In this document: positions 1 through 64,000 of the stretch, piece by piece
Numbering within the stretch: position 1 is the first letter of the stretch
Layout: the number at the start of each line of letters is the position of its first letter
NCBI RefSeq assembly: GCF_051016195.1
Contig: NZ_CP134616.1
Coordinates: 956,110-1,020,109 of the forward strand
Reading direction: 5' to 3'
DNA length: 64,000 nt
DNA from: Roseibium sp.
GTDB taxonomy: Bacteria; Pseudomonadota; Alphaproteobacteria; Rhizobiales; Stappiaceae
Notes under the pieces: generated by a model
Told to the model about the DNA's origin: nothing
The model's database searches: none
What the model saw: only the letters and a program-made list of their open reading frames with translations
Translations under genes and position numbers: made by a program

Positions 1-84
1 CTGCGCTGGTGGATAAATCCTCCAGTTGGTTACTCTGCCGGGGTCAATAGCAAATCGGCAACCACATGCAAAGGTTTCCGGCCC

Positions 85-99
85 GTTCGGAATTGGTTC
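85..99 (+). promoter_or_regulatory. Alphaproteobacterial LexA (SOS) box, GTTC-N7-GTTC
   Basis: GTTCGGAATTGGTTC at 85-99 matches the consensus exactly and lies 56 bp upstream of the ATG at 156. Confidence 0.55.
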
Positions 100-155
100 A
101 GCCTTTGGATTTATGCTCCGCCCCGACCCTTTCCGTCAGGCCTGCGGAGGCTGCC

Positions 156-968
156 ATGAACGACCCCGACCTTTGGACCCGCATAAGCACCTGCCACCCG
201 GACGACGTGGAGGCCGATTTTCCATTCTCGAAACGGCTCGCCCGCGACAACGGCTGGACGCATGACTTTGCTCTGAGCGTGATCACCGAATACCAGCGCT
301 TTGCCTATCTCAGCCGGATGAAAGCCGGAATGGTGACACCGAGCGACGAGGTCGATCAGGCCTGGCACCTGCATCTCACCTACACGCGCCACTATTGGGG
401 TGCGTTCAAGGACGCGCTCGGCGGCGCCCTGCACCATATGCCAACCAAAGGTGGGGCAAATCAGGCCGCGCTCTTCCGGGAGGCCTATGAAAAAACGCTG
501 GATCTTTACCGGACCGAGTTCGGCACGGAGCCTCCGGCCGATATATGGCCGTCCGCCGCCATCCGCTTCGGCAAGGCACCCCACTTTCAGCGGGTCAACT
601 CGAAAGATGTCTGGATTGTCTCCAAACCCGCCGTGCCCGGATGGGTTCTAAGGACCACCCGGCATCTGGGGTCCGTTCCCATGCGCGCCTATGGTGCACT
701 GCTCTTTCTATTTGCGCTGCTCTTCGGGACCGGGCTCGCCTTTGCCCATGGAGAGCCGGCCGGAGATACCATTTTTGAAAAGATGCGCAACATGGTCTGG
801 CATTGGGCGAGCGAGCATACCGCCTGGTTCGTGATCGGCATTGTCTTCCTGATCATCGCGATCCGGGCCATTCTCAGCAAGGCATCGGGAAATGCGTCGG
901 GGTGCGGCGCAGGCTGCGGCGACGGCGGCGGTGGCGGCGGCTCCGGCTGTGGAGGCTGCGGCGACTGA
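156..968 (+). CDS. Glycine-rich domain-containing membrane protein (GRDP/TIGR04222-like)
   Basis: GGAGG RBS before ATG 156; motif PS..VDQAWHLHL.YTR.Y; two hydrophobic segments; tail GCGAGCGDGGGGGGSGCGGCGD. Confidence 0.8.
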   Translation: MNDPDLWTRISTCHPDDVEADFPFSKRLARDNGWTHDFALSVITEYQRFAYLSRMKAGMVTPSDEVDQAWHLHLTYTRHYWGAFKDALGGALHHMPTKGGANQAALFREAYEKTLDLYRTEFGTEPPADIWPSAAIRFGKAPHFQRVNSKDVWIVSKPAVPGWVLRTTRHLGSVPMRAYGALLFLFALLFGTGLAFAHGEPAGDTIFEKMRNMVWHWASEHTAWFVIGIVFLIIAIRAILSKASGNASGCGAGCGDGGGGGGSGCGGCGD

Positions 969-990
969 GGAACTCCTGTATGAAGACACC

Positions 991-1617
991 ATGCAGGATA
1001 TTCCGATCAATGGCCTGACCGGCCTTTCCTATCTCCCGGGCTATTTCGACCGCACCGCCCAGGAAGCGCTGTGCGAAGAGATCCGCACGGCTGTCGCCGA
1101 AGCGCCGCTCTATCAGCCCGTGATGCCGAAGACCGGCAAACCGTTTTCGGTGAAGATGAGCAATTGCGGCCCGCTCGGCTGGGTGTCGGATATCGAGGGC
1201 TACCGTTATCAGCCCGATCATCCTGTGTCGGGACGTCCCTGGCCAGATATCCCTGTCCGGCTCAGGGCGCTCTGGCAGGACGTCGCCTCCGACGCTGCCG
1301 AGCCGGAGGCTTGCCTGATCAACTATTATGAGACAGGCGCGAAGATGGGCCTGCATCAGGACCGGGATGAAAAGACCTTCGATGCACCCGTTGTGTCGGT
1401 CTCGCTCGGCGACACGGCAACCTTCCGGGTCGGCGGCCTCAAGCGGAACGACCCGACAAAGTCCTTCCGCCTGCAATCCGGCGACGTCGTGGTTCTGGGC
1501 GGTGACGCCCGTCTGGCCTTTCACGGCATCGACAGGGTGCTCAAGGGAACATCCACACTGCTCAAGAATGGCGGGCGGATCAACCTGACACTGAGACGGG
1601 TGACACCGCCGGATTGA
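991..1617 (+). CDS. alkB: Alpha-ketoglutarate/Fe(II)-dependent dioxygenase AlkB
   Basis: CLINYY, MGLHQDRDE (HxD), FHGIDRV and RINLTLRR motifs; ATG 991 chosen inside ORF 892..1617. Confidence 0.9.
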   Translation: MQDIPINGLTGLSYLPGYFDRTAQEALCEEIRTAVAEAPLYQPVMPKTGKPFSVKMSNCGPLGWVSDIEGYRYQPDHPVSGRPWPDIPVRLRALWQDVASDAAEPEACLINYYETGAKMGLHQDRDEKTFDAPVVSVSLGDTATFRVGGLKRNDPTKSFRLQSGDVVVLGGDARLAFHGIDRVLKGTSTLLKNGGRINLTLRRVTPPD

Positions 1618-1655
1618 CGACGCGGTTCCGCCCGAAGTTGCTTGAGAGCGCCCTC

Positions 1656-3230
1656 TCAGATCGCAAGATAAGTCAGGACCAGCGCGCAGGCGGCAATGAC
1701 CCAGAGCGCGATCCGTCCGGACCGGGTATGCCGCGCCTCGGCGCGGCCGATGGCCTCGGCGGTCGCGGCATCGAACCTGAGCCCGTCCCGGGTCATGTGT
1801 TCCAGTGCCTCGGACATGTGCCCGATCCGGTCCGCAAAGATCGGCAGGTCGTTCGCGGCTCTTGTGAGCGCGGTGATCACGTCGCCCACATCGCGCAGCT
1901 TGCCGACCGGGCCCAGATTTTCCTTGATCCAGTTGCCGACGACCGGCTCGGCCGTGCGCCACATGTCGAGATTCGGATTGAGCGAGCGGGCGACCCCTTC
2001 GACCACGACCATGGTCTTCTGCAGCATGATCAGCTGGGTCTGGGTGCGCATTTCGAAGAGCTCGGTGACCTCGAACAGCTGCGTCAGCAGCCGCGCCATG
2101 GAAATCTCACTGGCGTCATGACCGTGAATGGGCTCGCCAATCGCCCGGATCGCCTGGGCGAACATGTCGACATCCTGATTGGACGGGACATAACCTGCCT
2201 CGAAGTGCACTTCCGCGACGCGCCTGTAGTCGCGGGTGATGAAGCCGAACAGGATCTCGGCCAGAAACCTGCGCTCCCGCTTGTTCAAGCGGCCGGTGAT
2301 GCCGAAATCGACGGCGACCAGCGTGCCGTCCTCCTGAACGAACAGGTTCCCCTGGTGCATGTCCGCATGAAAGAAGCCGTCGCGCAGCGTATGGCGCAGG
2401 AAACTCTGGATCACGGCAGCACCCAGCGCCTCCAGGTCGTGACCGTCCTCGATCAGGCCTTCGACGTCCGACATCTTGCGGCCATCGATCCATTCCATGG
2501 TCAGGACGCCCTTGGCGGTATGCAGCCATTCCACGGCGGGAACGCGAAAACCCGGATCCTCCGCCGTGTTTTCCGCCATTTCCGACAAGGCTGCCGCTTC
2601 CAGGCGGAAATCCATCTCGATGGCGACCGACTGGGCGAGCGTGTCGACAATGGCAACGGGACGCAAGCGGCGCGAGGGCGCATGGAACCGTTCGGCGAGA
2701 CGGGCAACCAGATAGTAGCTTTCCAGATCGCGCTGGAACCGGCGCGAAACGCCGGGCCGCAAGACCTTGACCGCGACCTTCTTCTCCGTGCCGTCGTCCC
2801 GGCGGATGATTGCCGGGTGTACCTGGGCGATGGAGGCGGCCGCGACCGCTTCGCCGAACTCGGCAAAGATCTCATCGACCGGACGCCCGAGCTGTTCGGC
2901 TACGGCCGCCCGGGCATCGTTATGATCGAAGGCCGGCAGCCGGTCCTGCAGTGCAGACAGCTCCCGCGCCGCGTCCTTGCCGACGACGTCTGCCCGGGTC
3001 GCGAGGAACTGCCCCAGCTTCACATAAGACGGACCCAGTTTGTTCAGAGCGTCCGACAGGCGAAGCTCGGCACTCTTGTCCTTGACGGCGCGCCGTTCAA
3101 GCAAACGTGCAAGCGCAATTCCGAGCCGCGGTCCGGGCGGCAGATCCGGCAGGGAGACCAGGCCGAACACACCCTCGCGCGCCATTACGAACCCGGCCCG
3201 CACGAGGCGGAAGAAAGGCATCACCGCCAT
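1656..3230 (-). CDS. ubiB: 2-polyprenylphenol 6-hydroxylase / ubiquinone biosynthesis kinase-like UbiB
   Basis: GPSYVKLGQFLATR, AAASIAQVH, VAVKVLRP, FFHADMHQGN, VDFG; directly downstream of ubiE. Confidence 0.95.
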   Translation of the reverse strand: MAVMPFFRLVRAGFVMAREGVFGLVSLPDLPPGPRLGIALARLLERRAVKDKSAELRLSDALNKLGPSYVKLGQFLATRADVVGKDAARELSALQDRLPAFDHNDARAAVAEQLGRPVDEIFAEFGEAVAAASIAQVHPAIIRRDDGTEKKVAVKVLRPGVSRRFQRDLESYYLVARLAERFHAPSRRLRPVAIVDTLAQSVAIEMDFRLEAAALSEMAENTAEDPGFRVPAVEWLHTAKGVLTMEWIDGRKMSDVEGLIEDGHDLEALGAAVIQSFLRHTLRDGFFHADMHQGNLFVQEDGTLVAVDFGITGRLNKRERRFLAEILFGFITRDYRRVAEVHFEAGYVPSNQDVDMFAQAIRAIGEPIHGHDASEISMARLLTQLFEVTELFEMRTQTQLIMLQKTMVVVEGVARSLNPNLDMWRTAEPVVGNWIKENLGPVGKLRDVGDVITALTRAANDLPIFADRIGHMSEALEHMTRDGLRFDAATAEAIGRAEARHTRSGRIALWVIAACALVLTYLAI

Positions 3231-3233
3231 AAG

Positions 3234-4037
3234 TCAGAATTTCCAGCCGTAATGCAGTGCCGCGATGCCGCCCGAGTAGTTCCGGAAACCGACCCGTTCG
3301 AAACCGGCATCGCGGATCATGTCCGCGAACCGTTCCTGGCTCGGGAATTTCCGGATCGACTCAACAAGGTACTGATAGGGATCGGCGTCGCCGGTCACCC
3401 ATCTGCCGATCGGCGGGATCGCGTTGAAGGAAAACGTGTCGTAAACCTTGTCGAGACCGGGCACGTCCACCTCGGAAAATTCAAGGCAGAGGAAACGCCC
3501 GCCGCGCTTCAGCACGCGGCGCGCGTCGCGCAACGCTTTGGGAATGTCCGGAACGTTGCGGATCCCGAACGCGATCGTGTAGGCGTCAAAGCTCTTGTCG
3601 GGAAAGGGCAGTTCCTCGGCGTTGCCCTGGGAGAAGGTGATCAGGTCCTCAAGACCCGCCTTCGCGGCCCGGTCGCGCCCGACGGACAGCATGGATTCGT
3701 TTATGTCGCAGACAACGGCGGTCACGGCCTCGTTCGACTTGCGCACGACACGGGTGGCGATGTCGCCGGTGCCGCCGGCCACGTCCAGCAGCCGCCACGC
3801 GGAGCGCGGTGCCTTCGGCGGCGCAAGGTAGGACACCATCGCGTCTTTCCAGACCCGGTGAAAACCGCCGGACATCAGGTCGTTCATCAGGTCGTAGCGT
3901 TCCGCGACCTTGTGAAAGACATCGTCGACCAACAGCTGCTTCCGCCCCTCTGCGACCTTGGAAAAACCGAAACTGGTCGGCATGTCCTCCGGCGCCCGGC
4001 CGGAGTTTCCCGCTTTGCCCTGAGCCTGTTGCGTCAT
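3234..4037 (-). CDS. ubiE: Ubiquinone/menaquinone C-methyltransferase UbiE
   Basis: [32 protein letters not shown]. Confidence 0.95.
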
Positions 4038-4198
4038 GTTTGCGCCTCCTGGCGGATGCTGTCTTAAATTTGCTTCAAATCGCGCCGGACAATAGTACAA
4101 GCACCTCACAAGCGCTATCTTTCGCGGCCACGAAAAGCCATTTGCCGCAGGGCTATAGCGCGCAACAGACGCAGACACCAGTGGGGAGACATTCGCAA

Positions 4199-5092
4199 AT
4201 GCCCGAATTGCCGGAAGTCGAAACGGTCAAACGGGGTCTGGCACCCACGTTGGAAGGCGCGCAGATCCTGTCCGTCGACCAGAATCGGCCGGACCTCAGG
4301 TTCGCGTTTCCGGACGGGTTCGTGTCCCGTCTCGCCGGGCAGAACGTTTCCGCGTTGTCCCGGCGCTCAAAGTATCTGCTTGCCGATATCGACAGCGGCG
4401 ATGTCCTGGTCATGCACCTTGGAATGTCGGGCTCGTTCCGGATCGAGAATGATGTTTTGAACGAAACACCCGGATCCTTTGAACACCCGCGCAACAAGGA
4501 TCCCAAGCATGATCATGTGATCTTTCATCTTCAGACCTCCGACCGAACGCGCGCACGCATCATCTATAACGACCCGCGCCGCTTCGGTTTCATGGACCTT
4601 ATCCCGCGCCAGAGGATTGCCGATCATCCGCTCTTCCGGGACCTCGGTCTCGAACCGCTTGGCAATGATCTGAGCGGCGATGCGCTGGCAAGGCTGTTCA
4701 GGGACCGGAAAACACCGCTGAAGGCTGCCCTTCTCAATCAGAAGCTGATCGCGGGTCTTGGCAACATATATGTATGTGAGGCGCTGTGGCGCAGTGGTCT
4801 CAGTCCGCTCCGGCCCGCCGGATCCCTCGTCACGAAAACCGGCAGGGCCACCAAGAAGGCAAATCTTCTTGCAGCCAACATCCGGGAAACGCTGCATGAC
4901 GCCATCAGGGCAGGCGGATCTTCCTTGCGCGATCATGCCCAGACCGACGGGACGCTCGGGTATTTTCAGCACTCCTTTGCCGTTTACGGCCGCGAGGGCG
5001 AGCCCTGCCGGACGAACGGGTGCAAAGGTACCGTCGCCCGCGTCGTCCAGTCCAACCGTTCGACCTTCTTTTGTCCGTCCTGCCAGACCTGA
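4199..5092 (+). CDS. mutM: Formamidopyrimidine-DNA glycosylase
   Basis: N-terminal [28 protein letters not shown]-terminal Zn finger C..C...[10 protein letters not shown]. Confidence 0.97.
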
Positions 5093-5206
5093 CCCACGGA
5101 AACGCCGCTGCAGCGTTCCACCTTTTGCCAACCTTGCCAGACCGGGCCCGGGTCGGTTAGGCATGTCGCGTAACACTGACAGGTGCTGGCACTGGGAGCA
5201 GGCGAA

Positions 5207-5980
5207 ATGGGATACAAGAACATTCGTGTCGAGAAGCGTGGCAAGGTCGGCCTGATCACCCTCGACAGGCCGAAGGCGTTGAATGCACTGAATTCGGAAC
5301 TCATTGCCGAACTCGGAACTGCTCTGGACGGCTTTGACGAGGACGAGCGCATCGGCTGCGTGGTCATCACGGGCTCAGAAAAAGCATTTGCCGCCGGCGC
5401 TGATATCAAGGAAATGCTGCCGCACGACTTTTCGTCTGCCTATCAGACGGACCTGATCACCCCGTTCGACCGCGTCTCGCGCAACCGCAAACCGATCATT
5501 GCGGCCGTTGCAGGATATGCTCTGGGCGGTGGATGCGAACTGGCGATGCTCTGCGATTTCATCATTGCGGCAGACACGGCCAAGTTCGGTCAGCCCGAAA
5601 TCACGCTTGGCGTGATCCCCGGCGCGGGCGGCACGCAGCGGCTCACGCGTTTCGTCGGCAAGTCCAAAGCGATGGAAATGGTGCTGACCGGACGCATGAT
5701 GGATGCCGAGGAAGCCGAACGCAGCGGTCTCGTCAGCCGGATCGTGCCGGCAGACGACCTGCTGGAAGAGGCGTTGAAAGTCGCCGAAAAGATCGCGGAG
5801 TTCTCGTTGCCCGTCGTGATGATGGCGAAAGAGAGCGTCGACCGGGCCTACGAAACGACACTTTCTGAGGGTGTGCGCTTCGAACGCCGCGTCTTTCAGG
5901 CGATGTTTGCACTGGAGGATCAGAAAGAGGGAATGACCGCGTTTTCGGAGAAGCGCGCACCCCAGTTCCGCAACAAATAA
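5207..5980 (+). CDS. Enoyl-CoA hydratase (crotonase family)
   Basis: [41 protein letters not shown]. Confidence 0.93.
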
Positions 5981-6006
5981 TCTTGGCGGTTGCCTTGATA
6001 AAGCCG

Positions 6007-6035
6007 TTGACGGCGACACAAAGCGCGATTATAAG
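6007..6035 (+). promoter_or_regulatory. Sigma70-type promoter for rpsT
   Basis: TTGACG (6007-6012), 17-nt spacer, TATAAG (6030-6035). Confidence 0.7.
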
Positions 6036-6047
6036 CAGCGCCCAATC

Positions 6048-6077
6048 GGTGGCGGTCTTCCGCCGCCTTTGTTTTTT
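6048..6077 (+). terminator. Intrinsic terminator-like hairpin between ech and rpsT
   Basis: GGTGGCGG-TCTT-CCGCCGCC followed by TTTGTTTTTT. Confidence 0.6.
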
Positions 6078-6156
6078 GATCGGGTCTTAACGCCGATGCG
6101 CTTAGATCCCGATCGCCACCGGACACTTGTCCCAATTACCGATCAGGATTGAGCCC

Positions 6157-6423
6157 ATGGCCAACACACCATCGGCCAAGAAGGCGGCCCGTAAGATTGC
6201 CCGCCAGACGGCCACGAACAAAGCCCGCCGCAGCCGCGTGCGCACCTATCTGCGCCAGGTTGAAGAAGCCATCGCTTCCGGTGACCAGGCTGCAGCAAGC
6301 GAAGCCTTCAAGGCAGCCCAGCCCGAAATCATGCGCGCCGCTTCCAAGGGCGTCATGCACGCCAATACGGCGTCCCGGAAGGTTTCCCGGCTCAATGCGC
6401 GGATCAAGGCTCTCAGCGCTTGA
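6157..6423 (+). CDS. rpsT: 30S ribosomal protein S20
   Basis: [13 protein letters not shown]...[11 protein letters not shown]...[16 protein letters not shown]. Confidence 0.98.
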
Positions 6424-6445
6424 ATCGCAACGTCATCAGACCGTT

Positions 6446-6478
6446 AAAAAGACCCGGCATCACTGCCGGGTTTTTTTT
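6446..6478 (+). terminator. Intrinsic (possibly bidirectional) terminator after rpsT
   Basis: AAAAAGA-CCCGGCA-TCAC-TGCCGGG-TTTTTTTT. Confidence 0.85.
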
Positions 6479-6491
6479 AGCCGTGTAATTT

Positions 6492-6636
6492 TGTGGATGA
6501 CAATCTTTTGCATTTTTCGTGTTGCCTATCGTAAATTTTACCAGCCAACATGCTGACACAGAAATTTGTTTTTAATCAATATCTTACACACATGTAGGAA
6601 TCAGAAAACTCAATCGAACCGGATTCGATACGAGTC
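6492..6636. promoter_or_regulatory. AT-rich region upstream of rhodanese/dnaA with a DnaA-box-like site, an IHF site and a GANTC cluster
   Basis: TGTGGATGA 6492-6500 (1 mismatch to the DnaA box); AATCAA-TATC-TTA 6574-6586 (IHF consensus WATCAAN4TTR); GANTC at 6598, 6622, 6632. Confidence 0.5.
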
Positions 6637-7069
6637 AATAGATCCTGTTTGAATTTTTTTTTGAAATGGCCGTTTTTAAATTGTGACAGTGTGCCCGAGA
6701 GCAAAAAGTTATTGCCGCCAAAAGCATTTGCTCCCTCGCCCACAACGGACAAAAAAACTTTGACGTTGGGGCAAAAACAAGGCTTTTCCGGAAATCGTCA
6801 AAAGTGGCTGTTGCCCCCTCTAAATCCGTCTGTATATTAGGGGCACGGCTGGCGACGAAGACCAGCACACAACGTAAAAACGGTGCTTGGAACAAACATG
6901 AATAAGTCTAAACGATGTATAGCTGAGCACGCGGTCTCCAAATCGTGGGTTGGATACATACTTGTATTCAATGCACAGGGTTCTTAGTTCATTCCCGAAC
7001 TAAATCTCCACTTCAAAATAAACGGCAATACTTTGAACTGATAGTCTTGCGCTATCTGAGGGGGCAATC

Positions 7070-7510
7070 GTGCAAAGCGTGGGTGGATACGCGGGTGATA
7101 TAACCTCGCGAGAGGCATTTGATGCGCTCGCCGAGCGGGCTGATGCGGTGCTCGTGGACGTGCGCACTCAGGCCGAGTGGTCCTTCGTCGGCGTGCCGGA
7201 TCTGCGCCCGCTCGGCAAGGAAGCAGTACTCGTTGAATGGCAGAGCTTTCCCTCTTCCGGCCCGAATCCAGAGTTTGCAAATGCAGTCTCGAGCCATGTC
7301 TCGAAAAAAGGGCTTGACCTGGACGCTCCAATCTATTTCTTGTGCCGCTCCGGTGCCCGGAGCCAGGCGGCAGCAACAGTCCTGACTCAGGCCGGGCACA
7401 CGCAGTGTTTCAACATATCAGACGGGTTCGAGGGGCCGCTGGACGCAGATCGTCATCGCGGCACACAGTCCGGGTGGAAGGCCGCCGGACTGCCCTGGAT
7501 TCAGAGTTAG
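7070..7510 (+). CDS. Single-domain rhodanese-like protein
   Basis: LVDVRT..EW, active-site loop CRSGARS, GWKAAGLPW; GTG start after a GAGGGG RBS. Confidence 0.9.
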   Translation: MQSVGGYAGDITSREAFDALAERADAVLVDVRTQAEWSFVGVPDLRPLGKEAVLVEWQSFPSSGPNPEFANAVSSHVSKKGLDLDAPIYFLCRSGARSQAAATVLTQAGHTQCFNISDGFEGPLDADRHRGTQSGWKAAGLPWIQS

Positions 7511-7663
7511 TTTCCCTTCGAAATGACAGGGAGCGGCGGCAGGCATAAAACTGCCGCCAACGATATAACCGTCCCAAAAGGGACAAAATAGCGCTGCAAA
7601 AGCAGCAAGGCGTCGAAGATCGGCTGTGGCGGACCGGTCTTCAGGAAACAGGAGGCAAATGAT

Positions 7664-9139
7664 ATGCAGGTTCAGGAGGCAGGTGGCTCCGAACATTGGA
7701 AGCGGGTCAAAAAACAACTTCGCGCCGAATTGGGCGATGATGTTTTTACCAGCTGGTTTGCGCGCGTAGACCTCGAGGAACACCAGGACGGCACGGTGCG
7801 GCTGTCTGTTCCGACCCGATTCCTAAAGCAATGGATTCAGAACAATTACAATGACCAGTTGATGGGTCTGTGGCAGCGCGAATGCGACAACGTTCATCGC
7901 ATCGAGCTGACTGTGCGCGGCGCGATCCGCCCCAGGCAGACTCCGGTCGCGCAACCCGGCCTGGCGGCTCCCAGCGGCGTCAAACCCATCAGCGCCGATG
8001 GCCGGGCAGACGCGCTCGCGGATGCTTCCCAGGTAACGCGCGCCCAGGCGGCGACGGCCGCTCTCGGACGTGGAGACACCAACACGGACAGCGCACGCGA
8101 TGTGCTGCAGGGTGCCGCGCTTGAACCGAAATACACGTTTGAAACCTTCGTTGAAGGCGAGTCGAACAATCTGGCTTTGGCTGCGGCACGTCAGGTTGCC
8201 GCCGGTGGTGCCGTTACCTTCAATCCTCTCTACCTTCACGCTGCAGTCGGACTTGGCAAAACCCACCTGATGCAGGCGGTCGCTGCGAAGGCGCGGGCAA
8301 ACGGACACAAGGTGCTCTACCTCACCGCCGAGCACTTCATGTACAAGTTCGTGGCGGCGCTGAAATCACAATCCGCACTGGCCTTCAAGGACACGCTGCG
8401 GACGATCGATCTGCTGCTCATCGACGACATGCAATTCCTGCATGGGAAGCAGGTTCAGCAGGAGTTCTGTCATACGTTGAACGCGCTTATCGACGGCGCA
8501 CGCCAGGTGATCGTGGCTGCCGACCGCGCGCCTTCCGAACTTGACACCCTCGATGACCGTGTGCGTTCGCGCCTGTCCGGCGGTCTCGTCGTCGGCATTC
8601 AGGAGCCGGATTTCACGCTTCGCCGCAACATCCTGCTTTCCCGCGTCGAAACGGCGCAAAAGTCCTACCCGCAATTCGCGGTGCCTGAGAGCGTATTGGA
8701 CTATGTCGCGCGCCACGTTGCGTCTTCCGGAAGGGATCTTGAGGGCGCACTCAACCGCCTGATCGCGCACAACCAGCTGACCAATCAGCCGATTACGCAG
8801 GAAATGGCCGAGATGACCCTGCGCGACCTGGTACGCTCCAGTGAACCGCGTCGCGTCAAGATCGAGGACATCCAGCGTGTCGTTTCCAAGCACTACAACG
8901 TCACCAAGGCGGATCTCCTGTCCGCCCGCCGGACACGCACGATCGTGCGTCCAAGGCAGATCGCAATGTATCTTGCGAAAGTGATGACCCCGCGCTCGCT
9001 TCCCGAAATCGGGCGCCGGTTCGGCAACAGGGACCACACGACGGTGCTTCACGCGGTGCGCAAGATCGAGGAACTGGCGCGTGCGGATTATGCGCTTGCC
9101 CAGGAGCTCGAGCTGCTGAAACGCATGCTGGACGCCTGA
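7664..9139 (+). CDS. dnaA: Chromosomal replication initiator DnaA
   Basis: Walker [15 protein letters not shown], domain [11 protein letters not shown]...[19 protein letters not shown]. Confidence 0.98.
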
Positions 9140-9307
9140 CCGCGGCAAGGCACGATTTTCAATCGAAATTGGGGGCGTTCCGCACGGACGCCCCCTTGCT
9201 TTTGACCGCGGTTAAGGGCAGTGTCTTCCCCCGCTCCCGATAGGAGCCCAAATGTCCAGATTGGTCGGGACGCTATTCCCGACACCTCACGAGCACGGAA
9301 GAAGCGT

Positions 9308-10426
9308 ATGAAAGCGACCCTCGAGCGGACCGATCTCCTCAAGTCCCTGACGCACGTTCACCGGGTGGTCGAGCGGCGTAACACCATTCCCATCCTGTCC
9401 AACGTTCTCTTGCGCGCCGACGGAAACACGATCAACCTCAAGGCCACCGACCTGGACCTTGAAATCGTCGAATCCGTGCCGGCCATGGTTGAATTGCCCG
9501 GTGCGACGACCGTTCCTGCGCACATGTTTTACGACATCGTGCGCAAGCTGCCGGAAGGATCGCAGGTTGTCCTGGAAACCACCGGAGACAACGCCACGCT
9601 CGAGATCCGGGCGGGCCGTTCGAAATTCACTCTGCAGATGCTGCCGGAGACCGACTTCCCGGATCTGACAGCCGGCGACTTCAGCCACGGCTTCTCTCTC
9701 GGGGCCGCCGATATCCGCAAGTTGATCGACACCACGCAATTTGCGATCTCGACCGAGGAGACCCGGTACTATCTCAACGGGATCTACCTGCACACCGTGG
9801 ACGCCGCCAACGGTCAGCAGTTCCGCGCCGTGGCAACCGACGGGCACCGGCTGGCCCAGGCAGAGGTGATCGCACCGCAAGGCGCGTCCGGCATGCCCGG
9901 CATTATCGTTCCAAGGAAAACGGTTGGCGAGATCCAGAAACTGCTGGAGGACCCCGAAGCGAATGTTCAGATCGAACTTTCGGAAACCAAGATCCGGATC
10001 ACCACCGGGTCCATCGTGCTTACATCCAAGCTGATCGATGGCACGTTTCCCGATTATGGGCGGGTCATCCCGCAAAACAACGACAAGGAGATGCGGGTCG
10101 ACAGGGACGAATTCAAGGAAGCCGTCGATCGTGTCTCGACGATTTCCTCAGAGCGCGGACGCGCGGTCAAACTGTCGCTCGACGAAGGCCGGATGGTCCT
10201 CACGGTCAACAACCCGGACTCGGGCAGCGCGACAGAGGAAGTGGCGGTTGAATATGATGCAGAGCCGCTCGAAATCGGCTTCAATTCCCGCTATCTGCTC
10301 GACATCGCAAATCAGCTTGGCAGCGACACCGCCCTGTTTCGCCTTGCCGATTCCGGGTCGCCGACGCTGATTCAGGACAACACGGTCGAAGACTGCCTGT
10401 TCGTCCTCATGCCCATGCGCGTCTGA
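9308..10426 (+). CDS. dnaN: DNA polymerase III beta sliding clamp
   Basis: RRNTIPILSNVLL, ISTEETRYYLNG, VATDGHRLA, C-terminal LMPMRV. Confidence 0.98.
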   Translation: MKATLERTDLLKSLTHVHRVVERRNTIPILSNVLLRADGNTINLKATDLDLEIVESVPAMVELPGATTVPAHMFYDIVRKLPEGSQVVLETTGDNATLEIRAGRSKFTLQMLPETDFPDLTAGDFSHGFSLGAADIRKLIDTTQFAISTEETRYYLNGIYLHTVDAANGQQFRAVATDGHRLAQAEVIAPQGASGMPGIIVPRKTVGEIQKLLEDPEANVQIELSETKIRITTGSIVLTSKLIDGTFPDYGRVIPQNNDKEMRVDRDEFKEAVDRVSTISSERGRAVKLSLDEGRMVLTVNNPDSGSATEEVAVEYDAEPLEIGFNSRYLLDIANQLGSDTALFRLADSGSPTLIQDNTVEDCLFVLMPMRV

Positions 10427-10462
10427 CCTCGGGTCGGCGGGCGCTGAAGCGGAAGCAGGCCG

Positions 10463-11611
10463 ATGAGCGAATTCAGGACGGCGAGAGTGACACGCCTGTC
10501 CCTGACCGAGTTCCGCAACCACGAACGACTGTCGTTTCCCGTCGCCTCCAGCATGGTTGCGCTTGTCGGGGCCAACGGTGCCGGGAAAACCAACGTTCTG
10601 GAGGCAATTTCCTTTCTCACGGCAGGGCGCGGCCTGCGTCGCGCAACACTCGCCGACATAGCCCGAAGCCCGGGTCCCGGCAGTTGGAGCGTTGCCGCAA
10701 CGGTTGAACTCGACGGGCTGGAAACGAAGCTCGGGACGGGGCTTGTGGAAGGCGCGAGCGGACGCAAGGTCCGCATCGACGGCGAGGATGTGCGCGGTTC
10801 GGAAACGCTGCTGGACTACGTGCGCGTGCTCTGGCTGGTTCCGGCGATGGATGGTCTTTTCACCGGCCCCGGCTCGGACCGGCGCAGATTTCTCGACCGG
10901 CTGACGCTGTCGGTCGATCCTGGCCACGGCCGCCGCGTCGGCAACTTTGAAACCGCCCTGCGCCAGCGCAACAAGCTGCTGGAACAGGGAGGAACGGACA
11001 CCTTCCTCTCGGCCCTGGAACAGCAGGTTGCGGAACTTGGAACAGCCGTCTCCATCGCCCGCCGGGAAACGGTCGATCTGCTTGCGCAGACGGTTGCCGA
11101 CCAGGAAACGCAGAGCCAGCCGTTTCCGCATGCATCGCTGGAACTGGAGGGGGCGTTTGAACGCGACACCGCCGGCATGAATGCCGCCGACCGGGAAGAA
11201 CATTACCGTGTCTTGCTTGCGAACGGCCGGGGACGGGACCGCGCGGCGGGCCGCACGCTCAACGGTCCGCATCTCAGTGACCTCAAGGTTCGCCACGCCG
11301 CCAAGGATATGCCAGCAGCACTCGCTTCGACCGGTGAGCAGAAGGCCCTGCTGATCGGACTGATCCTCGCCCATTGTGAACTCACCGCCAAGGTCAGCGG
11401 GATGACACCCATTCTGCTCCTGGACGAGGTCGCCGCGCATCTCGATCCGGACCGGCGGGCAGCCCTCTTTTCCAAGCTCGTCATGCTTGGGGGGCAGGTC
11501 TTCATGACCGGCACGGACCAGGCGCTTTTCGAGGCGCTGCCGACGGAGGCCCAGGTCCTTGAAATCGGCAGCGGAGAAGCACGGTCGATCACACCTGCGC
11601 CAACCTCATAA
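10463..11611 (+). CDS. recF: DNA replication/repair protein RecF
   Basis: G.NGAGKTNVLEAIS, RRRFLDR, GPHLSDL, STGEQK, LLLDEVAAHLD. Confidence 0.97.
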   Translation: MSEFRTARVTRLSLTEFRNHERLSFPVASSMVALVGANGAGKTNVLEAISFLTAGRGLRRATLADIARSPGPGSWSVAATVELDGLETKLGTGLVEGASGRKVRIDGEDVRGSETLLDYVRVLWLVPAMDGLFTGPGSDRRRFLDRLTLSVDPGHGRRVGNFETALRQRNKLLEQGGTDTFLSALEQQVAELGTAVSIARRETVDLLAQTVADQETQSQPFPHASLELEGAFERDTAGMNAADREEHYRVLLANGRGRDRAAGRTLNGPHLSDLKVRHAAKDMPAALASTGEQKALLIGLILAHCELTAKVSGMTPILLLDEVAAHLDPDRRAALFSKLVMLGGQVFMTGTDQALFEALPTEAQVLEIGSGEARSITPAPTS

Positions 11612-11734
11612 AACCGCCTGAATCTTGTGGTTTTCCACCATAATCGTTTCGCTGGCTTCACGACGGGCCGCGTGCGGTTGAACACCCCGGGGAACCCCGT
11701 ATAACGGGGTGATAACAGACAAACCGATTGGTGA

Positions 11735-14197
<2,463 letters not shown>

Positions 14198-14220
14198 TGG
14201 CCGTGAAGGGAAGCGCATGA

Positions 14221-14253
14221 CGCTTCGCGGAACGCATTTCGTTTCGCGAAGCG
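14221..14253. terminator. GC-rich hairpin after gyrB (terminator or stabiliser)
   Basis: CGCTTCGCGGAACG-CATTT-CGTTTCGCGAAGCG; no clear U-tract. Confidence 0.5.
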
Positions 14254-14583
14254 GCGGGCGAGTATCAACCTGTCTTCATAATTTTCAATAGCTTAGACGG
14301 AACCTAACATTCTGTCTGAATTGTGGGACATGAGCCTCACGTCGTGCTGAAACGGGTTTTCGGATTTCGAGTCGATCCCGAAGATCAGACTCTTGCCCTT
14401 GCCCATCGTTCGCCGAGAAGGGGCCATGTCCGGCCCCGGACCAGCCGTTGGCAGTTCGCGCCAAAAAATTCTGCAAATGTATGCTGAGGTTTAACTGCCC
14501 TAACGGTAGTTATTTATCCCAATTGCCAACCAGTACCCCTGACGCAACACTAATGACCGTCTTGCATGTTGGGGTTAATCAAA

Positions 14584-16500
14584 ATGTCTGCAACAGATTT
14601 CAAGAAGTGTTTTCTGGTCTTGGCAACTGCGTTCGCTTTTGCATTTCCGAATAGCGCCAGCGCATTCGAAGGCACCGTGTCCACAGACATCGTGGAGAGT
14701 GGCCCAAACTATTCTCCGTTCGTCAATCGGGCCTATCCGGACCAGGTGCTCTTCGGCGATCTGCATTTTCATACCGAGATTTCCTTCGACGCCGGTCTGA
14801 TCGGTACAAGTTTGAACATGCACGATGCCTTTCGCATCGCGCGCGGCGAGAAAGTCAACTCCAACACCGGTCAGCCGGTGCAGTTGATACGGCCCCTAGA
14901 TTTCCTCGCGATTACCGAACATGCAGAGATGATCGGACTGGCGACAGCCATTCGTGAAGGGGACCCGCGTCTGCTCGCGGACGCGTGGGGACGCCAAACT
15001 TTCGAAAAATTCAACTCGGGCCAGGACGGCCGCATGGCGGCATTCGCCGATATCATCGATATCGGAACTGTGCAGGGGCGTGATCCGACCGAAGGGCTCG
15101 GACTGGATGGCGATATCTGGCTGGATATTGTGGAGACGGTCGACGCCTACAACAACCCGGGCAGCTTTACCGCGCTGGCCGGCTTCGAGTGGACCTTTAC
15201 TCCGCAAGGGGACAATCTCCACCGCGTGGTCCTGTTTCGCGACGGCGCGGAGCGCACGTCCCGGACGCGTCCGTTCACGTTTTTCGAGGGGTCGGATCCT
15301 GAACTCCTCTGGGACTACCTTGCCGGATATGAAGCGTCGACCGGCGGACAGGTGATCGCGGTCCCGCACAATGCGAACATGAGCAACGGCCTCATGTTCT
15401 CTCCGACGAAATTCGACGGCACACCGATGGATGCCGACTATGCGAGGAAACGGATCCGCTGGGAGCCGATGCACGAAATGACGCAGATAAAAGGCGATGA
15501 AGAAACCCATCCGCTTCTGTCGCCCGAAGACGAGTTTGCCGATTTCGAAAGCTGGGATGTCGGCAACCTGTCCGGCCGCGTCCCCAAGACACCCGAAATG
15601 CTGCGCTACGAATATGCCCGTTCCGCGCTAAAGGTGGGACTGGAAGTCGAACGGGAATTGGGGGTGAACCCGTTCAAGTTCGGCTTTTACGGAACGACCG
15701 ATGCCCACACGGCAATCCCGACCACACGCGAAGACAACTATTTCGGAAAGTATCAACACACCGAGCCTTCCGCGACCAGACACAATATCGACGTCATACC
15801 AGCCGAGGACCCTGCATTGCGCATCCTGACCGCGCAGGAATCGGCCGCCGGTCTGACGGCGGTCTGGGCGCGGGAAAACACGCGCGGCGAGATATTCGAT
15901 GCACTGACGCGCAAGGAGGCCTATGCCACGACCGGATCGCGTATCCGGGTGCGCGTTTTTGCCGGATGGGATTTCACGCAAGACGATCTGGGGGCGCAGG
16001 ATTTTGTCACGACCGGATATCAGCGCGGCGTCCCGATGGGCGGCGACCTGGTACAGGCACCGGACAACGCAACCCCTCGTTTGATGGTGCAGGCTCTGCG
16101 TGATCCGGACGGCGCTAACCTAGACCGCATCCAGGTGATCAAGGGCTGGATTGACGCAGCTGGCGAGACGCATGAGAGAGTTTACGACATCGCGGTATCC
16201 GGTGACCGGCAAATAGGCCCGGATGGACGCGCCCGCGAAGCGGTCGGAAACACCGTGAATATCGAAAAGGCGACCTTTACCAACACGATCGGGTCTGCGG
16301 CCCTTTCGGGGTTTTGGCAGGACCCGGAGTTCGACGCCTCCGAAGATGCTTTCTACTACGTCCGCGTGATCGAAATTCCAAAACCACGTTGGACAACCTA
16401 CGACGCTGTCTTTTATGGCGTTCCGTTGCCGGAGACCGTGCCGCCCAGCGTGCAGGATCGGGCGTACACGTCGCCTATCTGGTACAAGGCTGGCGATTGA
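14584..16500 (+). CDS. Exported DUF3604-family (PHP-like) putative metallohydrolase
   Basis: Sec-type signal peptide; GDLHFHTEISFDA, LDFLAITEHAE, NLHRVV.FRD, PHNANMSNG, GTTDAH, QDRAYTSPIWY. Confidence 0.85.
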   Translation: MSATDFKKCFLVLATAFAFAFPNSASAFEGTVSTDIVESGPNYSPFVNRAYPDQVLFGDLHFHTEISFDAGLIGTSLNMHDAFRIARGEKVNSNTGQPVQLIRPLDFLAITEHAEMIGLATAIREGDPRLLADAWGRQTFEKFNSGQDGRMAAFADIIDIGTVQGRDPTEGLGLDGDIWLDIVETVDAYNNPGSFTALAGFEWTFTPQGDNLHRVVLFRDGAERTSRTRPFTFFEGSDPELLWDYLAGYEASTGGQVIAVPHNANMSNGLMFSPTKFDGTPMDADYARKRIRWEPMHEMTQIKGDEETHPLLSPEDEFADFESWDVGNLSGRVPKTPEMLRYEYARSALKVGLEVERELGVNPFKFGFYGTTDAHTAIPTTREDNYFGKYQHTEPSATRHNIDVIPAEDPALRILTAQESAAGLTAVWARENTRGEIFDALTRKEAYATTGSRIRVRVFAGWDFTQDDLGAQDFVTTGYQRGVPMGGDLVQAPDNATPRLMVQALRDPDGANLDRIQVIKGWIDAAGETHERVYDIAVSGDRQIGPDGRAREAVGNTVNIEKATFTNTIGSAALSGFWQDPEFDASEDAFYYVRVIEIPKPRWTTYDAVFYGVPLPETVPPSVQDRAYTSPIWYKAGD

Positions 16501-16640
16501 GTCGCGCACTGTCCCCGCGGTTCCAATCAACCAGCGGGCAGAAGCAGCGGGCCCGTTAACTGTGCCAGCTGGCGCTTGTGCAAAATCCCTCTTTCGGCCC
16601 GAAGCTGCCGTCTGTGTTGCATTGGGCCAGTGTCCGTTTC

Positions 16641-18230
16641 TCAGGCGCGCGCTGCGATCAGATCGGCCGCCTTCTCCGCGATCATGATAACAGGAGCTTG
16701 GGGATGGCCGGTGTTCATCCGGGGCATCACGGAGGCATCGGCGATACTCAGCCCGTCCAGTCCGTGCACCTTTAGATCAGGTGCTACAACGGCGTTTTTG
16801 TCCTGACCCATGCGGCAGCTCCCAACCGGATGCCATGATGTGGACGACACTTCACGAATATTGGCGATCAGGTCTTCTTCGTTTGTCAGGTCGGGACCAG
16901 GCGAGATTTCCCGCGGCCTTAGATCTGCAAAGGCCTCTTGCGACACGACGCGTCGCGCTTGTGCAATGCAGGCAAGCATGAGATCGATATCAGCAGGGTC
17001 GCTCAGGTATCCCGGGTCGATCAATGGCCGGTCCAAAGGATTGTCGGACATGATGGCAATACGCCCCGTGCTCCGCGGGCGCGTCGGGAAGCCAGAGATT
17101 GTAAAACCATGCCGATCGGGCGGACGCATCTCAGGTGCGCCGAGGCTGATGTAAAACGGGATCATCAGAAGTTCGATGTCAGGTGCTTCAACGCCCGGGT
17201 TTGATTTCAGAAACGCGCCGGATTCAAAATGATTGGTCGTTAGCGGTCCGCGCCCTTCTTCAAACAGACGTTGTGCATCGGCTAGGTGTTCCGCAGTGCG
17301 CCCGAAGAACGTCAGCGGTTTATCGATCTCCCACCGGCTGCGGTAGTGCAAATGGTCTTGCAGGTTTTTGCCGACGCCGGGCAAATCGTGCCGGACTTCA
17401 ACCCCGACACTTTGAAGGAGTTCCGCCGGACCAATTCCCGAGATCTGAAGAAGATGCGGGGATCCAACAGCACCGGCCGAGAGGACGGTTTCCGGTGCCG
17501 CGGCACGCTGAACTTGTCCGCGCACAATATAGTTGATCCCAAGAACACGATTACCCTCCACGACAAAACCAAGCACTGTTGCTCCGGTGACCACCGTCAG
17601 GTTGCCCCGATCGGCCGCAAGTCTGAGATATGTGCGCGCGGTGCTGCCACGCTTGTTGTCCTGCAAGGTTGCCGGAAAATATCCGCAGCCTTCTATGTCC
17701 TCACCATTCAAATCATCATTGAACGGAATGCCCGCTTGCCGGCAGGCCGAGAGGAAAATCTCAGTCAGCGGCGATTTCTCGCTTTGTTCGGTAACCGTCA
17801 AGGGGCCGGTCTCTCCATGGACGTTCGTCTGTCCGGGTCCTTGCCAGTTCTCCGCCTTGCGAAAATAAGGAAGAACGTCCTCCCATCCCCAACCCGTCGC
17901 CCCGAGCTGTTGCCAGGTGTTGTAGTCGGAAGGATGCCCTCTCACATAAATCATGTAATTGATTGAGCCTGTTCCTCCGATCCCCCGGCCACGCGGATAG
18001 TTGATTTGGCGTTTTGAAAGATGATCCTGCGGTCCTGTTCGGAACCCCCAGTCGAAACGTGTATTCGTCAATGCACCAAAGGTGGCTGGTGTCGCTACGC
18101 GCGGGTCGTTGTCATCACCTCCTGCCTCGAGCAGGAGGACGCGCCGTTTGGGGTCTTCGCTCAACCTGCTCGCAAGCACGCATCCAGCAGTGCCAGCGCC
18201 AACAACGATAACGTCGAATTGGTCCGCCAT
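16641..18230 (-). CDS. GMC-family flavin oxidoreductase
   Basis: VIVVGAGTAG, RVLLLEAG, RGRGIGGTGSIN, GVGKNLQDH, WHPVGSCRMG, DASVMP. Confidence 0.92.
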   Translation of the reverse strand: MADQFDVIVVGAGTAGCVLASRLSEDPKRRVLLLEAGGDDNDPRVATPATFGALTNTRFDWGFRTGPQDHLSKRQINYPRGRGIGGTGSINYMIYVRGHPSDYNTWQQLGATGWGWEDVLPYFRKAENWQGPGQTNVHGETGPLTVTEQSEKSPLTEIFLSACRQAGIPFNDDLNGEDIEGCGYFPATLQDNKRGSTARTYLRLAADRGNLTVVTGATVLGFVVEGNRVLGINYIVRGQVQRAAAPETVLSAGAVGSPHLLQISGIGPAELLQSVGVEVRHDLPGVGKNLQDHLHYRSRWEIDKPLTFFGRTAEHLADAQRLFEEGRGPLTTNHFESGAFLKSNPGVEAPDIELLMIPFYISLGAPEMRPPDRHGFTISGFPTRPRSTGRIAIMSDNPLDRPLIDPGYLSDPADIDLMLACIAQARRVVSQEAFADLRPREISPGPDLTNEEDLIANIREVSSTSWHPVGSCRMGQDKNAVVAPDLKVHGLDGLSIADASVMPRMNTGHPQAPVIMIAEKAADLIAARA

Positions 18231-18277
18231 TGAAAACCCTCCGTTGCAAATTCAAGAATACTTGAAATCAACGGGCC

Positions 18278-18350
18278 GTCACCTGAATCTGAAGTTCGAC
18301 TCATTTTACAGCGGTCTTCGAACGAACTTCAGATTCAAGAAGGTGACTAG
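18278..18350. repeat. Palindromic intergenic repeat, divergent copy
   Basis: TGAATCTGAAGTTCG (18284-18298) and CGAACTTCAGATTCA (18323-18337) form a perfect inverted repeat with a 24-nt loop; outer GTCACC/GGTGAC; ends in CTAG. Confidence 0.7.
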
Positions 18351-18363
18351 CAAGTCTATGTTT

Positions 18364-18441
18364 CTAGTGCGGTTTACGAATTTGAAGTTCGCTTCGGGGT
18401 CTGCAGAAGCAATGATGCGAACTTCAAATTCACCGCACTAG
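18364..18441. repeat. CTAG-bounded palindromic repeat (MITE/REP-like), copy A
   Basis: CTAGTGCGGT[TTAC]GAATTTGAAGTTCGC - 24 nt - GCGAACTTCAAATTCACCGCACTAG; near-identical inverted copy at 60814-60887. Confidence 0.85.
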
Positions 18442-18510
18442 TCGAGGACCTCGTTTACCGCCCAGTCTCCGATCTACAATGCGCGTGAACAGTCTTCCTT
18501 GCTGCTTCGC

Positions 18511-18963
18511 CTAGCCCCCGCGCAGCTCTTTCTCCGGCTTCGACCCGCCCAACGTGTCCCTGAGCCTTGTGGCAAGTGCCGTGAATGTTTCGGCCCCGGT
18601 GTCACCAAGTGCGGAGGTAATCAGTGCGGTTGCCTCTTGCCAGACAATCCGCACTTTTTCCAAGACTGCCCGGCCGTCCGGTGTCAGATCAAGAATGTCA
18701 CTGCGGCGGTTTTCGGGATTTGTGTTTTGCGTGATGAAGCCCAGCGCCACCAACCGTTCCGTCATGGAGCTCATGCTGCCTGGCGAAACATCGAACTGTT
18801 TTGCCAGATGCCCCTGTGAGGTTGGCCCGATCCGAGACAAGGCATCCAGGATTAGAGCCTGCCGGTGACGGACTCCGGTTGGTCTCAGCAGGATTTCAAC
18901 CCGCTTTTCCAACAAAGTGGCTGAATGCAAAACAGGGTGGAGGTCTACCGGTATCCGTTTCAT
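18511..18963 (-). CDS. MarR-family transcriptional regulator
   Basis: SQGHLAKQFDVSPGSMSSMTERLVALGFI...ENRRSDILDLTPDG winged-helix pattern; start could be 18981. Confidence 0.88.
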   Translation of the reverse strand: MKRIPVDLHPVLHSATLLEKRVEILLRPTGVRHRQALILDALSRIGPTSQGHLAKQFDVSPGSMSSMTERLVALGFITQNTNPENRRSDILDLTPDGRAVLEKVRIVWQEATALITSALGDTGAETFTALATRLRDTLGGSKPEKELRGG

Positions 18964-19090
18964 TGCCTGACTGCGTTGCAAAAACTCTCGTCACGACACT
19001 TAACAACCACAATGTTCTGATGTAAATAGTTTGGATTAAAATAATTTTGACACTTATAATGCCAGTTCCAAATTTCCTAGGAGTATCGTC

Positions 19091-19636
19091 ATGAAGTCCG
19101 TTGTCAGGATAGCGCTTGCGGCCCTCGGCCTCGGTGTGCTTGCCGTGCCGGCGCAATCAACCGGAAACCTGGTTGAAGTCCAGTTGGCCGACAGGTTGGA
19201 CGACGCGCGCGGTTACTGCCTGGACATAGCCGGCGGGCGCGGCAAGAATGCACCGCTGGACAAGGGTTTGCAGGCTCATACCTGCTACAATTACACGGGC
19301 GGAATCCTGGAAGATCAGGGCTTTGACGAAGCGCTCATCGTCAAGGGAGAGTTCCGAATTCCATATTTCGACATCTGTATGGCGGTGCCCTCCGTTGAAG
19401 CTGGAGCACCGATCTTACTCGGCTCATGTTCCGGCACAGACACACAGAAATTCACCCTGAAAGACAATGGACAACTGGTCACCCAGGCTGACCCGAAGCT
19501 TTGCGTAACAGTCAACAGTACGGAAAAACGGGAAGGACGCGGTGGCTCTCCCATCCATGTGATGCGTCCATTGTCCCTCCAGCCCTGTGACGACGCCAAC
19601 AAAAGCTACCAGACCTGGTCTCTGTTCCGATTGTAG
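19091..19636 (+). CDS. Secreted ricin-type beta-trefoil lectin-domain protein
   Basis: Signal peptide; repeated Cys units GYCLDI / ICMAV / LCVTV; Q-x-F/W motifs (TQKF, YQTW); AGGAG RBS. Confidence 0.75.
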   Translation: MKSVVRIALAALGLGVLAVPAQSTGNLVEVQLADRLDDARGYCLDIAGGRGKNAPLDKGLQAHTCYNYTGGILEDQGFDEALIVKGEFRIPYFDICMAVPSVEAGAPILLGSCSGTDTQKFTLKDNGQLVTQADPKLCVTVNSTEKREGRGGSPIHVMRPLSLQPCDDANKSYQTWSLFRL

Positions 19637-19718
19637 GTGTATTCGATGAACAGCAGTCTGTCCGGTTAGATGAACGAAAGGACGGTCTCGCTTGCAGACC
19701 GAAGGAGGCGTGTCCGCA

Positions 19719-19768
19719 AAACGTTTCGTGCTTGCCCACATCCTCATGTCGGGAAGCACGAAACGTTT
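19719..19768. other. Long intergenic hairpin
   Basis: AAACGTTTCGTGCTT / AAGCACGAAACGTTT perfect 15-bp inverted repeat with inner stem CCCACAT / ATGTCGGG. Confidence 0.6.
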
Positions 19769-20127
19769 CGCAGCGCGCAAAAATTCGCAAAACGTTGGAC
19801 CAGAATCCATCTGCGTTCAAAAGTGACAATAACTTAGGCGGAAAAACAATCTGTCTGAGTTGTTGGAATTTAGGCCCTACATCGCACCAAAACGGATTTC
19901 CGGATTTCCAATCGATCCGGAAATTCAGACTTCCACCATTGCCCATCATTCGCTGAGCAAGCGCCATGTCGGCCCGAAGCGGACCTTCGCGATTTGAACG
20001 CAACGGACGCTCCGGGCTGACAATGTCGCCGCAGCTGGCACTCTACAAACCGCGACGAACATCGTGCACCCGACGGCGCATCACCAGCTTCCTGCGGCGT
20101 CTTGAAGCGCCGCCCGGCGCGCGCTGC

Positions 20128-21126
20128 TTATGCAACTTCCAGGATCATGGACCGCAGCGTATCCTCACTAACGCTGCCCGGCGCGCCAATCGCCACCAAC
20201 CGGCTTTCCGGTTGTCGCGCGCCCCAAGCCTCGTCCCGGGCGATGTCGACCCGTTTGCCCACGACCTGGACAATTATGCGATGATCAGGATCCTCTTCAC
20301 TGAAGACAAATCCCTTCATCCGGTAAACACTGCCCGGCAATTGTTTGACGGCGCTTTTGAGGGCTGACAATCGCAGCGGTCTATCCGATCGTACCATAGT
20401 CGTTGCAAACTGCGCCGCGTGTGAGTGTTCCTCGATGTCCTCGTGTTGGTGCTCAGGACATCCGCACCCCGGTCCATGCACATGGTGATCTGCATCTTTG
20501 AGCTGGCTCTCCGCGAACCGTCCGACCGACAGAAGAATATCGAGCGGGACTTGCGCGTTGACCGCTTCCACGAGCCGGTAGCGTTTGAAGCGCGAACCGA
20601 GCCACTTATGAACTTCGGCCACCGTTTCACTTTTGACCAGGTCGACCTTGTTCAGGATGACCATGTCCGAGAATGCAATCTGGCGGAGCTTCAGTTCCAT
20701 CTGTTCCGGAGCAGCAAAAATCTGTTCCGCGTCGACCAGGCAGACGATGCTGTCCAGGCGGATCAGGTTGCGGAACTTCTGATCTGTGAATGTCATTGCG
20801 ATCGAGGACGGGTCCGAGACGCCGCTGGCCTCTAGGATGATGTATTCCGGTCTCTCGTCTCGCGCCAAAACCTGTTCGACAGTTTCGATCAGATCATCCC
20901 TGATGGAGCAGCAGACGCACCCGTTGGCAAGGCTCATGACATCGTCCTCGATGCCGACGACAAGGTCGGCATCGATGTTTATGGACCCGAAATCATTCAC
21001 CAGAACGGCAACGCGCAATCCATGCTGTCCGGTCAGGATCCGGTTGAGCAAGGTCGTCTTTCCCGACCCCAGGAAGCCGGTCAGGATTGTTACCGGCACA
21101 GCAGATTTTTCTCCAAACTCGATCAT
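20128..21126 (-). CDS. CobW/COG0523-family GTPase metallochaperone
   Basis: GFLGSGKTT, NGCVCC (CxCC), EASG, NKVD, His-rich insert HHVHGPGCGCPEHQH, C-terminal YRMKG. Confidence 0.92.
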   Translation of the reverse strand: MIEFGEKSAVPVTILTGFLGSGKTTLLNRILTGQHGLRVAVLVNDFGSINIDADLVVGIEDDVMSLANGCVCCSIRDDLIETVEQVLARDERPEYIILEASGVSDPSSIAMTFTDQKFRNLIRLDSIVCLVDAEQIFAAPEQMELKLRQIAFSDMVILNKVDLVKSETVAEVHKWLGSRFKRYRLVEAVNAQVPLDILLSVGRFAESQLKDADHHVHGPGCGCPEHQHEDIEEHSHAAQFATTMVRSDRPLRLSALKSAVKQLPGSVYRMKGFVFSEEDPDHRIIVQVVGKRVDIARDEAWGARQPESRLVAIGAPGSVSEDTLRSMILEVA

Positions 21127-21130
21127 GGTC

Positions 21131-22600
21131 CTACTCCGGTTTCTTCCGGTTGGGGATCACGTCATCGACACTGATTGAGAAACCAGACGGCCATTGGGTC
21201 CCGGGCTCACGGAAAACATCTGCCGGATAGTATTCCTTGGGATCGATCTCCATGTCCCGGTACTTCTGATCCTGTTGCTCGGCCCGAGAAGAGCGCGGTT
21301 CCGGCAATACGACCTCGTCGGGTAGTGTTAAACGACCTGCCTCTTCAGCCGCGGCAAGCTCGCGGAATGGCGGAACCGTCCCAGACTTTCCAGGAAGAGT
21401 CGCTTTCCGGTACCAGATTGCCTCCTTGGTAACATTGACGACCGCGACATCTAGCCCCCATTGAAACAAGCCATCATAGTGGGCGCGGATGCCGGCCAGC
21501 ATTTCTGCATCAATGTCTTCATCCTGGGTATAGTGCGTCACCATTCCCAATCGAGGACGTGTGTCGGCAAACAGTTTTCCGACTGCATAATGGGACGTAT
21601 GGTGCGTATCAATCGTATAGTTGAAGAGTTCCTGCGGCAGACCATACTTGTAGGTCATCAGCTGGCCGATGTCCTGGCCGGACATCTCTGTAACAAACAC
21701 ATCGACACCTTCGCCGTACTTGCGTGAAAGCTCGTCCGGGCGGCCGTCGCCGGTCCAAACGAAACTCAGGCCATTCCAGTCGAGGCGGTAACCGACGGCA
21801 CCATCCTTGGCGTGGCTGCGCGGCCAACTCCGAATGACAACGCCGTCCTGATCATAAACAATGCCGCCCTCCTCGCGATAGTCGAACTCATTGACCTCGA
21901 TTTCATATCCGTCGCCAATCGGAAACACATCGAAGGCTTCGAGGTGCCATTTCATCATCTGCTGCATGCCGTTAACCATGCCCTGGGTGCCAAGTTCGGG
22001 CGTGCGGCCGGAGGGTCCATGGATACGCAATGGCGTATAGCCACCGGACCAGGCGCGAAAGGGATAGATGTAAGGAATGTCGGCGTAGTGGTCGACATGA
22101 AGGTGCGTAATGAAAATGTCGTTAATCAGCTGGCCGGGAACCTGCATGCCAATAATGTTGCGTACGCATCCGGAGCCAAAGTCGAAAAAGAACCTCTTGC
22201 CATTTCCAAGCTCGACCATGATGCATGTTCCGGCTTGGTCTTCTCTCGGCGGGTAGGGCGTGGATCCGCAAAAGGATATGCGCATTTCGTCCGGGCCGAG
22301 TTCTTCGGACAAGGGAAAGTAATTGGCATTGGAGCCAGTCATGTATTTTGTCGGTCGGAAGTACTCGGGTAGCGAAATGCCGCCTGCCGGGCGGCCACCA
22401 TAGGGGTTTTTGAGAGCCTCCCCCAGAGGTCCGTCGCCCGAGTGAGCCTGCGCGCCCTGAGAGGCGACCGTTGCCGCGCCGGTTACCGCCGCTCCGGTTG
22501 CCATCCCTTTCAGGACGCTGCGCCTGTTCGGATTTTCAACCCGGTCCTCTTCCGTCGCATTGTCGGTTTTGCGGTCGTCGTCGTTGGTGTGATCACTCAT
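21131..22600 (-). CDS. Tat-exported MBL-fold metallohydrolase (RNase Z/arylsulfatase-like)
   Basis: Twin-arginine signal NRRSVLKG...AQA; DFGSG, THLHVDH (HxHxDH), SHAKDG, WTGDG, THHT, VTHY. Confidence 0.85.
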   Translation of the reverse strand: MSDHTNDDDRKTDNATEEDRVENPNRRSVLKGMATGAAVTGAATVASQGAQAHSGDGPLGEALKNPYGGRPAGGISLPEYFRPTKYMTGSNANYFPLSEELGPDEMRISFCGSTPYPPREDQAGTCIMVELGNGKRFFFDFGSGCVRNIIGMQVPGQLINDIFITHLHVDHYADIPYIYPFRAWSGGYTPLRIHGPSGRTPELGTQGMVNGMQQMMKWHLEAFDVFPIGDGYEIEVNEFDYREEGGIVYDQDGVVIRSWPRSHAKDGAVGYRLDWNGLSFVWTGDGRPDELSRKYGEGVDVFVTEMSGQDIGQLMTYKYGLPQELFNYTIDTHHTSHYAVGKLFADTRPRLGMVTHYTQDEDIDAEMLAGIRAHYDGLFQWGLDVAVVNVTKEAIWYRKATLPGKSGTVPPFRELAAAEEAGRLTLPDEVVLPEPRSSRAEQQDQKYRDMEIDPKEYYPADVFREPGTQWPSGFSISVDDVIPNRKKPE

Positions 22601-22836
22601 TGCGTGAACCTTTCCTCCGGTCTCTGGGGCCGTGAAACCCGGCGGACGATCTCCGCGCGCAGTTCCACAAGTATTTCGTTGATTTGAGAGACTTCCGTGC
22701 TGTCGATGGCGCCACGGGCAAGCCGCGCGCACAGGCATTCGTAGTCTTTACAAGCCTCCTTCAGGTGCACATCTGACTGAAGGCGCTTTTTTATCGCTAT
22801 CGCCTGTTCAGGCAGGTCTCGTTGGACGAACTTCAT
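22597..22836 (-). CDS. Small (79 aa) helical hypothetical protein
   Basis: MKFVQRDLPEQ...KEACKDYECLC...LRAEI; its stop overlaps the MBL start codon (ATGA). Confidence 0.6.
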   Translation of the reverse strand: MKFVQRDLPEQAIAIKKRLQSDVHLKEACKDYECLCARLARGAIDSTEVSQINEILVELRAEIVRRVSRPQRPEERFTQ

Positions 22837-22940
22837 TGACGATGTGCTCCGTTGCGCTACGCTGATGGGCAACACGCTGAGTAGAATTCGGCCTCGGCTC
22901 CAGGCCAAGTGACTCACCGTGAAACGTGGGTGAGACGGCA

Positions 22941-24335
22941 ATGCCAGCGAAGGGCAAAAGCACACGATCTGAGCAATCGGTCGATTGCGAACCGAAGGCT
23001 GTTCGCGATGCGCTCCAAGCAGTCATCTCAAGTGAAGAGCTCGCGTCCTCGCCGCGTCTGAAACAGATCTTGAGCTACATCGTCGAAGAGCGGTTGGCCG
23101 GACGGGGCGACCAGATCAAGGGCAAAACCATTGCAGCCGATGTCTATGGCCGTGTGCTCGACGGACGCAATGCGTCGGACAACATTGTGCGCGTGGAAGC
23201 GCGCCGCTTGAGACGCGTTTTGGATCAGTTCTACGAAGGCAGCGGCCGGGACGAGAACATCCGTATCCACGTTGATGCGGGAACCTATGTTCCCCGGTTC
23301 GAACTGCGCGAGGATACCTACGCTGCCGCCAACGACGGAAAGGAAGCCACGCCCGTTGCTGCGAACACAACCTCCGGGTTTGTGCGTTCCGCACCCCCAT
23401 GGAGATTTGCAACAGTCGCGGGTGTTGTCGTTGCGCTGATCGCAAGCGGCGTCTTGCTGTTCCAGCAGGATACGATTCCGTCGGTTGCGGATCCGCAAGC
23501 CGCCGTGCGCTCCGCCTTGATGGAAAAGTCCCCGGTATCGGTCCAGTCGATGAATCTGGCGGAGCAGGCACGCGGCCTGCTTTTTCCTGTGTTCGACGCG
23601 GAGCGCCAACGTCTCGCGATAAGTCTCTTTGACCGCGCAATCGCGCTAGACCCGAGTTTGCCCGATGGATATGCCGGCAAGGCCCAGGCCCTTGCCACAC
23701 TGGCCTTCCTTGCCAAAGACGATATGCAGAGCACCGACCTGATGCAGCAGGCAGCCTCCCTGGCATCCAAGGCCAGGGAACTCGGACCGACCAGCGCGCG
23801 TGCACACGGAGCAACGGCATGGATCGCGAGCATGTCCGGTGGAAGCGATATAGCCCGCAAACATGCGAACATTGCCGTGGGTCTGATGCCCGATGATGGG
23901 TATATTCTCGATATAGACGGGGTCGTTGCGATACTGGCAGGAGACGGAGCCCGGGCCGCAAAAGCATCCGATCCGGAGCGCTTACGTCTTGGAAAAGGGC
24001 GCTTTGGCGCACCGAACATCTGGGGTGTGGCGAATTACATGTTGGGAAACTACGGGACAGTGATTGACGCCTTCGAGACTGCTCCGGCAGCCGGGGCACC
24101 AGTCTCAGCACCCTCGCTCATTTTCCTCGCCGCAGCTCATGACCATCTTGGCAACACAAGAGCCGCGGCCAACGCCGTACGTGACTTGCGCACAACCTGG
24201 CCGGATTTTCCGGTTCCGTTCGTTCTCGACAAGATGTTTGCCCTAGAGGAATATGCGTCCGACATTTACTCCAGGCTGGAAAAAAACGGCTACAAACGCG
24301 CCCATGTCGGCGTCGCGGATGACGGCAAGTCATAG
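22941..24335 (+). CDS. Membrane-anchored TPR-containing putative regulator/sensor
   Basis: N-terminal SPRLKQILSYIVEE...IAADVYGR...IVRVEARRLR..L..FY...GTYVPRF domain (as in alphaproteobacterial adenylate-cyclase-like/TolB-N proteins); one TM helix; TPR-like helical repeats. Confidence 0.75.
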   Translation: MPAKGKSTRSEQSVDCEPKAVRDALQAVISSEELASSPRLKQILSYIVEERLAGRGDQIKGKTIAADVYGRVLDGRNASDNIVRVEARRLRRVLDQFYEGSGRDENIRIHVDAGTYVPRFELREDTYAAANDGKEATPVAANTTSGFVRSAPPWRFATVAGVVVALIASGVLLFQQDTIPSVADPQAAVRSALMEKSPVSVQSMNLAEQARGLLFPVFDAERQRLAISLFDRAIALDPSLPDGYAGKAQALATLAFLAKDDMQSTDLMQQAASLASKARELGPTSARAHGATAWIASMSGGSDIARKHANIAVGLMPDDGYILDIDGVVAILAGDGARAAKASDPERLRLGKGRFGAPNIWGVANYMLGNYGTVIDAFETAPAAGAPVSAPSLIFLAAAHDHLGNTRAAANAVRDLRTTWPDFPVPFVLDKMFALEEYASDIYSRLEKNGYKRAHVGVADDGKS

Positions 24336-24567
24336 TCGTTCTTGAACAGTCAACACGTTCGGTCTGTGACCCGTTGCTCCGTGTGACTGGAATGCAGTCA
24401 CGCAATGCATTCGCTGCGGTCAGTATTTTTGTGCGCAAAGCCAACGTTCGGCAGCACCGCACCAAACGTCCGCTTCCCGCCCAAACTGTAGATTCAGCAC
24501 AATGCTTAGCTCGCCGTTGGGGCGCTCCTGGTATTGGGACTGTGACAAACGCCTCAGGGCCGGTCGT

Positions 24568-25449
24568 TCAAAGATCCACCGAAGTGCGAATGTGATCGTT
24601 GATTGCGCCTGCGGTCGTCCACCAGACGAGGTCGCCGGAATGGGCCATCATGTAGCGAAGGGCGCGCTCCAGATGCTTGATCCTGTGCGGGTGCCCCATC
24701 AGGTATCCATGAAGTGCAATTCCCATGACCAGAGGGCGTGTCTCCGCCTCCTCCCGCATGACATCGAATGCATCGATGAGCATGTCGGCAAACTCATGCC
24801 CCTCACGCCTGCGCCCGACGATCTGGGGGATGTCATTCAGTTCCTGCGGATAGGGAACCGACAGAATGCGCCCGGCACGCGTTGTCATCCAGGTTGGCTG
24901 GTCGTCATGGCACCAATCCAGCAGATACTCGTAGCCGGCCTCCTGCAGGAGGTCCGGCGTGACATGACTTTGAGAAATCCAGGGACCGAGCCACCCTTTC
25001 GGCCTTTGGCCATGGCGGGCCGTCAGGACCCCGGTTGACTGCTCGATGAGTGTCTTTTCTTCGCTCTCGGTCAGGATGCCCTGCCGTTCAGCATTCGTCC
25101 GCCCATGACCGGCAATCTCGTCTCCCCGCGCGGCAAACGCCTCGGCAAGTCCAGGTGCTTCGCCGTAGATCTCCGAGTTGACCAGCGCGGTGCACGGCAG
25201 TTCAAGTTTATCGAACAGCGCAAGCATGCGCGGTGCGCCGACCCTGTTGCCGTAATCGCGCCAGGCAAAATTGAGCACGTCGGGCTGCGGTCCACCCGGC
25301 GCCAGTTCCGCTCCCAGGCCCTCGCCAAATGAAAACACCTCCAGGTTCATCCCGAGATAAACCGCGAGGCGTTTCCCGCCGGGCCAGTCATAGACGGCCC
25401 GATCATGGATCGCGCTGAACTCATAGCGGCCGTGACGGCTGATCTTCAT
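24568..25449 (-). CDS. Polysaccharide deacetylase (CE4/PuuE-like) family protein
   Basis: WPGGKRLAVY...N.E.F, WRDYGNRVG, IAGHG, PKGWLGP, DWCHDDQP, MGIALH...GHPHR. Confidence 0.88.
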   Translation of the reverse strand: MKISRHGRYEFSAIHDRAVYDWPGGKRLAVYLGMNLEVFSFGEGLGAELAPGGPQPDVLNFAWRDYGNRVGAPRMLALFDKLELPCTALVNSEIYGEAPGLAEAFAARGDEIAGHGRTNAERQGILTESEEKTLIEQSTGVLTARHGQRPKGWLGPWISQSHVTPDLLQEAGYEYLLDWCHDDQPTWMTTRAGRILSVPYPQELNDIPQIVGRRREGHEFADMLIDAFDVMREEAETRPLVMGIALHGYLMGHPHRIKHLERALRYMMAHSGDLVWWTTAGAINDHIRTSVDL

Positions 25450-25571
25450 TCCGATTGATCCTCCTCTCCGCTGTCGCGTTGCCCATCGCCCGATCATCCG
25501 CTGCATATTTTGCTCAAATAAATAGCAAAACGGATCTGACGCCAAAAAATAGGCAAAAATCTATTGAAATG

Positions 25572-25647
25572 AATTGCATACAATTTATGTCAATCCAAGT
25601 GCCTACGCTCACATTTCTAGTTCCCTACGCCTTATATTGTATACGAT
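25572..25647. promoter_or_regulatory. Two GntR/FadR-type operator palindromes in a divergent promoter
   Basis: AATTGCATACAATT (25572-25585) and ATTGTATACGAT (25636-25647); a GntR gene lies at 28871. Confidence 0.65.
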
Positions 25648-25660
25648 CAGGAGACAGATC

Positions 25661-26743
25661 ATGGATAGACGTTCGTTTCTTACGACCGCTGGTGTCGCCG
25701 GTGCCGCCACGCTTGCCGCTCCCGCTGTTGCCCGGGCCAACACGATTGAATGGAAGATGACGACGGCCTTTCCGGCGGGCCAGCCATTCTATTCGACAGG
25801 GCCAGGCTCGCTGTCCGACTTTGCCGATCGTGTCCGCGCCATGTCCGGCGGCCGGCTCGATATCCAGGTGTATAATGGCGGTGAGCTGGTTCCGGCCTTC
25901 GAAGGCTTCGATGCGGTGCGCCAGGGCATCGTGCAGATGAACGGCTGGGTGAGCTACTTCGGTGCGGGCAAGGTGCCCGCCGCGCAGTTCTTCGGGGCGG
26001 TCCCGTTCGGAATGTCCACTCAGGGCCAGAACGCCTGGTTCTATATCGGCGACGGCATCAAGCTCTGGAACGAGGTTTACGAACCCCTCGGTCTGGTGGC
26101 GATGCCCATCGGTGCGACAGGCGTGCAGATGACCGGCTGGTTCAACAAGGAAATCAACTCGATCGACGACATGAAGGGCCTGCGGCTGCGCATTCCGGGT
26201 CTCGCCGGCAAGGCCTATTCGCGTATCGGTGTTGACGTTAAGGTTCTGCCCGGCGGTGAAATCTTCCCCGCCCTTGAACGCGGCGTGATTGATGCAGCGG
26301 AGTGGGTCGGTCCGGCGCAGGACAAGATCCTGGGGCTGAACAAGGCTGCAAAATACTACTACACGACGGGCTGGCACGAGCCGACAACGGTCACCGAACT
26401 CACGATCAACAAGGCGGCGTGGGACACGCTCGATGAGGAGTTGCAGGCAATCGTCACCAACGCGGCCGCGGCCTGTAACGTGATCTCGCACAGCTGGGGC
26501 GAAGCCAACAATGCGGCAGCGTTGAAAGAGTTCGCCGCCTCGGGAACGGAACTGCGCACACTGCCGACGGAAGTCGTCGAATCGCTTCGCGTCGAGATGG
26601 ATGCCGTCTATGAAGAAATGGGCGCTGCCGACCCGCTCTTCAAAATGGTCATGGACAACTATTTCGCATTCAAGGCGGAGCATGATGTCTGGGCAGATGG
26701 TTCAGAGAAGGTCTGGCACTCCGAATTGCGGACCGCTTCGTGA
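25661..26743 (+). CDS. dctP: TRAP transporter substrate-binding protein (DctP/TakP-like, Tat signal)
   Basis: MDRRSFL Tat signal, MSGGRLDIQVY..GELVP, GL.LRIPG, GGEIFPALERGVIDAAEW. Confidence 0.93.
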   Translation: MDRRSFLTTAGVAGAATLAAPAVARANTIEWKMTTAFPAGQPFYSTGPGSLSDFADRVRAMSGGRLDIQVYNGGELVPAFEGFDAVRQGIVQMNGWVSYFGAGKVPAAQFFGAVPFGMSTQGQNAWFYIGDGIKLWNEVYEPLGLVAMPIGATGVQMTGWFNKEINSIDDMKGLRLRIPGLAGKAYSRIGVDVKVLPGGEIFPALERGVIDAAEWVGPAQDKILGLNKAAKYYYTTGWHEPTTVTELTINKAAWDTLDEELQAIVTNAAAACNVISHSWGEANNAAALKEFAASGTELRTLPTEVVESLRVEMDAVYEEMGAADPLFKMVMDNYFAFKAEHDVWADGSEKVWHSELRTAS

Positions 26744-26765
26744 GACCCTCCAGCTAGACAACCTG

Positions 26766-26790
26766 ATCCGGCCGCGCCTCGCGGCCGGAT
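26766..26790 (+). other. Hairpin after the SBP gene (likely mRNA stabiliser)
   Basis: ATCCGGCCGCG-CCT-CGCGGCCGGAT perfect 11-bp stem. Confidence 0.6.
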
Positions 26791-26817
26791 ACTCCTCCCC
26801 TCTAGACAAGTATTCCC

Positions 26818-27324
26818 ATGACGTTTGTCCTCAAGTTTGCCGATCTCGTCGACGGCATGACGCGCATCATTTCGCGTATCGCATCGGCTCTGCTTCTCTT
26901 CATGGTCGGCCTGGTCTTTTTCAACGTGGCCGGACGCTATGTTTTCGGCAATGCCACGGTGTGGATGCAGGAGCTGGAATGGCACCTTCTGGTGCCGATC
27001 GCGCTTCTGGGCATCATCGTGCTGATGCGTGAGAACGGCCATGTCCGCGTGGACATGGTGTACGACAAGCTCGGGTCTCGCGCCCGGCGCTGGATCGATC
27101 TCGTGTCCATGATCCTCGGCGCGGCGGTCTCCCTGCTTTTCATCAAGTATTCCATGGGCTTCGTCGACAGCTCCTTTTCTCTGCTCGAGGGATCACCAGA
27201 TCCCGGAGGGCTCCCCGGCCGATGGCTGCTCAAGGGTTTCATTCCCTTTGCGTTTGCTCTGCTGGCGCTGCAATGCCTTGCAAATGCAGCCCGCCATGCA
27301 GCCATTCTGAGGAGTGGTGAGTGA
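26818..27324 (+). CDS. dctQ: TRAP small permease
   Basis: Four TM segments; QELEWHL, HVRVDM. Confidence 0.92.
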   Translation: MTFVLKFADLVDGMTRIISRIASALLLFMVGLVFFNVAGRYVFGNATVWMQELEWHLLVPIALLGIIVLMRENGHVRVDMVYDKLGSRARRWIDLVSMILGAAVSLLFIKYSMGFVDSSFSLLEGSPDPGGLPGRWLLKGFIPFAFALLALQCLANAARHAAILRSGE

Positions 27325-28649
27325 TGCCCTTGATGGAACTGCTCGCAATCGGGCTTATCCTCGGATTCATGCTCCTGCTTCTGGCCGGCATTCCCGTCGG
27401 CATCGGAATTGCGGTGGCCGGGTTCGTCTTCGGCTGGATGGGTTTCGGCGATTTTCTCTTCAATCTGACACCATCGCGCATCTACGGGGTGGTGACGAAA
27501 TACGAATTCATCGCGATCCCGCTTTTCGTGTTCATGGGCGTGATGCTCGAGAAGTCGCGCGTGGCCGAAGACATGCTGGAAGTGGTTGGCCGTCTCTCCG
27601 GCCGGCTCAACGGCGGCATGGCAATCGCGCTCATCATTGTCGGTGTCCTGATGGGTGCTTCGACCGGCATTGTCGGCGCAACCGTTGCAACGCTCACGAT
27701 GCTGACGCTTCCGGTGCTGCTTCGCCGCGGCTACGACGGCGGTCTCGCGTCCGGAGCCATTTGCGCCTCAGGCACCCTCGGCCAGATCATTCCGCCATCC
27801 CTGGTGCTCATTTTGTTGGCCGATATCATGGGCGAGAGTGTGGGCACGCTGTTTGCCGCTGCCATGATGCCGGGATTGATGCTGGCGGGTCTCTACGTCG
27901 CGTTCATCCTGCTTTACGGGAAAATGCGCCCAAACCTGATGCCGGCCCTGCCGGCCGACGAGCGGTCCGACCTGACCGGCTGGCCGCTTGCGCTCAAGGC
28001 AGTCACGTCGCTGGCCCCGCCACTCGTTCTCGTTGGCGGTGTGCTCGGGTCGATCATCGGAGGGATCGCCGCGCCAACCGAGGCCGCCAGTGTCGGCGCG
28101 GTTTTCGCGATCCTGATTGCCGCGCTCTACGGGCGTCTAACGCTTTCCATGATCTGGGATGCCGCGCAGGGCACGCTGCGGATTTCCGCCATGATCTTTT
28201 TCATCCTGGTCGCGGCGCAGGTGTTTGCCATTGCCTTTCGGGGCCTGGACGGCGAAGACCTCGTCAAGGATATGCTCTACATCCTGCCCGGCGGAGAAAT
28301 GGGTGCGCTTTTGTTCCTGATGGTTCTGCTGTTCATACTGGGCTTCTTCCTCGAGTGGATCGAAATCAGCTATATCGCCCTGCCGCTGCTGCTGCCGTTC
28401 TTCGTGGAACAGGGCACGGACATGGTGTGGCTGGCTGCGTTGATTGCATTGAACCTGCAGACATCCTTCCTGACGCCGCCGTTCGGCTGGGCACTGTTTT
28501 TCCTCAAGGGAGCCGCGCCACCAGGAGTAACAACGACCATGATCTATCGGGGTGTCCTTCCCTTCATCGCTCTACAGGCGGTTGCGCTCGTGCTGCTGTT
28601 CAGCTTCCCCGGCATTGCGACATGGCTGCCCCAGGCGATCGGCTGGTGA
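27324..28649 (+). CDS. dctM: TRAP large permease
   Basis: AIPLFVFMG..LEKS, ASGTLGQIIPPS, PTEAA, QTSFLTPPFG. Confidence 0.94.
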   Translation: MPLMELLAIGLILGFMLLLLAGIPVGIGIAVAGFVFGWMGFGDFLFNLTPSRIYGVVTKYEFIAIPLFVFMGVMLEKSRVAEDMLEVVGRLSGRLNGGMAIALIIVGVLMGASTGIVGATVATLTMLTLPVLLRRGYDGGLASGAICASGTLGQIIPPSLVLILLADIMGESVGTLFAAAMMPGLMLAGLYVAFILLYGKMRPNLMPALPADERSDLTGWPLALKAVTSLAPPLVLVGGVLGSIIGGIAAPTEAASVGAVFAILIAALYGRLTLSMIWDAAQGTLRISAMIFFILVAAQVFAIAFRGLDGEDLVKDMLYILPGGEMGALLFLMVLLFILGFFLEWIEISYIALPLLLPFFVEQGTDMVWLAALIALNLQTSFLTPPFGWALFFLKGAAPPGVTTTMIYRGVLPFIALQAVALVLLFSFPGIATWLPQAIGW

Positions 28650-28870
28650 TGTGACAGCCTGATCCGGGAGGACGCTGCGAGAACCGACAAGCCGGTCCTT
28701 GCGGCAGGACGCCGGCAGGTTTCGTGTGAAACCGGAACGGCCGGCAACCGGGCCTGATTTTGTGTGCTATGGACTATGGAGCCTGGACACTTCAGCATGT
28801 CCGCGTGTTCTGGTCTTGCAACAGGGACAAAACAGGGGGTGACCACACGTTGAAAGGTGTTCACAGCGCC

Positions 28871-29485
28871 ATGATATCCGAGACTCTCGAAGACGAGATC
28901 GTCCGGGGCAGCCTGGCTCCCGGCACCCGATTGAGCGAGGCCGCCATCGCGGAACGTTTCGGTGTATCCAGGACACCGGTGCGCGAGGCACTTCAGACCA
29001 TCGTGTCCCGATCGCTGGCAGAACGTTCACCCTACAAGGGCGTCATCGTCCGCAGTTTTGACACCGCGCGCCTCGCGTCGATGTTCGAGGCCATGGCGGA
29101 GATGGAAGCAACTTGCGGAGGCCTGGCAGCCGAACGGATCTCACAGGACAGTCTTTCCCGCCTGCAAGCCATGCACGGCCGCATGACCGAGTTCGCAGCC
29201 AACAAGGCCTTTCGGGAATACGAAGCGATGAACCTTGATTTTCACTCGCTCATCTATGAGGCAAGCGGAAACATCGATCTGGCCGAAATGGCGTCCGAGT
29301 TGCGCCTGAAGCTTGCACCTTACCGCAAATCGCAGCTCTTTCAGATCGACCGGCTCAGAGCCTCCAACCAGGAACACGAACTCATTGTGCGCCTGCTTGC
29401 GGCCGGTAACCGGCCCGGTGTCGAGGAGGCACTGCGCACGCACCTGAATGGCGCCCGCCGCGCCGCACTCAAGGTGCGCGAGTGA
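28871..29485 (+). CDS. GntR-family (FCD) transcriptional regulator
   Basis: PGTRLSE..IAERFGVSRTPVREAL HTH; FH..IYEASGN; EHELI. Confidence 0.9.
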   Translation: MISETLEDEIVRGSLAPGTRLSEAAIAERFGVSRTPVREALQTIVSRSLAERSPYKGVIVRSFDTARLASMFEAMAEMEATCGGLAAERISQDSLSRLQAMHGRMTEFAANKAFREYEAMNLDFHSLIYEASGNIDLAEMASELRLKLAPYRKSQLFQIDRLRASNQEHELIVRLLAAGNRPGVEEALRTHLNGARRAALKVRE

Positions 29486-29575
29486 CAGCCCGCGTCCCTG
29501 TCCGCCGAGTGGGCGGGTCTTCAGGCGCCGGCCACCCGCGGAAACCGGGCGAGGCTTCGATGCCCTGATTTTCGA

Positions 29576-29842
29576 TCAGAAGAGGAAATCGTCGGCGCTG
29601 TCCGGTGAAAAGTTGTCATCACCCGTCAATGCGAAATCAAGGACGGCCGCTTCACTGTAGGTGACCTTTATTTCCTCATAATTCAGAGAAATCGTCTCGG
29701 TGGGAATCGGGTCTGCCGACGAATCGGAAGGCTCCTTGCCTTCCCCGAGATCGGACACAAACTGAAAGGTGTCTTCCGCTGCGGAGCTCCTGTTGTCGAC
29801 GTGTTTCATAATCGGAATCATTTTCAGGCGCACTTTGCCCAT
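29576..29842 (-). CDS. Small acidic protein with Hcp-like motifs and a C-terminal DDFLF
   Basis: AAAGGA RBS before ATG 29842; GKVRLKMIPIMKHVDNRSS and PTETISLNYEEIKVTY resemble two Hcp segments; 88 aa. Confidence 0.55.
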   Translation of the reverse strand: MGKVRLKMIPIMKHVDNRSSAAEDTFQFVSDLGEGKEPSDSSADPIPTETISLNYEEIKVTYSEAAVLDFALTGDDNFSPDSADDFLF

Positions 29843-30053
29843 GTCCAAAATCCTTTATCGAAATATGCGTTGTCTCAACGAATGCGAAATTAGCCGGCAG
29901 GCTTTCGATTTGCTGTGACACCGGTCACGCAAATGCTCTTGAGGCCAGGGTGCGTGATGCTCCGCGTGACGCATAAGTCTGCTTCTTGATCGCGAGATGA
30001 TTCCGGTACTGATTTGGCTTGCCAGTTTCATAAGAGATTCCTTATGATTAGGA

Positions 30054-30347
30054 ATGCCTTATGAAGACGAGCTCAAGTCTCTTTCGAACCCGATCCGCCA
30101 GAGCGTGATTGATGAGCTGGCCCGGCAGCCGATGTCCGTGCGCGAACTGACGTCGAAAATTGACGTTTCGCAACCTGTCATGTCGCAGCATCTCAAGGTC
30201 CTGAAGGACACGGGCCTGATCTCCGCGCGTCCTGAAGGCACCCGGAATATCTACTGCATCAACAAAGACAAGCTGGCCGAAATCCGCGCGTTCTGGACTG
30301 CTCACTGGTCAAATCTGCTGGCTTCAATTGACGAACAAGGAGAGTAG
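30054..30347 (+). CDS. ArsR/SmtB-family transcriptional regulator
   Basis: LSNPIRQSVI..L...MSVREL...VSQPVMSQHLKVLK..GLI...EGTRNIY. Confidence 0.9.
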   Translation: MPYEDELKSLSNPIRQSVIDELARQPMSVRELTSKIDVSQPVMSQHLKVLKDTGLISARPEGTRNIYCINKDKLAEIRAFWTAHWSNLLASIDEQGE

Positions 30348-30351
30348 TCCG

Positions 30352-30816
30352 ATGTCTCTAGATCCGGTCAAGGTCGTTACCAAAATCAACCGAAGCCCAA
30401 GCGAGACCTTCGATGCGTTCATGTCAAAGGTCTCGCAATGGTGGCCGCTGGATACGCATTCCGTCAGCCCGTATCTCGGTGAGCCTGCGCCCGAAAGCGT
30501 TGTGGTCGAGCGACATGAAGGCGGAAAAATCTATGAGATTTCGGCGAAGGGAGAACACAGAATGTGGGGCACCCTGCTGGACTACCAGGAAGGCAAACGC
30601 GTCTCTTTCAGCTGGCATCCCGGTTTGCCGGAGACTGAAGCGACGACAGTCTCTGTTGAGTTCGAACTGGCAGACGACGGCAAGACGATCGTCACGCTGG
30701 TTCACAGCGGCTGGGAGGCACGCGGCGACAAGGCTGCCGACATCAGAGGAAACTACCTGACCGGTTGGACCGACATCATTCAAGCGCGTTTCACAGACTT
30801 CGCGAACGCACTTTGA
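30352..30816 (+). CDS. SRPBCC/AHSA1 ligand-binding domain protein
   Basis: WWP..THS, MWG....Y..GKRVSFSWHPG, T.VTL.H.GWE...Y..GW; typical partner of ArsR genes. Confidence 0.85.
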   Translation: MSLDPVKVVTKINRSPSETFDAFMSKVSQWWPLDTHSVSPYLGEPAPESVVVERHEGGKIYEISAKGEHRMWGTLLDYQEGKRVSFSWHPGLPETEATTVSVEFELADDGKTIVTLVHSGWEARGDKAADIRGNYLTGWTDIIQARFTDFANAL

Positions 30817-30996
30817 CGTTGGTGGTCGACGCAATACATGCTTGGTGTGCGCAAAGCGCGCCTTCACTCGCATTCGTCCGAGACCGGCGATAAGCCTATA
30901 ACTCGACACCCGCGTTGCTTTGGGACTCTCTTTCGCCTTTGTGTTCAAGCCGAATGATATGTCGCACCGGAACCATCCCGGGTTTGGAGCGTAAGA

Positions 30997-31710
30997 ATGA
31001 TGGACCTGCTGGTCGCCTGGCAACGCTGGATTTACGAAGGTGTGCGCAGCTCGATTTTGGAGTTTGGCCAATCCGGCGATGTCTGGCTGCTTCCGGGGAT
31101 GATTGGTACCGGCATCGTGTTCGGTGCGATCCATGCACTGACCCCAGGGCATGGCAAGAGCATACTGGCCAGTTATGTCGCGGGTTCGGAAAACGGGTTT
31201 GCGCGCGCGCTTTCAGTTTCCACGGTGCTTGCAGCGACGCACGTTGTCACCGCGGTTTTCATTGCCTTCTTCGCAGCACATCTTATGGAGCGGTCTTTCG
31301 TCGGTGGCGGGCGTGCACCGGCACTGGAGTTCTTGAGCCGCGCTCTTCTTGTCGCGATCGGCTTGTGGCTGGTCGTTCGCGCCGTTCGAGCCCGACGACA
31401 GGAAGGCAACCACGAAGGAATAGGGGTCGCATTGACGACAGGTCTGGTTCCTTGCCCGTTGACACTGTTCGTCGTCGTGGCGGCCCTGTCGCAGGGTGTT
31501 CCGGAAGCAGGACTTGTGTTCGCCGGATCGATGGTGATCGGCATCGCGCTCACGCTCGGTCTGGTCGCGGTCGCTGCTGTGGTGGGACGCCGGACCGTAT
31601 TACAGGCCGTCTCTAGCAAGGGCGGAGCCTTTGGAAACATATCCCTGTTGCTTGATGCCGGAGCAGGCCTGCTCATAGTGCTCTTCGCCGGTCGCGATCT
31701 GCTGCAATAA
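30997..31710 (+). CDS. RcnA/NicO-family nickel/cobalt transporter
   Basis: FGAIHALTPGHGKS and GLVPCP motifs; multiple TM helices. Confidence 0.85.
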   Translation: MMDLLVAWQRWIYEGVRSSILEFGQSGDVWLLPGMIGTGIVFGAIHALTPGHGKSILASYVAGSENGFARALSVSTVLAATHVVTAVFIAFFAAHLMERSFVGGGRAPALEFLSRALLVAIGLWLVVRAVRARRQEGNHEGIGVALTTGLVPCPLTLFVVVAALSQGVPEAGLVFAGSMVIGIALTLGLVAVAAVVGRRTVLQAVSSKGGAFGNISLLLDAGAGLLIVLFAGRDLLQ

Positions 31711-31840
31711 AAATCCCGGGGAGAACGAAACACTTCCGTTGCTTCCAAAGAACTCAGGCCTTGCAAACAACTGTCGTATGGCCATGTGATCCAGCTCGAC
31801 CGGCCGATTCCAAGCTGCGCCTAACAACTTGGCAATGCCC

Positions 31841-33955
31841 TCAGCAGGGTACTTCGATCCAGGGCGCTGGACGGCCGAAATGGAATCCTTGCGCGGCTTC
31901 GATGTCCAGTGTCCGCAGAAGATCGGCCTGAGCGGGCGTCTCGATATGTTTTGCGATCACCTTCATTCCCAGATTGCGCGCCGCACCGATCAGGCCGCTA
32001 AGAATTTCCGCCCGTGCGGGTTCCCGCAAGACCTGGCGCGTCAGCCCTGCCTCCAGCTTCAGCCACTCGACCCGCATGCCGGGCAGACGCGAGAGAACCG
32101 GCCAGTGACCGGCGAAGTCGTCGATCGCCGTCTGACACCCGAATTCGGAGACGAAACCGAAGAAGGATTCCACCGTCGACGGCTCTCTCAGGAAATCCTT
32201 TTCCGCGATCTCCAGGCACAGGCGCGATGCCAGCAGCGGATTGACAGACAGCCTGTTGTGCAGACTGTCGCGGAAACCCGGATCACGCGCGGATTCCGCT
32301 GAAACGTTCATCGTCAAAAGCGACCTTGTGGCGTTGCGCTCCGCCGCATCGAGCACCCTGTCGAGCGTCCAGGCATCGACCTGGGCGATAAAACCCGAGC
32401 GTTCGGCTGCTGAAATCCAGGCGCGGGAAGAAAGCCCCTTTGCCCGGTCACCCTGGAGACGCAGCAGTACCTCGTGGCCGCAGGTCTCGTTGTTCCTGAG
32501 CGACACGATCGGCATGGCATAGAGAACCAGTTCCTTGCCGCAGAAGCTCTCCGGTTCGGGCAGATCGCTCTTTTCTTCCGGTTCTGAGGTGTCTTCGCCG
32601 GCCTCTCCCCCGTAGAGTTGAACCGATCGCCCGCCCCCGCGCTTGCCGCGCAGACAGGCCGTATCGGCAAGGCCCAGCAGTGCATTTGCATCCGTGTTTT
32701 TCCGCCGCATCGCCGCATCGCAATAGGCCACCCCGACAGATCCGGAAATGGTGAACACACGATCCTTGATTTCAAGCCTTATCCTGGCAAATCCTTCCAG
32801 AACCTTTTCGGCATATTCATGCGCGGTTTCCCGGCTCGTGACCGGCAGCATCGCCGCGAATTCATCGCCGCCGATCCTTGCAACCGTTGCCAGTTCACCC
32901 AGTGTCAGCTTCAGGCAGGACGCGACCTGGAGCAGCATGTCGTCACCCGCGTCATGCCCTCCAAGATCATTGACCTTCTTGAACTCATCGAGATCGATGT
33001 AGTAGACGGCGAGCCCCGCATCTCCATCGTCGCGAATGTGTTCCAGCTCCCGCTTCAACGCCCGTGTGAAGGCGCGCCGGTTTTCCAGCCCCGTCAGCGG
33101 ATCCTCATAGGCCAGACGCTTGTTCTCCGCTATTTCAGCCGGGTTTTCGACGTTCCGCCGGACAATGGCCATGCATGCATTCCGCGACACGTTTCCCTCG
33201 AAGTCGCCCGGCAAGGCGACCAGCCTGACCTCGCAGACCCGCGCACCACCTTGCGCGGCGTCTTGTGTGAACGGCGCGGCCTCGGGAATATGCAGCGTCT
33301 GCGGAAGGGATTGCCGAGCCACTTCCAGCGTCCGCATCAACCCTTCAAGATCCTGGGCCCCATCCGTTTTTTCCAAAAGGGTCAGCGCCATGTCTTCATG
33401 GCTCTCACGGCCGTCGAAAAAAAGGATTTCGTCGGGGAAATGCGCGAGAACCCGGCTGTCGGAAACGCGCTGAACATGCGTTCCGGCAGATGCCGGCGCC
33501 GTGCGGCCCGGCACGTCCGCTGCCATCGGCCAGCGTTCCGCGATGCCGCTTTCGGTCTCGAACTGGACAAGGACCGCCTCACAGCCCTTTTGCAGAAAGA
33601 CATGGGACGTGCACATGAAATGACTGCAGAAAACGTCTCCGGATCTGACGTGCATTTCACCGCTGACCTCAGCGGGCAGGCCTCCGAAGGCAGCCTCGAG
33701 GACCCGCTCGAACCGCGCGCAGCTCTCGCCGGACAGGAACGCCTGAAACCGATCGGGAACAGACACGAGACCCCGTTTTTGGAGACTGTTTTCGAACGTC
33801 TTGTTGCAGGCCAGAATGGCCCCGTCCCTTGCGACATAGGCCGCAGCGAAGGGCAGCACTTCCAAAAGAGAAGTGTGAAAGGCAGACAGTATATTGCTCT
33901 GCGTCGGACCGGAATGATCCCTCCGGTCAGCCGCCAACCGATGGCTGATTTGCAC
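31841..33955 (-). CDS. PAS-like/GGDEF/EAL protein with a degenerate EAL domain
   Basis: DPLTGLENRR, IDLDEFKKVND..GHDAGD, RIGGDEF intact; EAL motifs read EVLLR, NVS, EIAE, DDFAGH, KLE, AKHIET. Confidence 0.9.
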   Translation of the reverse strand: MQISHRLAADRRDHSGPTQSNILSAFHTSLLEVLPFAAAYVARDGAILACNKTFENSLQKRGLVSVPDRFQAFLSGESCARFERVLEAAFGGLPAEVSGEMHVRSGDVFCSHFMCTSHVFLQKGCEAVLVQFETESGIAERWPMAADVPGRTAPASAGTHVQRVSDSRVLAHFPDEILFFDGRESHEDMALTLLEKTDGAQDLEGLMRTLEVARQSLPQTLHIPEAAPFTQDAAQGGARVCEVRLVALPGDFEGNVSRNACMAIVRRNVENPAEIAENKRLAYEDPLTGLENRRAFTRALKRELEHIRDDGDAGLAVYYIDLDEFKKVNDLGGHDAGDDMLLQVASCLKLTLGELATVARIGGDEFAAMLPVTSRETAHEYAEKVLEGFARIRLEIKDRVFTISGSVGVAYCDAAMRRKNTDANALLGLADTACLRGKRGGGRSVQLYGGEAGEDTSEPEEKSDLPEPESFCGKELVLYAMPIVSLRNNETCGHEVLLRLQGDRAKGLSSRAWISAAERSGFIAQVDAWTLDRVLDAAERNATRSLLTMNVSAESARDPGFRDSLHNRLSVNPLLASRLCLEIAEKDFLREPSTVESFFGFVSEFGCQTAIDDFAGHWPVLSRLPGMRVEWLKLEAGLTRQVLREPARAEILSGLIGAARNLGMKVIAKHIETPAQADLLRTLDIEAAQGFHFGRPAPWIEVPC

Positions 33956-34088
33956 CAGACAACCCTTTCGACAAAGTCTTCTTTATTGACGCCTTTTGAA
34001 ATACTCGTGCGTCACCCCTGAAAATTATTACCACAGTTTAACCGTTTAATTTGGCTAAGCAAAACAACTCACAGATCTTAAAAATTTT

Positions 34089-34293
34089 ATGGTTAATATT
34101 AATTTTACTAATAATTTTCAAATTTATTTCAAATTTATATTTCTCTCTACTCATATTATCCTAAATTGCTGAATTTGCCTTATTTTGATCACTGCTTTGA
34201 CGTAGAGGAACGCGCCGTCGGGCCGAAAACCCAAATTTCCAATCCGTAAAAAAATATTGGCGGCGACAGGGTGAGGTTTGCCATGTTAACCAT
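34089..34293. promoter_or_regulatory. AT-rich divergent promoter with CtrA-type TTAACCAT 8-mers
   Basis: ATGGTTAA at 34089-34096, TTAACCAT at 34286-34293, TTAACC at 34038-34043. Confidence 0.45.
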
Positions 34294-34699
34294 TTCTGCA
34301 CGGGTTTTACGCCCGTTCGTTGCGGTGTGCGTTGTCTCTCCGCTCATGTTTTTTCCCGCCTCCGCGCAGGCAAAAGACGCCTTTCAGCAATGCGGAAAAG
34401 CCTCCTGGTACAAACTGGGCGGAACCACGGCCAGCGGAGAACGCGCCAACCCGCAGGGTCTGACAGCCGCACACAGGACGCTGCCGTTTGGCACCCTTGT
34501 TGACGTCACCAACCTTTCAAACGGCAAGACAGTGACAGTTCGCATCAACGACCGTGGCCCGTTTGCTAAAGGCCGCGTGATTGACGTGACCCTGGCAGCC
34601 GCCAGGCAGCTCGGTTTCGTTCAAAAGGGCATTACCAAGGTGCGCGTCACCAACGCCGATGCACCGAATAGCGCGGTTCATAAGCAGAAATGCCAGTAG
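34283..34699 (+). CDS. rlpA: Short RlpA-family lytic transglycosylase (DPBB only, no SPOR domain)
   Basis: [45 protein letters not shown]. Confidence 0.92.
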
Positions 34700-34874
34700 G
34701 CGGTTCTGAAAACCTGATTTCAGCGGGCTTTGGAAGGCGGCGGATTTGACTGCGAACGCGCTTCAGTGATCTGGAAACGCTCGTGTTTCGACCGATGCCG
34801 GAACATCGATACCTGACTCAGTATGAATAACGATCAGTCGCATTAGAGTGAATCAAAAAATAAAATATTTTACG

Positions 34875-34906
34875 GTAATGACATTACATTGAGATGTCGC
34901 TAGAGT
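34875..34906 (+). promoter_or_regulatory. Orphan sigma70-type promoter with an overlapping palindrome
   Basis: ATGACA (34878-34883), 17-nt spacer, TAGAGT (34901-34906); GTAATG-A-CATTAC palindrome at 34875-34887. Confidence 0.55.
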
Positions 34907-34912
34907 TGCCGC

Positions 34913-34978
34913 CGTGGTCGATGGGGCCACGTGCACAGTAACTTTATTCGCGCAGTCTCACGGCTGCGCGTTTTTTTT
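34913..34978 (+). ncRNA. Candidate ~66-nt small RNA
   Basis: 5' hairpin CGTGGTC-GATGG-GGCCACG, unpaired linker, terminator CGCGCAGTC-TCAC-GGCTGCGCG-T8; promoter directly upstream; no convincing ORF. Confidence 0.55.
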
Positions 34979-35047
34979 GTCCGGCGTTCTTATCGGCTGT
35001 TCAATCAGCGTCTCACCGACTTGCCGAACGACAACCATCCGGCTCCG

Positions 35048-36604
35048 TCATACGCTCTCGTTCCGGTCCAGCCGCTCCAGGAAGTTTGCAGCGCTCTCCA
35101 GATATTCCGCCTGTTTTTCCGGTGCCATCCGGTTCCAGGTGGCATAGGGCTGCCCCAATCGGGGGTTCCCCTTCAGGACATCCCGGTTCCGCTCAAGGAA
35201 CGCCCAGTACAGCGCGTTGAAGGGACAAGCGGCCTTGCCCGTCTTCAGACGGACATCGTAGGAACAGTCTCCGCAATAATCCGACATCTTGTTGATGTAA
35301 TTGCCGCTGGAGACGTACGGCTTGGATGCCAGCAGTCCTCCATCGGCGAACTGGCTCATGCCGATCGTGTTCGGAAGCTCGACCCACTCATAGGCATCCG
35401 CATATACGGCGAGGTACCATTCGTGCACCTCGTGCGGATCCACTCCTGCCAGCAGCGCAAAGTTGCCCGTGATCATCAGCCGCTGAATATGGTGCGCATA
35501 GGCCTCCTCGATTGTCTGGCCGACCGCCTCGGCCAGGCAGCGCATGCCTGTTTCGCCGGTCCAGTAGAAACCGGGCAGCGATCGTGACGCGCCGAACGCG
35601 TTGGAGCCGGCATAGTCCGGCATCTTCAGCCAGTAGATGCCGCGCACATATTCCCGCCAGCCGAGGATCTGGCGGATATAGCCCTCAGCCGCATTCAGGG
35701 GGGCGTTTCCCTTCTCGTACGCTGCCTCAACCTTCCGGCAGAGATCGAGCGGATCCAGCAGACCGGCATTGAGATATGCGGAAATGACCGAGTGATAGAG
35801 AAACTTTTCCCCGGTCAGCATGGCGTCCTGATAGGTCCCGAAACCGGCGAGCGCTTCCTTTAAAAAGAGGTCAAAGGCGGCCTCTGCGTCACGCCGGGTG
35901 ACCGCGAACCAGAACGGTTCGAGCGTGCCGACGTGATCACCGAAACGCGCCCCGACAAGGTCCAGAACCTCCCGGGTGATCTCATCCGGGGAACACCGGG
36001 CCGGCTGCGGCATGAAGAGATCCGTGCGAGCCGGCTTGCGGTTGTCGGCGTCATAGTTCCATTTGCCGCCGGCCGGCTTGCCGTTTTCCATCAGGAGATC
36101 GGTCTTCAGACGCATCTCGCGGTAGAAATGTTCCATCCGCAATTGTTTGCGGTCCGCTGCCCAGGCCCTGAAGCCCGCCCCGGAGATGATGAACCGCGTG
36201 TCCTCGCGCAGCTCGACCGGGACACCTGTCAGCTCCTGCCAGGAGCTGATATCCGCGCGCACCCGCCATTCGCCCGGTTCGGTGACGATAAGCGTTTCAG
36301 GCGCCAGCGCCGCACAGGCCCGCGCAACCTCGCCGCGGAAACTTCCCGTATTCGCATCATCATCCAGCTTGACATAATCGACCTGCCAGCCGTCTTCCCG
36401 CAGCTCCCGTGCAAAATGGCGCATGGCCGAGAGCACGAAGGCGATCTTCTTTTTGTGGTGCCGGACATAGGTCGTTTCCTCCTGCACTTCGACCATCATC
36501 ACGCGGTCCCGCTCCCTGTCTGCGCCGAGGAGGCTCGAAATGGCGGGGGTCAGCTGATCGCCCAGGATCAGGATGAGATGTCGGCAGCCGGTCTTTGTCG
36601 TCAT
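35048..36604 (-). CDS. Cryptochrome/photolyase family, FeS-BCP (PhrB/CryB-like (6-4) photolyase)
   Basis: LILGDQL, HHKKKI....AMRHFA, MEHFYR.MR, GGKWNYD.DNR, QILGWREYVRG, AHHIQRLM; four Cys (MRC, DYC, GDC, ACPFN). Confidence 0.92.
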   Translation of the reverse strand: MTTKTGCRHLILILGDQLTPAISSLLGADRERDRVMMVEVQEETTYVRHHKKKIAFVLSAMRHFARELREDGWQVDYVKLDDDANTGSFRGEVARACAALAPETLIVTEPGEWRVRADISSWQELTGVPVELREDTRFIISGAGFRAWAADRKQLRMEHFYREMRLKTDLLMENGKPAGGKWNYDADNRKPARTDLFMPQPARCSPDEITREVLDLVGARFGDHVGTLEPFWFAVTRRDAEAAFDLFLKEALAGFGTYQDAMLTGEKFLYHSVISAYLNAGLLDPLDLCRKVEAAYEKGNAPLNAAEGYIRQILGWREYVRGIYWLKMPDYAGSNAFGASRSLPGFYWTGETGMRCLAEAVGQTIEEAYAHHIQRLMITGNFALLAGVDPHEVHEWYLAVYADAYEWVELPNTIGMSQFADGGLLASKPYVSSGNYINKMSDYCGDCSYDVRLKTGKAACPFNALYWAFLERNRDVLKGNPRLGQPYATWNRMAPEKQAEYLESAANFLERLDRNESV

Positions 36605-36779
36605 GTGTGCTCGGTATCTGAAAGGATCGTGCTTCCTATACGCACCGGCGCGCCGTTCCTATCACCCGCCGCGCTGCCCGAGATGCATTTTCAGCTCACG
36701 CCTGCGCAAACCTCCGGGCGGCCGCCGACCCGAACCGCCCTGCGGCACATGAATACTTGTCGGAATTTCCAAAAACCCG

Positions 36780-36808
36780 TTGCCCGCACGAGCCGGATCT
36801 AGTATCAG
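36780..36808 (+). promoter_or_regulatory. Sigma70-type promoter of tRNA-Arg
   Basis: TTGCCC, 17-nt spacer, TATCAG, 40 bp before the tRNA. Confidence 0.5.
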
Positions 36809-36848
36809 AGCGCTCTATCCATCGCGCATTGCTCTCTTGCGCCGATAC

Positions 36849-36925
<77 letters not shown>

Positions 36926-36929
36926 AAAA

Positions 36930-36993
36930 AATCAACATCTTAGAAGATTTTCTGGTTTGCGGTTATTGAAAAAGTAACCACATAGTAACCACA
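36930..36993. mobile_element. att-like boundary (IHF site plus integrase arm-type repeats) of a tRNA-integrated island
   Basis: AATCAA-CATC-TTA (36930-36942); AGTAACCACA tandem at 36973-36982 and 36984-36993; inverted TGCGGTTATT at 36958-36967. Confidence 0.55.
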
Positions 36994-37185
36994 CATAAGT
37001 GCTGCCAGCTATCGCGCACTCACCTTTGGTCTGGGCGACCATCCGAATCTCTACGCTGCACTCAAATCAAGGCAAGTCAAGAAGGCGAGGCAGCGTGTCA
37101 GATAGAAATGACTTTGTCTGACCTCAAACAAAAGCTCTTCTGATTAGCTATTTCAAAGCAACGCTAACCCCGTCGTGCATTGAGG

Positions 37186-39282
37186 TCATATACCTTCCTG
37201 AAGTCCGTGGGCTCGGCGAACGATTTTCATTGTTCGATCAATGTCAGCTTCGTTGCTCCACTTGATCACAATACCCCCGTTGTGTGTGGCATTCGTTATA
37301 AATGTGTAGACAGAAGTATCTTGGGCAAAGCCGTCGTCGTCATCAATTTCATTGAAGTCTAATGCAATGAGCAAACTAAGGCTGCGCCTCCTAGGGATCA
37401 CTTCCAGAAAGAAGCCGGGATCATGGTAAGTAACGGACTTGGTTTCGGGCATCTCAATCGCATCTGGAAATGCGGATCTCATCTCTGCGCGCAAAACCGT
37501 GAATAGCGCAGATGCCTGCTCCGTCATCGATACTTTTTCCAGCTTGCGCTTCGCCGCCCTTGCTTTCTTTTCGTGGAACTCTTGTTGGCGCACGAGCTTT
37601 GGATCCACATCAAGGGATGGCCAGATCTGAATGGCACGCCGCGCTAGTCGTCGGCCACGATTTGAAATCTCATTCTCGGTCCATTGCGTCGCATCGCGGA
37701 CGTCTTGATTCAATCTAACGGAACTCTGCACGAAACCGCCCCCTATGCGCTTTTTCTCCTCAAAAGGGCGATCGCTGTACGTGCTGTTATATCCGGTCAG
37801 AGTTAGATTTCCGATCCGATGTAGCCAGGTCTGCTTAATACCCACCCAATCTGCTCCAAGCATATTGCGCCACTCCTCGCGAAGGTTCTCGTTTTGCGGC
37901 AAAATGTGCTCAATACTGTACTTGCTCGTATCGCTATTCTCTCTGCTGTCCCGGTTTTCAAGCCCATCGAGCAAATGGAAACATACGCGTTTATGATACA
38001 TGTCGCTTTCTAGCAGAGATTTCTCAAACGTATCATCGTCGGGAAATGCGTAACTGGCGGAAGTACGGGCCAGTGCCACTTTTAATGATGCTAACGGATT
38101 CTGTTCTGCGATTTTGTACGCAATTCTGGCAAATTCCAGACCGTAGCCGCGCGTTTGCGCCCCAACAATAGCACGCCGCAGCAGATAGCTTTCGAGGAGG
38201 CGAAGTGCCTCAAGGAAATCAGAATAGCTGAGCGTTCTTAAATTCTCATAAGTCTCGTAGAGCCGCATAACCAGTATAGCAGGTATGTCTCCAAGCTGAC
38301 GCAAGTTGGCGAGGGCCCGTCCGAGTTCGTCGGGGCTACTGCGTACGGCGAACGCCGCGTAATATCTGGCTCGTTGAAGCAGGTCTTCGAGAAGCGCTTC
38401 CAAAGCATCAGGATCGTCACCGATGCGAAAATAGTAGTGCCGGAACGCTACATACACCCTGTCAGCTCTCTCCAGTTTTGACGGCTGTGTATTTAGCGCC
38501 AAAAAATCTCGAATGAAGTTGTCGAATATACGTTCGCTCCCTCGAAACAATGCTTCTATCTTGCACCAATACGTATTGTAGAGGCGCGTCTGGTCAGCCT
38601 CGGCAAGTCGCATGAGGATAAAGGTTCGGATCAGGTCCGAAGAACTCAGATCTACACCGGTTGAATTCAGGCTTTCGAAAATGAGCTGCGGGTCATCGAC
38701 ACCACGTTCAAGCGTCACATCAACGACTATTAGTCTGTTGAGGCCCCGATAAACGATTTCGGGATCTGCCTCTGACAAAAGCTCCCGGAATAGCTCATAG
38801 TTTTCCTGTATCTTTTGCGAAGCGTCGCGAGGCAGCTCTTCTCCATTGATCAATGCCTGCAGGGTTGCATCGTCATGACGTCGCAGTCTCAGCTTAATTT
38901 CTCGATCGCCTTCCTCTTGGACATTGCGGAGGAAATACGCCTCTATCCGCTTTATTTTCGGGCCGTCTTCCGTGCCTTGCCAAGCGGTTTCTCGAATGTG
39001 ATCACGAAGTGCAGTTAAAAGGAGCGTTATTGTTGTGACACGTTGTTGGCCATCGATAAGGAGCCAACGAGTAAAACCTGCCGCACTGTCACCTGTTGCC
39101 ACATGCACGACGGAACCAATGAAATGCCCGCGTCCATTGGCGCTTGCTCCAACCGCAAGTATGTCCTTCCAAATTTGACGGCAGTTTTCTTCAGACCAGC
39201 TGTAGTCGCGTTGAAATACCGGAATGATGAATTGCGAAGCGCCGTTAATGATCTTTGGGTGTGGACGGTCGATCGCTTTCAT
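37186..39282 (-). CDS. GmrSD-type (DUF262 + DUF1524/HNH) restriction endonuclease with an extra C-terminal domain
   Basis: IPVFQRDYSW, IDGQQRVTT, FESLNSTG (DUF262); SIEHILPQ...HRIGNLTL..YNS (HNH); visibly more AT-rich than the flanks. Confidence 0.9.
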   Translation of the reverse strand: MKAIDRPHPKIINGASQFIIPVFQRDYSWSEENCRQIWKDILAVGASANGRGHFIGSVVHVATGDSAAGFTRWLLIDGQQRVTTITLLLTALRDHIRETAWQGTEDGPKIKRIEAYFLRNVQEEGDREIKLRLRRHDDATLQALINGEELPRDASQKIQENYELFRELLSEADPEIVYRGLNRLIVVDVTLERGVDDPQLIFESLNSTGVDLSSSDLIRTFILMRLAEADQTRLYNTYWCKIEALFRGSERIFDNFIRDFLALNTQPSKLERADRVYVAFRHYYFRIGDDPDALEALLEDLLQRARYYAAFAVRSSPDELGRALANLRQLGDIPAILVMRLYETYENLRTLSYSDFLEALRLLESYLLRRAIVGAQTRGYGLEFARIAYKIAEQNPLASLKVALARTSASYAFPDDDTFEKSLLESDMYHKRVCFHLLDGLENRDSRENSDTSKYSIEHILPQNENLREEWRNMLGADWVGIKQTWLHRIGNLTLTGYNSTYSDRPFEEKKRIGGGFVQSSVRLNQDVRDATQWTENEISNRGRRLARRAIQIWPSLDVDPKLVRQQEFHEKKARAAKRKLEKVSMTEQASALFTVLRAEMRSAFPDAIEMPETKSVTYHDPGFFLEVIPRRRSLSLLIALDFNEIDDDDGFAQDTSVYTFITNATHNGGIVIKWSNEADIDRTMKIVRRAHGLQEGI

Positions 39283-39378
39283 CTTATATCCCAGAATCGG
39301 TGTGAATATTCAGTGATAAAATACTTCTGCTAAGAAGGGTAACATTTTTCAATTCAGGATTGTAGATATGTTGATTTA

Positions 39379-40222
39379 TTATTTTTTTTCTGATTGACAA
39401 CGTCTTTCCAACGCTTCGACTACCGATGGATCGGCTATCCACCCCTCGGCCGCGTCCACCGTCAGCGGAACCCCAAAGCCTTTGTCACGCCGTTGCCAAG
39501 CCCATGCAGCTTGCACGGCGCAGAGTAAGGCGTCGAGGTGATCAGCGCCTGGATCATCACATAAGTCCTTACTGGCCTCGATCGCAAAACCATAGCAATG
39601 AGGGCTCTGCATCTGGAGGGTTTCGAGAATTGCGAGACGAGCTTCAAAATGATCGCTGGTCTGTTTTTTCTTGGTATCGTTCTTATAGCTGCGGCACCCG
39701 ATTAAGGTTCGAGCGATTATGCCGGGATAGGCTTCCACCACGATCCTGTTCGGATCCCCTTTGTGAAGATGTGGGATCGTGACGCCGGCATCCAATAAGC
39801 GACCAGCGCCTTCAAAGAACATTAGACCCACAGGCACGCCATAGAGCTTCTGCGGGCTAATCGAGCCTGCGGCTACGTCAGTTGCTCTACGGTGCTCTTT
39901 ATCGCCTGTCTGACGGCCGGCGCGGTAGGCGTCCAGCGCGGCACGAAAGCCACTACGCTCAAGGCTTCTGGCATGATGGACATAATCCGCCCAAGCAGTG
40001 GGCAGCCAATCGTTTCGATGAAACGGCGGGATTGCCCAAACGGAAAGTCAATGCCAGCAATCCGTGGACCCGGTTGCGCGAGGGCGTTCTCGAAATCAGA
40101 AAAGTTCGCCCATTCTTCAAGTTTCTGCGTACGCAATATTCGGTCGTCGAAACAGCACGTTAATGCGGTGATCGGCTTGCGCTTGCTAGGGCGCCGGTGA
40201 AGTCTATGCCGATAATCTTCAC
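39379..40222 (-). pseudogene. DUF429-family (RNase H-like nuclease) gene with two apparent 1-nt deletions
   Basis: GTG start KIIGIDFT, shift near 40190 to PSKRKPIT...IAGIDFPFG, shift near 40003 to PTAWADYV...KLYGVPVGLMFFEGA...VVEAYPG...DHLDALLCAVQAAW. Confidence 0.75.
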
Positions 40223-40270
40223 GAATTGGACACTCCGGCCTTCATTGAGAACACGACGGTCCTCGGTTCG

Positions 40271-40626
40271 CTAGTTCCTCAGGTAGGTCACCTCGAATTG
40301 CTTGATTGGTCGCTGTTCCTGGAGCCGGTTTGCAAGGCTGAAAGCATCGTTCATCGAATAGGGCTGGAAAATATCGAGCCCACGGTCGAGTGAGATCTTC
40401 CAGCCTGTGTCGGTCACGATGTGCCGCGCGTGGGATATTCCGGTCCCATCGAAAGCCCAGGTAAACTCTACGCCAGATCCCTCGCACGCTGTCACGATTG
40501 CATCCAGATTGTCCCGCTGCTTGGTAACGTTACCGTCGTCTGGACAAATCACCAAGTGAACCTTCACCTCGTCCTCAGGCGTTTTGACGCGGACCATGTT
40601 TTGATCAATTCCATCATGTTCCGTAC
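40271..40626 (-). pseudogene. C-terminal (MIT_C-like) remnant of a BREX BrxL-like gene
   Basis: EDEVKVHLV, HARHIVTDTGWKISLDRGLDIFQ, FEVTYL; upstream VRNMMELIKT lies in another frame (shift near 40600); no N-terminal part or start codon. Confidence 0.7.
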
Positions 40627-40641
40627 CCGTCGCCAACCCCT

Positions 40642-41169
40642 TCACCGCAAAAACTGGTCGACGTAATCCTCGCCAAGACCAACGTCGGCGTAGTGCTGGC
40701 GGCACATGTCGATCTTGGTGAAGACGTCCTCGTAGCCGAGCGGTTTGCCGTAGGGGTCGACGTAATACATGATGCCGTTGACCTGAAAGAGGGTGATCAT
40801 CTCCTCGACATCGTCCGGCACGACGAGCGTGTGCGTCTCGCCCGGGGGCTCGTAGACATAGCCACCGGCCTCGGCGACCCAGTCATGTTCCAGGTAGTGC
40901 CAGCGCCCCTTGATGACATAGCCATGCACGGGGTTGGGGTGGCGGTGGCGCGACAGGACGCCGGACTTGCGTACCCGCAAGAGATTGACCCAGTAACCCT
41001 GGCTCCGGTTGAGGCAGAGCGGGCGGAACCAGACGTTTTCCGTCTGGGGCACCCAGACGCGCTCGTCTTCCGGGATCGCCGACGGCACCACGATCTCCGC
41101 CTGGGCGTCCTTCGGAAACGGCAGCTGATACGGGATCCGCGGGTTCTCGTCTATTGCGTCTAGGGGCAT
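40642..41169 (-). CDS. Cupin dioxygenase (2,4'-dihydroxyacetophenone dioxygenase family)
   Basis: WVPQTENVWFRPL, HRHPNPVHGYVIKGRWHYLEHDW, YEPPGETHTL. Confidence 0.85.
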   Translation of the reverse strand: MPLDAIDENPRIPYQLPFPKDAQAEIVVPSAIPEDERVWVPQTENVWFRPLCLNRSQGYWVNLLRVRKSGVLSRHRHPNPVHGYVIKGRWHYLEHDWVAEAGGYVYEPPGETHTLVVPDDVEEMITLFQVNGIMYYVDPYGKPLGYEDVFTKIDMCRQHYADVGLGEDYVDQFLR

Positions 41170-41199
41170 CTATGCTCCACTCCTCTTTCCCTGTTCCTG

Positions 41200-41901
41200 T
41201 CAGACGGCGGAATAGCCGCCATCCACCGGGTAGACCGCACCCGTTACGAATTGTGCCTTGCCGCTCAAAAGCCAGGCGACCAACGCACCCACTTCCTGCG
41301 GCTGCCCCCAGCGGCCCAGAGGCGTTCGGCCGAGGATCGTGCGTTCGCGGTCGGATTGCTCGCGCAGGCCGGCGGTCATTTCCGTTTCGATCCATCCGGG
41401 CGCAACCGCGTTGACCCTTATGCCGTCCGCCGCCCATTTCGCGGCGAGCGCCTTGGTCAGTTGCGCAACACCGCCCTTGGAGGCGGAATAGGCGGGCACG
41501 AGCGGGCCGCCGAAATAGCTGAGCATCGAGGCCGTATTGACAATGGCGCCGCCAGAGCGCTCCAGAAGCGGCCTGGCCGCCAGGCACATCCGCATCGTGC
41601 CCGTCAGGTTGACGTCGATCACCTTGCAGAAAGTCTCGATTTCGTACTCCGCCTCGCGCAGGAGGATCCCTGCACAATTGACAAGGCCATCAAGCCTGTC
41701 ATGGGTGGCGACGAGGTCCGCGATCCGGTCATCATCGGTGACATCGAGCGCGACGGCGGTCAGGTTCTCGCGCACCGGGCACGCGGCAACCTCGGCCTCG
41801 CTGACGCCGGTCGCGGTAACCGCCCAACCTTCTTCCAGAAGCGTCTCCACGACACCGAAGCCGATGCCGCGCGTTCCGCCTGTCACCAAGGCATGTTTCA
41901 T
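41200..41901 (-). CDS. SDR-family oxidoreductase
   Basis: TGGTRGIG, NCAG, YSASK, NAVAPGWIET. Confidence 0.92.
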   Translation of the reverse strand: MKHALVTGGTRGIGFGVVETLLEEGWAVTATGVSEAEVAACPVRENLTAVALDVTDDDRIADLVATHDRLDGLVNCAGILLREAEYEIETFCKVIDVNLTGTMRMCLAARPLLERSGGAIVNTASMLSYFGGPLVPAYSASKGGVAQLTKALAAKWAADGIRVNAVAPGWIETEMTAGLREQSDRERTILGRTPLGRWGQPQEVGALVAWLLSGKAQFVTGAVYPVDGGYSAV

Positions 41902-42821
41902 GCCGCCTGCCCTTCCCTCATGAACCGCAGCACATCCCGGCGTCTCGGCATGGGAGCAACCGCTCCATAGCCTTGCGTCGACAACGCGGCGGCCGCGTTT
42001 GCGTAGCTGGCCGCCTCGTAGGGATCGCGGCCGGCCGCCAATTCAGCAAGAAAGGCACCGTCGAACGTGTCGCCCGCCGCGGTCGCGTCGACCGCGGAAA
42101 CAGGTTGCCCCGGAACGCGCCTGCGTTCATCTCTCAGCGCGATCAGCGTGCCGTCCTTGCCAAGTGTGAGCGCCACGATCTCACAGCCCAGATCAAGATA
42201 AAAGTCCGCAATCGCGTCGGGGTCGGTAAAGCCCGTCAGCTGGATGGCATCTTCAAGCCCGGGTAGGGCAATATGCGCCTTGGCCATGGCAGCATGGGTC
42301 ACGGCCCGGGCGCGCTCCAGGGGCCAGAGATTGAGCCGGAGATTGGTATCGTAGGACACCCAGCCGCCGGCGTTCCGGCACAGATCCATCGCGGTGAAAA
42401 CCGCATCGGCTGCATCGGCGGAAATCGCCTGGCTTATGCCGGACACATGCAGGATACGGGCACCGGCAATATAGTCTTCGGGCAGGTCCGCAGGCGTCAT
42501 CAGGCTCGCAGCGGAGCCCTTGCGCCGATAGGTGAACGCATGGCCGTTGTCGTTGTGGCTGACAAAATAGATGCCGGTCGGCGCATCAGGATCCTGAACC
42601 ACCCTTGATGTGTCGACACCTTCCGACTGCCAAAGCTGCAGGAACTCATCGGCGAATGCATCCCGGCCGACCCGTGTCAGGTAACCGACGGACGCGCCCT
42701 GGCGCGCGGCGGCAATCGCGGCGTTGGACGTGTCTCCGCCATGTCCTTTCAGAAAACGTCCGTCCGCCTGTTCGTTGAATTCCAGCATCGGCTCGCCGAG
42801 ACAAATGATATCGGGTTGCAT
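41898..42821 (-). CDS. PfkB-family sugar kinase (KdgK-like)
   Basis: GEPMLE, GGDTSNAAIAAARQG, YDTNLRLNLW, VDATAAGDTFDG. Confidence 0.9.
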   Translation of the reverse strand: MQPDIICLGEPMLEFNEQADGRFLKGHGGDTSNAAIAAARQGASVGYLTRVGRDAFADEFLQLWQSEGVDTSRVVQDPDAPTGIYFVSHNDNGHAFTYRRKGSAASLMTPADLPEDYIAGARILHVSGISQAISADAADAVFTAMDLCRNAGGWVSYDTNLRLNLWPLERARAVTHAAMAKAHIALPGLEDAIQLTGFTDPDAIADFYLDLGCEIVALTLGKDGTLIALRDERRRVPGQPVSAVDATAAGDTFDGAFLAELAAGRDPYEAASYANAAAALSTQGYGAVAPMPRRRDVLRFMREGQAA

Positions 42822-42881
42822 TTTCCTTGCCTTTTTCGGTTTGGGCACCGGCCACGCCCGTCAAAGCGTGGCCGGGGCCGC

Positions 42882-44090
42882 TTACTGGGCTGTGTAGCTT
42901 TGTCCGACGCCGGGTATGCGCCAGATCCTGAAATTCGGGATCTCGGGATCTTCGAAATTCATCTCGCCATCCACCCAGACGTGCAGGTGGTTCGAGACGA
43001 CATAAAGCGATCCGTCAGGCCCCCAGGCGAGCGTATCCGGCCAGTTCATTTCCGGGTGATGAACGAAACGGCTTACCTGACCGGTCGATTCATCGAATTT
43101 CATCAGACCGTCGAGCGACAGGGCCGTCATGTAAATGTTGCCGGCGTTGTCCGCGGTCATGCCGTCCGTGTTCGAAGGAAGGGACGTTTCCACGCGCACC
43201 GCGTTTTCGATCACCGTCTCGTTTGTTTGAAAGTCACGCAGGATTTCCGTGGGCAGCGAATAGAGCTTGTTGCCCGTCAGATTGGTCCAGTAGACCGTCT
43301 TCTTGTCACCGGACAGCGCTATTCCATCGGCACCGGTCTGCATGCCGCCGTTCTTCAGAACGGGCCGGTCATCGATGTTGAAGAAGAAGTTGGGCTCGTT
43401 GTTGGTAAACTTGTGCTGATCGAGAATACGGCGCACCGTATTGGTCTTGCTGTCATAGACGATCAGCCCGCCGTGAAGCGGATCACAGAAGATACCGCTG
43501 TCGGCGATGTAAGCGACTCCCGTATCATTGTCCACGGCCAGGTCATTCAGGAAGGAGCACTGCCTGTCCGCCTCGTCAGCCGTGAAGACGTACCGCTGGA
43601 TCTCCTTGCCTGCGTTGATGTCCCACAGGACAAGCTTGGCGTCACCGTCTTCAAACGGAGGGCCGGCGACGTGACCCTGGTCCAGGATCCACATGACGTC
43701 ATTGCGATCAATCTCAAAGCCGAGAACAGCCTTGAGACCGGCCGCGTTGGCAATGTCGTTCATGTTCTCGTTCGGATAGGGCTCCAGCTCCCAGGTGTCG
43801 CCGTTCCTGACGAGTTTCGAGAGCGTTGCCGGTATCTCCTTTCCGGCCCACCGCGCCGTTGAAACGTAGATGTTGCCATTGCTGTCGACCTTGGCGCCCT
43901 GGACGAGCGCCTGACCGAAAATTGCGCTCTTTTCCCAGGCCGACCTGATGTCTTCTGATACGACCCTGTAGGGCAGGCTGTTCCATTCGGCGACGATTTC
44001 CGGCCGGGGCGTGTCCTTGGCGACCGCGCCACCGAGCCCTATAAAGACGGCCACGATCGCCGGCAGCGCTGCGAGTCTTGTCTGTGTCAT
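42882..44090 (-). CDS. Secreted yellow/major royal jelly (MRJP) family beta-propeller protein
   Basis: Signal peptide; MWILDQG, KLVLWDI, FLNDLAVD, YIADSG, ADGIALS, TDGM, WPDT. Confidence 0.8.
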   Translation of the reverse strand: MTQTRLAALPAIVAVFIGLGGAVAKDTPRPEIVAEWNSLPYRVVSEDIRSAWEKSAIFGQALVQGAKVDSNGNIYVSTARWAGKEIPATLSKLVRNGDTWELEPYPNENMNDIANAAGLKAVLGFEIDRNDVMWILDQGHVAGPPFEDGDAKLVLWDINAGKEIQRYVFTADEADRQCSFLNDLAVDNDTGVAYIADSGIFCDPLHGGLIVYDSKTNTVRRILDQHKFTNNEPNFFFNIDDRPVLKNGGMQTGADGIALSGDKKTVYWTNLTGNKLYSLPTEILRDFQTNETVIENAVRVETSLPSNTDGMTADNAGNIYMTALSLDGLMKFDESTGQVSRFVHHPEMNWPDTLAWGPDGSLYVVSNHLHVWVDGEMNFEDPEIPNFRIWRIPGVGQSYTAQ

Positions 44091-44115
44091 TTGAAGTGTC
44101 CCCCTTCTTTCAGCG

Positions 44116-44766
44116 TCAGATCCGGCCGTATTTCGCCAACCCCTCACGCAGGGATCCTGCCTGCATGATCAGCTTCGCCTGCTCGGCTTCGCGAATGTCG
44201 ATCTCACGCGCCATTTCAAGAATCTCCTCCGCCTGCGCGATCGGGACCACCACCACGCCGTCGATATCGCCGACAATGATGTCGCCCGGATGCACGATCA
44301 CGTCGCCGAGGGGGACCGAGACATTGGCAGCCAGCGTTTTGTGACGGCCAAGCGTCGTTCCGGGAGACGAAGACCGGGCGAAGATCTGGAAATCATAGTC
44401 CCGGCGGATCTCCGTGATGTCGCGCACGGCACCGTCGAGAACGGCGCCCTCGTGTCTGTTGGCGACGGCACCGGCGGTCATCAGACCGCCCCAGACCGCC
44501 ACGTTGGCGTCGCCTGCAATCGAGATCACGATAACGGATCCCGGTTCGCTTTCATCAATCGCATCCAGGGCATGCTGCGGCGGCACGAATTCATCTGTCG
44601 GGCCTTCAAGCACCGTGACCGCCGGACCGACGATCTTGACTTCGTTGATGCGCGGCTTGATGGCCTGATCGAGATAGCCCTTGCGGCCGGTGATCTTGTC
44701 CACCGCATCGGCAACCGAAGCCGTGGCGGTTTCGCGGAAGCCCGCGACCAGTTCCTTAAGTTCCAT
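44116..44766 (-). CDS. RraA-like / HMG-aldolase family protein
   Basis: ASVADA, VGPAVTV, AVWGGLMT, GAVLDGAVRD, PGDIIVGDIDGVVVVP. Confidence 0.9.
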   Translation of the reverse strand: MELKELVAGFRETATASVADAVDKITGRKGYLDQAIKPRINEVKIVGPAVTVLEGPTDEFVPPQHALDAIDESEPGSVIVISIAGDANVAVWGGLMTAGAVANRHEGAVLDGAVRDITEIRRDYDFQIFARSSSPGTTLGRHKTLAANVSVPLGDVIVHPGDIIVGDIDGVVVVPIAQAEEILEMAREIDIREAEQAKLIMQAGSLREGLAKYGRI

Positions 44767-44825
44767 TTCCGGTTCTCCTGATTGAAAACGTCCTTGAACG
44801 GCATTTGCGTGTTGTGTTTGCCGGC

Positions 44826-45818
44826 TCACCACCGGTTGACCCAATTGGCCGGCGGGCACCCTTCCAGGACGCGCACCAGCTCGGCGCCCGCGCGTCTTTG
44901 CAACTCGCCAACGGATGCTTCCGAATACCAGCCGCAATGGTCGCTCAGCACCGTGTTGGGCGCGTTGAGAATCGGATTTTCCCGGGCCGGCGGCTCGGTC
45001 TCGAACACATCGATCCCTGCGCCGAACAGTCTGCCTTCGTGCAATGCGTCCGCGAGGGCCGCCTCATCGACAAGGCCACCGCGCGAGGCGTTCAGAACAA
45101 TTGCGCTTTCTTTCATGAGCCCAATGCGGCGGGCGTCGATGACATTGTGCGTTGCCTCGGTCAGCGGGGTATGCAGGCTGACGACGTCGGCCTGGCGGCA
45201 CAAGCTGTCGAGATCAGTTGCCTCGACGTCCCAGGCAGCTCGTGCCTCCGCATCCAGATAAGGATCGCTCACCAGCACGCGGGAAAACCCCAGGGCGCGG
45301 AAGCGCGTGCAGGCGGCGCGCGCGATCCGCCCGAAGCCGATCAGGCCTATTGTCGCGTTGCGATGGCCGGGAACGGGGCTTTTTTGCCCGACGCTCCAAA
45401 GGCCCGCCCGCACTTCGGCATCCCGGGTCACGATCCGCCTTGCGACCGCGAGGTAAAGGGCAATGACATGGTCGCTGACTTCATTCTCCGCGCCATAGTC
45501 GGGAATGTTGGCAACGTGGATCCGGCGTTCCGTCGCGGTCTTGAGATCGACGTTGTCGACACCAACGCCATATCTCAGGATGAGCTTCAGGCCCGGAAAG
45601 TCGGAATAGAGCGCGGGGTCGATGCGGCGCTCTCGTGTGAGCACCGCAAAGACGTTCTTGTCGGCAAGGGCGGAGAGCGCATCCTGTCCGGCGGGAACCG
45701 GCAGGACACGCGCCCCAAAGGGCTGTATTGCCGCCTGCTCCAGCTCGTAGTCCGCGTAGCCCGGCTCAAGCACGGCGGCAAGCGGCGTCTCCGGTGTGGT
45801 TACAGTCTCCGCCTGCAT
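44826..45818 (-). CDS. D-isomer-specific 2-hydroxyacid dehydrogenase family protein
   Basis: RYGVGVDNVD, GLIGFGRIA, SLHTPL, NASRGGLVDE, DVFETEP, SDHCGWYS. Confidence 0.9.
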   Translation of the reverse strand: MQAETVTTPETPLAAVLEPGYADYELEQAAIQPFGARVLPVPAGQDALSALADKNVFAVLTRERRIDPALYSDFPGLKLILRYGVGVDNVDLKTATERRIHVANIPDYGAENEVSDHVIALYLAVARRIVTRDAEVRAGLWSVGQKSPVPGHRNATIGLIGFGRIARAACTRFRALGFSRVLVSDPYLDAEARAAWDVEATDLDSLCRQADVVSLHTPLTEATHNVIDARRIGLMKESAIVLNASRGGLVDEAALADALHEGRLFGAGIDVFETEPPARENPILNAPNTVLSDHCGWYSEASVGELQRRAGAELVRVLEGCPPANWVNRW

Positions 45819-45819
45819 G

Positions 45820-46833
45820 TCACTGGTTCCGGTACTTCTCAACCGCCGCGTCAAGCCTGTCAGGCCATTCCTCGCCGATTTCTCCAACGATGTATTCGCG
45901 CACGGCCGGCTGTGCCAGTTCACGGAACTTGGCTTTCTGTTCCGGGCTGACCGGGACCACCTCCAGGCCCTTTTCGCCGAGGATTGTCGCGGCATTGGCG
46001 TCCTGAGCCGCCGTCATGCCGCGATGGATGATCTTGGAGATCTCGACGCACTGGCCGACGGCCAGTTTTTCCGCGTCGGTGAGGCTCTCATAGAAATCGT
46101 CGTTGATCATGTAGGCGTGCCAGGAGAAGACGTGCCCGTCGAGGGAGACGTATTTCTGATGCTGATAGAGTGACGCGTTGACGATGTTGGTGACGCCGTT
46201 TTCCTGGCCGTCGACAACACCCTGCTGCAGCGCGCCGGGCAGTTCCGGCCAGGGCACAGGGGTCGCCGAAGCGCCCAGAGATTCCACCAGACGGGTCCAG
46301 ACCGGAGCGGTCATCACGCGCATCTTCAGGCCCTTCATGTCCTCAGGTTCGGCGACCGGAACCTTGGAGTTGGTGAAGTTGCGCACGCCATTGTCGGCAA
46401 GACCCAGGACGCGGATGCCTGTTTTTGTCCGCATATCCTCGAACATCTCCGCACCAAACTCGCCGTCAACCACGGACCAGGCCATGGCCTGATCATCGAA
46501 AAGATACGGCATGGCGAAGACGGCGAAGGGTTTGTAGACACCGGATATCGGCCCGTCATGCACAACGCCGAGCTGGATGGTGCCGAGCTGAAGGCCTTCG
46601 ATGACCTGCCCGCCGTCACCCAGCTGGGAGGCCGGATAGACCTGGACGTCGATGGAACCGGCCGTTTTGCCTTCCACGCAGGTTTCAAAGGCGAGCGCGG
46701 CCGCATGTTTGGGCGACGACATGTCAGCCGCCTGGAAATGTGCGTATTTCAGCTCTTTCGCGGAGGCCGCACCGGCCGCGGAAGCGATGGCCAAAGCGGC
46801 CGTTGCGCCCAGAAGTCGTGATGTCAGTTTCAT
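45820..46833 (-). CDS. dctP: TRAP substrate-binding protein (DctP family)
   Basis: Signal peptide; VYPASQLG, DNGVRNFT, DMKGLKMRV, ALQQGVVDGQEN. Confidence 0.93.
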   Translation of the reverse strand: MKLTSRLLGATAALAIASAAGAASAKELKYAHFQAADMSSPKHAAALAFETCVEGKTAGSIDVQVYPASQLGDGGQVIEGLQLGTIQLGVVHDGPISGVYKPFAVFAMPYLFDDQAMAWSVVDGEFGAEMFEDMRTKTGIRVLGLADNGVRNFTNSKVPVAEPEDMKGLKMRVMTAPVWTRLVESLGASATPVPWPELPGALQQGVVDGQENGVTNIVNASLYQHQKYVSLDGHVFSWHAYMINDDFYESLTDAEKLAVGQCVEISKIIHRGMTAAQDANAATILGEKGLEVVPVSPEQKAKFRELAQPAVREYIVGEIGEEWPDRLDAAVEKYRNQ

Positions 46834-46850
46834 GGTATTCCTCCCGTTTG

Positions 46851-48137
46851 CTAACTGGATAGTCCGAAGAAGCGAGGTAACGCGGTGCTGAGTGCCGGTA
46901 CGAGAATGACCAGCAGAAGAACCGCCATTTCCGCCGCGAGAAGCGGAAGAACGGCGCGGGACAGGCCTTCGATCCTGAGACGGCCAACCGTCGCGATGAC
47001 AAAGAGCACAGGGCCGACCGGCGGCGTGATCATGCCGATGGTGAGGTTGAGGACGAGCATCATGGCGAACTGCAGCGGATCGATGCCGAACTGTGCCGCG
47101 ATCGGGCCGAGCACCGGTGTCAGAATGATCAGGGCCGGAAGCGTGTCGATGAAAAGACCGCAGATTAGCGCGAAGCCGGCAAGCAGGAAGAGAACGGTCA
47201 ACCGGTCCGATGTCAGGCCCGCGATCGCGGCCGCCAGGCTCTGCGGGATTTGCAGGTAGGTCAGCAGCCAGCCGAACACGGATGCCATCGCGACGATCAA
47301 AAGAACCGATGATGTCGTAACGCTGGCCCTTACGAGAACGGTGTAGAGTTTCTGAAGGTTGAGCGAGCGCATCGCCAGGCCAAGAAGAAGCGCATAGGCC
47401 GTGGCGACCGCACCGGCCTCGGTCGGCGTGAAGATGCCTCCGAGAATACCGCCCAGGATGATCAGCGGCATGAGCAGAGCCGGTCCGGCAGCAAATGCGC
47501 TTCGGGCGACTTCCGGCACCGCGGCCCGGGTTTCACGCCCCCGGTAACCTTTCCTGACCGAAACGAGATGGTTTGCGGCGGCAAGGGCCAGTCCGAGCAT
47601 CAGTCCGGGAACGATCCCGGCCAGAAACAATCCGGCCACCGTCACGCGGTTGTCGGAAATCGCGAAAATGACCATGAGGATGGACGGCGGAATAATCGGA
47701 CCGATCGTTGCCGTCGCCGCCGACAGGGCTCCGGCATAGTTGGCCTCGTAGCCGGCCTTGCGCATCATGCGCATGACGATGGCCGATGGCCCGGCTGCGT
47801 CCGCGAGCGCTGATCCGGAGATGCCCGCAAACAGCATGGACACCAGAACGTTCACATGTCCCAAACCGCCCCGGATATGCCCGACCAGGTCATTGGCAAA
47901 GCGCAAGAGGGCCGCCGTCAGTCCGCACGCCGTCATCAGCTCCGACGCCAGGATGAAAAAAGGAACGGCCATCAGCGGGAAGGAGTTGATCCCGCCGAAC
48001 ATGCGCTGCGGGATCAATAACGGGTTCAGACCGCCGTCGATGAGGATAGCTGCGGTCGAGGCAACGCCCATCGTGAACACGACCGGCAGGCCCAGAGCCA
48101 AGGTCAGGAAAAACAGGATGATCAGGGTCTTGGCCAT
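46851..48137 (-). CDS. dctM: TRAP large permease
   Basis: AVPFFILA, FAGISGSALADAA, IGPIIPPS, TPTEAG, GMITPPVG. Confidence 0.94.
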   Translation of the reverse strand: MAKTLIILFFLTLALGLPVVFTMGVASTAAILIDGGLNPLLIPQRMFGGINSFPLMAVPFFILASELMTACGLTAALLRFANDLVGHIRGGLGHVNVLVSMLFAGISGSALADAAGPSAIVMRMMRKAGYEANYAGALSAATATIGPIIPPSILMVIFAISDNRVTVAGLFLAGIVPGLMLGLALAAANHLVSVRKGYRGRETRAAVPEVARSAFAAGPALLMPLIILGGILGGIFTPTEAGAVATAYALLLGLAMRSLNLQKLYTVLVRASVTTSSVLLIVAMASVFGWLLTYLQIPQSLAAAIAGLTSDRLTVLFLLAGFALICGLFIDTLPALIILTPVLGPIAAQFGIDPLQFAMMLVLNLTIGMITPPVGPVLFVIATVGRLRIEGLSRAVLPLLAAEMAVLLLVILVPALSTALPRFFGLSS

Positions 48138-48643
48138 CAGGAGGGGTCCTCCTGATCGTCAAGGGCTGCCTCTGCCTCGAACTCTCCTGCAACAAAGCGC
48201 CGGCACACGAATGCGAGGTGGCAGAGAAACAGGAAACAGCCGAAAGGTATGGCCATATAGGGGATGCCGCGCGAAATGCCGGTCGCCATGGTCTCCTTGT
48301 TCCAGCCGAACTCCACGAACAGGATGCCGAACCAGAAGATCAGTCCCATGAAGACTGCCATCACCAGGACCGCACCCCAGCGGATCGCGGTCTTGAGACC
48401 GCGCGGCAGGAGAGAAACAAAAAGATCGATCTCGACAAGACGGCCGCTTCTGAGCGCAAGGCCCGCGCCGGCGAAGACACCAAAGATCATCAGGAAACGG
48501 GCGACTTCCTCACCCCAGGCGAGCGAGCTGCCGAACAGATAACGGCCGGCGACATTCGTGATCACGATGAGGAAAACCGCAGCGAGCGCTGCCACGACCA
48601 GAGCGCGGTTGACTGCAATCAGGATGCGCTCGAACCGCGCCAT
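48137..48643 (-). CDS. dctQ: TRAP small permease
   Basis: Four TM segments; WGEEVARFLMI. Confidence 0.9.
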   Translation of the reverse strand: MARFERILIAVNRALVVAALAAVFLIVITNVAGRYLFGSSLAWGEEVARFLMIFGVFAGAGLALRSGRLVEIDLFVSLLPRGLKTAIRWGAVLVMAVFMGLIFWFGILFVEFGWNKETMATGISRGIPYMAIPFGCFLFLCHLAFVCRRFVAGEFEAEAALDDQEDPS

Positions 48644-48707
48644 CTGTCCCCTCCCTCAGATCCGGGATCGCGGCCAATCGCCCGATCGATCCCCCTTGTT
48701 TTCACAA

Positions 48708-48733
48708 CTGGCATACTGGCATACAGTATGTCA
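48708..48733. promoter_or_regulatory. GntR-type operator in a divergent promoter
   Basis: TGGCATAC-A-GTATGTCA palindrome (48717-48733) overlapping a tandem CTGGCATA repeat. Confidence 0.6.
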
Positions 48734-48805
48734 ACAACAAAAATACTGTACACAAAACGCCGGTGCGCGCTATAAGCCCGTTGAACCGGAAGGAATCGAA
48801 GACGC

Positions 48806-49450
48806 ATGCTGAAGATCGAGCGACCCAAATCATTTGCGGAACAGGTTTCCGATGTCCTGCGTGCGCAGATCATCAGCGGCGAGCGCGACATGGGGGAAGC
48901 GCTGTCGGAGACCAAGATTGCCAAGGAGCTCGGCGTCAGCCGGACACCGGTCCGGGAAGCGTTTGCGCGTCTTGAACTGGAGGGGCTGGTTCATACCGAA
49001 CCGCAGCGCGGCACGTTCGTTTTCACGCTCGACCGGTGCGCCCTTGTCGACATTTGCGACGTCCGCGTCTGCCTGGAAACCGCAGCCTTGCGCAAGGCCA
49101 TGGAACGCGATCCGGACGGACTGGTAAAGAGCCTGGCCGACATCACCAAAAAGATGACGAAGGCCCGCAAGAAAGCAGACGACCGGCAGTATCTCAGTCT
49201 CGACACGGAGTTTCACCAGAAGCTGTTCGACCACGCGCAGAACATGTTCCTGAACGACGCGTTCCAGACGATCGCGGCGAAAATGGCCTGTCTCAGGAAC
49301 AAGCTGGGCAATCACCCGGACCACATGGAAAAATCCTACGGTGAACACATCCGGATCTGCGAGCTGCTGGCCGCAGGAAAGACGGAAGAAGCCAGTGACG
49401 TCATGATCAGCCACATCGGCCGCAAGGAAGGCTCCTACTGGAACAATTGA
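48806..49450 (+). CDS. GntR-family (FCD) transcriptional regulator
   Basis: LSETKIAKELGVSRTPVREAF; DTEFHQ; EHIRI. Confidence 0.9.
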   Translation: MLKIERPKSFAEQVSDVLRAQIISGERDMGEALSETKIAKELGVSRTPVREAFARLELEGLVHTEPQRGTFVFTLDRCALVDICDVRVCLETAALRKAMERDPDGLVKSLADITKKMTKARKKADDRQYLSLDTEFHQKLFDHAQNMFLNDAFQTIAAKMACLRNKLGNHPDHMEKSYGEHIRICELLAAGKTEEASDVMISHIGRKEGSYWNN

Positions 49451-49516
49451 GAGACGGGTGGGCGGTCAGGGGGTATGAACTGACGTCAAGACGACCCGTC
49501 GCACCCGTGGTGCCGC

Positions 49517-50005
49517 CTACTTCACCGAGATGCAGGTGCAGCTTGCCCGGCTGAAGACGTCCTGCGACACGCTGCCGAAAGTCGAGCGGTCCGAAGGCGT
49601 GACGCCGCGGGCGCCCATGACGATCGTGGCAGCCTCGAGCCGCTTCTGCGTGCTCAAGATCGCATCAGCCGGCTTTCCGGTCAGAATGGGCAGTTTCTCG
49701 AAATCAACGCCATGGCCGCCGGCCTTTTCGGCGGCGTGATCCAGAATGATCTGGCCAATCATTCTAAGTACCTTGTCGGGGGCCGGGCCGAGATTGGCCG
49801 AAACAGCCTTGGTCAGGATCTTGTGCAACGGCGCATCGAACTGGCCGGAAACATCCAGAGCCATCAGATCGCTGGCGTCCTTGCCTCTCAGAAGCACATG
49901 ACAGATCAGAAGCCGCCCCTGATACTTCGCCGCCAGATCCGAGGCAATTCTCAGCGCCTTTATCGAGTGAACGGACCCATCCACCGGGATCAGGATCTTG
50001 TGCAT
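49517..50005 (-). CDS. Universal stress protein
   Basis: KILIPVDGS, GKPADAIL, IVMGARG, FGSVSQDV. Confidence 0.88.
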   Translation of the reverse strand: MHKILIPVDGSVHSIKALRIASDLAAKYQGRLLICHVLLRGKDASDLMALDVSGQFDAPLHKILTKAVSANLGPAPDKVLRMIGQIILDHAAEKAGGHGVDFEKLPILTGKPADAILSTQKRLEAATIVMGARGVTPSDRSTFGSVSQDVFSRASCTCISVK

Positions 50006-50253
50006 GTCATCTCCACTCTCGCCATGCCCGATAGCTTAGGCAAAACGGGGGTGGATATGAAGACTTGGGTGAATAGGGGAGGTTTTCGAAGTTGGCTTTG
50101 ACCACCGACAAAAGAACCGGGGCACCTGCACGCTCCCGCACTCCCCCCTGCGGTGCGGGTTAACCCGAAATGGTTCTCGTAGGCTGATCCCCGGTCAATG
50201 TGCTTGTCATTCCGGCTGACGCGCAGCGGAGGAAGAGTTAAGATTTATGGGCA

Positions 50254-51636
50254 TCAAAGTGTCGCCGGAAATGCATTTGCCGATTGAGCGTAAGCGGTAT
50301 CAGCCAACAGTTGTTTTCTGCGCGCAAGCGTTTCCTGCCAGTCTTGCGCCTCCCGATCCTTGAAGAACGACGCGTCAGGTGCAAGACGTCGAACGGCGTC
50401 CTCGACTTCATTGAGGCTCACACGAAAGAACTCTTTTCGCAAATTCGACATATTGATGCGCTTGTCTCCGAATTCGCGATGCAGCGCTAACTCCAAAGCT
50501 GGTGCTTCCTCGGAATAGATCATTGCATGGGTGTCAAAAGAAAATGGCACACTGGCGTCTCCAAGCTCCCGCACGCGATCATTTGGGTCCAGCCGTCTCG
50601 TTAGTCCGATCTTGACGACGTCCTCTCCGAATGACCCCACGTTAGAAACAATGTAGACGTATCCCGACTTTGTCAGTTCTGCCATCGCTCGGGCGCGTTC
50701 ACCGGTCGCATGTGCCTCCGCGAGAGATGTCTCCAACTCCGCGATCTTGTTTCGAAGCCGCTCATTGTCGACGTCGACCTCGGCCTCCTTACGCGCCTTC
50801 GCGAGCAAATCTTGATATTTCTGCTCTTCCTTGTCTGCCTTTTCCGCTTCAGCGAGAAGCTTTTTCTCTTCACGCTCGGCCCGGGCCAATTCCACCCGCT
50901 CATCTCGCTCCTGTTTGAGTTGTTCACGGTACTCATGCGTCAAGCGAAGTTCTTCGATTTTCAGCGCAACATAGGCGTCGTTGATCACGAGGTTCATCGA
51001 AGAGTTCGAGGCATCGATTGCAATAACCGCCTTAAGGACCCGGTTCTCCATCGCGATGACATTGTTCCATCGAGTATTTGCTATTGCTGCCTCACATTCG
51101 TTGTTGAACGCCCGCATAGTCAGGCGCATCTGACGATTGATCATGGTCTTTCCCTTCGACAGACTTCCATCAACGGTCCAATTGGTTGGACAAATGCAGG
51201 CATGTTTAGAAGAGACCATTGCTTTCTGCCGTCTCCGAACAGTTTTGATGCGTTCCTTAAAAGCTTCGCTGTCATTGAAATCAAAATGCGGCTCATACAT
51301 GCCGAGTTCGGCGAATGACAACCGCTCGTCGTACACAGCTAATTCGTGCTGCAATCGATCAAACGTAACCTTCTTCTCGGCATACGAAGTACGCAGCTCC
51401 TCAATCCTGCTTTGTTCTACGACAGTCTCTGACCTTAATCGTTCGAGTTCGGCTTCCTCAGAAATCAGGCCACCGTACTTATCTTCTAGCTTGACCGCCC
51501 GCTCCTCTAACCCGTCGATGATTGCGATCGATTGCTTTCTGGAGTAGCGCAAAATGATCCATGTCCAGATCCAAGCAACGAGCAGAACTGGTGCAGCGGG
51601 AAGCCAAATGAAAAGGAAAATGACACCGGGTTCCAT
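50254..51636 (-). CDS. DUF4041 / T5orf172 (GIY-YIG-like) domain protein with an N-terminal TM helix and coiled coil
   Basis: GAGGA RBS; RAFNNEC, SGYVYIVSNVGSFGEDVVKIGLTRRL.P.DRV.ELGDASVPF.FD.HA, RKEFF. Confidence 0.88.
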   Translation of the reverse strand: MEPGVIFLFIWLPAAPVLLVAWIWTWIILRYSRKQSIAIIDGLEERAVKLEDKYGGLISEEAELERLRSETVVEQSRIEELRTSYAEKKVTFDRLQHELAVYDERLSFAELGMYEPHFDFNDSEAFKERIKTVRRRQKAMVSSKHACICPTNWTVDGSLSKGKTMINRQMRLTMRAFNNECEAAIANTRWNNVIAMENRVLKAVIAIDASNSSMNLVINDAYVALKIEELRLTHEYREQLKQERDERVELARAEREEKKLLAEAEKADKEEQKYQDLLAKARKEAEVDVDNERLRNKIAELETSLAEAHATGERARAMAELTKSGYVYIVSNVGSFGEDVVKIGLTRRLDPNDRVRELGDASVPFSFDTHAMIYSEEAPALELALHREFGDKRINMSNLRKEFFRVSLNEVEDAVRRLAPDASFFKDREAQDWQETLARRKQLLADTAYAQSANAFPATL

Positions 51637-51891
51637 GAATTCCTCAACTAACTTGACAGCAAACAACAACCCGATCAACCTAAGGTAATAGCATTCATGT
51701 CTGCAATCAAGCCTGAGAAGCAGCCTGCGTGCCGAATATTATGTCCGCGCCATCAGTATGATGTCCGCTAACTGCAGACTTACCAACTAGGTATCAGCAA
51801 TAGTTGACCCCGTACCATGCATTCACTGAAAAAAATCAACAAAACGCGAGCGAGAGACTTTGCTTCGGTTCCCATTACTAGAGAGGCAGAA

Positions 51892-52848
51892 ATGCCTAAC
51901 TTGGACGTGAAATATATTTTGTTGGCTTCATTAGCCTTCCTCGCCAACATCACGTCATCTCGTCCGATGTCATTCGAAACTGTTCCCTATTCGGGCAATT
52001 CCGGTACCACCGTTGTACGCGCCGAAGGCACAATCGAACCGGGAGACACCGAACGCTTCTTGGATCTTCTAAAGACTAATCCGCCGTCAGCTCTAATACT
52101 GGTCGTCACGAGCCCTGGCGGAAGTGTCGGAGCTGCGCTTTCTCTCGCCGACGCGATCGAAGCTCGAGAGTTCTCTATCATTGGAGACGACGAATGCGCA
52201 TCGGCTTGCGCTCAGATCTTGTTTCCAGCCGGCTTCTATTCCGTCCTGACACCGGGATCCGTTCTCGGAATACATTCTTGTTCGGACACCTCTGGCCGCA
52301 ACGACGTCTGCAACGAGGAGATCGCCCAGGCCGCAGTCAAACGAGGTTTCCCTTATGGCACCCTTGACATGTTCACGGGTTCTTACGGCCCCGACGAAAT
52401 GAAATGGATAACGGAGATTTCGGCTCGTTGTTTCGGCTTCTACCATCACCCTGATGACCCGCACCCAATCGCCGGGCGCAAAGCATGTGTCGACGGCTTT
52501 TTCTTCGCATCGCTATCAGGGAATTCGACAACCGATCTCGGTCCGAGCTTCGACTGCTCGAAAGCGACAACGAAAGTCGAGGGGCTTATTTGCGATGACA
52601 AGGAACTGATGCTTCTAGACAGCATTCTCGGACGTGTTTACCGAACCCGGCGTCAGATGTTAGATTCGTCGTCGCAAAAGCAGCTGGTCCGCGATCAAAG
52701 GAAGTGGATTGATGCTCGGAATGAAAACTGCTCTCCTCTGATCCCCTCGACACCGGACTTTCGGTCAACCCGAGAGGGCGCATTGTGTCTCTTCAAGCAC
52801 ATCGAGACTCGAGTGTATGAGTTGATCGACGACGAGATGCTGAACTGA
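51892..52848 (+). CDS. Exported protein with a Clp/crotonase-like N-domain and a C-terminal LprI (lysozyme inhibitor-like) domain
   Basis: SPGGSV.AAL, CASAC, LGIH; PSFDCSKA...E.LIC.D.EL..LD...Q..WI..RN..C. Confidence 0.7.
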   Translation: MPNLDVKYILLASLAFLANITSSRPMSFETVPYSGNSGTTVVRAEGTIEPGDTERFLDLLKTNPPSALILVVTSPGGSVGAALSLADAIEAREFSIIGDDECASACAQILFPAGFYSVLTPGSVLGIHSCSDTSGRNDVCNEEIAQAAVKRGFPYGTLDMFTGSYGPDEMKWITEISARCFGFYHHPDDPHPIAGRKACVDGFFFASLSGNSTTDLGPSFDCSKATTKVEGLICDDKELMLLDSILGRVYRTRRQMLDSSSQKQLVRDQRKWIDARNENCSPLIPSTPDFRSTREGALCLFKHIETRVYELIDDEMLN

Positions 52849-52993
52849 GGCACATGCTAGTAATTCGGATGCACTTGATTGAAAGTCGTGACTCAGTCGG
52901 AAATTTTCTAAAGACGAGATCGCAATTTGCATGGCAGGTAGTGCCAAGCATACGTTCACTGACCTCATAGGACTATACGTGTCGGGGCACACG

Positions 52994-53019
52994 AAAACCG
53001 GAGCGCTCGCGCTCCGGTT
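52994..53019 (-). terminator. Intrinsic terminator after the creatinase gene
   Basis: AACCGGAGCGC / GCGCTCCGGTT stem; short U-run on the minus strand. Confidence 0.6.
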
Positions 53020-53052
53020 CTCACCTCGCCAATGGGCTGACGTCCTCCCGCC

Positions 53053-54282
53053 TCAGCGCGCCGGAAAGATGTTGTGCTCGGGGCCGAAGGGGAAGCCGGT
53101 GATGTTGTCCGCGCTGTCTTCGCCGACAATCAGGATGTCGTGTTCCCGGTAGCCGCCGGCGCCCGGAAGGCCTTCCGGGATCATGATCATCGGTTCCATC
53201 GAAACCACCATGCCAGGCTCCAGCACCGTTTCGACGTCCTCGCGCAGTTCCACCGAGGCTTCGCGGCCATAGTAGTGACTGAGAACGCCGAAGGAGTGGC
53301 CGTAGCCGAAACTGCGGTATTTCAGGAGATCATGGCTGCGGTAGATGTCGTTGAGCGTGGCGGCAATGTCACAGCAGCGCGCGCCCGGCCGGATCAGCTT
53401 CAGGCCTTCCCGGTGGACATGGCAGTTGATCTCCCAGAGCCGCAGGTGTTCGTCGGAAGCGTGTTCGCAAAAGAGCGTCCGCTCCAGCGCGGTGTAGTAG
53501 CCGAAGATCATCGGGAAGCAGTTGAGGCTGAGGATGTCTCCGGCCTCCACCACCTTGTTGGTGACCGGGTTGTGAGCGCCGTCCGTATTGATGCCGGACT
53601 GGAACCATGTCCAGGTGTCCATGAGTTCGACGAAGGGAAACGACTTGCCGATTTCCCGGATCATGGCGTTGGTCGACGCAATCGCGACCTCGTGCTCGGT
53701 GACCCCCGCCTGAACGGCTTCGGCAACGGCAGCGCCGCCGATGTCGCAGATGCGCGCGCCTTCGCGGATCAGGGCGTGTTCTTCCGCGCTCTTGATCGCG
53801 CGCTGGGTCATGGCATCGGCGGCAACATCCACGAAGTCCACGCCCGGAAATGCGGCTTCCAGCATTTTCAGGAGATCGAGCGAAACATGATCGAACTCGA
53901 TGCCAATACGCAGCACGGAGGCGTTCGGCCAGCCAATCAGCGACTGGACAGCGTGAAAGAAGTTGTCGCGGCGCCAGTCAGTATAGATCAGTGTGTCGCC
54001 GTGGGTCCGGCGCCAGGGCTGGCCGCCGTCAATACCGGCGGCAACTGTGGTTGCCTTGTCCTGCGTGACGACGAGACCGTAGTTGCGGCCGAAACGGCAA
54101 TAGAGGAAGCCGGAGTAGTAACAGATGTTGTGATAGGAGGTCATGAGGACGGCGTCGATCCTGTGATCCGCCATCAGCAGGCGCAGATTGTCTTGACGCC
54201 GGTCCATCTCCACTGCCGAGAAAGGCGAAAAGCTCTTCTCGCCATTGTTCATTTCGTAAATGCGGATCATGTCGTCGCTCAT
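53053..54282 (-). CDS. Creatinase (creatine amidinohydrolase, M24-like fold)
   Basis: NGEKS..PFS..EM.RR, GGQPWRR, WTWFQSGINTDGAHN, FGYGHSFG, ELRED, SMEPM, GYREHDIL. Confidence 0.88.
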   Translation of the reverse strand: MSDDMIRIYEMNNGEKSFSPFSAVEMDRRQDNLRLLMADHRIDAVLMTSYHNICYYSGFLYCRFGRNYGLVVTQDKATTVAAGIDGGQPWRRTHGDTLIYTDWRRDNFFHAVQSLIGWPNASVLRIGIEFDHVSLDLLKMLEAAFPGVDFVDVAADAMTQRAIKSAEEHALIREGARICDIGGAAVAEAVQAGVTEHEVAIASTNAMIREIGKSFPFVELMDTWTWFQSGINTDGAHNPVTNKVVEAGDILSLNCFPMIFGYYTALERTLFCEHASDEHLRLWEINCHVHREGLKLIRPGARCCDIAATLNDIYRSHDLLKYRSFGYGHSFGVLSHYYGREASVELREDVETVLEPGMVVSMEPMIMIPEGLPGAGGYREHDILIVGEDSADNITGFPFGPEHNIFPAR

Positions 54283-54346
54283 GGAAGATCTCCTTTCCCG
54301 AAGTGAGCAGGCTGCGTGTTCTGCTCATTTCCGGGGCCTGAAACGC

Positions 54347-54381
54347 AAAACGGGCCGGCTTCCTGAAAAGAAGCCGGCCCG
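54347..54381 (-). terminator. Intrinsic terminator between the ABC operon and creatinase
   Basis: CGGGCCGGCTTC-7 nt-GAAGCCGGCCCG perfect 12-bp stem, followed by TTTT on the minus strand. Confidence 0.65.
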
Positions 54382-54482
54382 CCAGGCCCAAATCCAAATT
54401 GTCTTGCAACCGGGAGACTTTCGTCTCCGCCCGGTGGCTGGCGTTCCGCCACCGGCACATATGGTGAGCTGCGGGGATTTGT

Positions 54483-55337
54483 TTAGCCCGGTGTCAAACC
54501 TCTAAGCCTTTCCGAACGCCGGCGCAACAGTTCGAGCACCGTGAGCAGCGCGATCGAGATCGCCACCATGAGCGAGGCGACCGCAAGGATGGTCGGCGAG
54601 ATCTGTTCGCGCAGGCCGGTGAACATCTGCCATGGCAGCGTCTTCTGACCGGCGGAGCCGAGGAACAGGACCACGACCACCTCGTCGAACGAAGTGATGA
54701 AGGCGAACAGCGCACCGGAGACGACGCCCGGGACAATCAGCGGCATCTGCACCTTGAAGAAAGTGGTGACCGGATTGGCCCCGAGGCTCGCCGAAGCGCG
54801 CACGAGGGAGCGGTCGAAGCCGACAAGGGTCGCCGTCACCGTGATGATCACGAAGGGTGTGCCGAGCGCTGCATGGGCCAGAACCACTCCCCAGTAAGTG
54901 CCCTGCAGGCCGATCCGGGAATAGAAGAAATACATGCCCGCTGCCGAGATGATCAGCGGCACGATCATCGGCGAGATCAGGATCGCCATGATTGCAGGCT
55001 TGTAGGGCACATGCGACTGGGACAGGCCAACCGCGGCAATCGTTCCGAAAGCCGTTGCCAGAAGCGTTGCAACCGGCGCGATCAGCACCGAGTTGACGAG
55101 CGCCTGCTGCCAGTCCGGGTTGGTGAAGAAGTCGTTGTAGTGCTTGAACGAATATCCCGCCGGGTCGAAGGACAGCATTTCCTTGGTGAAGGTGAAGAAG
55201 TCCTGGGCGTTGAAGCTCAGCGGCAGGATCACCAGAATCGGGAAAATCAGGAAGAAGAAGATCAGCCCGCAAATGACCCGGAACGTATAGAACCACGTTC
55301 TCTGCAAGGGGGACGCATAGGGTGGTAGTGCGCTCAT
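54483..55337 (-). CDS. Polyamine-type ABC transporter permease (PotC-like)
   Basis: ISPMIVPLII, AHAALGTPFV, RASASLGA, TSFDEVV. Confidence 0.92.
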   Translation of the reverse strand: MSALPPYASPLQRTWFYTFRVICGLIFFFLIFPILVILPLSFNAQDFFTFTKEMLSFDPAGYSFKHYNDFFTNPDWQQALVNSVLIAPVATLLATAFGTIAAVGLSQSHVPYKPAIMAILISPMIVPLIISAAGMYFFYSRIGLQGTYWGVVLAHAALGTPFVIITVTATLVGFDRSLVRASASLGANPVTTFFKVQMPLIVPGVVSGALFAFITSFDEVVVVLFLGSAGQKTLPWQMFTGLREQISPTILAVASLMVAISIALLTVLELLRRRSERLRGLTPG

Positions 55338-55346
55338 GTCGTCCTC

Positions 55347-56612
55347 CTATCCGAGCTTCACGTTGTCGATGCCGACGATCTTGTCGTAGACAACGAAGAG
55401 GATCAGCACCGCGACCAGGAGCAGGGTTCCGAGCGAAGCTGCCAGGCCCCAGTTGAGGGATGACGAAATGTGATAGGCGATCCGGTTGGAAATGAAGATG
55501 CCCGACGTGCCGCCGACCAGTTCCGGCGTTATGTAGTAGCCGATCGACAGGATGAAGACGAGAATGGCGCCGGCGCCGATGCCCGGGACGGATTGCGGGA
55601 AATAGACCCGCCAGAAGGCAGTCCAGTCATTCGCGCCGAGGCTCTTGGCCGCGCGGACGTAGCTGGGCGAGATCGTCTTCATCACCGAATAGAGCGGCAG
55701 GATCATGAAGGGCAGCAGGATGTGCGTCATGGCGATGATCGTGCCCGTCTGGTTGTTGATCATCACGAGACGGTTCGCATCGTCGATCAGCCGGGTCCAG
55801 ACCAGAAAATCATTGATGACGCCCTGTTGCTGCAGCAGCACCTTCCAGGCCGATGTCCGCACGAGCAGACTGGTCCAGAACGGCAGCAGAACGAGGATCA
55901 TCAGAAGGTTGGACGTTCGCAGCGGCAAAGACGCGAGCAAAAAGGCGATCGGATATCCCAGCAGCAGGCAAGAAAGGGTAATCACGATCGACAGGAACAG
56001 CGTCCGCCCGAACAGGAACATGTAGATCTGCTGGTCTTCCGGCTTCATCTCGATGCCATCCGGACCGCGCTTGGCATCAAAGGCGTTCAGGAAATAGCCG
56101 TCGGTATAGCGCGGCGAAAACTGCTGCAGGACCTGCCAGGTCGCGACATCGTCCCACTTCTTGTCCGCGCCGATGAACTGGTCCTTGAACGGACCATCCT
56201 CGTCCATGCGTTTGATGCGGCGGCCGGTTTTTCGGAACAGGCTGGAAATACCGCTCTGCTCGTAGTTCAAACGGGAGCCGAGACGGGTGTGTGTCTTCTG
56301 GTCCACGGCAACGACCATGTCGTCATAAAGCGCGGCGAAGACCACTTCGTCCGGTGATTCCCCGGAGGCCGGGTCCCACTTGCTGAGTTCGATAACCGTA
56401 TTCGGAAGCGTGTCCGCGACGATGCCGTTTTCGACAGAGCGGAACAGCATATCGACAATCGGTGCGACAAACGTGATCAGCACGAAAATCAGCAAGGGTG
56501 CGATCAGCAGGAAGGCGCGCAGCTTTTCGCGGCGAAGGGCGCGCCTGAGCGCGGCTTTCAGCGGCTTTCCGTCCTGTGTCGTCAGAACCTGACCGTCGGT
56601 GGTATCGCTCAT
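55347..56612 (-). CDS. Polyamine-type ABC transporter permease (PotB-like, with a periplasmic insert)
   Basis: LPFWTSLLVRT.AW, THILLPFMILPLYS, AAKSLGA. Confidence 0.92.
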   Translation of the reverse strand: MSDTTDGQVLTTQDGKPLKAALRRALRREKLRAFLLIAPLLIFVLITFVAPIVDMLFRSVENGIVADTLPNTVIELSKWDPASGESPDEVVFAALYDDMVVAVDQKTHTRLGSRLNYEQSGISSLFRKTGRRIKRMDEDGPFKDQFIGADKKWDDVATWQVLQQFSPRYTDGYFLNAFDAKRGPDGIEMKPEDQQIYMFLFGRTLFLSIVITLSCLLLGYPIAFLLASLPLRTSNLLMILVLLPFWTSLLVRTSAWKVLLQQQGVINDFLVWTRLIDDANRLVMINNQTGTIIAMTHILLPFMILPLYSVMKTISPSYVRAAKSLGANDWTAFWRVYFPQSVPGIGAGAILVFILSIGYYITPELVGGTSGIFISNRIAYHISSSLNWGLAASLGTLLLVAVLILFVVYDKIVGIDNVKLG

Positions 56613-56681
56613 GAAACAGTCTTCCGGTATCAGAAAAATCAGCCCGGGCGGAAGGTTCCGCCCGGGCCGGGGCCTATTGGC

Positions 56682-57782
56682 TTACTGTGCGAGCCAAGCC
56701 TGGAACTTGGCGTCGATGTCGTCGCGGTAATCAGCCCACCACTCGTAGTTATAGAGGAAGGTGTTCTTCGCGTTGTTCGGGTCGGTCGGCATGTGCGGAG
56801 CCATGTCGATACCGAGCGAAGCGTGCTGACCGACGAGCGGTGCAGAGGATTTACGGGCCGGGCCGTAGGAGATGAACTTCGCCTGGTCGGCCAGACGTTG
56901 CGTGTCGGTCGCGTACTTGACGAGTTTCTTCACCTCGGCAAGACGATCTTCCGGCAGACCGGTCGGGATGATCCAACCGTCAAGGTCGAACACCTGCGCG
57001 TCCCACAGCATCTTGACCGGCTGCTTCTGCTCTTCGATCAGGGCAAACAGGCGGCCATTGTATGTGGAGCCGATCACGACTTCCTTGTCGGCGAGAAGCT
57101 GAGGTGTTTCAGCACCGGCAGACCACCAGACAACGTTGTCCTTGATGGTGTCGAGCTTCGCGAACGCTCGGCTCTGGCCTTCTTCGGTCTCCAGCACGTT
57201 GTAGACTTCTTCCTTCGGAACGCCGTCACACAGCAGAGCCCATTCCATGTTGTTGATCGGGCGCTTTTCCAGGGACCGCTTGCCCGGGAACGTTTCCAGA
57301 TCGAACACGTCGCAGATTTCGGTCGGCTCCTTGCCGCCCCACTCGTCAATATCGGACCGGTAGCCGAACGTGGTGGAATAGACGATCTGCGGGATGAAGC
57401 ACTCGGAGACCAGCAGGTCGCCGAAATCTTCAGATGCAGAGGTTCCGTCAGGTGCGGCTGCAAGATCGACGTCCGGGTCGATTTCCATCGCCAGGCCTTC
57501 GTCGCAGAGGCGGATTGCGTCAGAGGCAACCACATCCACGAGATCCCAGGTGACGTTGCCGGCTTCGTTCATGGCGCGCAGCTTGGCAACGGCCTCGGCA
57601 GAGGATTCGTCCCAGATCACGGTGATGTCGGGATTTTCCGCCGTGTAAGGATCCGTGTAGGCGTTCTTCTGGGACGCCTGGTAAGCGCCACCCCAGGAAA
57701 CGAGCGTGAGATCCGTGGCAAGCGCCGAGCTACCGGCAAATGCCAGGGCAGTTCCCGCGAGAATTAAAGTCTTGAGCTTCAT
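56682..57782 (-). CDS. Polyamine-type ABC transporter substrate-binding protein
   Basis: Signal peptide; VSWGGAYQASQ, WDLVDV, DVFDLETFPGKR, NGR. Confidence 0.92.
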   Translation of the reverse strand: MKLKTLILAGTALAFAGSSALATDLTLVSWGGAYQASQKNAYTDPYTAENPDITVIWDESSAEAVAKLRAMNEAGNVTWDLVDVVASDAIRLCDEGLAMEIDPDVDLAAAPDGTSASEDFGDLLVSECFIPQIVYSTTFGYRSDIDEWGGKEPTEICDVFDLETFPGKRSLEKRPINNMEWALLCDGVPKEEVYNVLETEEGQSRAFAKLDTIKDNVVWWSAGAETPQLLADKEVVIGSTYNGRLFALIEEQKQPVKMLWDAQVFDLDGWIIPTGLPEDRLAEVKKLVKYATDTQRLADQAKFISYGPARKSSAPLVGQHASLGIDMAPHMPTDPNNAKNTFLYNYEWWADYRDDIDAKFQAWLAQ

Positions 57783-57862
57783 TTGAGCTAGCTCCCTCTT
57801 TTAGGATTGAACGGATTTTTCCGTCGTTGTCGCGGGCGGACTGCAGCATCCGCCACGCGAAT

Positions 57863-58957
57863 TTAGGCAACCGCGTCGAGCGCCTTGCAGTCGTTGAGTG
57901 CCCATCCAACCTGGACGGTTTCACCGACATGCAGCTTGCGCCGCTCTCCCCGGTTGCGAACTTTGACGATGAACTCGTCATTGCCAGCCACGTTCATGCG
58001 AACGCGGATATGGTCTCCCAAATAGATCAGTTCCTCGATCCGGCCATCGACAAGATTGTCCATGGAGTCGTTCGTGTCGAATTCGACACGTTCCGGGCGA
58101 AGCGACAGTGTCGTCCTGTCGCCCACCGCGGACACGTTGACCTTGTCCGCTTTCAGCTGGGTACCGTCGTCCAGTTCGACGAGGCATTCCTCACCGTCAA
58201 TGCCGACGACCTTGCCGCTCAGCTTGTTGTTCTCGCCGATGAACTGCGCCACAAACGAATTCTGCGGATCTTCGTAAAGGTCGTCCGGGGTCGACAACTG
58301 CTGGATGACGCCGTCATTGAAAACCGCAACACGGTCGGACATCGTCAGCGCTTCCGTCTGGTCGTGCGTAACATAGACGACGGTTACGCCCAGATTCTCG
58401 TGGATATGCTTGATTTCATACTGCATCTGCTCGCGCAGCTGTTTGTCGAGAGCGCCGAGCGGCTCGTCCATCAGGACAAGCTCGGGATCGAACACGAGGG
58501 CGCGGGCAACGGCGACGCGCTGCTGCTGGCCACCGGACAGTTGCGCCGGGCGGCGGTTGCCGAACGCTCCAAGCTCGACCATGTCGAGCGCGCGCTGCAC
58601 CTTCTGTTCCTGCTCGGCCTTCGGGACATTCCTGACCTGGAGCGGAAACGCGAGGTTTTCAGACACCGACATGTGCGGGAACAGGGCATAGTTCTGAAAC
58701 ACCATGCCGATGCCCCGCTTGTGCGGCGGGACGTTGTTGATCGGCCGGTCATTCAGATAGATTTCACCGTGTGTGGCAGGTTCGAAACCGGCCAGCATCA
58801 TCAGACAGGTTGTCTTGCCGGAACCGGAAGGCCCGAGCATTGTCAGAAACTCGCCGGGCGGAATATCGAGATTGAGGTTTTTTACGACCAGGGATTCCCC
58901 GTCATAGCTCTTCTGAACGCTGTCATACTTAACAGCAGCGCCCCTTGCATTCGCCAT
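57863..58957 (-). CDS. Polyamine-type ABC transporter ATPase (PotA-like, TOBE domain)
   Basis: GPSGSGKTT, LSGGQQQR, LMDEPLGALD, YVTHDQ. Confidence 0.94.
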   Translation of the reverse strand: MANARGAAVKYDSVQKSYDGESLVVKNLNLDIPPGEFLTMLGPSGSGKTTCLMMLAGFEPATHGEIYLNDRPINNVPPHKRGIGMVFQNYALFPHMSVSENLAFPLQVRNVPKAEQEQKVQRALDMVELGAFGNRRPAQLSGGQQQRVAVARALVFDPELVLMDEPLGALDKQLREQMQYEIKHIHENLGVTVVYVTHDQTEALTMSDRVAVFNDGVIQQLSTPDDLYEDPQNSFVAQFIGENNKLSGKVVGIDGEECLVELDDGTQLKADKVNVSAVGDRTTLSLRPERVEFDTNDSMDNLVDGRIEELIYLGDHIRVRMNVAGNDEFIVKVRNRGERRKLHVGETVQVGWALNDCKALDAVA

Positions 58958-59450
58958 ATTGTCCCCAAATCCGGTTCTATCATTATTATGGATCGCCGAG
59001 TGAAATCTTGCGGTAACGATCGTTACTGTTCAGGAATTCACCAAACCATCGGCGCTAGAAAAACAAAAAAGAAGCTTCTTTGAAAGGGGCTTGTGAAAAA
59101 AAATGGATATTTTTTATTCATGATCCGACTGAATATTTTGCAGCACGGAAGAATGCGGGAAAATCCACCCGAAACAACGGGTTCGGCGGAAAGAAAATCT
59201 TCTTTCCGGTCTGTTGCAACGCGTTGCGACAGCTTGCAGTCTTTCTGCCGCCACCGGACTATCGTCTTTATCTTCCGGCTGCGAAACCCTACAAACGTCG
59301 CAGAATGCCGCCGATACGACCCACCGCCCTGACCTGCGGCCTGGACGAAGCGGGCCATCCCGTTGCAAAAGCCCGACTTTTCCATCATTCGGATCTCTTG
59401 AACGTACCAGCACCTCTCGTTTACGCTCCTTGAAAAATGCAGGAACTGCC

Positions 59451-60329
59451 GTGTCCGAAATTGAAAAAAACGCTCCGCTTTTCCTGACCACGAAAGAGGT
59501 TGCTGATCTCCTGAGGGTGAAGGAGCGCAAGGTTTACGACCTGGCCGCCGCCAATGAGATTCCACACCGCCGGATTACAGGGAAACTTCTTTTCCCCGCA
59601 CAGGCGCTGCGCAACTGGATTGACGGCGATGACAATATGGACGCCCGGGACCGGCCCAACGTCCTGGCAGGGTCCCATGATCCGCTTCTGGACTGGGCCA
59701 TCCGGGCCTCCGGATGCGGTCTCGCCACGCTCTGCAACGGCAGCCGGGACGGCCTGGCACAGTTCAACGCCGGCAGCGCACTTGCCGCCGGTCTGCACCT
59801 TCCGGGCGAAGACGGCTGGAACGTTTCCGCCGTGTCCGGCAGCGGCAGCAGGAACTGTGTTCTGATAAGCTGGGCGGTGCGAAAACGCGGGCTGCTTTTG
59901 TCGAATGATGTTGCACGGAGCGTGCGAACAACGTCGGACCTGAAGGGCCGGCGCGTCGCGCAACGCCAGCCCGGCGCCGGGGCCGCCCTGATCTTCGAAA
60001 AGCTGCTGAAGGACGCAAGTCTTTCCGAAAGCGACCTGGTATTGTGCAAGGACAGGGCCCACACGGAAAGCGACGCGGCAGCAGCGGTCGCATCCGGAGA
60101 GGCCGACGCATCGCTCGGTATCGAGGCAATGGCCAGACGCTTCAAGCTCTCGTTCCTGCCGCTCACCGACGAGCAGTTCGATCTCCTGATCGACCGTAGG
60201 TCCTATTTCACCGAGCCGGTGCAGACGCTGCTCACCTACGCCCGGACGCCAGAATTTCTTGAAAAAGCCGAGGCGCTCGGCGGTTACGACCTGACAGACT
60301 TCGGGTCGGTTCGCTGGCTGTCCGACTGA
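59451..60329 (+). CDS. Excisionase-like HTH (HTH_17) fused to a periplasmic-binding-protein-like domain; putative oxyanion-sensing regulator
   Basis: GTG start; FLTTKEVADLLRVKERKVYDL; GSHDPLLDW, RQPGAGA, E.FDLL. Confidence 0.8.
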   Translation: MSEIEKNAPLFLTTKEVADLLRVKERKVYDLAAANEIPHRRITGKLLFPAQALRNWIDGDDNMDARDRPNVLAGSHDPLLDWAIRASGCGLATLCNGSRDGLAQFNAGSALAAGLHLPGEDGWNVSAVSGSGSRNCVLISWAVRKRGLLLSNDVARSVRTTSDLKGRRVAQRQPGAGAALIFEKLLKDASLSESDLVLCKDRAHTESDAAAAVASGEADASLGIEAMARRFKLSFLPLTDEQFDLLIDRRSYFTEPVQTLLTYARTPEFLEKAEALGGYDLTDFGSVRWLSD

Positions 60330-60352
60330 CCTCCCGACCAAGGAACCTATCC

Positions 60353-60817
60353 ATGAGCGACATTCGCCCCCACGAAATCATGGTGCCAACATCCGAGCCG
60401 GATGATGCGCAGCTCCATTTCATCGGGCGCATCCGCACGCCCTGGACCGACAGGAAGGATTGCCCGCGCCAGGGCAAACAGGATGGACCGGAATGCCGGA
60501 TCGAAGTGTTCGAACCCTGGGTGCCGGCGCTGAAGGGGATCGAGGAGTACGACCAGATCGAAGTGCTCTACTGGCTCGACAGGTCCCGGAGAGATCTGGT
60601 GGTGCAAAACCCCGGACACAGCGACAAGACCTTCGGCACGTTTGCGCTGCGCTCTCCCGTCCGACCGAACCCGATCGGAACGGTTGGTGCAAAACTGATC
60701 AGCGTTGACGGACCGGTTCTGATCGTTCGCGGGCTCGACTGCCTCGATGGAACCCCGCTGATCGACCTGAAACCCGACCGCTGCGCCTTCTCGCCAAAGG
60801 CCGCTCCGAAAAACTAG
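60353..60817 (+). CDS. TsaA/TrmO (VirR-like) SAM-binding family protein, short form
   Basis: IG.IRTPW, VLYWLD, GTFALRSPVRPNPIG, GLDCLDGTPLIDLKP. Confidence 0.88.
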   Translation: MSDIRPHEIMVPTSEPDDAQLHFIGRIRTPWTDRKDCPRQGKQDGPECRIEVFEPWVPALKGIEEYDQIEVLYWLDRSRRDLVVQNPGHSDKTFGTFALRSPVRPNPIGTVGAKLISVDGPVLIVRGLDCLDGTPLIDLKPDRCAFSPKAAPKN

Positions 60818-60887
60818 TGCGGTGAATTTGAAGTTCGCATTATAGTTTCAGCAGACTCCGGAGCGAACTTCAAATTCACCGCGCTAG
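60814..60887. repeat. CTAG-bounded palindromic repeat (MITE/REP-like), copy B
   Basis: CTAGTGCGGTGAATTTGAAGTTCGC - 24 nt - GCGAACTTCAAATTCACCGCGCTAG; the left CTAG supplies the TAG stop of the tsaA-like gene. Confidence 0.85.
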
Positions 60888-61008
60888 GGTCAGGACCCAT
60901 TCCATTCCGGCACCTTCCCATTCTGTTTCGTCGGCTTGACAAGCCCCTCCCGGAATTGAACATTCCAGCGCAGTTCCGCTCGCCCCGGGCGGCTTTCCGG
61001 AGGAACCC

Positions 61009-63120
61009 ATGCAATCAGGATCTCAAACCGGAGTGACCGGTATCAACGACGTCGTGTCGCTTGAGCGCCAAGGTCCGGTCGCGCTTGTGTCATTGAACAA
61101 TCCGCCGGTGAACGCGGCTTCCCACGCGGTGCGCTCGGGTATCTGGAAAGCCATCGAAACCCTGCAGGAAGACGCGGATGTCAAGGTCATTGCCCTTTAT
61201 GGCGAAGGCCGGACCTTCATAGCAGGCGCGGATATCCGAGAGTTCGGCAAACCGCCGAAAGACCCGTGGCTCCCGGATCTTTGCAATTTCATCGAGGACA
61301 GCAAGACGCCGGTTGTCTGTGTTCTTCACGGAACGACACTTGGCGGCGGGCTGGAAGTCGCGCTTGCCAGCCACGTTCGGGTCGCGCTGCCCGGTACACG
61401 GGTCGGGCTGCCCGAAGTCACGCTTGGCATCCTGCCGGGCGCAGGCGGCACGCAGCGCACGCCGCGTCTTGCCGGTATTGCGGCCTCTCTTGACCTCATC
61501 ACGGGCGGCAAGCCGATCCCGGCCGAGTCGGCACTGGACCAGGGTCTGATCGATCGGATCGCCACCGGAGACCCGCGAGAAGCCGCCGTCGCGGCTGCCG
61601 AGGACCTTCTCGCGGGCAAGCTGGAAGCAAGGCGCACCTGCGATCTGCCGGTTGAAGAAGACGCCGATGCCGTTGCGGCCATGCGGGCGAAACTCGCCAA
61701 GACCCAACCGCTTCTCTTCTCGCCACACAAATGTGTCGATGCTGTCGAGGCGAGCCGGCTGCCGCGGGACGAGGGCCTGAAGGAAGAGCGCCGCCTCTTC
61801 AACGAATGCATGAACAGCCCGCAACGGGCCGGACTGATCCATGCGTTCTTCGCTGAGCGCGCGGTCGCCAAGGTTCCGGAAGCCGCCGCAACGCCACGGG
61901 ACGTTCAAAAAATCGGTGTGATCGGCGGCGGCACGATGGGCTCGGGCATAGCAACGGCTGCGCTTCTTGCAGGGTTCGACGTCACGATGACGGAGAGGGA
62001 TCAGGCCGGTCTCGACCGGGGCAAGGCGACGATCACGTCCAATCTCGACGGTGCGGTGAAACGCGGCAAGCTGACATCCGACGTCCGGGAAAACATCCTG
62101 TCCGAAAAGCTGTCCACGGCAACAGAGCTCGAGGCTCTTTCCGATGCCGACCTGATTATCGAGGCCGTGTTCGAAGACATGGGCGTCAAACGCGAAATCT
62201 TCGAAACGCTGGACAAGATCGCAAAGCCCGGAGCCGTGCTGGCGTCCAACACCTCCTATCTCGACGTCAACCAGATCGCAGAGGCGACGCGCCGGCCGGA
62301 AGACGTTGTCGGTCTGCACTTCTTCTCTCCCGCGCACATCATGCGTCTCATGGAAGTTGTCGTTGCCGACAAGACGGGGGCGGATGCGGTTGCCACCGGG
62401 TTTGCCCTTGCCAAGAAGCTGAAGAAGATTGCAGTGCGCTCCGGCGTCTGCGACGGTTTCATCGGCAACCGCATCATGACCTTCTACAAGAAGGCGGCCG
62501 ACTACATGATGATGGACGGCGCGTCTCCGGAGGAGATCGACAGGGCGATCACCGGGTTCGGCTTCGCCATGGGCCCCTACCAGGTCGCCGACCTTGCCGG
62601 GCTCGACATCAGCTGGGCAGCCAACAAACGCCGTGCAGCGACGCGCCCCGCAGAAGAGCGTTACATCCCGATCGCCGACGAGATCTGCGAAAAAGGCTGG
62701 TTCGGCCGCAAGACGGGGCAGGGATTTTACATCTACGACGCCGAGGGCACGCGTCCGAACCCGGAGGCGCTTGCGATCATCGACGCGGAGCGCGCCAAGG
62801 CGGGCGTGACGCCGCGCACCTTTGCCGGCGACGAGATCGTCAGCCGCTTCGTGACGGCGATGATCCTGGAGGCAACGCGCGTTCTGGAAGAGGGCATCGC
62901 GCTCCGGCCCGTTGATATCGACGCTGTGTTCCTGTTCGGCTACGGCTTTCCGCGCTTCCGCGGCGGGCCGATGCATACGGCCGATCAGATCGGCGCTGCG
63001 GAACTGGTGCGGCGGATCGAAACCTATGCCGGGGAAGACGACTATTACTGGCAGGTTCCGTCCCTGCTGCGGAAGCTCGCCGAAAGCGGCGGCACGTTTG
63101 CGGGGATGAATGAAAGCTGA
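61009..63120 (+). CDS. Bifunctional enoyl-CoA hydratase / 3-hydroxyacyl-CoA dehydrogenase (FadB-type)
   Basis: FIAGADI, LGGGLEVAL, GVIGGGTMGSGIA, IEAVFED, SNTSYL, HFFSP, GFIGNR. Confidence 0.93.
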   Translation: MQSGSQTGVTGINDVVSLERQGPVALVSLNNPPVNAASHAVRSGIWKAIETLQEDADVKVIALYGEGRTFIAGADIREFGKPPKDPWLPDLCNFIEDSKTPVVCVLHGTTLGGGLEVALASHVRVALPGTRVGLPEVTLGILPGAGGTQRTPRLAGIAASLDLITGGKPIPAESALDQGLIDRIATGDPREAAVAAAEDLLAGKLEARRTCDLPVEEDADAVAAMRAKLAKTQPLLFSPHKCVDAVEASRLPRDEGLKEERRLFNECMNSPQRAGLIHAFFAERAVAKVPEAAATPRDVQKIGVIGGGTMGSGIATAALLAGFDVTMTERDQAGLDRGKATITSNLDGAVKRGKLTSDVRENILSEKLSTATELEALSDADLIIEAVFEDMGVKREIFETLDKIAKPGAVLASNTSYLDVNQIAEATRRPEDVVGLHFFSPAHIMRLMEVVVADKTGADAVATGFALAKKLKKIAVRSGVCDGFIGNRIMTFYKKAADYMMMDGASPEEIDRAITGFGFAMGPYQVADLAGLDISWAANKRRAATRPAEERYIPIADEICEKGWFGRKTGQGFYIYDAEGTRPNPEALAIIDAERAKAGVTPRTFAGDEIVSRFVTAMILEATRVLEEGIALRPVDIDAVFLFGYGFPRFRGGPMHTADQIGAAELVRRIETYAGEDDYYWQVPSLLRKLAESGGTFAGMNES

Positions 63121-63211
63121 GCCATAAAGCCCGGCTCTCGTGTTGGCCAGGTTTTGCTTACGCAGCGTATTCAAGGCATGATGCACCATTCATATATTTT
63201 TGAGGTGCATC

Positions 63212-64000
63212 ATGGCCAAATATCTGCGTCTGCGCAGCGGCGTCGCGCCGCTTGTTTTGTTCGTTGCTCTTGCGCTTTCATTGCCCGCCTGGGCTCAAAC
63301 AACTTATCTCAATGACAAGAGTTCATTCGACATCGCCTGGACCACGCTGACCAAGGAGATCGGCGACAGCGACCTTCTGTGGCTGAGGGTCGAACCTGAC
63401 AGTTTTTCGGTTATTGCCGCAACCGGACGGGACGGCGAAGAATTCAATCTCTGGTCAGTGCGGCGCAACGGCCGCGATCCGGGTTCCGTAGACGAACTCC
63501 ATGGACCGATGCATATGGCAGACGGTCCGAAGTTTGTCGTCCCGCCCGAGCGTTTCAGCCAGGCGGAACTGCAGATTTCGAAGCTGTGGTCCATTTTGAG
63601 CGCTGCACCGGACAACCTGCCGACCAGGAACCCGGGAACGGTGACCGCGGCCGCAGCCGCCCTGGGCCCGGTTCTCGGTCAGGCAGAATGGGCGGTGAAG
63701 TGGAACATCTCGGTCAGAAGCGATCGCGAGCACGGGCAGGTCTATGCGCTCGCCGACGGCCGCTTCGACGGCGCCGATATCAGTCACACCGAGCGTTGCC
63801 GGTCAATGAACCTGCGGACACAGTCCGATTGGCCGTTCGAAGGAGCCGAAAACCGATTTGCCGACGTCATCGGTCCGGGTGAACACGTCTTCGAAATCAA
63901 GGTACTGACCCATGGCGTCGAAATTGATGCCGTGTCGCCGACCGATCCGACAGCGATACAGGACTATCGCTGGAACGGTGGCAGCTTCCGGCGCGGGATC
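63212..64000 (+). CDS. Secreted hypothetical protein (runs off the window end; not in the ORF track)
   Basis: GAGG RBS, ATG 63212; MAKYLRLRSGVAPLVLFVALALSLPAWA signal peptide; frame open to 64000. Confidence 0.7.
   Translation, partial: MAKYLRLRSGVAPLVLFVALALSLPAWAQTTYLNDKSSFDIAWTTLTKEIGDSDLLWLRVEPDSFSVIAATGRDGEEFNLWSVRRNGRDPGSVDELHGPMHMADGPKFVVPPERFSQAELQISKLWSILSAAPDNLPTRNPGTVTAAAAALGPVLGQAEWAVKWNISVRSDREHGQVYALADGRFDGADISHTERCRSMNLRTQSDWPFEGAENRFADVIGPGEHVFEIKVLTHGVEIDAVSPTDPTAIQDYRWNGGSFRRGI

Follow-up and report, generated by a model that had tools for sequence, protein, structure and literature searches.

Gene arrangement of the cassette

Do four neighboring genes of a marine Roseibium sp., encoding a metallohydrolase, a GTPase, a small protein, and a membrane protein, form one unit, and what part would each of them play in it? 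The genes occupy positions 20128-24335 of the window (the whole stretch of 64,000 nucleotides that was analyzed); in the ORF listing, three lie on the minus strand and the fourth is divergent from them. As an explanation of the whole, we lean slightly toward a two-layer, four-gene cassette, in which an MBL-COG0523 core would be combined with a control layer found only in Alphaproteobacteria. The features are as follows.

20128..21126, minus strand: COG0523 (CobW-family) G3E GTPase, 332 aa
21131..22600, minus strand: MBL-fold binuclear metallohydrolase with predicted Tat signal, 489 aa with Met47 of the longest ORF taken as the start
22465..22600, minus strand: N-terminal export region of the MBL, from the translation
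22597..22836, minus strand: small protein, predicted to be soluble and three-helical, 79 aa, first gene of the operon
22880..22908, minus strand: putative operon promoter, read by eye
22909..22934, minus strand: three direct repeats, proposed operator for the membrane regulator, from intergenic conservation
22941..24335, plus strand: candidate membrane-anchored one-component regulator, 464 aa if started at ATG 22941, in an ORF that begins with GTG 22926
22998..23300, plus strand: predicted cytoplasmic N-domain, winged-helix-like, residues 25-125 of the 469-aa ORF
23400..23462, plus strand: predicted single transmembrane helix, residues 159-179
23463..24335, plus strand: putative periplasmic TPR-like sensor domain, from TPR matches below the cutoff

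The sequence-only reading of this locus had pointed to an ATGA overlap between the genes for the 79-aa protein and the MBL, and to a distance of 4 nt from the MBL stop to the CobW start. Both are borne out by the coordinates: the MBL ATG lies at 22600-22598 and the TGA of the small ORF at 22599-22597, with GGAGGA 8-10 nt 5' of the MBL ATG, while the MBL reading frame, stop codon included, ends at 21131 and CobW begins with its ATG at 21126. The arrangement as such is far above chance: 79 of 80 homologous loci, spread over more than 10 phyla, have a COG0523 gene directly 3' of the MBL gene, and 24 marine alphaproteobacterial loci have the regulator and the small ORF at the same places. Moreover, DNA in common with other Roseibium genomes is confined to positions 20127-24348 (92% identity, unrelated flanks), suggesting that this 4.2-kb cassette moves as a unit.

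The hydrolase and its probable GTPase partner

The MBL is a member of the PNGM-1/NCBIfam "GntH" family with an RNase Z-like fold (NF041257, 552 bits versus a cutoff of 333), and its residues 93-416 are matched by PNGM-1 (PDB 6J4N) with an E value of 2e-61. The HxHxDH motif already recognized in the sequence-only reading reads H166-L-H-V-D-H171 and is invariant in 16 diverse homologues, as are the other metal ligands. Homologues number 1948 at E<=1e-20, with 55-65% identity across phyla. In the translation, the twin-arginine signal NRRSVLKGMATGAAVTGAATVASQGAQA is part of an export region that runs from approximately 26 charged residues through RRSVLKG and a hydrophobic stretch to AQA. The RR motif is kept before a conserved NPYGG in about 60 of 80 homologues, which speaks for the export that had been claimed for this enzyme. 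Among these 80, members from Chloroflexota, Actinomycetota, and Methanosarcina carry neither the RR motif nor a signal peptide, so that periplasmic action does not seem to be intrinsic to the family.

The GTPase matches the Pfam families cobW (2.4e-52) and CobW_C (1.4e-14), scores under the equivalog cutoffs of true CobW and ZigA, and features a P-loop (GFLGSGKTT), NGCVCC, NKVD, and a His/Cys-rich linker, DADHHVHGPGCGCPEHQHEDIEEHSH, which is retained in most of the MBL partners. Including this GTPase, the genome holds 12 G3E paralogues, consistent with a client-specific role of the one in the cassette. The pair occurs in Alphaproteobacteria, Chloroflexota, Actinomycetota, Acidobacteriota, Verrucomicrobiota, Planctomycetota, and Methanosarcina, its two genes are mainly separated by 3-25 nt, and CobW identity follows MBL identity (98/99, 77/85, and 55/57%). 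From this neighborhood conservation, MBL and COG0523 protein appear to be a near-obligate enzyme-chaperone pair, and the cassette GTPase is probably the dedicated metallochaperone of the MBL encoded upstream, in line with the earlier proposal of a hydrolase that has its own metallochaperone. Purely by inference, the GTPase would transfer the metal, most likely Zn, to the MBL in the cytoplasm.

We found no COG0523-MBL client relation in the literature searched. The established COG0523 pairs (Nha3/Fe-type nitrile hydratase, ZNG1/METAP1, and ZagA/FolE) resemble the cassette in that a G3E GTPase is tied to one metalloenzyme, and they share with it the N(G/S)C-phi-CC metal site; Nha3, for instance, is clustered exclusively with its client (PMC2770081; PMC11672702). 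The cassette differs from these pairs in its client, an MBL-fold hydrolase with predicted Tat export, for which metal loading must come before export. The folded, metal-loaded enzyme would then reach the periplasm via the Tat pathway.

In other lineages, the regulators beside the MBL-CobW pair are of the AraC, NarL-type two-component, or MalT/LuxR kind, and a sulfatase of the formylglycine type (PF00884) neighbors the pair in 21 of 80 loci, with none beside the Roseibium cassette in the window. The core is widespread and ancient, with regulators that are interchangeable between lineages. We count these regulators and the sulfatase neighbors as support for a substrate-induced enzyme, whose substrate, as a best guess, would be an extracytoplasmic ester (a sulfate ester or a phosphodiester) scavenged by the cell. 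Homology to MBL-fold sulfatases (PDB 8GYG, "arylsulfatase"; class III alkylsulfatases) is weak (E 1e-8), and these are no nearer to the Roseibium MBL than RNase Z is.

A candidate membrane regulator and its putative operator

The divergent protein more likely starts at ATG 22941 (Met6, 464 aa) than at GTG 22926, since the latter lies within the repeats that are conserved between the two divergent genes, and since a homologue with 96% identity has a length of 464 aa. In 24/24 marine loci, the gene for this protein (44-91% identity) points away from the operon, and its approximately 130 homologues, mostly from Ruegeria, Roseibium, and other marine Alphaproteobacteria, are annotated merely as "TPR protein" or "hypothetical." The architecture previously described for it, an N-terminal domain followed by one transmembrane helix and TPR-like repeats, is present. 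Residues 159-179 are the sole strong hydrophobic segment (Kyte-Doolittle 19-residue maximum of 2.49), with Arg before and acidic or polar residues after it, which fits an N-in orientation. Matches to TPR_14, TPR_17, and TPR_2 fall just under the Pfam cutoffs in the Roseibium protein, TPR families are on record for many of its homologues, and its C-terminal domain has weak PDB matches to the TPR region of OGT.

Conservation of the protein is highest in the N-domain, whose invariant residues include V83-R84, an R89-L90-R91-R92 block, and a G-x-Y-x-P hairpin and for which AF2 (pLDDT 79) predicts four helices and then a beta-hairpin. Pfam yielded no match to it, even at an E value of 10, and Foldseek gave no significant match (best E, 0.6), the weak ones being winged-helix proteins. 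When compared by hhalign with 20 Trans_reg_C domains from the same genome, the N-domain aligned in register with OmpR-type winged helices over helices 1 and 2, the recognition helix, and the wing (P 0.002, probability 13%), but it differs from OmpR domains in being unrecognized by Pfam Trans_reg_C and in having no N-terminal beta-sheet. Together with the divergent orientation and the intergenic repeats, this alignment argues for the one-component transmembrane regulator suggested by the sequence-only reading, yet Pfam and Foldseek do not place its N-domain in a known family.

Direct repeats with a 10- to 11-bp period are the typical target of PhoB/OmpR/ToxR-class domains. Between the divergent genes, CTCAC (22934-22930), TTCAC (22923-22919), and GTCAC (22913-22909) follow each other with periods of 11 and then 10 bp. 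They are the only well-conserved block in the aligned intergenic regions of seven genera, the remainder being unalignable, and three or four direct repeats with a 10- to 11-bp period are kept across loci. Their sequence varies with the regulator lineage: CTCAC as in Roseibium, CTTAC in Tropicimonas (four repeats, 10-bp period), and similar YTAC repeats in the rhizobial loci. The pattern occurs 7 times in the genome, approximately the chance expectation, so that it is conservation alone that argues for a function of the repeats. Read by eye, a -35-like TTGGCC (22908-22903) is followed, after a 17-nt spacer, by a -10-like TCTACT (22885-22880); both hexamers are weak, and a consensus promoter scan at 22880..22908 reported nothing. 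Roseibium, Ruegeria, Tepidamorphus, and Bauldia all retain the TTGG that immediately adjoins the last repeat.

We therefore favor a one-component regulator in the style of ToxR/CadC, in which the periplasmic TPR domain would sense a signal, one helix would span the membrane, and the winged-helix-like cytoplasmic domain would bind the three CTCAC-type repeats. As the repeats directly adjoin the -35 region, the bound regulator would switch on the small gene, MBL, and cobW; since the start codon of the regulator is 7 nt from the repeats, binding might instead repress the regulator gene or act otherwise. The ToxR/CadC/TcpP class likewise combines a cytoplasmic DNA-binding domain, one transmembrane helix, and a periplasmic sensor with short direct repeats at helical-turn spacing beside the -35 and a small accessory protein encoded nearby. 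ToxS, TcpH, and LysP reside in the membrane or the periplasm, whereas the Roseibium regulator is distinguished by its TPR sensor and by a partner predicted to be soluble, cytoplasmic, and helical.

The small protein

In 24 marine loci (HMM E values of 1e-26 to 1e-33) and additionally in 3 rhizobial loci, a homologue of the small ORF occupies the corresponding place. The ORF shows a coding signature, with a codon-position variability in Ruegeria of 25/25/55 and 650/943 synonymous/nonsynonymous differences, where the two alternative frames give 182/1445 and 269/1318. Its product is confidently predicted to be a soluble three-helix protein (AF2 pLDDT 87; helices at 9-19, 23-41, and 46-68), in which no hydrophobic segment was found; no relatives were detected in Pfam, the PDB, or Foldseek. 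Gene-neighborhood analysis revealed that the small ORF and the TPR regulator are conserved together in 27/27 loci and are both absent from the other 53 of the 80, in agreement with the proposed partnership between small protein and regulator. On this distribution, the two genes appear to be an alphaproteobacterial add-on to the MBL-CobW core. Neither gene accompanies the MBL of Ruegeria sediminis or the nearest non-Roseibium MBL, a Rhodovibrionaceae protein with 93% identity, suggesting that the enzyme has no need of them.

Alternative assignments

Two functions suggested by the names of its relatives, a PNGM-1-like beta-lactamase/tRNase Z and GntH of the guanitoxin pathway, we consider highly improbable for the MBL. 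PNGM-1, a metagenomic di-zinc MBL (PDB 6J4N and others), is homologous over 324 residues, shares the HxHxDH di-metal site and the RNase Z-like dimer-type fold family with the Roseibium MBL, and hydrolyzes beta-lactams and cleaves pre-tRNA in vitro, but its beta-lactamase kcat of ~1e-3 per second is 3-4 orders below true B3 enzymes and is called promiscuous by its authors, whose paper contains 0 occurrences of CobW (PMC6882493). These weak measured activities are probably not physiological, and tRNA processing is impossible as the task of a periplasmic enzyme. Besides, the Roseibium MBL carries the Tat signal and a conserved C-terminal extension of ~70 residues past the PNGM-1-aligned part, and it belongs to a distinct, far more conserved subfamily; MBL paralogues in its relatives share 35-40% identity with it, and by E value alone PNGM-1 is comparable to them. 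As for GntH, the MBL is a full-length match above the "equivalog" cutoff of NF041257 ("guanitoxin biosynthesis MBL fold metallo-hydrolase GntH"), and its close homologues are so named at NCBI. However, that family spans Roseibium, Rhizobium, Acidobacteriota, Chloroflexota, Planctomycetota, and Methanosarcina with CobW, its sole constant neighbor, in place of toxin genes, and no recognizable toxin-pathway enzyme was found among the annotated recurrent neighbor families or the scanned flanking ORFs of the window. A review of the pathway, reconstituted with nine enzymes (GntA-G, I and J), never mentions GntH (PMC10673588), and the literature searched yielded no demonstration of what GntH does. 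Given this neighborhood and spread, the name is probably an over-annotation.

For the control layer, it is conceivable, if unlikely, that, rather than being a transcription factor itself, the TPR membrane protein serves the hydrolase as a scaffold, anchor, or folding helper in the periplasm, or is a sensor signaling via another protein, with the repeats bound by a different regulator or being part of the promoter itself. TPR domains usually mediate protein-protein contacts, the N-domain is matched by no recognized DNA-binding family, and an N-domain paralogue elsewhere in the genome lacks a sensor domain and carries just a membrane anchor at its C terminus. Against this stand the conservation of the N-domain and its register with OmpR-type domains, the typical spacing of repeats whose sequence shifts along with the regulator lineage, and the ordinary transcription factors found at the same place in other lineages. 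We regard it as distinctly unlikely that the small protein is instead an escort of the MBL, either a "proofreading" chaperone binding the Tat signal peptide or a CobW-MBL adaptor, which would keep back the precursor until it has received its metal. The ATGA overlap implies roughly equal production of the two proteins, a small, soluble, helical protein would suit such a role, and the unusually long charged region before the RR, conserved across phyla, could be its binding site. Yet the small protein resembles no known Tat chaperone, and all 53 loci that lack it also lack the regulator, many of them encoding an MBL with a Tat signal and the same long charged region. We thus prefer a feedback partner that would act on the cytoplasmic domain of the regulator, either as anti-activator or as coactivator. 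In Pararhizobium, the small gene has followed the regulator and not the MBL: it is divergent from the regulator gene, lies ~3 kb from the MBL, and heads a different operon, encoding a membrane protein and a sulfatase.

Genomic organization of the cassette

The four genes lie on the 6.5-Mb Roseibium chromosome that carries the window (chromosome positions 956110-1020109). Three of them form a minus-strand operon and the fourth is divergent from it, with a block of short repeats in the region between them:

21126-20128, minus strand: COG0523 GTPase (CobW)
22600-21131, minus strand: metallo-beta-lactamase (MBL)-fold hydrolase, 489 aa from Met47 of the longest frame
22836-22597, minus strand: small ORF, 79 aa
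22926-24335, plus strand, divergent: TPR membrane protein, ORF of 469 aa with one strong hydrophobic helix (residues 159-179), its C-terminal half being TPR-like
22934-22909: direct repeats CTCAC-N6-TTCAC-N5-GTCAC (Roseibium), from the alignment of intergenic DNA

The sequence-only reading had described an ATGA overlap between the TGA of the small ORF and the ATG of the hydrolase gene, a 4-nt gap between the stop of the latter and the start of cobW, and a divergent protein with a transmembrane helix and TPR-like repeats. This layout was seen as claimed, with GGAGGA located just 5' of the overlap, and the one correction concerns the TPR gene: because GTG 22926 falls among the repeats conserved in the intergenic DNA and a homolog with 96% identity comprises 464 residues, ATG 22941 is the more likely start. 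The interpretation of the cassette as a whole, in which an enzyme-chaperone pair is joined to a regulator and its small partner, also holds up well in the comparative analysis, and on balance we lean slightly toward this overall explanation.

The hydrolase of the window is present in 2 of the 37 Roseibium genomes sampled. When the window was compared by blastn with two other Roseibium genomes, only positions 20127-24348 aligned (6238-10474 in the fetched loci L019 and L020; 92% identity); nothing else aligned within 8 kb on either side, and the flanks are unrelated. There, the cassette sits near leuS, with an EF-hand protein/TRAP transporter on one side and a DUF6065 gene on the other, and its neighbors in the window are a ricin-type lectin, MarR, a GMC oxidoreductase, a PuuE-like deacetylase, and a TRAP transporter. 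Since similarity starts and ends at the cassette borders, the four genes move as a group, in support of their being a functional unit. Neither mobility genes (integrase or transposase) nor terminal repeats were seen at the cassette ends. A search of the genus for an empty insertion site showed none; in G012, the nearest genome with the cassette, the two genes that flank it in the window are megabases apart. Roseibium and Ruegeria are members of different orders; their hydrolases are 85% identical, their regulators 47%, and their small proteins 25 to 30%.

Convergent with cobW is a gene for a secreted 181-aa ricin-type beta-trefoil lectin (PF00652, 8.7e-10; window 19091-19636), which is outside the cassette in other genomes. 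The 26-nt inverted repeat between the two genes (88% complementary, 4-nt loop; window 19716-19771) may serve as their shared terminator; it has no T-run, and a terminator scan did not flag it.

An MBL-fold hydrolase linked to a COG0523 GTPase across phyla

By its metal ligands and a profile match over the full length, the hydrolase is assigned to the PNGM-1/NF041257 subfamily of RNase Z-like MBL hydrolases. It scores 552.4 bits against NF041257 (“guanitoxin biosynthesis MBL fold metallo-hydrolase GntH”; cut-off, 333), covering model positions 1-374 of 374, and is the only gene of the source genome to match this model. Residues 93-416 match PNGM-1 (6J4N), a metagenomic enzyme of solved structure, with an E value of 2e-61, RNase Z and one MBL-fold arylsulfatase being distant relatives only. 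In an alignment of 16 sequences from several phyla, residues H166, H168, D170, H171, H263, D285, and H356 are invariant, and the segment H166-L-H-V-D-H171 aligns with HLHTDH of PNGM-1. Beta-lactamase and tRNase Z activities have been measured for PNGM-1; its values are very low, with a beta-lactamase turnover of ~1e-3 per second, which its authors deemed promiscuous (PMC6882493). With 1948 proteins at E<=1e-20 and an unusually high identity between phyla (55-65%), the family is among the most conserved MBL-fold proteins lacking a known substrate. A few Roseibium genomes (G004, G012, G020, and G021; loci L006-L018) hold 2-5 further MBL paralogs of 34-40% identity, and these distant paralogs frequently lie in tandem, no more than 2 kb apart.

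The GTPase combines the domains PF02492 (2.4e-52) and PF07683 (1.4e-14) with the P-loop GFLGSGKTT, the metal site NGCVCC, and NKVD. It is thereby classified as a COG0523 protein (G3E P-loop GTPase) by its G-domain, the metal motif N(G/S)C-phi-CC, NKxD, and CobW_C. Its scores against the NCBIfam models for true CobW (TIGR02475; 199.9, cut-off 332.1) and for ZigA (NF038288; 167.2, cut-off 600) both fall below the cut-offs, and we accordingly rejected it as the cobalamin CobW or the Zur-regulated ZigA equivalog; these comparisons place it in a separate COG0523 subgroup. It is one of 12 G3E paralogs in the source genome.

Loci with relatives of the hydrolase (80 in total) were fetched from species-representative genomes of Alphaproteobacteria, other Proteobacteria, Acidobacteriota, Verrucomicrobiota, Planctomycetota, Bacteroidota, Myxococcota, Chloroflexota, Actinomycetota, and Methanosarcina. 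The earlier proposal of a hydrolase with its own chaperone gene was supported by this neighborhood check, in which a CobW homolog (48-98% identical) was found directly 3' of the MBL gene in 79 of the 80 loci, usually after a gap of 3-25 nt. The His/Cys-rich linker of the GTPase recurs in most of these partners. Hydrolase and GTPase very probably constitute a functional pair. Their gene-linkage pattern matches that of Nha3, a COG0523 protein whose gene clusters exclusively with that of its client, the Fe-type nitrile hydratase (PMC2770081), and agrees with the chaperone model for COG0523 proteins in general (PMC11672702). No joint mention of COG0523 and RNase Z was found in the literature searched. 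The pair is of a known kind, yet it is an undescribed and very widespread instance. Very few COG0523 GTPases have a known client, and a link that is near-obligate in bacteria and an archaeon makes for a clean, genetically tractable pair, useful for studying metal handover and its timing relative to Tat export.

The profile name raises the question of whether the enzyme is the GntH of the guanitoxin pathway. No other gnt pathway genes were recognizable among the window neighbors or the recurrent neighbors of the 80 loci, and a review of the pathway, with nine enzymes reconstituted, lists GntA-G, I, and J and never names GntH (PMC10673588). In the literature searched, we found neither a paper assigning a role to GntH nor a joint mention of GntH and guanitoxin. 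We therefore regard “GntH” as an over-annotation, and the toxin-pathway name that the enzyme carries in public annotation is probably misleading.

Tat signal of the hydrolase

The signal proposed from the sequence was present: N-R-R-S-V-L-K-G is followed by the hydrophobic stretch MATGAAVTGAATVA and then by AQA, a combination that conforms to the S/T-R-R-x-F-L-K-type motif, hydrophobic stretch, and AxA expected of Tat-exported proteins. The TIGR02811 TAT-region model also matches weakly (E 9.7e-5). About 60 of the 80 MBL homologs retain the twin-arginine signal; those of Chloroflexota, Actinomycetota, and Methanosarcina lack it. For Tat substrates, a cytoplasmic factor acts before export; by this logic, CobW would act on the hydrolase only before export wherever the signal exists.

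A long, charged stretch of 20-30 residues lies N-terminal to the RR motif and is alike across phyla (MBL N-termini of loci L019-L098; window 22520-22600), as in the pattern M-x-N/T-D/E-D/E-N-x-K...D-L-S/N-RR-D/E-M/L-LKG. Such conservation before an RR motif is unusual, and the stretch could be what CobW or a Tat-related factor recognizes.

A candidate membrane regulator and its putative operator

Homologs of the TPR protein are few (~130), come mostly from Ruegeria, Roseibium, and other marine Alphaproteobacteria, and are annotated solely as “TPR protein” or “hypothetical.” The gene is present in 24 marine alphaproteobacterial loci of the 80, always divergent and directly 5' of the operon, and these are the loci in which the hydrolase is at least 82% identical to that of the window. 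The single hydrophobic segment, with basic residues before it and the TPR-like half after it, predicts an N-in, single-pass topology with a periplasmic sensor domain. Pfam scores for the repeats are 22.8 for TPR_14 (threshold, 23.5) and 20 for TPR_17 (threshold, 24.4), and several TPR families are on record for the homologs.

The best-conserved part of the protein is its cytoplasmic N-terminal domain (N-domain, residues 25-125). It had no Pfam match at E<=10, including to PF00486 (Trans_reg_C), and searches of NCBIfam and PDB sequences found nothing. Its AF2 model (pLDDT 79) shows four helices followed by a beta-hairpin; Foldseek found nothing significant for it in the PDB (best E 0.6), the top matches being winged-helix proteins. 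Aligned by hhalign with 20 Trans_reg_C domains of the same genome, the N-domain profile gave a P value of 0.002 and a probability of 13%, with helix 1, helix 2, a “VxVxxxRLRRxL” recognition helix, and the G-x-Y hairpin in register.

When the intergenic DNA of 7 genera was aligned, a single conserved block emerged, in which short direct repeats recur once per helical turn. Three CTCAC repeats are found in Ruegeria and four CTTAC repeats at exactly 10 bp in Tropicimonas; the repeat sequence changes with the regulator lineage. With its helical-turn spacing near a promoter, the block is a candidate operator of the direct-repeat type. Directly after it come TTGGCC and, past a 17-nt spacer, TCTACT (TCATCT in Ruegeria), followed by GGAG and the ATG of the small ORF; the arrangement resembles an activator site placed against a weak -35 element. 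A scan of the intergenic region for consensus promoters and terminators gave nothing useful and did not flag TTGGCC/TCTACT. Genome-wide, TCAC-N6-7-TCAC-N6-7-TCAC occurs at 7 sites, about the number expected by chance, with no sign of a wider regulon. Taken together, the N-domain fold evidence, mixed as it is, and the direct repeats make a ToxR/CadC-type one-component regulator with a divergent winged helix the most economical reading of the protein, and a reasonably probable one.

The source genome holds a sole N-domain paralog of 291 aa (L121:3915-4790; chromosome positions ~7914-8789), which has only a C-terminal membrane anchor and lacks a sensor domain. Its gene adjoins a sigma-54-type response regulator and is divergent from an EAL-domain-like membrane protein; no homolog of the small protein was found near it.

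The small gene follows the regulator

The 79-aa protein had no relatives in Pfam, NCBIfam, or PDB sequences, and searches of called proteins returned only 2 (word-based) or 5 (full HMMER) relatives. That it is conserved, contrary to what would have told against the sequence-only reading, emerged only on reading the DNA 5' of the MBL homologs. The start codon is GTG in Ruegeria and TTG in Tropicimonas and Aliiruegeria (loci L022-L043, L036, L040, and L047; ~7733-7990), and gene callers may miss the gene for this reason, leaving hardly any relatives in protein databases. An HMM built from these frames matched 24 of 24 regulator loci (E 1e-26 to 1e-33) and nothing else among the 80 loci except for two weak matches in Pararhizobium. 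Variable sites are distributed 25/25/55 over the codon positions (11 Ruegeria loci), and synonymous/nonsynonymous differences amount to 650/943 in frame versus 182/1445 and 269/1318 out of frame, a pattern that marks the small ORF as a real coding sequence.

Two rhizobial arrangements bear on its association. In Pararhizobium (L095), an 87-aa homolog is again encoded divergently from a regulator; this 639-aa protein shares the N-domain and carries an additional FlgO-like domain ahead of its TPRs. Here the small gene is the first of a membrane-protein/sulfatase operon, and DUF2092, MBL, and CobW come after the regulator gene. Phyllobacterium (L087) has the order of the window, regulator/small gene, then MBL, then CobW. 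Given these arrangements and the co-occurrence of small gene and regulator in 27 of 27 loci, the small gene follows the regulator, not the enzyme. AF2 predicts a confident three-helix fold (pLDDT 87), for which Foldseek found nothing significant in the PDB (best E 1.0; generic helical hairpins). The protein has no hydrophobic segment. A zinc-binding, anti-sigma-type H-x3-C-x2-C motif was considered and rejected, as other genera have not kept the Cys and His residues seen in the Roseibium protein.

Alternatively, the protein could be a Tat or metalation escort for the hydrolase; with the small gene tied to the regulator, we consider this role improbable. Because the gene follows the regulator, is genuinely coding, and encodes a helical, soluble fold, we favor, tentatively and at slightly less than even confidence, a cytoplasmic protein that partners the N-domain and exerts feedback on its own induction. 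Regulator, small partner, and operator are new detail on a known principle. N-domain and small partner nevertheless represent two protein families described by no domain library, and the candidate operator is clear and testable.

It is tempting to speculate further that the regulator and the 79-aa helical protein form an undescribed two-protein unit dedicated to the MBL-CobW pair. A ToxR-like sensor with a DNA-binding domain from a new, unannotated winged-helix family would have its activity set by a soluble partner that the sensor itself induces, and the COG0523 GTPase would metalate the hydrolase before Tat export, with the hydrolase acting on a widespread environmental ester. This combined scenario is rather unlikely to hold in full; if true, the pair would set the first precedent for a COG0523 GTPase that supplies metal to a Tat-exported MBL hydrolase.

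Regulators and neighbors in other lineages

Elsewhere, the pair is accompanied by other regulators: AraC-type in 12 loci, mostly of Acidobacteriota; NarL-type response regulators in 13 and histidine kinases in 9; and MalT/LuxR-type in 8 loci of Chloroflexota and Actinomycetota. Swapped regulators beside one pair are typical of substrate-induced scavenging enzymes. Besides CobW and regulators, the neighbor families that recur across the 80 loci are a formylglycine-type sulfatase (PF00884), found within 8 kb of the pair in 21 loci of many phyla, and DUF2092 and DUF3604 (6 loci each). Their recurrence hints at a sulfate ester or similar ester as the substrate of the hydrolase; in the window, no sulfatase is adjacent to the cassette.

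In rhizobia (L095:1573-4578 and 6651-7454; L087 and L077), the MBL-CobW pair is part of a larger cluster under a 597-639-aa relative of the regulator with the added FlgO-like domain. Other members of this cluster are DUF2092, a 160-aa membrane protein, and a sulfatase with a Tat signal; DUF3604 is nearby.

Follow-up and report, generated by a model that had tools for sequence, protein, structure and literature searches.

An 88-residue protein encoded in a Roseibium genome combines two β-strand motifs of Hcp, the tube protein of the T6SS (type VI secretion system), with a DTFxF motif and an acidic-aromatic C-terminus, both otherwise almost exclusive to the RTX proteins of the same genome. It resembles Hcp and RTX proteins while belonging, by family cut-offs and repeat content, to neither group. 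The gene is real and under purifying selection, and its product (hereafter the mini-protein) probably represents small exported proteins of a new kind, produced together with the secretion weapons of the cell. In its specific form, as an unfolded non-RTX passenger of type I secretion (T1SS) that is made from Hcp strands and belongs to a secretion regulon, this reading is given a probability of roughly 0.45; it draws on profile comparison, motif statistics and promoter architecture.

The gene, its surroundings and its conservation

The window, that is, the whole stretch of DNA that was analysed (64 kb), corresponds to C1:956110-1020109 (0.956–1.020 Mb) of a 6.54-Mb single-contig genome. In window coordinates, the gene and its translation signal are as follows:

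29576..29842, minus strand: coding sequence of the 88-residue mini-protein, with the stop codon at 29576–29578
29851..29855, minus strand: ribosome-binding site AAGGA, 8 nt 5′ of the ATG, with GAAGGAtTTT kept in 9/9 orthologous loci

The protein, MGKVRLKMIPIMKHVDNRSSAAEDTFQFVSDLGEGKEPSDSSADPIPTETISLNYEEIKVTYSEAAVLDFALTGDDNFSPDSADDFLF, starts MGKVRLKM, ends ADDFLF, and has a pI of 4.1, a net charge of −11 and no cysteine. An earlier, sequence-only reading of this DNA had described an 88-residue frame with a ribosome-binding site in a window without T6SS genes, and both parts of that description hold. No T6SS gene was found inside the 64 kb, since this genome has its tssA-tssB-tssC-hcp cluster at 5.05 Mb and carries a further hcp at 0.587 Mb.

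The gene is convergent with a gene for a GntR/FCD regulator, and on its divergent side come genes for an ArsR-type protein, an AHSA1-domain protein and a NicO-type transporter, in that order. The ArsR and AHSA1 pair is retained beside it solely in the closest relative; in other species, the neighbours are AraC/TetR, LysR or response regulator genes. Across six genomes, no operon partner was found and the gene sits alone amid unrelated genes, and in none of the genomes examined do hcp, vgrG, core T6SS or T1SS genes stand beside it. In one lineage, a prePAAR/PAAR effector gene is located 5.4 kb away.

Among 5.8 billion clustered proteins, 13 homologues of 87–101 residues were found, all annotated as hypothetical and originating from Roseibium/Labrenzia or marine assemblies. 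Nine of 72 Roseibium species genomes carry this family, termed A1, which was detected in none of 60 genomes from nine other genera of Stappiaceae; an HMM search of the mini-protein's own genome revealed no paralogue. Four blocks are invariant within the family: D-x-F-x-F (residues 24–28), PT.T..N.EEI.V.Y (residues 47–62), A..DF.LTG (residues 66–74) and a terminal D..F. The ADDFLF terminus, which the sequence-only reading had picked out, is nearly invariant, with one orthologue (L012) devoid of the DDFLF tail and ending in EDFIL instead.

For unsaturated A1 pairs, the Nei–Gojobori dN/dS is 0.09–0.27 (0.44 for one close pair), and the reading frames are intact and of conserved length. The mini-protein frame is thus a real gene under purifying selection, and the same dN/dS values, the intact frames and the conserved ribosome-binding site exclude an eroding pseudogene. 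With the promoter likewise conserved across nine species, the eroded hcp that had been offered as one interpretation is rejected. The alternative offered alongside it, a truncated and repurposed Hcp-derived peptide, is upheld by the partial homology described below, the same-length homologues and the purifying selection. No family in Pfam, NCBIfam, PADLOC or PHROGs covers the mini-protein, the matches there being sub-threshold and Hcp-like, and a literature search returned no report of Hcp-fragment proteins, of the TGTGAC-N4-GTCACA palindrome described below or of T6SS regulation in Roseibium.

Relationship to Hcp

Two segments of the mini-protein resemble Hcp (TssD; PF05638, TIGR03344), and in both proteins they occur in the same order, as a 'GKx..DL...KYVDKxS' strand followed by the last major strand 'PTE.xSLNFEEIKVTY':

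29783..29839, minus strand: residues 2–20, GKVRLKMIPIMKHVDNRSS, an Hcp-type strand resembling 'GKx.xxDLxxxKYVDKxSP', aligned by hhalign with Hcp residues ~49–67
29657..29710, minus strand: residues 45–62, PIPTETISLNYEEIKVTY, the motif of the last major strand of Hcp and the most conserved block of the A1 family

Single-sequence scans place the mini-protein below the family cut-offs, with 14.4 bits against a cut-off of 23.5 for PF05638 (residues 46–62 only) and 12.5 against 58.9 for TIGR03344 (the last strand of Hcp). A sequence search of the PDB with the mini-protein returned one weak Hcp-like chain (E-value of 0.26). At the profile level, hhalign aligned A1 with an Hcp alignment at a probability of 97.4% (P = 1.2e-11), pairing mini-protein residues 2–65 with Hcp residues 49–138 and skipping a helix and three central Hcp strands. 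A profile match to Hcp, a check that the earlier reading had named, is thus obtained with hhalign and not with the single-sequence Pfam and NCBIfam scans, and the remark that the middle of Hcp is replaced agrees with the skipped segment. Hcp comprises ~160 residues, compared with the 88 of the mini-protein, which is without the first two strands, the helix and the three central strands and, unlike Hcp, carries DTFxF and DDFLF and is encoded outside T6SS loci.

Because two of the six Hcp templates had come from the query search, the comparison was repeated with query-independent templates only (the Hcps of the same genome and the domains of P0027). Residues 2–20 again aligned with Hcp residues 49–67 and residues 40–64 with Hcp residues 114–138, in colinear order, and both segments scored beyond every column shuffle. 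For the N-terminal segment, the score of 18–25 (shuffle mean of 8.5) was reached by 0/150 and 0/200 column shuffles; this match is significant in the close A1 subgroup only and has decayed in distant members. The likeness of both the N-terminus and the late strand to Hcp, noted from the letters alone, is thus borne out. A different placement of the N-terminus, on the penultimate Hcp strand (..LKNVLVTSY..), was suggested by intermediates such as P0019 and P0026 and was set aside, with hhalign positioning the segment on Hcp residues 49–67.

The A1 profile was also searched against 1.84 billion representatives. The matches include two full-length, Sec-exported Hcp-like proteins from metagenomes, P0029 and P0032, with a last major strand VPTE.lSLNFEEIKVTY. 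Proteins with several Hcp units in tandem were also among them, as were numerous small mosaic ORFs mixing different Hcp strands. The segment SLNFEEIKVTY of the mini-protein recurs unchanged in P0029 and P0032, and is shared by the mosaic mini-proteins P0023, P0026, P0028 and P0031. The resident T6SS Hcps (VNFGEYKIIY, FSFTYRKCEWTH) resemble the mini-protein far less in this strand than do P0029 and P0032. P0029 and P0032 possess N-terminal signal peptides and are encoded on contigs without T6SS genes; they differ from the mini-protein as full-length barrels. The mosaics combine other Hcp strands, and several of them exceed the Pfam Hcp cut-off, by sequence forming intermediates that link the A1 family to Hcp. 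D[TSE]FxF(VS) and acidic-aromatic ends are likewise found in several of the mosaics, as in the mini-protein. All of these are orphan genes outside T6SS clusters, the contigs of the distant mini-Hcps being too short for context.

The significance of the likeness to Hcp bears on a reading in which it is either convergent, reflecting a common amphipathic β-strand 'word', or the trace of a functionless hcp remnant. Three observations are in keeping with convergence: the single-sequence matches are sub-threshold, the N-terminal strand is not kept in distant A1 members, and large proteins other than Hcp contain the strand motif in tandem copies. Against it stand the two colinear segments, each scoring beyond all shuffles, and the intermediates above the Pfam cut-off; the remnant half of the reading is nearly excluded by the dN/dS of 0.09–0.27 and by the length, ribosome-binding site and promoter conserved across nine species. 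Taken as a whole, this reading is improbable. Shared ancestry of part of the mini-protein with Hcp is statistically supported by the profile alignments. The mini-protein is nevertheless not an Hcp, given its score below the Pfam cut-off, its half length and an AlphaFold prediction without a fold. With the family alignment, AlphaFold2 yielded a pLDDT of 56 and neither secondary structure nor a β-barrel; the disorder of the mini-protein is uncertain because the alignments were shallow (13–14 sequences).

RTX-like motifs and proposed type I secretion

Three further segments of the mini-protein recall motifs of RTX proteins:

29759..29773, minus strand: residues 24–28, DTFQF, with D24, F26 and F28 invariant, the motif that, as GxDTFVF, caps the RTX repeat blocks of this genome
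29615..29647, minus strand: residues 66–76, AVLDFALTGDD, invariant, resembling by eye the xIxDFxxGxD motif of RTX C-terminal domains, a likeness that is not significant by hhalign
29579..29596, minus strand: residues 83–88, ADDFLF-COOH, acidic-aromatic and nearly invariant, a candidate T1SS signal tip

The RTX set of this genome was defined as all frames with three or more GGxGxD repeats, giving 18 frames. Their C-termini include HQDDFNFV, SEDDFVV, TDSFLFA, RDDLFV, PDEFSFL, VSELFA and VDLFG, with GxDTFVF caps and xIxDFxxGxD motifs upstream. The enrichment of the motifs was assessed in a crude selection of 4,379 genes with confident calls (10 RTX, 4,369 other), using patterns drawn from the mini-protein itself:

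DTF.F: 5/10 RTX, 15/4,369 other, P = 3e-10
Acidic-acidic-F/L-hydrophobic terminus: 5/10 RTX, 5/4,369 other, P = 5e-12
'DDF' in the last six residues: 2/10 RTX, 3/4,369 other, P = 5e-5

Of the 57,327 frames that run from stop to stop over 60 residues or more, 4 have both DTF.F and the acidic-aromatic terminus, namely two RTX proteins, the mini-protein and a sister frame of 87 residues. The C-terminus had been called RTX-type from the sequence. In its support, the terminus and DTFxF are enriched in the RTX proteins of this genome; GG.G.D repeats, on the other hand, have 0 matches in the 88 residues of the mini-protein, compared with 3–24 in the RTX proteins, so that the label fits the terminus and the DTFxF motif only. 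A whole-domain hhalign comparison of the mini-protein with RTX C-terminal domains was not significant (P = 0.12), and the case for T1SS consequently rests on two short motifs and not on domain homology. HMMs for T1SS targets gave no significant match to the mini-protein.

The sister frame (genome positions 752559–752819, with a strong ribosome-binding site) was found through the motif only. It opens with the same strand motif, SEQVTLNYEKIEWTY, contains DTFNFNF and a second, degenerate strand copy (EEVIIAHEHIE), and ends in FDDFFA. It represents a second Roseibium-only family, A3, found in 9 of 72 genomes, with A1 accompanying it in 7 of these; by hhalign, the two families have only the strand in common. 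A3 is likewise predicted to be disordered (AlphaFold2 pLDDT of 49).

In overall properties, the mini-protein resembles substrates of T1SS with a C-terminal signal, such as HlyA, serralysin-type proteases and NodO, a class whose signal typically has an acidic and hydrophobic extreme terminus. Typical substrates have an acidic pI, no cysteine, an unfolded state and an uncleaved C-terminal signal of ~60 residues (PMC3034196), and the mini-protein is likewise acidic (pI of 4.1), free of cysteine and disordered in the AlphaFold2 prediction. Small non-RTX substrates of T1SS have been documented in a rhizobial alphaproteobacterium (PMC2275737). The mini-protein differs from RTX proteins in being without nonapeptide repeats, in having no adjoining pair of genes for an ABC transporter and an MFP (membrane fusion protein), and in being far smaller than the known C-terminal-signal substrates. 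To our knowledge, 88 residues is unusually small for a substrate of this type. The genome contains six genes for HlyD-type T1SS membrane fusion proteins, none of them within 7 kb of the mini-protein gene.

The same acidity and predicted disorder could be read in another way, as those of a non-secreted protein in which DxFxF and DDFLF bind an intracellular partner and the likeness to Hcp and RTX proteins reflects origin only; examples would be an anti-regulator, an acidic-tail ligand mimic, a degron-bearing protein or a metal-binding buffer. Such a role would suit the strong negative charge and the lack of a genetic link to secretion machinery, and acidic-aromatic motifs recur in two other small acidic ORFs with the same promoter element. 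In several genomes, the gene has flanking regulator genes (ArsR, GntR, AraC, TetR, LysR), but these differ between species. Neither a partner nor a precedent for the motifs was found, and in this genome DTFxF and an acidic-aromatic terminus are otherwise combined in RTX proteins only. An intracellular role of this kind is considered unlikely.

According to the preferred reading, export by T1SS, the mini-protein would be a mosaic of two β-strand motifs from an Hcp-like protein, whose barrel middle has gone, the DTFxF of an RTX cap and the acidic-aromatic DDFLF C-terminus. As a passenger, it would use one of the genome's six type I secretion systems, being kept unfolded in the cytoplasm, recognized through its C-terminal region and exported C-terminus first through an ABC/MFP/TolC channel. 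Outside the cell, the Hcp-type strands might act by β-sheet addition, through self-association or docking on a β-rich partner, and Ca2+ might help by binding to the Asp-rich linkers or by inducing folding. That the nearest full-length relatives of the strand are signal-peptide-bearing orphan Hcp-like proteins is counted in favour of export. The sequence-only reading had proposed a tube cap, a decoy or a secreted β-strand module; among these roles, the last fits best, because the two motifs are otherwise almost exclusive to the RTX/T1SS proteins of the genome. For a cap or decoy, the single link to the T6SS that emerged is the conserved promoter palindrome described below.

The promoter palindrome and a candidate regulon

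Upstream of the mini-protein gene, two elements are conserved:

29913..29930 (core 29915–29928), no strand assigned: palindrome GTGAC-ACCG-GTCAC, invariant in 9/9 orthologous promoters
29887..29892, minus strand: −10-like hexamer TAATTT, 20 nt past GTCACAG, with its centre 32.5 nt from that of the palindrome

In the orientation of the gene, the upstream alignment of the nine orthologues reads cGTGAC-N4-GTCACAG, centred ~79 nt 5′ of the ATG. The same architecture precedes 8/8 A3 genes examined, with a left half-site GTAAY. The palindrome is present in all 17 A1 and A3 promoters, and TAnnnT occurs at the same spot in 8/9 A1 and 7/8 A3 promoters. For CRP, the site is located at −41.5, and for lux/tra boxes the position is about −42.5; class II CRP/FNR promoters and lux/tra-box promoters have a spacing of 32.5 nt. 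The A1 and A3 promoters have this class II activator spacing, with the palindrome at about −41.5 from the predicted transcription start, which in the mini-protein gene would lie ~37 nt 5′ of the ATG. In its 16-bp palindrome and in the distance of 32.5 nt to the centre of TAnnnT, the element thus resembles class II promoters of CRP/FNR (TGTGA-N6-TCACA) and tra-box promoters of LuxR/TraR, and it is predicted to be an operator of the CRP/FNR or LuxR type.

The element is not confined to the two families in Roseibium. It precedes a distant A1 homologue from another assembly, a gene for a BA14K-like secreted protein, a third acidic ORF of 88 residues and a gene, 4.5 kb upstream of the window, whose product has a peptidoglycan-binding domain. 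The genome has 12 exact core sites, one of which falls in the interval separating tssA from tssB-tssC-hcp, 157 nt upstream of tssB. At this position, TGTGAC-N4-RTCAC is kept in 29/30 Roseibium genomes, followed after 20 nt by TAMATA. Four tandem sites occur within 140 nt before the hlyC-rtxA operon, the sole such cluster in the genome. The palindrome was found at none of the six T1SS loci.

A position weight matrix (PWM) of the full promoter width was over-fitted to related sequences, and the core columns were used instead. When this core matrix, trained solely on mini-protein promoters, is applied to 13 million positions, the tssB site comes 54th, and the chance of such a match in the tssA–tssB intergenic region is estimated at ~0.002. 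Regulation common to the mini-protein genes and tssB is likely but not proven, and is tempered by the rank of 54.

The promoter element shared with the tssB-tssC-hcp operon, together with the significant partial homology to Hcp, also suits an Hcp mimic or T6SS accessory in the cytoplasm, with strands that dock on Hcp rings or the growing tube, so that the protein serves as a cap, decoy, assembly modulator or small T6SS cargo. Distribution among genomes fits this as well. Hcp itself is present in 58/72 Roseibium genomes and in 9/9 of those with the mini-protein gene, a co-occurrence that is uninformative, whereas the tssB cluster is present in 9/9 gene-bearing genomes and in 42/72 across the genus (hypergeometric P of ~0.005, phylogeny being ignored); the prePAAR/PAAR gene near the mini-protein gene in one lineage points the same way. 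Other features argue against such a role. The gene never adjoins hcp, vgrG or core T6SS genes, it is absent from most T6SS-positive Roseibium, and the palindrome also precedes non-T6SS genes. The strand is nearer to orphan Hcp-like proteins with signal peptides than to the resident Hcps, and the two RTX-type motifs are left unexplained. A T6SS accessory is accordingly held to be a minority possibility.

For a mini-protein exported by T1SS, the class II-type promoter would require a dimeric activator bound to TGTGAC-N4-GTCACA. The same site would control the A3 family, the tssB-tssC-hcp operon and the hlyC-rtxA toxin operon, and through this common control the mini-protein would be made together with the secretion and antagonism arsenal of the cell. 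A1 and A3 might even be the founders of a class of minimal, repeat-less T1SS passengers built from Hcp strand fragments, co-produced with the T6SS and the RTX toxin under one regulator and acting extracellularly by adding their strands to partners such as released Hcp or Hcp-like proteins, and so forming a direct functional bridge between type I and type VI secretion. This wider proposal is speculative and has the odds well against it.

If the mini-protein is indeed secreted, it would be among the smallest substrates of T1SS with a C-terminal signal and a natural minimal passenger, with alphaproteobacterial T1SS recognition reduced to DTFxF and an acidic-aromatic end without RTX repeats. Pieces of a T6SS tube protein would then have been recycled as free-standing exported peptides. 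Roseibium is a frequent associate of corals, algae and dinoflagellates, and the TGTGAC-N4-GTCACA palindrome provides a testable handle on how its T6SS, RTX toxin and small secreted proteins are co-ordinated. The unannotated mini-Hcp mosaics in metagenomes suggest that the class may extend beyond this genus.

As candidate regulators, the genome encodes four strong Crp/Fnr-type proteins and one LuxR solo, with no LuxI. A strong sigma-70-like promoter, TTGACA-N17-CAATAT, stands upstream of the palindrome at tssB, and for this reason the palindrome could be an operator at that locus.

Palindromes at secretion-related genes

Outside the window, the palindrome found upstream of the genes for the mini-protein (family A1) recurs on the genome's single contig, C1, at type VI secretion (T6SS) genes and at an RTX locus.

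C1:5052855-5052868, perfect palindrome GTGAC-TGCC-GTCAC between tssA and tssB (locus L015), 157 nt upstream of tssB
C1:3450560-3450698, four tandem GTGAT-N4-RTCAC sites within an AT-rich spacer, upstream of the hlyC acyltransferase and RTX genes (locus L067)

The tssB-upstream element is kept as TGTGAC-N4-RTCAC in 29 of 30 Roseibium genomes, with a conserved TTGACA-N17-CAATAT promoter immediately upstream of it and TAMATA 20 nt downstream. The RTX protein encoded beyond the four tandem sites has 1056 residues, 19 repeats and the C-terminus PDEFSFL; no T1SS genes lie adjacent to this locus.

Other positions with the palindrome

The palindrome also occurs at four further positions.

C1:~1412485-1412750, +, third small ORF of 88 residues with a good RBS (locus L068)
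C1:147846-148199, -, BA14K-family small secreted protein
C1:950497-951648, -, 383-residue PG_binding_1-domain protein, 4.5 kb ahead of the window's start
C1:4699583-4699598, palindrome GTGAC-GTAG-GTCAC with TAAGGT at the right spacing

The third small ORF (MTYFDDRGEH...HDFEDDDSNDFELY...), with a net charge of -29, lies at least 64 nt beyond an exact GTGAC-AAAC-GTCAC site, and has neither the Hcp strand nor a Pfam match. The BA14K-family and PG_binding_1 genes carry the palindrome and TAnnnT with the spacing of the mini-protein promoters, and may be members of the same regulon. The fourth element is followed by approximately 400 nt devoid of a convincing ORF and then by a tRNA-Ser-like sequence, and could correspond to a regulated small RNA or leader.

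Sister family and variant loci

A sister acidic ORF founds a second Roseibium-only family (A3), present in 9 of 72 genomes, seven of them in common with the first family, and with the same promoter architecture.

C1:752559-752819 (locus L003:1522-1785), +, sister 87-residue acidic ORF, outside the window

Its sequence follows the pattern MSEQVTLNYEKIEWTY...DTFNFNF...EEVIIAHEHIERPHD...FDDFFA, and contains an H-E-H...H-D cluster resembling a metal site.

The orthologue at locus L012 (genome G080, contig 19) ends in ...LTGNEDFIL, the final ~10 residues, including DDFLF, being absent. It may be a natural truncation of the mini-protein and, if so, would be useful for testing the role of the C-terminal tail. 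At loci L063 and L064 (the Labrenzia sp. lineage of the protein P0013), the mini-protein gene is followed 5.4 kb downstream by a DcrB-like gene and a prePAAR/PAAR effector gene, a neighbourhood present in two independent assemblies.

Hcp last-strand motif as a repeat unit

The last-strand motif of the T6SS tube subunit Hcp, vPtE.xSLNFeeIk, also forms a tandem repeat unit of up to ~20 copies in metagenomic proteins (P0018, P0020, P0023-P0025, P0016 and P0030). Recurring in tandem in varied proteins, it therefore behaves as a portable β-hairpin module. Among these motif-bearing proteins, large ones have FG-GAP/dockerin parts, others have a Frankia_peptide-type leader, and one has an N-terminal DUF5908.

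Follow-up and report, generated by a model that had tools for sequence, protein, structure and literature searches.

The window, by which we mean the whole 64-kb stretch of DNA analysed here (G000:C1:956110-1020109), belongs to a Roseibium genome of 6.54 Mb with a G+C content of 58.8%. Between an rlpA-like gene and a convergent photolyase-related gene it carries a predicted small RNA (sRNA) gene of 65 nt, with promoter elements and a conserved upstream region in front of it. The features of the locus are listed in window coordinates, with the evidence for each in brackets.

31841-33955, minus strand: flanking gene for a PAS-GGDEF-EAL protein (open reading frame (ORF) and Pfam).
34271-34699, plus strand: rlpA-like gene, context, with a DPBB lytic transglycosylase domain (ORF; Pfam DPBB_1, E = 1.9e-25).
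34815-34860, plus strand: conserved upstream block GACTCAGTATGAATAACGATCAGTCGCAT...GTGAATCA (alignment of 30 orthologues).
34855-34872, plus strand: AT-rich, UP-element-like tract that includes the palindrome TAAAATATTTTA (sequence; conserved among orthologues).
34873-34883, plus strand: CGGTAATGACA with the putative -35 hexamer ATGACA at 34878-34883 (5/6 matches to TTGACA).
34875-34887, plus strand: palindrome GTAATG-A-CATTAC of the initial annotation (sequence; right arm not conserved).
34901-34906, plus strand: putative -10 hexamer TAGAGT (promoter scan; orthologue variants).
34914-34978, plus strand: predicted type-A sRNA of 65 nt, with G34914 as its first nucleotide and the U-tract as its 3′ end (conservation, fold, covariance model).
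34914-34930, plus strand: 5′ hairpin GUGGUC-GAUGG-GGCCAC, whose 6-bp stem closes a 5-nt loop with an AUG in it (fold; conservation).
34931-34942, plus strand: single-stranded GUGCAC-AGUAAC, candidate seed (orthologue and family alignments).
34943-34948, plus strand: variable U-rich spacer UUUAUU before the terminator (differs among orthologues).
34949-34978, plus strand: intrinsic terminator, 9-bp stem, 4-nt loop and U8 (terminator scan; covariation).
35048-36604, minus strand: photolyase-related gene of the DPRP family, context (ORF; Pfam DPRP, E = 3.6e-83).

The rlpA-like gene has the same orientation as the sRNA and is its conserved upstream neighbour in Roseibium (cluster c4), and the photolyase-related DPRP gene, convergent with the sRNA, is the usual downstream neighbour (cluster c5). 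The rlpA stop codon (34699) lies 215 nt from the predicted +1 (G34914) and 279 nt from the end of the T-run, so that the distance of 250 nt past this stop given in the initial annotation holds as an approximation. In a scan of 34000-35800 the only terminator-like site was that of the sRNA itself, with none in the interval that separates it from the rlpA stop, and the mRNA and the sRNA therefore probably share one terminator. Where the GGDEF-EAL gene and rlpA diverge, the intergenic DNA (34030-34200) falls as low as 19% in G+C content, compared with 58.8% for the genome; this extremely AT-rich region is likely to be a shared promoter or a nucleoid-protein binding region.

The 66-nt fold of the RNA has a minimum free energy of -27.6 kcal/mol (z = -4.2) and beats all 200 shuffled sequences. 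With a covariance model (CM), designated R1 and built from 45 diverse copies, the type-A sRNA of the window scores 82 bits. The molecule would comprise three modules, namely an invariant 5′ hairpin followed by GUGCAC(A), a copy-specific single strand, and a terminator hairpin with a U-tail. This arrangement of 5′ hairpin, single strand and terminator with U-tail is retained in all 94 unique sequences when each is folded independently.

The 5′ hairpin, initially described as 7 bp long, spans 34913/34914-34930/34931 and does have 7 bp in this genome, six of which are conserved. In more than 140 copies it is invariant except for C17U, which replaces G-C by G.U, and G13A, which replaces U.G by U-A and is found in one genus; these are the only substitutions seen in the 5′ helix, and both preserve pairing. 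Together with the adjoining GUGCAC, the hairpin makes nucleotides 1-24 of the RNA practically invariant. Nucleotides 1-23/24 form the invariant module, which takes in the hairpin with its GAUGG loop and, after it, the self-complementary hexamer GUGCAC.

The 17-nt unpaired linker of the initial annotation is found at 34932-34948. No copy of the family departs from GUGCAC(A), AGUAAC is specific to type A, and the most divergent second copies (40-50 bits) retain GUGGUCGAUGGGGCCA(C/U)GUGCAC(A) exactly. Past GUGCAC(A) the divergent copies read AGUAAC..., AGUGAUC..., AAAACUU..., UUUUACUU... or ACACCUU..., and a short ACUU recurs directly ahead of the terminator. The copy-specific single strand is AGUAACUUUAUU in the window copy and AGUGAUCAACUU in the sister copy described below. 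The linker had been put forward as the seed, a role that its first 6-9 nt (GUGCAC[AGU]) fit by their invariance, but the remainder is copy-specific or variable and its U-rich 3′ part differs between copies. The U-rich spacer (34943-34948) may contact Hfq.

The 3′ end is formed by a 9-bp G+C-rich stem (34949-34970) followed by T8 (34971-34978), which reads as a terminator on the plus strand only, in agreement with the initial description. Covariation in relatives, proposed there as a check, occurs at all six modelled terminator pairs, each of which has compensatory changes in a CM-guided alignment of 65 copies, with 98.7% of cells paired. The covariation score of 0.397 compares with 0.123 in shuffles (0 of 500 as good) and at most 0.137 in slid controls. 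The alignment was fitted to the CM and somewhat favours structure; the independent single-sequence folds agree with it. The element is thus a Rho-independent terminator supported by covariation.

The promoter hexamers ATGACA (34878-34883) and TAGAGT (34901-34906), noted initially at a spacing of 17 bp, are present as described and match the -35 and -10 consensus at 5/6 and 4/6 positions, respectively, resembling a good sigma-70 promoter. Across an alignment of 30 orthologues GTAATGACA is unchanged. Of 46 unique sequences upstream of type A, 39 have ATGACA and 32 have TAGAGT, and the -10 variants listed in orthologues (TAGTAT, TAGGAT, TAAAGT, TATCAT, TAATGT and TATACT) all retain T1, A2 and T6 (TAnnnT). 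The spacer between the hexamers is constant in length (17 bp) and drifts in sequence, both in the orthologue alignment and in the 46 unique promoters. A type-A-like copy in another genus (L179) retains GTAATGACA-17-TACATT. This pattern of conserved hexamers around a drifting spacer is promoter-like behaviour as far as alignments can tell. Sequence invariance in the 30 orthologues starts exactly at G34914, 8 nt past the -10 hexamer, and we infer that the 5′ end of the RNA lies at or beside this nucleotide. In 34000-35800, one promoter-like site was found where 1.1 were expected in shuffles, and one terminator-like site where 2.2 were expected; motif scans of the single sequence are thus at chance level, and it is conservation that raises the elements above it. 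Judged by conservation only, type A has a promoter of its own.

Over the -35 the initial annotation reported a perfect palindrome, GTAATG-A-CATTAC, and assigned it the role of an operator. The palindrome exists at 34875-34887, but its arms are not both conserved and the operator role is not sustained: the right arm CATTAC occurs in only 5 of the 46 unique promoters, the others reading CATTCT, CAATCG, CAAACC and the like. Immediately upstream, TAAAATATTTTA forms a perfect 12-bp palindrome (34861-34872) in the type-A promoter, from about -53 to -42, and is unique in the genome. One species (L024) carries TAACATATGTTA in its place, and this symmetric double change hints that the site is bound by a dimeric DNA-binding protein rather than being a plain UP element. 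Conservation upstream of type A reaches back to about -100. The block at 34815-34860, for which no clear second copy was found elsewhere in the genome, is possibly a candidate regulator-binding region.

The RNA had been regarded as an orphan, a view that the data do not support, as the genome holds a paralogue and related copies are distributed throughout the family Stappiaceae. Nearly every genome has another locus that matches GTGGTCGATGGGGCCACGTGCACAGT exactly over 26 nt. In the genome of the window it comprises the following features.

About G000:C1:6370498-6370561, minus strand: sister copy, type B (DNA search; own G+C-rich terminator).
G000:C1:6370596-6370611 (L031 1561-1576): palindrome TCACCC-N4-GGGTGA in the type-B sRNA promoter, which lies back-to-back with that of dxs.

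Type A has the layout ...AAAAATAAAATATTTTACGGTAATGACA-N17-TAGAGT-N7-GUGGUCGAUGGGGCCACGUGCACAGUAACUUUAUU-terminator, and type B has the layout gTCACCC-N4-GGGTGATGCA-N~17-cTAnnn-N6/7-GUGGUCGAUGGGGCCACGUGCACAGUGAUC(A/G)ACUU-terminator. An identical module of 24-26 nt is common to both, making them siblings in a family of at least two paralogues per genome. At nearly every locus with an upstream flank, and in all genera, type B is divergent from dxs, at a gap of 150-270 bp, and a convergent gene lies downstream. With no co-oriented gene upstream, type B needs its own promoter and is neither a 3′ UTR nor a leader.

The -35 of type B is weak and is overlapped by the conserved palindrome TCACCC-N4-GGGTGA at about -50 to -35, where class-II activators bind. 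In 41 genomes this palindrome has 1-3 sites per genome, compared with approximately none for the reversed control; one site always ends about 35 nt upstream of the sRNA +1, and the remaining sites are intragenic. Only one site lies outside coding DNA in the genome of the window. By these counts the exact palindrome is essentially specific to the type-B sRNA promoter and is conserved across Stappiaceae genera, and we infer that this promoter is activator-dependent, with an essentially dedicated putative site. The palindrome may resemble operators of the CsoR/FrmR type. A search for a wider regulon by relaxed promoter motifs was too noisy to be used.

The distribution of the RNA coincides with the family. 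A DNA search located the window locus in 36 of 36 genomes of the same genus, Roseibium, and in none of 24 genomes that belong to other families in the order, and the conservation in relatives on which the initial annotation had staked its proposal is therefore borne out. R1 matches 40 of 41 Stappiaceae genomes and all ten sampled genera, with 64-84 bits for the main copy and 40-50 bits for divergent second copies; the only genome missed is a contaminated 20-Mb assembly. In 300 genomes of the order, strong matches are confined to the nine family members. A pattern scan of GTDB species genomes detected the RNA core in Roseibium/Labrenzia, Stappia, Pseudovibrio, Pannonibacter, Polycladidibacter and Breoghania. 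Seven genera have one copy per genome, Roseibium and two further genera have two, and one Roseibium genome has three. Type B is the universal copy, and type-A-like copies (GTAATGACA-17-TAnnnT) are present in Roseibium and at least two other genera.

Matches to R1 outside Stappiaceae do not exceed 27 bits and were rejected as distant homologues, since those inspected fall in coding DNA, one of them at the 5′ end of a metH-like gene. This best match outside the family (L162, G175:C1:1967404-1967465), in a genome of another family of the order, lies in sense orientation in the apparent 5′ coding region (...ILVLDGAMGT...). The metH gene of the window genome shows no similarity, and the match is hence judged a coincidence.

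A further copy was observed in Roseibium hamelinense (L107, NZ_VLLF01000003.1). It has the type-A linker (GUAACUUUU) under an unrelated upstream region and between different flanking genes, which indicates that the module can move to new promoters.

Positions 34914-34978 on the plus strand thus very probably constitute a genuine sRNA gene of about 65 nt that is independently transcribed. The discrete gene of about 66 nt with its own promoter and terminator that the initial annotation proposed is upheld by the conservation of the promoter, the covariation of the terminator and the presence of a self-transcribed paralogue. The RNA represents a previously undescribed, family-restricted sRNA family with two paralogous types. 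For its function we favour, with moderate confidence, the reading as a sibling trans-acting base-pairing sRNA of a Stappiaceae-specific family. A sigma-70-type promoter, ATGACA-17-TAGAGT, located after the AT-rich UP-like tract, would start transcription at G34914 or at an adjoining nucleotide, and transcription would halt at the covarying intrinsic terminator, which probably also ends transcripts reading through from rlpA. One effector module would be supplied from two differently regulated promoters. The single strand centred on GUGCAC would pair in trans, over short or imperfect stretches, with mRNAs, the 5′ hairpin may protect the RNA, and the U-rich stretch with the terminator may act as the handle for a chaperone (Hfq). 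The genome encodes hfq (tblastn match with 52% identity over 67 aa, E = 8e-21, G000:C1:4675849-4676049).

Complementarity searches did not single out an mRNA. RNAduplex, applied to about 11,000 candidate start regions, gave noisy output. The genome of the window has 21 exact complements of the invariant 9-mer, two of which are the sRNA genes; in eight other genomes such complements are rare and do not exceed the control level, and no gene recurs among the 29 sites that were inspected in seven of these. Seed k-mers are not enriched in translation-initiation regions, and the distribution of ungapped complementarity is the same as that of the reversed control. Exact 9-mers, ungapped scans and initiation-region enrichment therefore yielded no conserved target, and pairings of 6-8 nt or with imperfections fall outside the reach of such tests.

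Four individual candidates were rejected. The hemB 5′ UTR has a 10-nt perfect match in this genome that is absent from 29 other hemB leaders, even inside Roseibium. The 47-codon ORF downstream of metH has an 11-nt perfect match right after its ATG, which is retained in one orthologue only. A 22/24 duplex lies within the coding sequence of a membrane protein that only 3 of 41 genomes encode. The leader of dxs, the neighbour in cis, has no conserved complementary block, and what is conserved there is only the dxs promoter and the palindrome.

The 47-aa small-protein gene just downstream of metH (MTVHVARAILVKHRQDYNRDRLAWLP...; L211, G000:C1:4116180-4116560) is itself conserved, with a paralogue at G000:C1:3641639-3641761; the protein matches no Pfam family and occurs in at least four genera. 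Between the -35 and the -10 of its promoter, CTTGAA-N16-CTAATAT, lies a conserved palindrome of 15 bp, G[TC]GCACA-N-TGTGC[GA]C, often with a second copy upstream, and the small-protein family is probably repressor-controlled.

An alternative reading accepts a real sRNA of an unconventional kind. The invariant 24-nt 5′ module would be a protein handle (for titration, as a sponge or as a guide) or would dimerise through the self-complementary CACGUGCAC, and regulation would pass through that partner. We consider this unlikely, though not negligible. The invariance of stem, loop and GUGCAC across ten genera, broken only by the two changes that preserve pairing, goes beyond what protection of the RNA needs, which hints at a sequence-specific partner, and the absence of a conserved complementary target points the same way; the null result for exact 9-mers nevertheless leaves room for pairings of 6-8 nt or imperfect ones, and no candidate protein partner has been identified. 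The RNA lacks GGA motifs and is thus not a sponge of the CsrA type. Homodimers and heterodimers mediated by GUGCAC are predicted with a ddG of -10.9 kcal/mol, but this energy is equalled by 5.5% of shuffled-linker controls, and dimerisation was set aside as unexceptional.

A narrower form of this idea takes the 24-nt 5′ module (the AUG-loop hairpin with GUGCAC) as a docking element for a dedicated partner, either a protein or a second RNA copy engaged via GUGCAC, instead of an ordinary seed. It strikes us as rather improbable. If it were true, the Stappiaceae would carry a two-promoter riboregulator of an undescribed mechanistic type, with one copy hard-wired beside dxs and driven by a dedicated palindrome-binding activator.

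It is very improbable that there is no separate gene here, with the terminator ending a long rlpA 3′ UTR and the promoter-like hexamers arising by chance. This would accord with rlpA as the conserved co-oriented neighbour, with the lack of any terminator-like site from the rlpA stop to 34949 and with the chance-level promoter scan (1 against 1.1 expected). It does not account for the same RNA module at a second locus that has no co-oriented upstream gene, for the maintenance of the -35 and -10 beside a drifting spacer, for an invariance that begins at the predicted +1 and does not extend across the 215 nt after rlpA, or for the type-A-like copies of other genera, which retain GTAATGACA-17-TAnnnT.

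Translation into a tiny peptide is scarcely credible. The frame AUG(34921)-GGG-CCA-CGU-GCA-CAG-UAA (MGPRAQ) has its AUG in the hairpin loop and an in-frame stop right after CAG in both types, UGA replacing UAA in type B, and a leaderless GTG-start frame could also be read. However, no Shine-Dalgarno sequence and no synonymous variation were detected in more than 140 copies, C17U alters the peptide, and divergent copies have no stop and have lost both the GTG frame and the mini-frame. Both coding readings were rejected by their pattern of conservation, and by its variation, the absence of a Shine-Dalgarno sequence and the loss of the frames the gene is non-coding. A DNA-level element (repeat, att site or protein-binding site) can practically be dismissed, because the overlapping DNA palindromes CACGTG and GTGCAC in the core are outweighed by the low number of 1-3 copies per genome, the fixed synteny, the lack of a symmetric operator around the core, and an RNA signature, namely a covarying stem that has a T-run behind it on one strand only.

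The favoured reading of a trans-acting sibling sRNA, and the gene pair as such, bear on a family, with Roseibium/Labrenzia, Stappia, Pseudovibrio and Pannonibacter among its members, that is commonly associated with corals, sponges and algae. A well-delimited, family-wide pair of sRNA genes with clear promoters, one of them with an apparent dedicated activator site, offers a convenient starting point for studying post-transcriptional regulation in the Stappiaceae. The practically invariant 24-nt module and the fixed position beside dxs suggest a conserved core function that is directly testable.

Full-text searches of the literature found no sRNA described for Stappiaceae, and neither the core nor the palindrome turned up in them. 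Comparison with Rfam revealed no known family at the gathering threshold in the whole window save a tRNA, and the type-B copy has no hit at all. Membership of a known Rfam family was rejected, as the matches (ncS025, ncS54 and TarB) are below threshold and driven by architecture. The best of them, the Burkholderia ncS025 (RF02869), scores 33.8 bits (E = 7e-4 for 1.3 kb), compared with a gathering score of 46. The type-A RNA is similar to ncS025 in length and layout, with hairpins, a CUUU-containing spacer and a G+C-rich terminator with a U-tail. However, the first helix of the ncS025 model does not form, what similarity there is comes from the variable linker and the terminator and not from the conserved core, the two RNAs come from different phylum-level lineages, and the sister copy with the same core has no Rfam hit.

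DapZ and MicL are sRNAs associated with 3′ UTRs that have an internal promoter and share a terminator with the mRNA. Type A is similar to them in that it begins about 215 nt past the co-oriented rlpA with no intervening terminator, but its promoter is intergenic and not within a coding sequence, and type B is free-standing and divergent from dxs.

Sibling trans-acting sRNAs are exemplified by AbcR1/AbcR2 (alpha-r15) of the Rhizobiales, OmrA/OmrB and Qrr1-4. In common with these, the Stappiaceae RNAs fall among sRNAs of about 60-110 nt with their own promoters and intrinsic terminators, in a genome that encodes hfq, and they occur as at least two paralogues in which an identical functional module is placed under differently regulated promoters. 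They have no sequence or Rfam relationship to the known siblings, and the two copies are unlinked rather than in tandem. Furthermore, the shared module of AbcR, OmrA/OmrB and Qrr is an anti-Shine-Dalgarno loop or a single-stranded seed at the 5′ terminus, whereas that of the Stappiaceae RNA is a whole 5′ hairpin together with a palindromic hexamer.

Follow-up and report, generated by a model that had tools for sequence, protein, structure and literature searches.

Operons of the De Ley-Doudoroff and semi-phosphorylative Entner-Doudoroff type, such as dgoRKADT of E. coli and the L-galactonate/L-gluconate systems (PMC12632266), are among the closest described relatives of the locus analyzed here. 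Shared elements are a repressor of the GntR/FCD type, a transporter for the acid, an upstream lactonase, a kinase for 2-keto-3-deoxy-hexonate and an aldolase of the Eda family (in cis in many loci orthologous to ours), together with additional oxidoreductases and an epimerase serving acids of the L series. The Roseibium operon differs in that the dehydratase is replaced by an RraA-fold enzyme, a CtBP-like 2-hydroxyacid dehydrogenase (2HADH) and a DAD-like cupin, and in that the lactonase slot is filled by a secreted MRJP-fold protein.

We analyzed a window of 64,000 nucleotides of a Roseibium sp. genome. The original prediction described nine packed minus-strand genes divergent from a GntR gene, and this layout was confirmed: the ORFs of a ten-gene unit, with a plus-strand GntR/FCD gene, were verified at the coordinates below and their Pfam matches all exceed the family cut-offs.

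48806..49450, plus strand: GntR/FadR-type regulator, HTH + FCD (Pfam GntR 68.7 bits, FCD 81.5 bits)
48137..48643, minus strand: dctQ, TRAP small membrane subunit (Pfam DctQ 106.8 bits)
46851..48137, minus strand: dctM, TRAP large permease (Pfam DctM 357 bits; TIGR00786 399 bits)
45820..46833, minus strand: dctP, periplasmic solute-binding protein with N-terminal signal sequence (Pfam DctP 254 bits)
44826..45818, minus strand: CtBP/PGDH-like D-2-hydroxyacid dehydrogenase, 2HADH (Pfam 2-Hacid_dh_C 171 bits)
44116..44766, minus strand: RraA-fold (HMG/CHA-aldolase-like) predicted Mg-dependent lyase (Pfam RraA-like 124.8 bits)
42882..44090 (ORF to 44147), minus strand: secreted MRJP/yellow-fold six-bladed propeller (PF03022 MRJP 97.5 bits; SGL 51.3 bits)
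41898..42848, minus strand: PfkB-family sugar-acid kinase, predicted (Pfam PfkB 184.8 bits)
41200..41901, minus strand: KduD / gluconate-5-dehydrogenase-like SDR (adh_short_C2 200 bits)
40642..41169, minus strand: Cupin_7 protein, 2,4'-dihydroxyacetophenone dioxygenase (DAD) family (Cupin_7 74.3 bits)

The intergenic gaps of the nine-gene run range from -4 to 59 nt, and from this spacing alone we infer that the genes are co-transcribed. Terminator-like sites within the operon show no excess (8 vs 8.0 expected in shuffled sequence). The visible operator that had been proposed also held up: the palindrome TGGCATACAGTATGTCA at 48717-48733 lies on the promoter, overlapping the -35 hexamer TTGACA (minus strand, 48734-48729), with an additional direct half-site at 48709-48716 and ATACTGTA at 48743-48750. 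The position of its consensus (TGGCATAC-N-GTATGCCA) is kept in ~30 orthologous alphaproteobacterial loci, and the operator occurs at a single site of the 6.5-Mb genome when up to two mismatches are allowed. The GntR/FCD gene, kept beside the operon in nearly all loci, is predicted to encode its local repressor.

More than 20 genomes, spread over several families, show all ten genes in identical order, which is far beyond chance, and the operon is best explained as horizontally mobile. The bacteria that carry it are alga- and plant-associated. Module frequencies were determined on 29 fully flanked loci seeded with RraA; other counts refer to 79 metagenome loci or to 33 genome loci, the latter seeded with MRJP. 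Among the RraA-seeded loci, PfkB was present in 25 (adjoining RraA), TRAP in 22, 2HADH in 19, SDR and cupin in 13 (always as a pair, 13/13), Eda in six and MRJP in two. The invariant core is composed of the transporter, RraA and PfkB, and the 2HADH, the SDR-cupin pair, Eda and MRJP are optional add-ons. Minimal forms include TRAP-RraA-PfkB (Variovorax) and Eda-RraA-PfkB. Among the metagenome loci, 22 of the 79 have Eda adjoining RraA, and so do 11 genome loci; Eda lies within the operon in Ruegeria and many further loci, and the Roseibium genome carries three Eda genes outside the operon. A variant from sediment presents the arrangement TRAP-RraA-2HADH-DUF362-ferredoxin-aldehyde:ferredoxin oxidoreductase, with neither kinase nor Eda, a composition suggestive of aldehyde release by RraA. 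In the vicinity of some cores, GMC oxidoreductases of the gluconate-2-dehydrogenase type are recurrent, as is an Ldh_2 enzyme, and in one variant an Ldh_2 gene (YiaK family) replaces that of the 2HADH.

RraA is the pathway-defining core enzyme and PfkB its core partner. Across alpha-, beta- and gammaproteobacteria, the RraA proteins share 65-99% identity, and the mean column identity of the orthologue alignment is 82%. RraA shares its fold and a conserved Arg-Asp catalytic/metal pair with HMG/CHA aldolase (LigK/GalC/ProA) and with FlDet, and its R115-D116 align with R123-D124 of 3NOJ. FlDet, an RraA-family Mg-dependent sugar-acid dehydratase/decarboxylase of a marine Flavobacterium, shows that, in marine bacteria, keto-deoxy sugar acids can be substrates of Mg-dependent lyase reactions carried out by this fold (PMC8563752). 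The Roseibium protein nevertheless belongs to a separate, very highly conserved orthogroup (~25-30% identity to 3NOJ by eye) in which the second-shell Asp of 3NOJ is an invariant Gly, and its constant partner is a kinase, and neither a semialdehyde dehydrogenase nor a pathway for aromatics. The label of aldolase that it had been given probably does not apply to the terminal step, because a genuine Eda aldolase often adjoins it.

The PfkB protein is closest to KDG/KDGal kinases (nearest structures 1wye and 2var) and is predicted to be a sugar-acid kinase, scoring 189.8 bits against NF040938, below the cut-off of 400. The 2HADH lies below every NCBIfam equivalog cut-off and is nearest to structures 1wwk, 5tx7, 2cuk and CtBPs. 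The best family match of the SDR is KduD (TIGR01832; 184 bits, below the 339 cut-off). The cupin matches DAD 4p9g (E 1.9e-44 across 159 residues); RHxHP and GExHTL are both conserved, and the HxH...H metal site is retained. A set of cupin, SDR, KDG kinase and Eda is also characteristic of the 5-keto-4-deoxyuronate pathway (KduI/KduD/KdgK/KdgA); however, our cupin belongs to the DAD family (Cupin_7) rather than to KduI, the SDR falls below the KduD cut-off, and the RraA-PfkB core also occurs without the pair.

The same genome harbors a paralogous operon, conserved in eight more genomes, which contains an SGL lactonase, a sugar ABC transporter, an SDR, a 2HADH, RraA, DgoK, an Eda-family aldolase, an SDR and a Cupin_7 protein. 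A canonical SGL, cytoplasmic and devoid of signal peptide, occupies the slot of MRJP, and DgoK, a KDGal kinase of a non-homologous family, that of PfkB. The pairing of 2HADH and RraA is invariant in this operon, and five of eight such operons stop after RraA, neither kinase nor aldolase being encoded in cis. No dehydratase of a known family (enolase superfamily, IlvD/Edd, UxuA, UxaA) was found in the main operon type or in the paralogous one. This missing dehydratase, overlooked in the original prediction, is the most interesting gap.

The gene for the MRJP protein most likely starts at the ATG at 44090 and not at the 5' limit of the ORF (44147). Every full-length orthologue carries a signal peptide (MTQTRLAALPAIVAVFIGLGGAVA|KD in Roseibium), so that the protein is predicted to be exported to the periplasm. 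It shares its Pfam family and fold with the insect yellow/MRJP proteins (MRJP1, the dopachrome conversion enzyme DCE, sand-fly LJM11) and with Anabaena Ava_4197 (2qe8), all secreted, of which 324-348 residues superpose on it at 2.5-2.9 A. In comparisons of its AF2 model (pLDDT 90), VIA Z reached 42 with MRJP1 and 23-27 with lactonases, the nearest enzyme class by fold after the yellow family. Sequence and fold therefore place it in the MRJP/yellow family and not among the SGL lactonases (SMP-30/gluconolactonase/LRE: Drp35, XC5397, xylonolactonase XylC, periplasmic PpgL), although it shares their six-bladed propeller and a partial PF08450 match, its N-terminal half showing no match to the SGL profile. 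Four residues are invariant (E126/N182/D255/D309): N182, D255 and D309 align with the calcium ligands D138, N185 and D236 of Drp35, and MRJP adds the invariant E126, the fourth metal ligand being assigned by motif only. In contrast to this bacterial subfamily, MRJP1 and DCE lack the tetrad at the first three positions where aligned (D309 is not comparable in MRJP1); the bacterial proteins are embedded in a sugar-acid operon, with no melanin or amine-binding context. We conclude that MRJP is most likely a metal-dependent sugar-lactone lactonase, predicted to act outside the cytoplasm. Precedents exist for lactonases that work in the periplasm ahead of acid uptake. The higher Z to yellow proteins that are not lactonases (42 vs 27) counts against this reading.

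The proposal of a periplasmic lactonase is supported by the signal peptides, the metal-ligand positions and the SGL of the paralogous slot, but MRJP is not a core component. It was detected in one of eight sampled homologous operons of Rhizobiales and in 11 of the 79 metagenome loci, and its gene occupies six different positions across operons. Its absence from homologous operons, named beforehand as grounds for refutation, therefore applies to most of them. The reverse link holds: operon genes adjoin MRJP in 32 of 33 MRJP-seeded loci, as they do for a 62%-identical orthologue from another class. MRJP, missing from most operons yet almost never found outside them, is a dependent accessory.

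These observations lead us to a model that we consider about evenly balanced between right and wrong: a GntR/FCD-repressed mobile operon that scavenges a sugar acid of the hexonate type, together with its lactone, our guess for the acid being an L- or D-hexonate (e.g., galactonate, gulonate or gluconate). In the periplasm, secreted MRJP would hydrolyze the sugar lactone or a cyclic ester closely akin to it, yielding the carboxylate required by the TRAP binding protein for uptake through DctPQM. The RraA-fold Mg enzyme, with the 2HADH where present, would convert the acid to a 2-keto-3-deoxy-hexonate, taking the place of the sugar-acid dehydratase of Entner-Doudoroff and De Ley-Doudoroff schemes. 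The KduD-like SDR and the DAD-like cupin may form a paired front end channeling keto- or uronate-type congeners to the same intermediate. In the presumed order, PfkB would then phosphorylate this intermediate and an Eda-family aldolase, acting in trans in Roseibium, would release pyruvate and glyceraldehyde-3-phosphate. The L-galactonate/L-gluconate route has the same number and kinds of steps ahead of its KDG kinase and aldolase (PMC12632266). No description of the pathway proposed here was found in the literature searched. Several points count against it: the known RraA-fold members (HMG/CHA aldolase, oxaloacetate decarboxylase, FlDet) all act, to our knowledge, on 2-oxo acids, and we know of none that dehydrates a 2-hydroxy acid; dehydration by RraA alone would leave the frequently paired 2HADH without a role; the sediment variant lacks kinase and Eda; the paralogous operon stops at RraA in five of eight cases; most homologous operons lack MRJP; and plain gluconate use via 6-phosphogluconate would be redundant with the canonical Edd-Eda of the Roseibium genome.

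Some of these difficulties disappear in a route through 2-keto-aldonates, which we regard as unlikely overall. The imported acid would be a 2-keto-hexonate (e.g., 2-ketogluconate), or be made so by the 2HADH; a KguK-like PfkB would phosphorylate C6, RraA would act as a class II aldolase cutting C3-C4 into hydroxypyruvate and glyceraldehyde-3-phosphate, and the same 2HADH would reduce hydroxypyruvate to D-glycerate. No dehydratase would be needed, and MRJP would hydrolyze the aldonolactone ahead of an oxidation in the periplasm. The 2-ketogluconate kinases belong to the PfkB family, and this route would account for the tight 2HADH-RraA pairing, the anaerobic sediment variant that has no kinase and the operons ending at RraA; the GMC oxidoreductases and Ldh_2 near some cores are also in its favor. 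C3-C4 cleavage of a 2-oxo acid matches RraA-fold chemistry (3NOJ alignment; PMC8563752). However, the frequent Eda beside RraA-PfkB and the pair of KDGal-specific DgoK and Eda in the paralogous operon are left unexplained. Moreover, we know of no hydroxypyruvate-forming activity documented for the RraA fold. The algae- and plant-associated hosts would suit the scavenging of 4-deoxy-5-keto-uronates (DEH/DKI) released by the alginate, pectin or ulvan lyases of other organisms, a reading that we find rather improbable. The SDR, assisted by the cupin as a KdgF/KduI analogue, would reduce DEH to KDG for PfkB and Eda, and the SDR would also oxidize DEH to 2-keto-3-deoxyglucarate, from which RraA, in the manner of FlDet, would form alpha-ketoglutarate semialdehyde. 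Both KduI and KdgF belong to the cupins, KduD is the best family match of the SDR, and the aldehyde:ferredoxin oxidoreductase could oxidize the semialdehyde. FlDet and a bifunctional SDR perform exactly such steps in marine Flavobacterium (PMC8563752). Yet more than half of the cores lack SDR and cupin, neither an alpha-ketoglutarate-semialdehyde dehydrogenase nor a polysaccharide lyase recurs in any neighborhood, the paralogous operon starts with a neutral sugar and a lactonase rather than a uronate, and the tight RraA-PfkB adjacency suggests consecutive steps instead of two branches.

The use of dehydroascorbate or 2,3-diketo-L-gulonate, by analogy with yiaK-S of E. coli, appears very unlikely. 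MRJP would open dehydroascorbate, TRAP would take up 2,3-diketogulonate, the 2HADH would reduce this to 3-keto-L-gulonate, and PfkB would phosphorylate this beta-keto acid for decarboxylation by RraA to L-xylulose-5-phosphate. The analogy to YiaK, YiaMNO, LyxK and SgbH holds step by step, RraA-fold enzymes decarboxylate oxaloacetate, and the replacement of the 2HADH by a YiaK-family enzyme in one variant fits as well. Dehydroascorbate hydrolyzes spontaneously, so a lactonase would be dispensable, in line with the patchy presence of MRJP. Nonetheless, no locus contains pentulose-phosphate epimerases, the Eda and DgoK associations are unexplained, and the kinase is similar to KDG kinases rather than to the FGGY type. 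The original prediction of a novel pathway for a sugar acid, or for an acid derived from an aryl ketone or glycoside, stands in its first part as an uncharacterised sugar-acid operon; the second part is unsupported, since the KDG-type kinase is constant, Eda is frequent and no aromatic-pathway genes occur in any neighborhood. We therefore see hardly any chance for an aromatic acid pathway in which the DAD-like cupin would cleave an alpha-hydroxy aryl ketone, RraA would be an HMG/CHA-type aldolase and MRJP a dopachrome-tautomerase-like enzyme acting on a quinone. The cupin is indeed close to authentic DAD, RraA shares the fold of the meta-cleavage aldolase, and DCE is the nearest characterised enzyme to MRJP by fold. 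But the sugar kinase is invariant and the cupin optional, ring-cleavage, hydratase and CoA genes are absent from more than 120 neighborhoods, RraA scores far under the LigK equivalog cut-off (92.7 vs 304.5 bits), and DCE and MRJP1 differ at the invariant acidic positions of the MRJP subfamily.

If MRJP is a lactonase, as in our preferred model, this would provide a first testable job for bacterial members of the MRJP/yellow family. For the neighboring genes, the nearest solved structure to DctP is 4p47 (E 5e-56), too distant for its ligand to be read, and the start candidates of PfkB are GTG 42848 and ATG 42821.

The original prediction described nine close-packed minus-strand genes opposite a GntR regulator with a visible operator, and both parts of this description were borne out. 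Every Pfam assignment scored above its curated cut-off. In window coordinates, the features are:

48806-49450, divergent from the operon: GntR+FCD regulator (Pfam above curated cut-off)
48717-48733, intergenic: operator palindrome TGGCATACAGTATGTCA, overlapping the TTGACA -35 hexamer
48137-48643, minus strand: DctQ (Pfam DctQ, 107 bits)
46851-48137, minus strand: DctM (Pfam DctM, 357 bits)
45820-46833, minus strand: DctP (Pfam DctP, 254 bits)
44826-45818, minus strand: D-2-hydroxyacid dehydrogenase, 2HADH (Pfam above curated cut-off)
44116-44766, minus strand: RraA-like protein, 216 residues (Pfam above curated cut-off)
42882-44090, minus strand: MRJP (PF03022, 97.5 bits, and a partial SGL match)
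41898-42848, minus strand: PfkB kinase (Pfam above curated cut-off)
41200-41901, minus strand: SDR (Pfam above curated cut-off)
40642-41169, minus strand: Cupin_7 (Pfam above curated cut-off)

The P, Q and M components of the TRAP transporter are all present and their genes adjoin or overlap, as expected of a DctPQM system. Neighbouring genes of the operon overlap by up to 4 nt or lie at most 59 nt apart, and this tight packing fits a predicted single transcript for the nine genes. The count of terminator-like hairpins inside the operon (8) equals the number expected from shuffling (8.0), and the scan for promoters and terminators was uninformative, doing no better than on shuffled sequence. 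The regulator has the N-terminal winged HTH and C-terminal FCD domain of the GntR/FadR subfamily, with a palindrome at its target promoter. The consensus TGGCATAC-N-GTATGCCA was recovered at the equivalent position in about 30 orthologous alphaproteobacterial loci, and the beta- and gammaproteobacterial versions of the operon carry another palindrome, of GATATC type. A scan of the whole 6.5-Mb genome yielded no second copy of the operator. The regulator is therefore dedicated to this operon, and regulon membership accordingly gives no hint of the substrate. Nor could the ligand of DctP be deduced from solved structures, of which the best relative is too distant.

Low-GC DNA (0.47-0.51) of defence type brackets the operon at window positions 37186-40705 and 50254-52848. 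The cupin-side flank contains an intact GmrSD together with a remnant of MIT_C/PLD-like type, the reading frame of which extends over the stop of the cupin gene, and the opposite flank contains T5orf172/DUF4041 and LprI-like genes. Two close relatives (loci L001 and L002) have the operon and a Usp gene in common with the window, not the MIT_C remnant.

We analyzed the conservation of the operon from two seedings, one with MRJP and one with RraA, the latter removing the ascertainment bias of MRJP. The MRJP-seeded set comprised 33 genome loci, a count that, like all locus counts here, is descriptive, since related genomes and contigs are included and are not independent. These loci came from Roseibium (97%), Ruegeria, Shimia, Tropicibacter, Stappia, Hoeflea, Devosia, Endobugula and others. 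Operon genes adjoined MRJP in 32 of them, mostly all ten and in unchanged order; the only lone MRJP gene, without catabolic context, was found in a gammaproteobacterial MAG (L023). An RraA orthologue was detected in 9 of 401 Rhizobiales genomes and in none of the five other genomes of the host's genus. MRJP was missing from seven of the eight foreign Rhizobiales operons, which kept all remaining genes. The RraA-seeded metagenome set comprised 79 loci, with both flanks present in 29. These 29 loci frequently contained PfkB (25), TRAP (22) and the dehydrogenase (19), followed by SDR and cupin (13, never apart), Eda (6) and MRJP (2). Across all 79 loci, MRJP was present in 11 and Eda in 22.

The extremes of gene composition are seen on annotated plasmids and chromosomes (a slash sets off the GntR gene):

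Variovorax: GntR / TRAP-RraA-kinase
Polaromonas: TRAP-2HADH-RraA-kinase
E. coli (32 of 5426 complete genomes): MFS-2HADH-RraA-kinase-GntR
Pantoea: MRJP divergent from MFS-2HADH-RraA-kinase
Caballeronia: GntR / MRJP-RraA-kinase-MFS
Rhizobium etli: GntR / MRJP-dctQMP-...
Acidovorax, and a 62%-identical orthologue in another class: RraA-kinase-MRJP-SDR-cupin

These variants define an invariant core composed of a transporter, RraA and the kinase (plus GntR). MRJP is a dependent accessory of this core: it is hardly ever found without the operon, the operon usually occurs without it, and its gene was found at six different operon positions. The original prediction that MRJP belongs to the operon thus holds when viewed from MRJP, nearly always operon-linked, but not from the operon, since most homologous operons do not possess it. 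In E. coli FDAARGOS_144 (NZ_CP014111.1, 3360587-3365494) the genes form a five-gene island between ppiC and ilvC, with neither MRJP nor Eda in cis.

In Ruegeria and several Rhizobiales, a KDPG/KHG (Eda) aldolase gene is inserted between the dehydrogenase and RraA, and Eda-RraA-PfkB trios are recurrent among the metagenome loci. Clustering of flanking ORFs over more than 120 loci recovered only transporters, regulators, transposases and an occasional GMC oxidoreductase, Ldh_2 or MGS-like gene, and none of these recurrent neighbours fixes the substrate. The gene with an MGS (methylglyoxal-synthase-like) domain directly follows the cupin in seven Ruegeria/Shimia loci (L004:13230-13724 and the equivalent position in L005-L007, L015, L017 and L032) and is not found in the window. 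Another variant combines a NitT/TauT-type ABC transporter, with an NMT1-like binding protein, and the Eda-RraA-PfkB core (L107:191-9594; also L100, L102, L104 and L108); its neighbours are a GMC oxidoreductase, an SDR and, in L107, a YiaK-family Ldh_2. Finally, a low-GC sediment locus (L113:5948-10308; Ga0315296_10004841) presents TRAP-RraA-2HADH and, next in order, DUF362, a 4Fe-4S ferredoxin and an aldehyde:ferredoxin oxidoreductase; it has neither kinase nor Eda. In contigs related to this locus, RraA is paired with a radical-SAM gene.

The window MRJP matches PF03022 over residues 142-410 of its 421-residue ORF, above the cut-off of 19.8 bits. Its match to PF08450, the SGL (SMP-30/gluconolactonase/LRE) lactonase family, is partial (profile positions 134-245 of 246; 51.3 bits against a cut-off of 26.3), and the full-length profile was not matched. 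Alignment with the SGL paralogue of the same genome using hhalign recovered the blade register only and was uninformative. We built an AlphaFold model from 32 orthologues (pLDDT 90), whose closest structures by VIA Z were MRJP1 (42.1), the mosquito dopachrome conversion enzyme (DCE; 41.8) and Anabaena Ava_4197 (2qe8; 40.2). The score dropped clearly to the next enzymes, all SGL-type lactonases: 2p4o (27.2), RPA3624 (27.1), Drp35 (25.4), SMP30 (24.0) and xylonolactonase (23.5). Foldseek gave a TM of about 0.73 against solved MRJP/yellow members. As modelled, the protein is therefore a true yellow/MRJP six-bladed propeller. The calcium ligands D138/N185/D236 of Drp35 align, in weak HMMER domains, with N182/D255/D309 of MRJP, and E126, N182, D255 and D309 are invariant across the 32 orthologues. 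These four residues are candidates for the central divalent-metal site (Glu, Asn/Asp, Asn/Asp, Asp) of SGL lactonases. MRJP1 and DCE differ at the first three positions of this tetrad (E126, N182 and D255), whereas Ava_4197 retains three of the four.

A Sec-type signal peptide was predicted in every full-length MRJP orthologue (in the window, MTQTRLAALPAIVAVFIGLGGAVA followed by KD). TRAP binding proteins of the DctP family require a carboxylate ligand; ring opening of a lactone would therefore have to precede uptake and take place in the periplasm. Lactones also hydrolyse slowly unaided, and the patchy presence of MRJP thus fits an enzyme that is helpful yet dispensable. On balance, these features tip slightly toward MRJP acting as a periplasmic lactonase; alternatively, it may be another hydrolase or a tautomerase, or have a binding role.

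None of the soluble enzymes of the window operon reached an equivalog cut-off. The nearest structures to PfkB are the Sulfolobus KDG/KDGal (2-keto-3-deoxygluconate/-galactonate) kinases 1wye and 2var, and its best families scored below cut-off (NF040938, 189.8 bits against 400; NF052444, 148.3 against 400). This supports a protein that probably works like a KdgK/KDG-KDGal kinase, rather than a member of that family. Likewise, the SDR falls short of KduD, its best family (TIGR01832, 184.3 bits against 338.85), followed by glucose-1-dehydrogenase and gluconate-5-dehydrogenase, both below cut-off. The 2HADH is CtBP/PGDH-like. Homology of the cupin to 2,4'-dihydroxyacetophenone dioxygenase is clear (E 1.9e-44 to 4p9g), with the 3-His site and the RHxHP and GExHTL motifs retained. 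Dioxygenolytic cleavage of an alpha-hydroxy ketone would be the activity of this family; the genomic context of the cupin is one of sugar acids, not aromatics.

RraA orthologues are unusually conserved (65-99% identity). R115-D116 align with the catalytic Arg-Asp ('vRD') of the HMG/CHA aldolase structure 3NOJ and are invariant in 17 orthologues, whereas the second-shell Asp of 3NOJ is replaced by an invariant Gly. Several assignments were rejected: the LigK/PcmE HMG/CHA aldolase equivalog on score (TIGR02798, 92.7 against 304.5; NF006731, 102.9 against 179), and the RNase E regulator on score (NF006875, 49.1 against 136), length (216 against about 160 residues) and catabolic context. A KDPG aldolase was set aside because Eda is so frequently adjacent, and an Edd substitute for plain gluconate because the genome has a canonical Edd-Eda pair. 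This pair and three Eda genes lie outside the window operon.

The Roseibium genome contains seven RraA-like genes, one of them in a paralogous operon outside the window (G000:C1:356790-367942; L158 6791-17942). Opposite a GntR/FCD gene, this operon encodes an SGL lactonase, a sugar-binding protein, an ABC ATPase, a permease and an SDR, followed by a 2HADH, an RraA-like protein, DgoK, an Eda-family aldolase, an SDR and a Cupin_7. Its 2HADH and RraA-like proteins are respectively 34% and 36% identical to those of the window. Its enzyme set is that of the window operon with three informative substitutions: a neutral-sugar ABC importer replaces the acid TRAP, a canonical signal-less SGL lactonase occupies the place of MRJP, and the kinase is DgoK, of a family non-homologous to PfkB and, to our knowledge, known only for 2-keto-3-deoxygalactonate. 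In this operon sugar oxidation would be intracellular and the lactonase would work in the cytoplasm. Eight further genomes of the order kept SGL, ABC, 2HADH and RraA; DgoK, Eda, SDR and cupin are optional, and five of the paralogous operons stop at RraA, with only unrelated housekeeping genes downstream. Because in both modules the RraA-2HADH pair accompanies unrelated keto-deoxy-hexonate kinases, Eda-type aldolases and upstream lactonases, we would place both in the class of oxidative sugar/sugar-acid pathways, either De Ley-Doudoroff or semi-phosphorylative Entner-Doudoroff.

In the best-supported scheme, MRJP would open a lactone in the periplasm, DctPQM would import the acid, RraA would perform a dehydratase-equivalent step yielding a 2-keto-3-deoxy-hexonate, PfkB would phosphorylate it and Eda would split the phosphate ester into pyruvate and glyceraldehyde-3-phosphate. 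The aldolase is available in trans, from the three genome copies, and in cis in Ruegeria-type loci, many metagenome loci and the paralogous operon. The SDR-cupin pair and 2HADH might serve as front ends for keto/uronate congeners, or for L-series acids needing inversion; in a described L-galactonate/L-gluconate route, KDG kinase and aldolase act after dehydrogenase, epimerase, reductase and dehydratase steps (PMC12632266). The window operon would thus work like dgo/ED-type sugar-acid operons but departs from them on the dehydratase: neither the window operon nor its paralogue encodes a sugar-acid dehydratase of a known family, and none turned up among the neighbours that recur over more than 120 loci. 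The role given to RraA comes by elimination, as RraA is the sole enzyme besides the kinase in the minimal operons. The data agree with an RraA that produces the keto-deoxy acid instead of cleaving it, and FlDet, of the RraA family, dehydrates and decarboxylates a keto-deoxy sugar acid in a Mg-dependent manner (PMC8563752).

This putative dehydratase-equivalent step is also the least secure of the scheme, because 2-oxo acids are the substrates of the RraA-fold members known to us, because it does not account for the tight pairing of 2HADH with RraA, and because of the kinase- and Eda-less sediment variant, with its aldehyde:ferredoxin oxidoreductase, and the five paralogous operons ending in RraA. 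The same observations favour the main rival, according to which the kinase acts on a 2-keto-hexonate formed by 2HADH, and RraA splits the phosphorylated product into hydroxypyruvate, which 2HADH then reduces, and triose phosphate. Such cleavage, however, leaves Eda and DgoK unexplained. Three further readings rank lower: FlDet-like scavenging of 4-deoxy-5-keto-uronates (DEH/DKI), dehydroascorbate use in the manner of yiaK-S, and the aromatic pathway of the original prediction. The last of these gained no support. The earlier interpretation is thus supported in part: the gene observations stand, and MRJP, although an accessory, is probably a periplasmic lactonase. The RraA step matters more than the role of MRJP.

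If the scheme holds, the RraA fold probably has an enzyme activity not described before, since the core has no known dehydratase. The stronger statement, that RraA (with or without the CtBP-like dehydrogenase) is a fifth, unrecognised solution to sugar-acid dehydration and that operon-linked MRJPs are new secreted metal-dependent sugar lactonases, which would be a first biochemical role for yellow proteins of bacteria, is tentative and rather doubtful as a whole. We know of no function assigned to MRJP/yellow proteins from bacteria, and our full-text literature search found no description of this module or of a function for any bacterial MRJP. If the scheme is correct, one bacterial MRJP subfamily would be linked with a particular operon, a cellular compartment and a likely reaction, and genome annotations reading 'RraA family protein' or 'C-terminal binding protein' would be uninformative. 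The core is widespread, being hosted by marine Roseobacter-group bacteria, Stappiaceae, rhizobia, Burkholderiales, Pantoea and E. coli and present in anaerobic sediments. Orphan TRAP-linked operons would then decide the range of dissolved sugar acids open to heterotrophs of marine and plant-associated habitats, and knowing the substrate would close a gap in the prediction of carbon sources.

The Roseibium genome also possesses a second MRJP-family gene, at a locus without catabolic context (G000:C1:4051717-4052808; L074 9718-10809). It encodes a protein of 363 aa, 30% identical to the window MRJP, and lies beside a LysR regulator.
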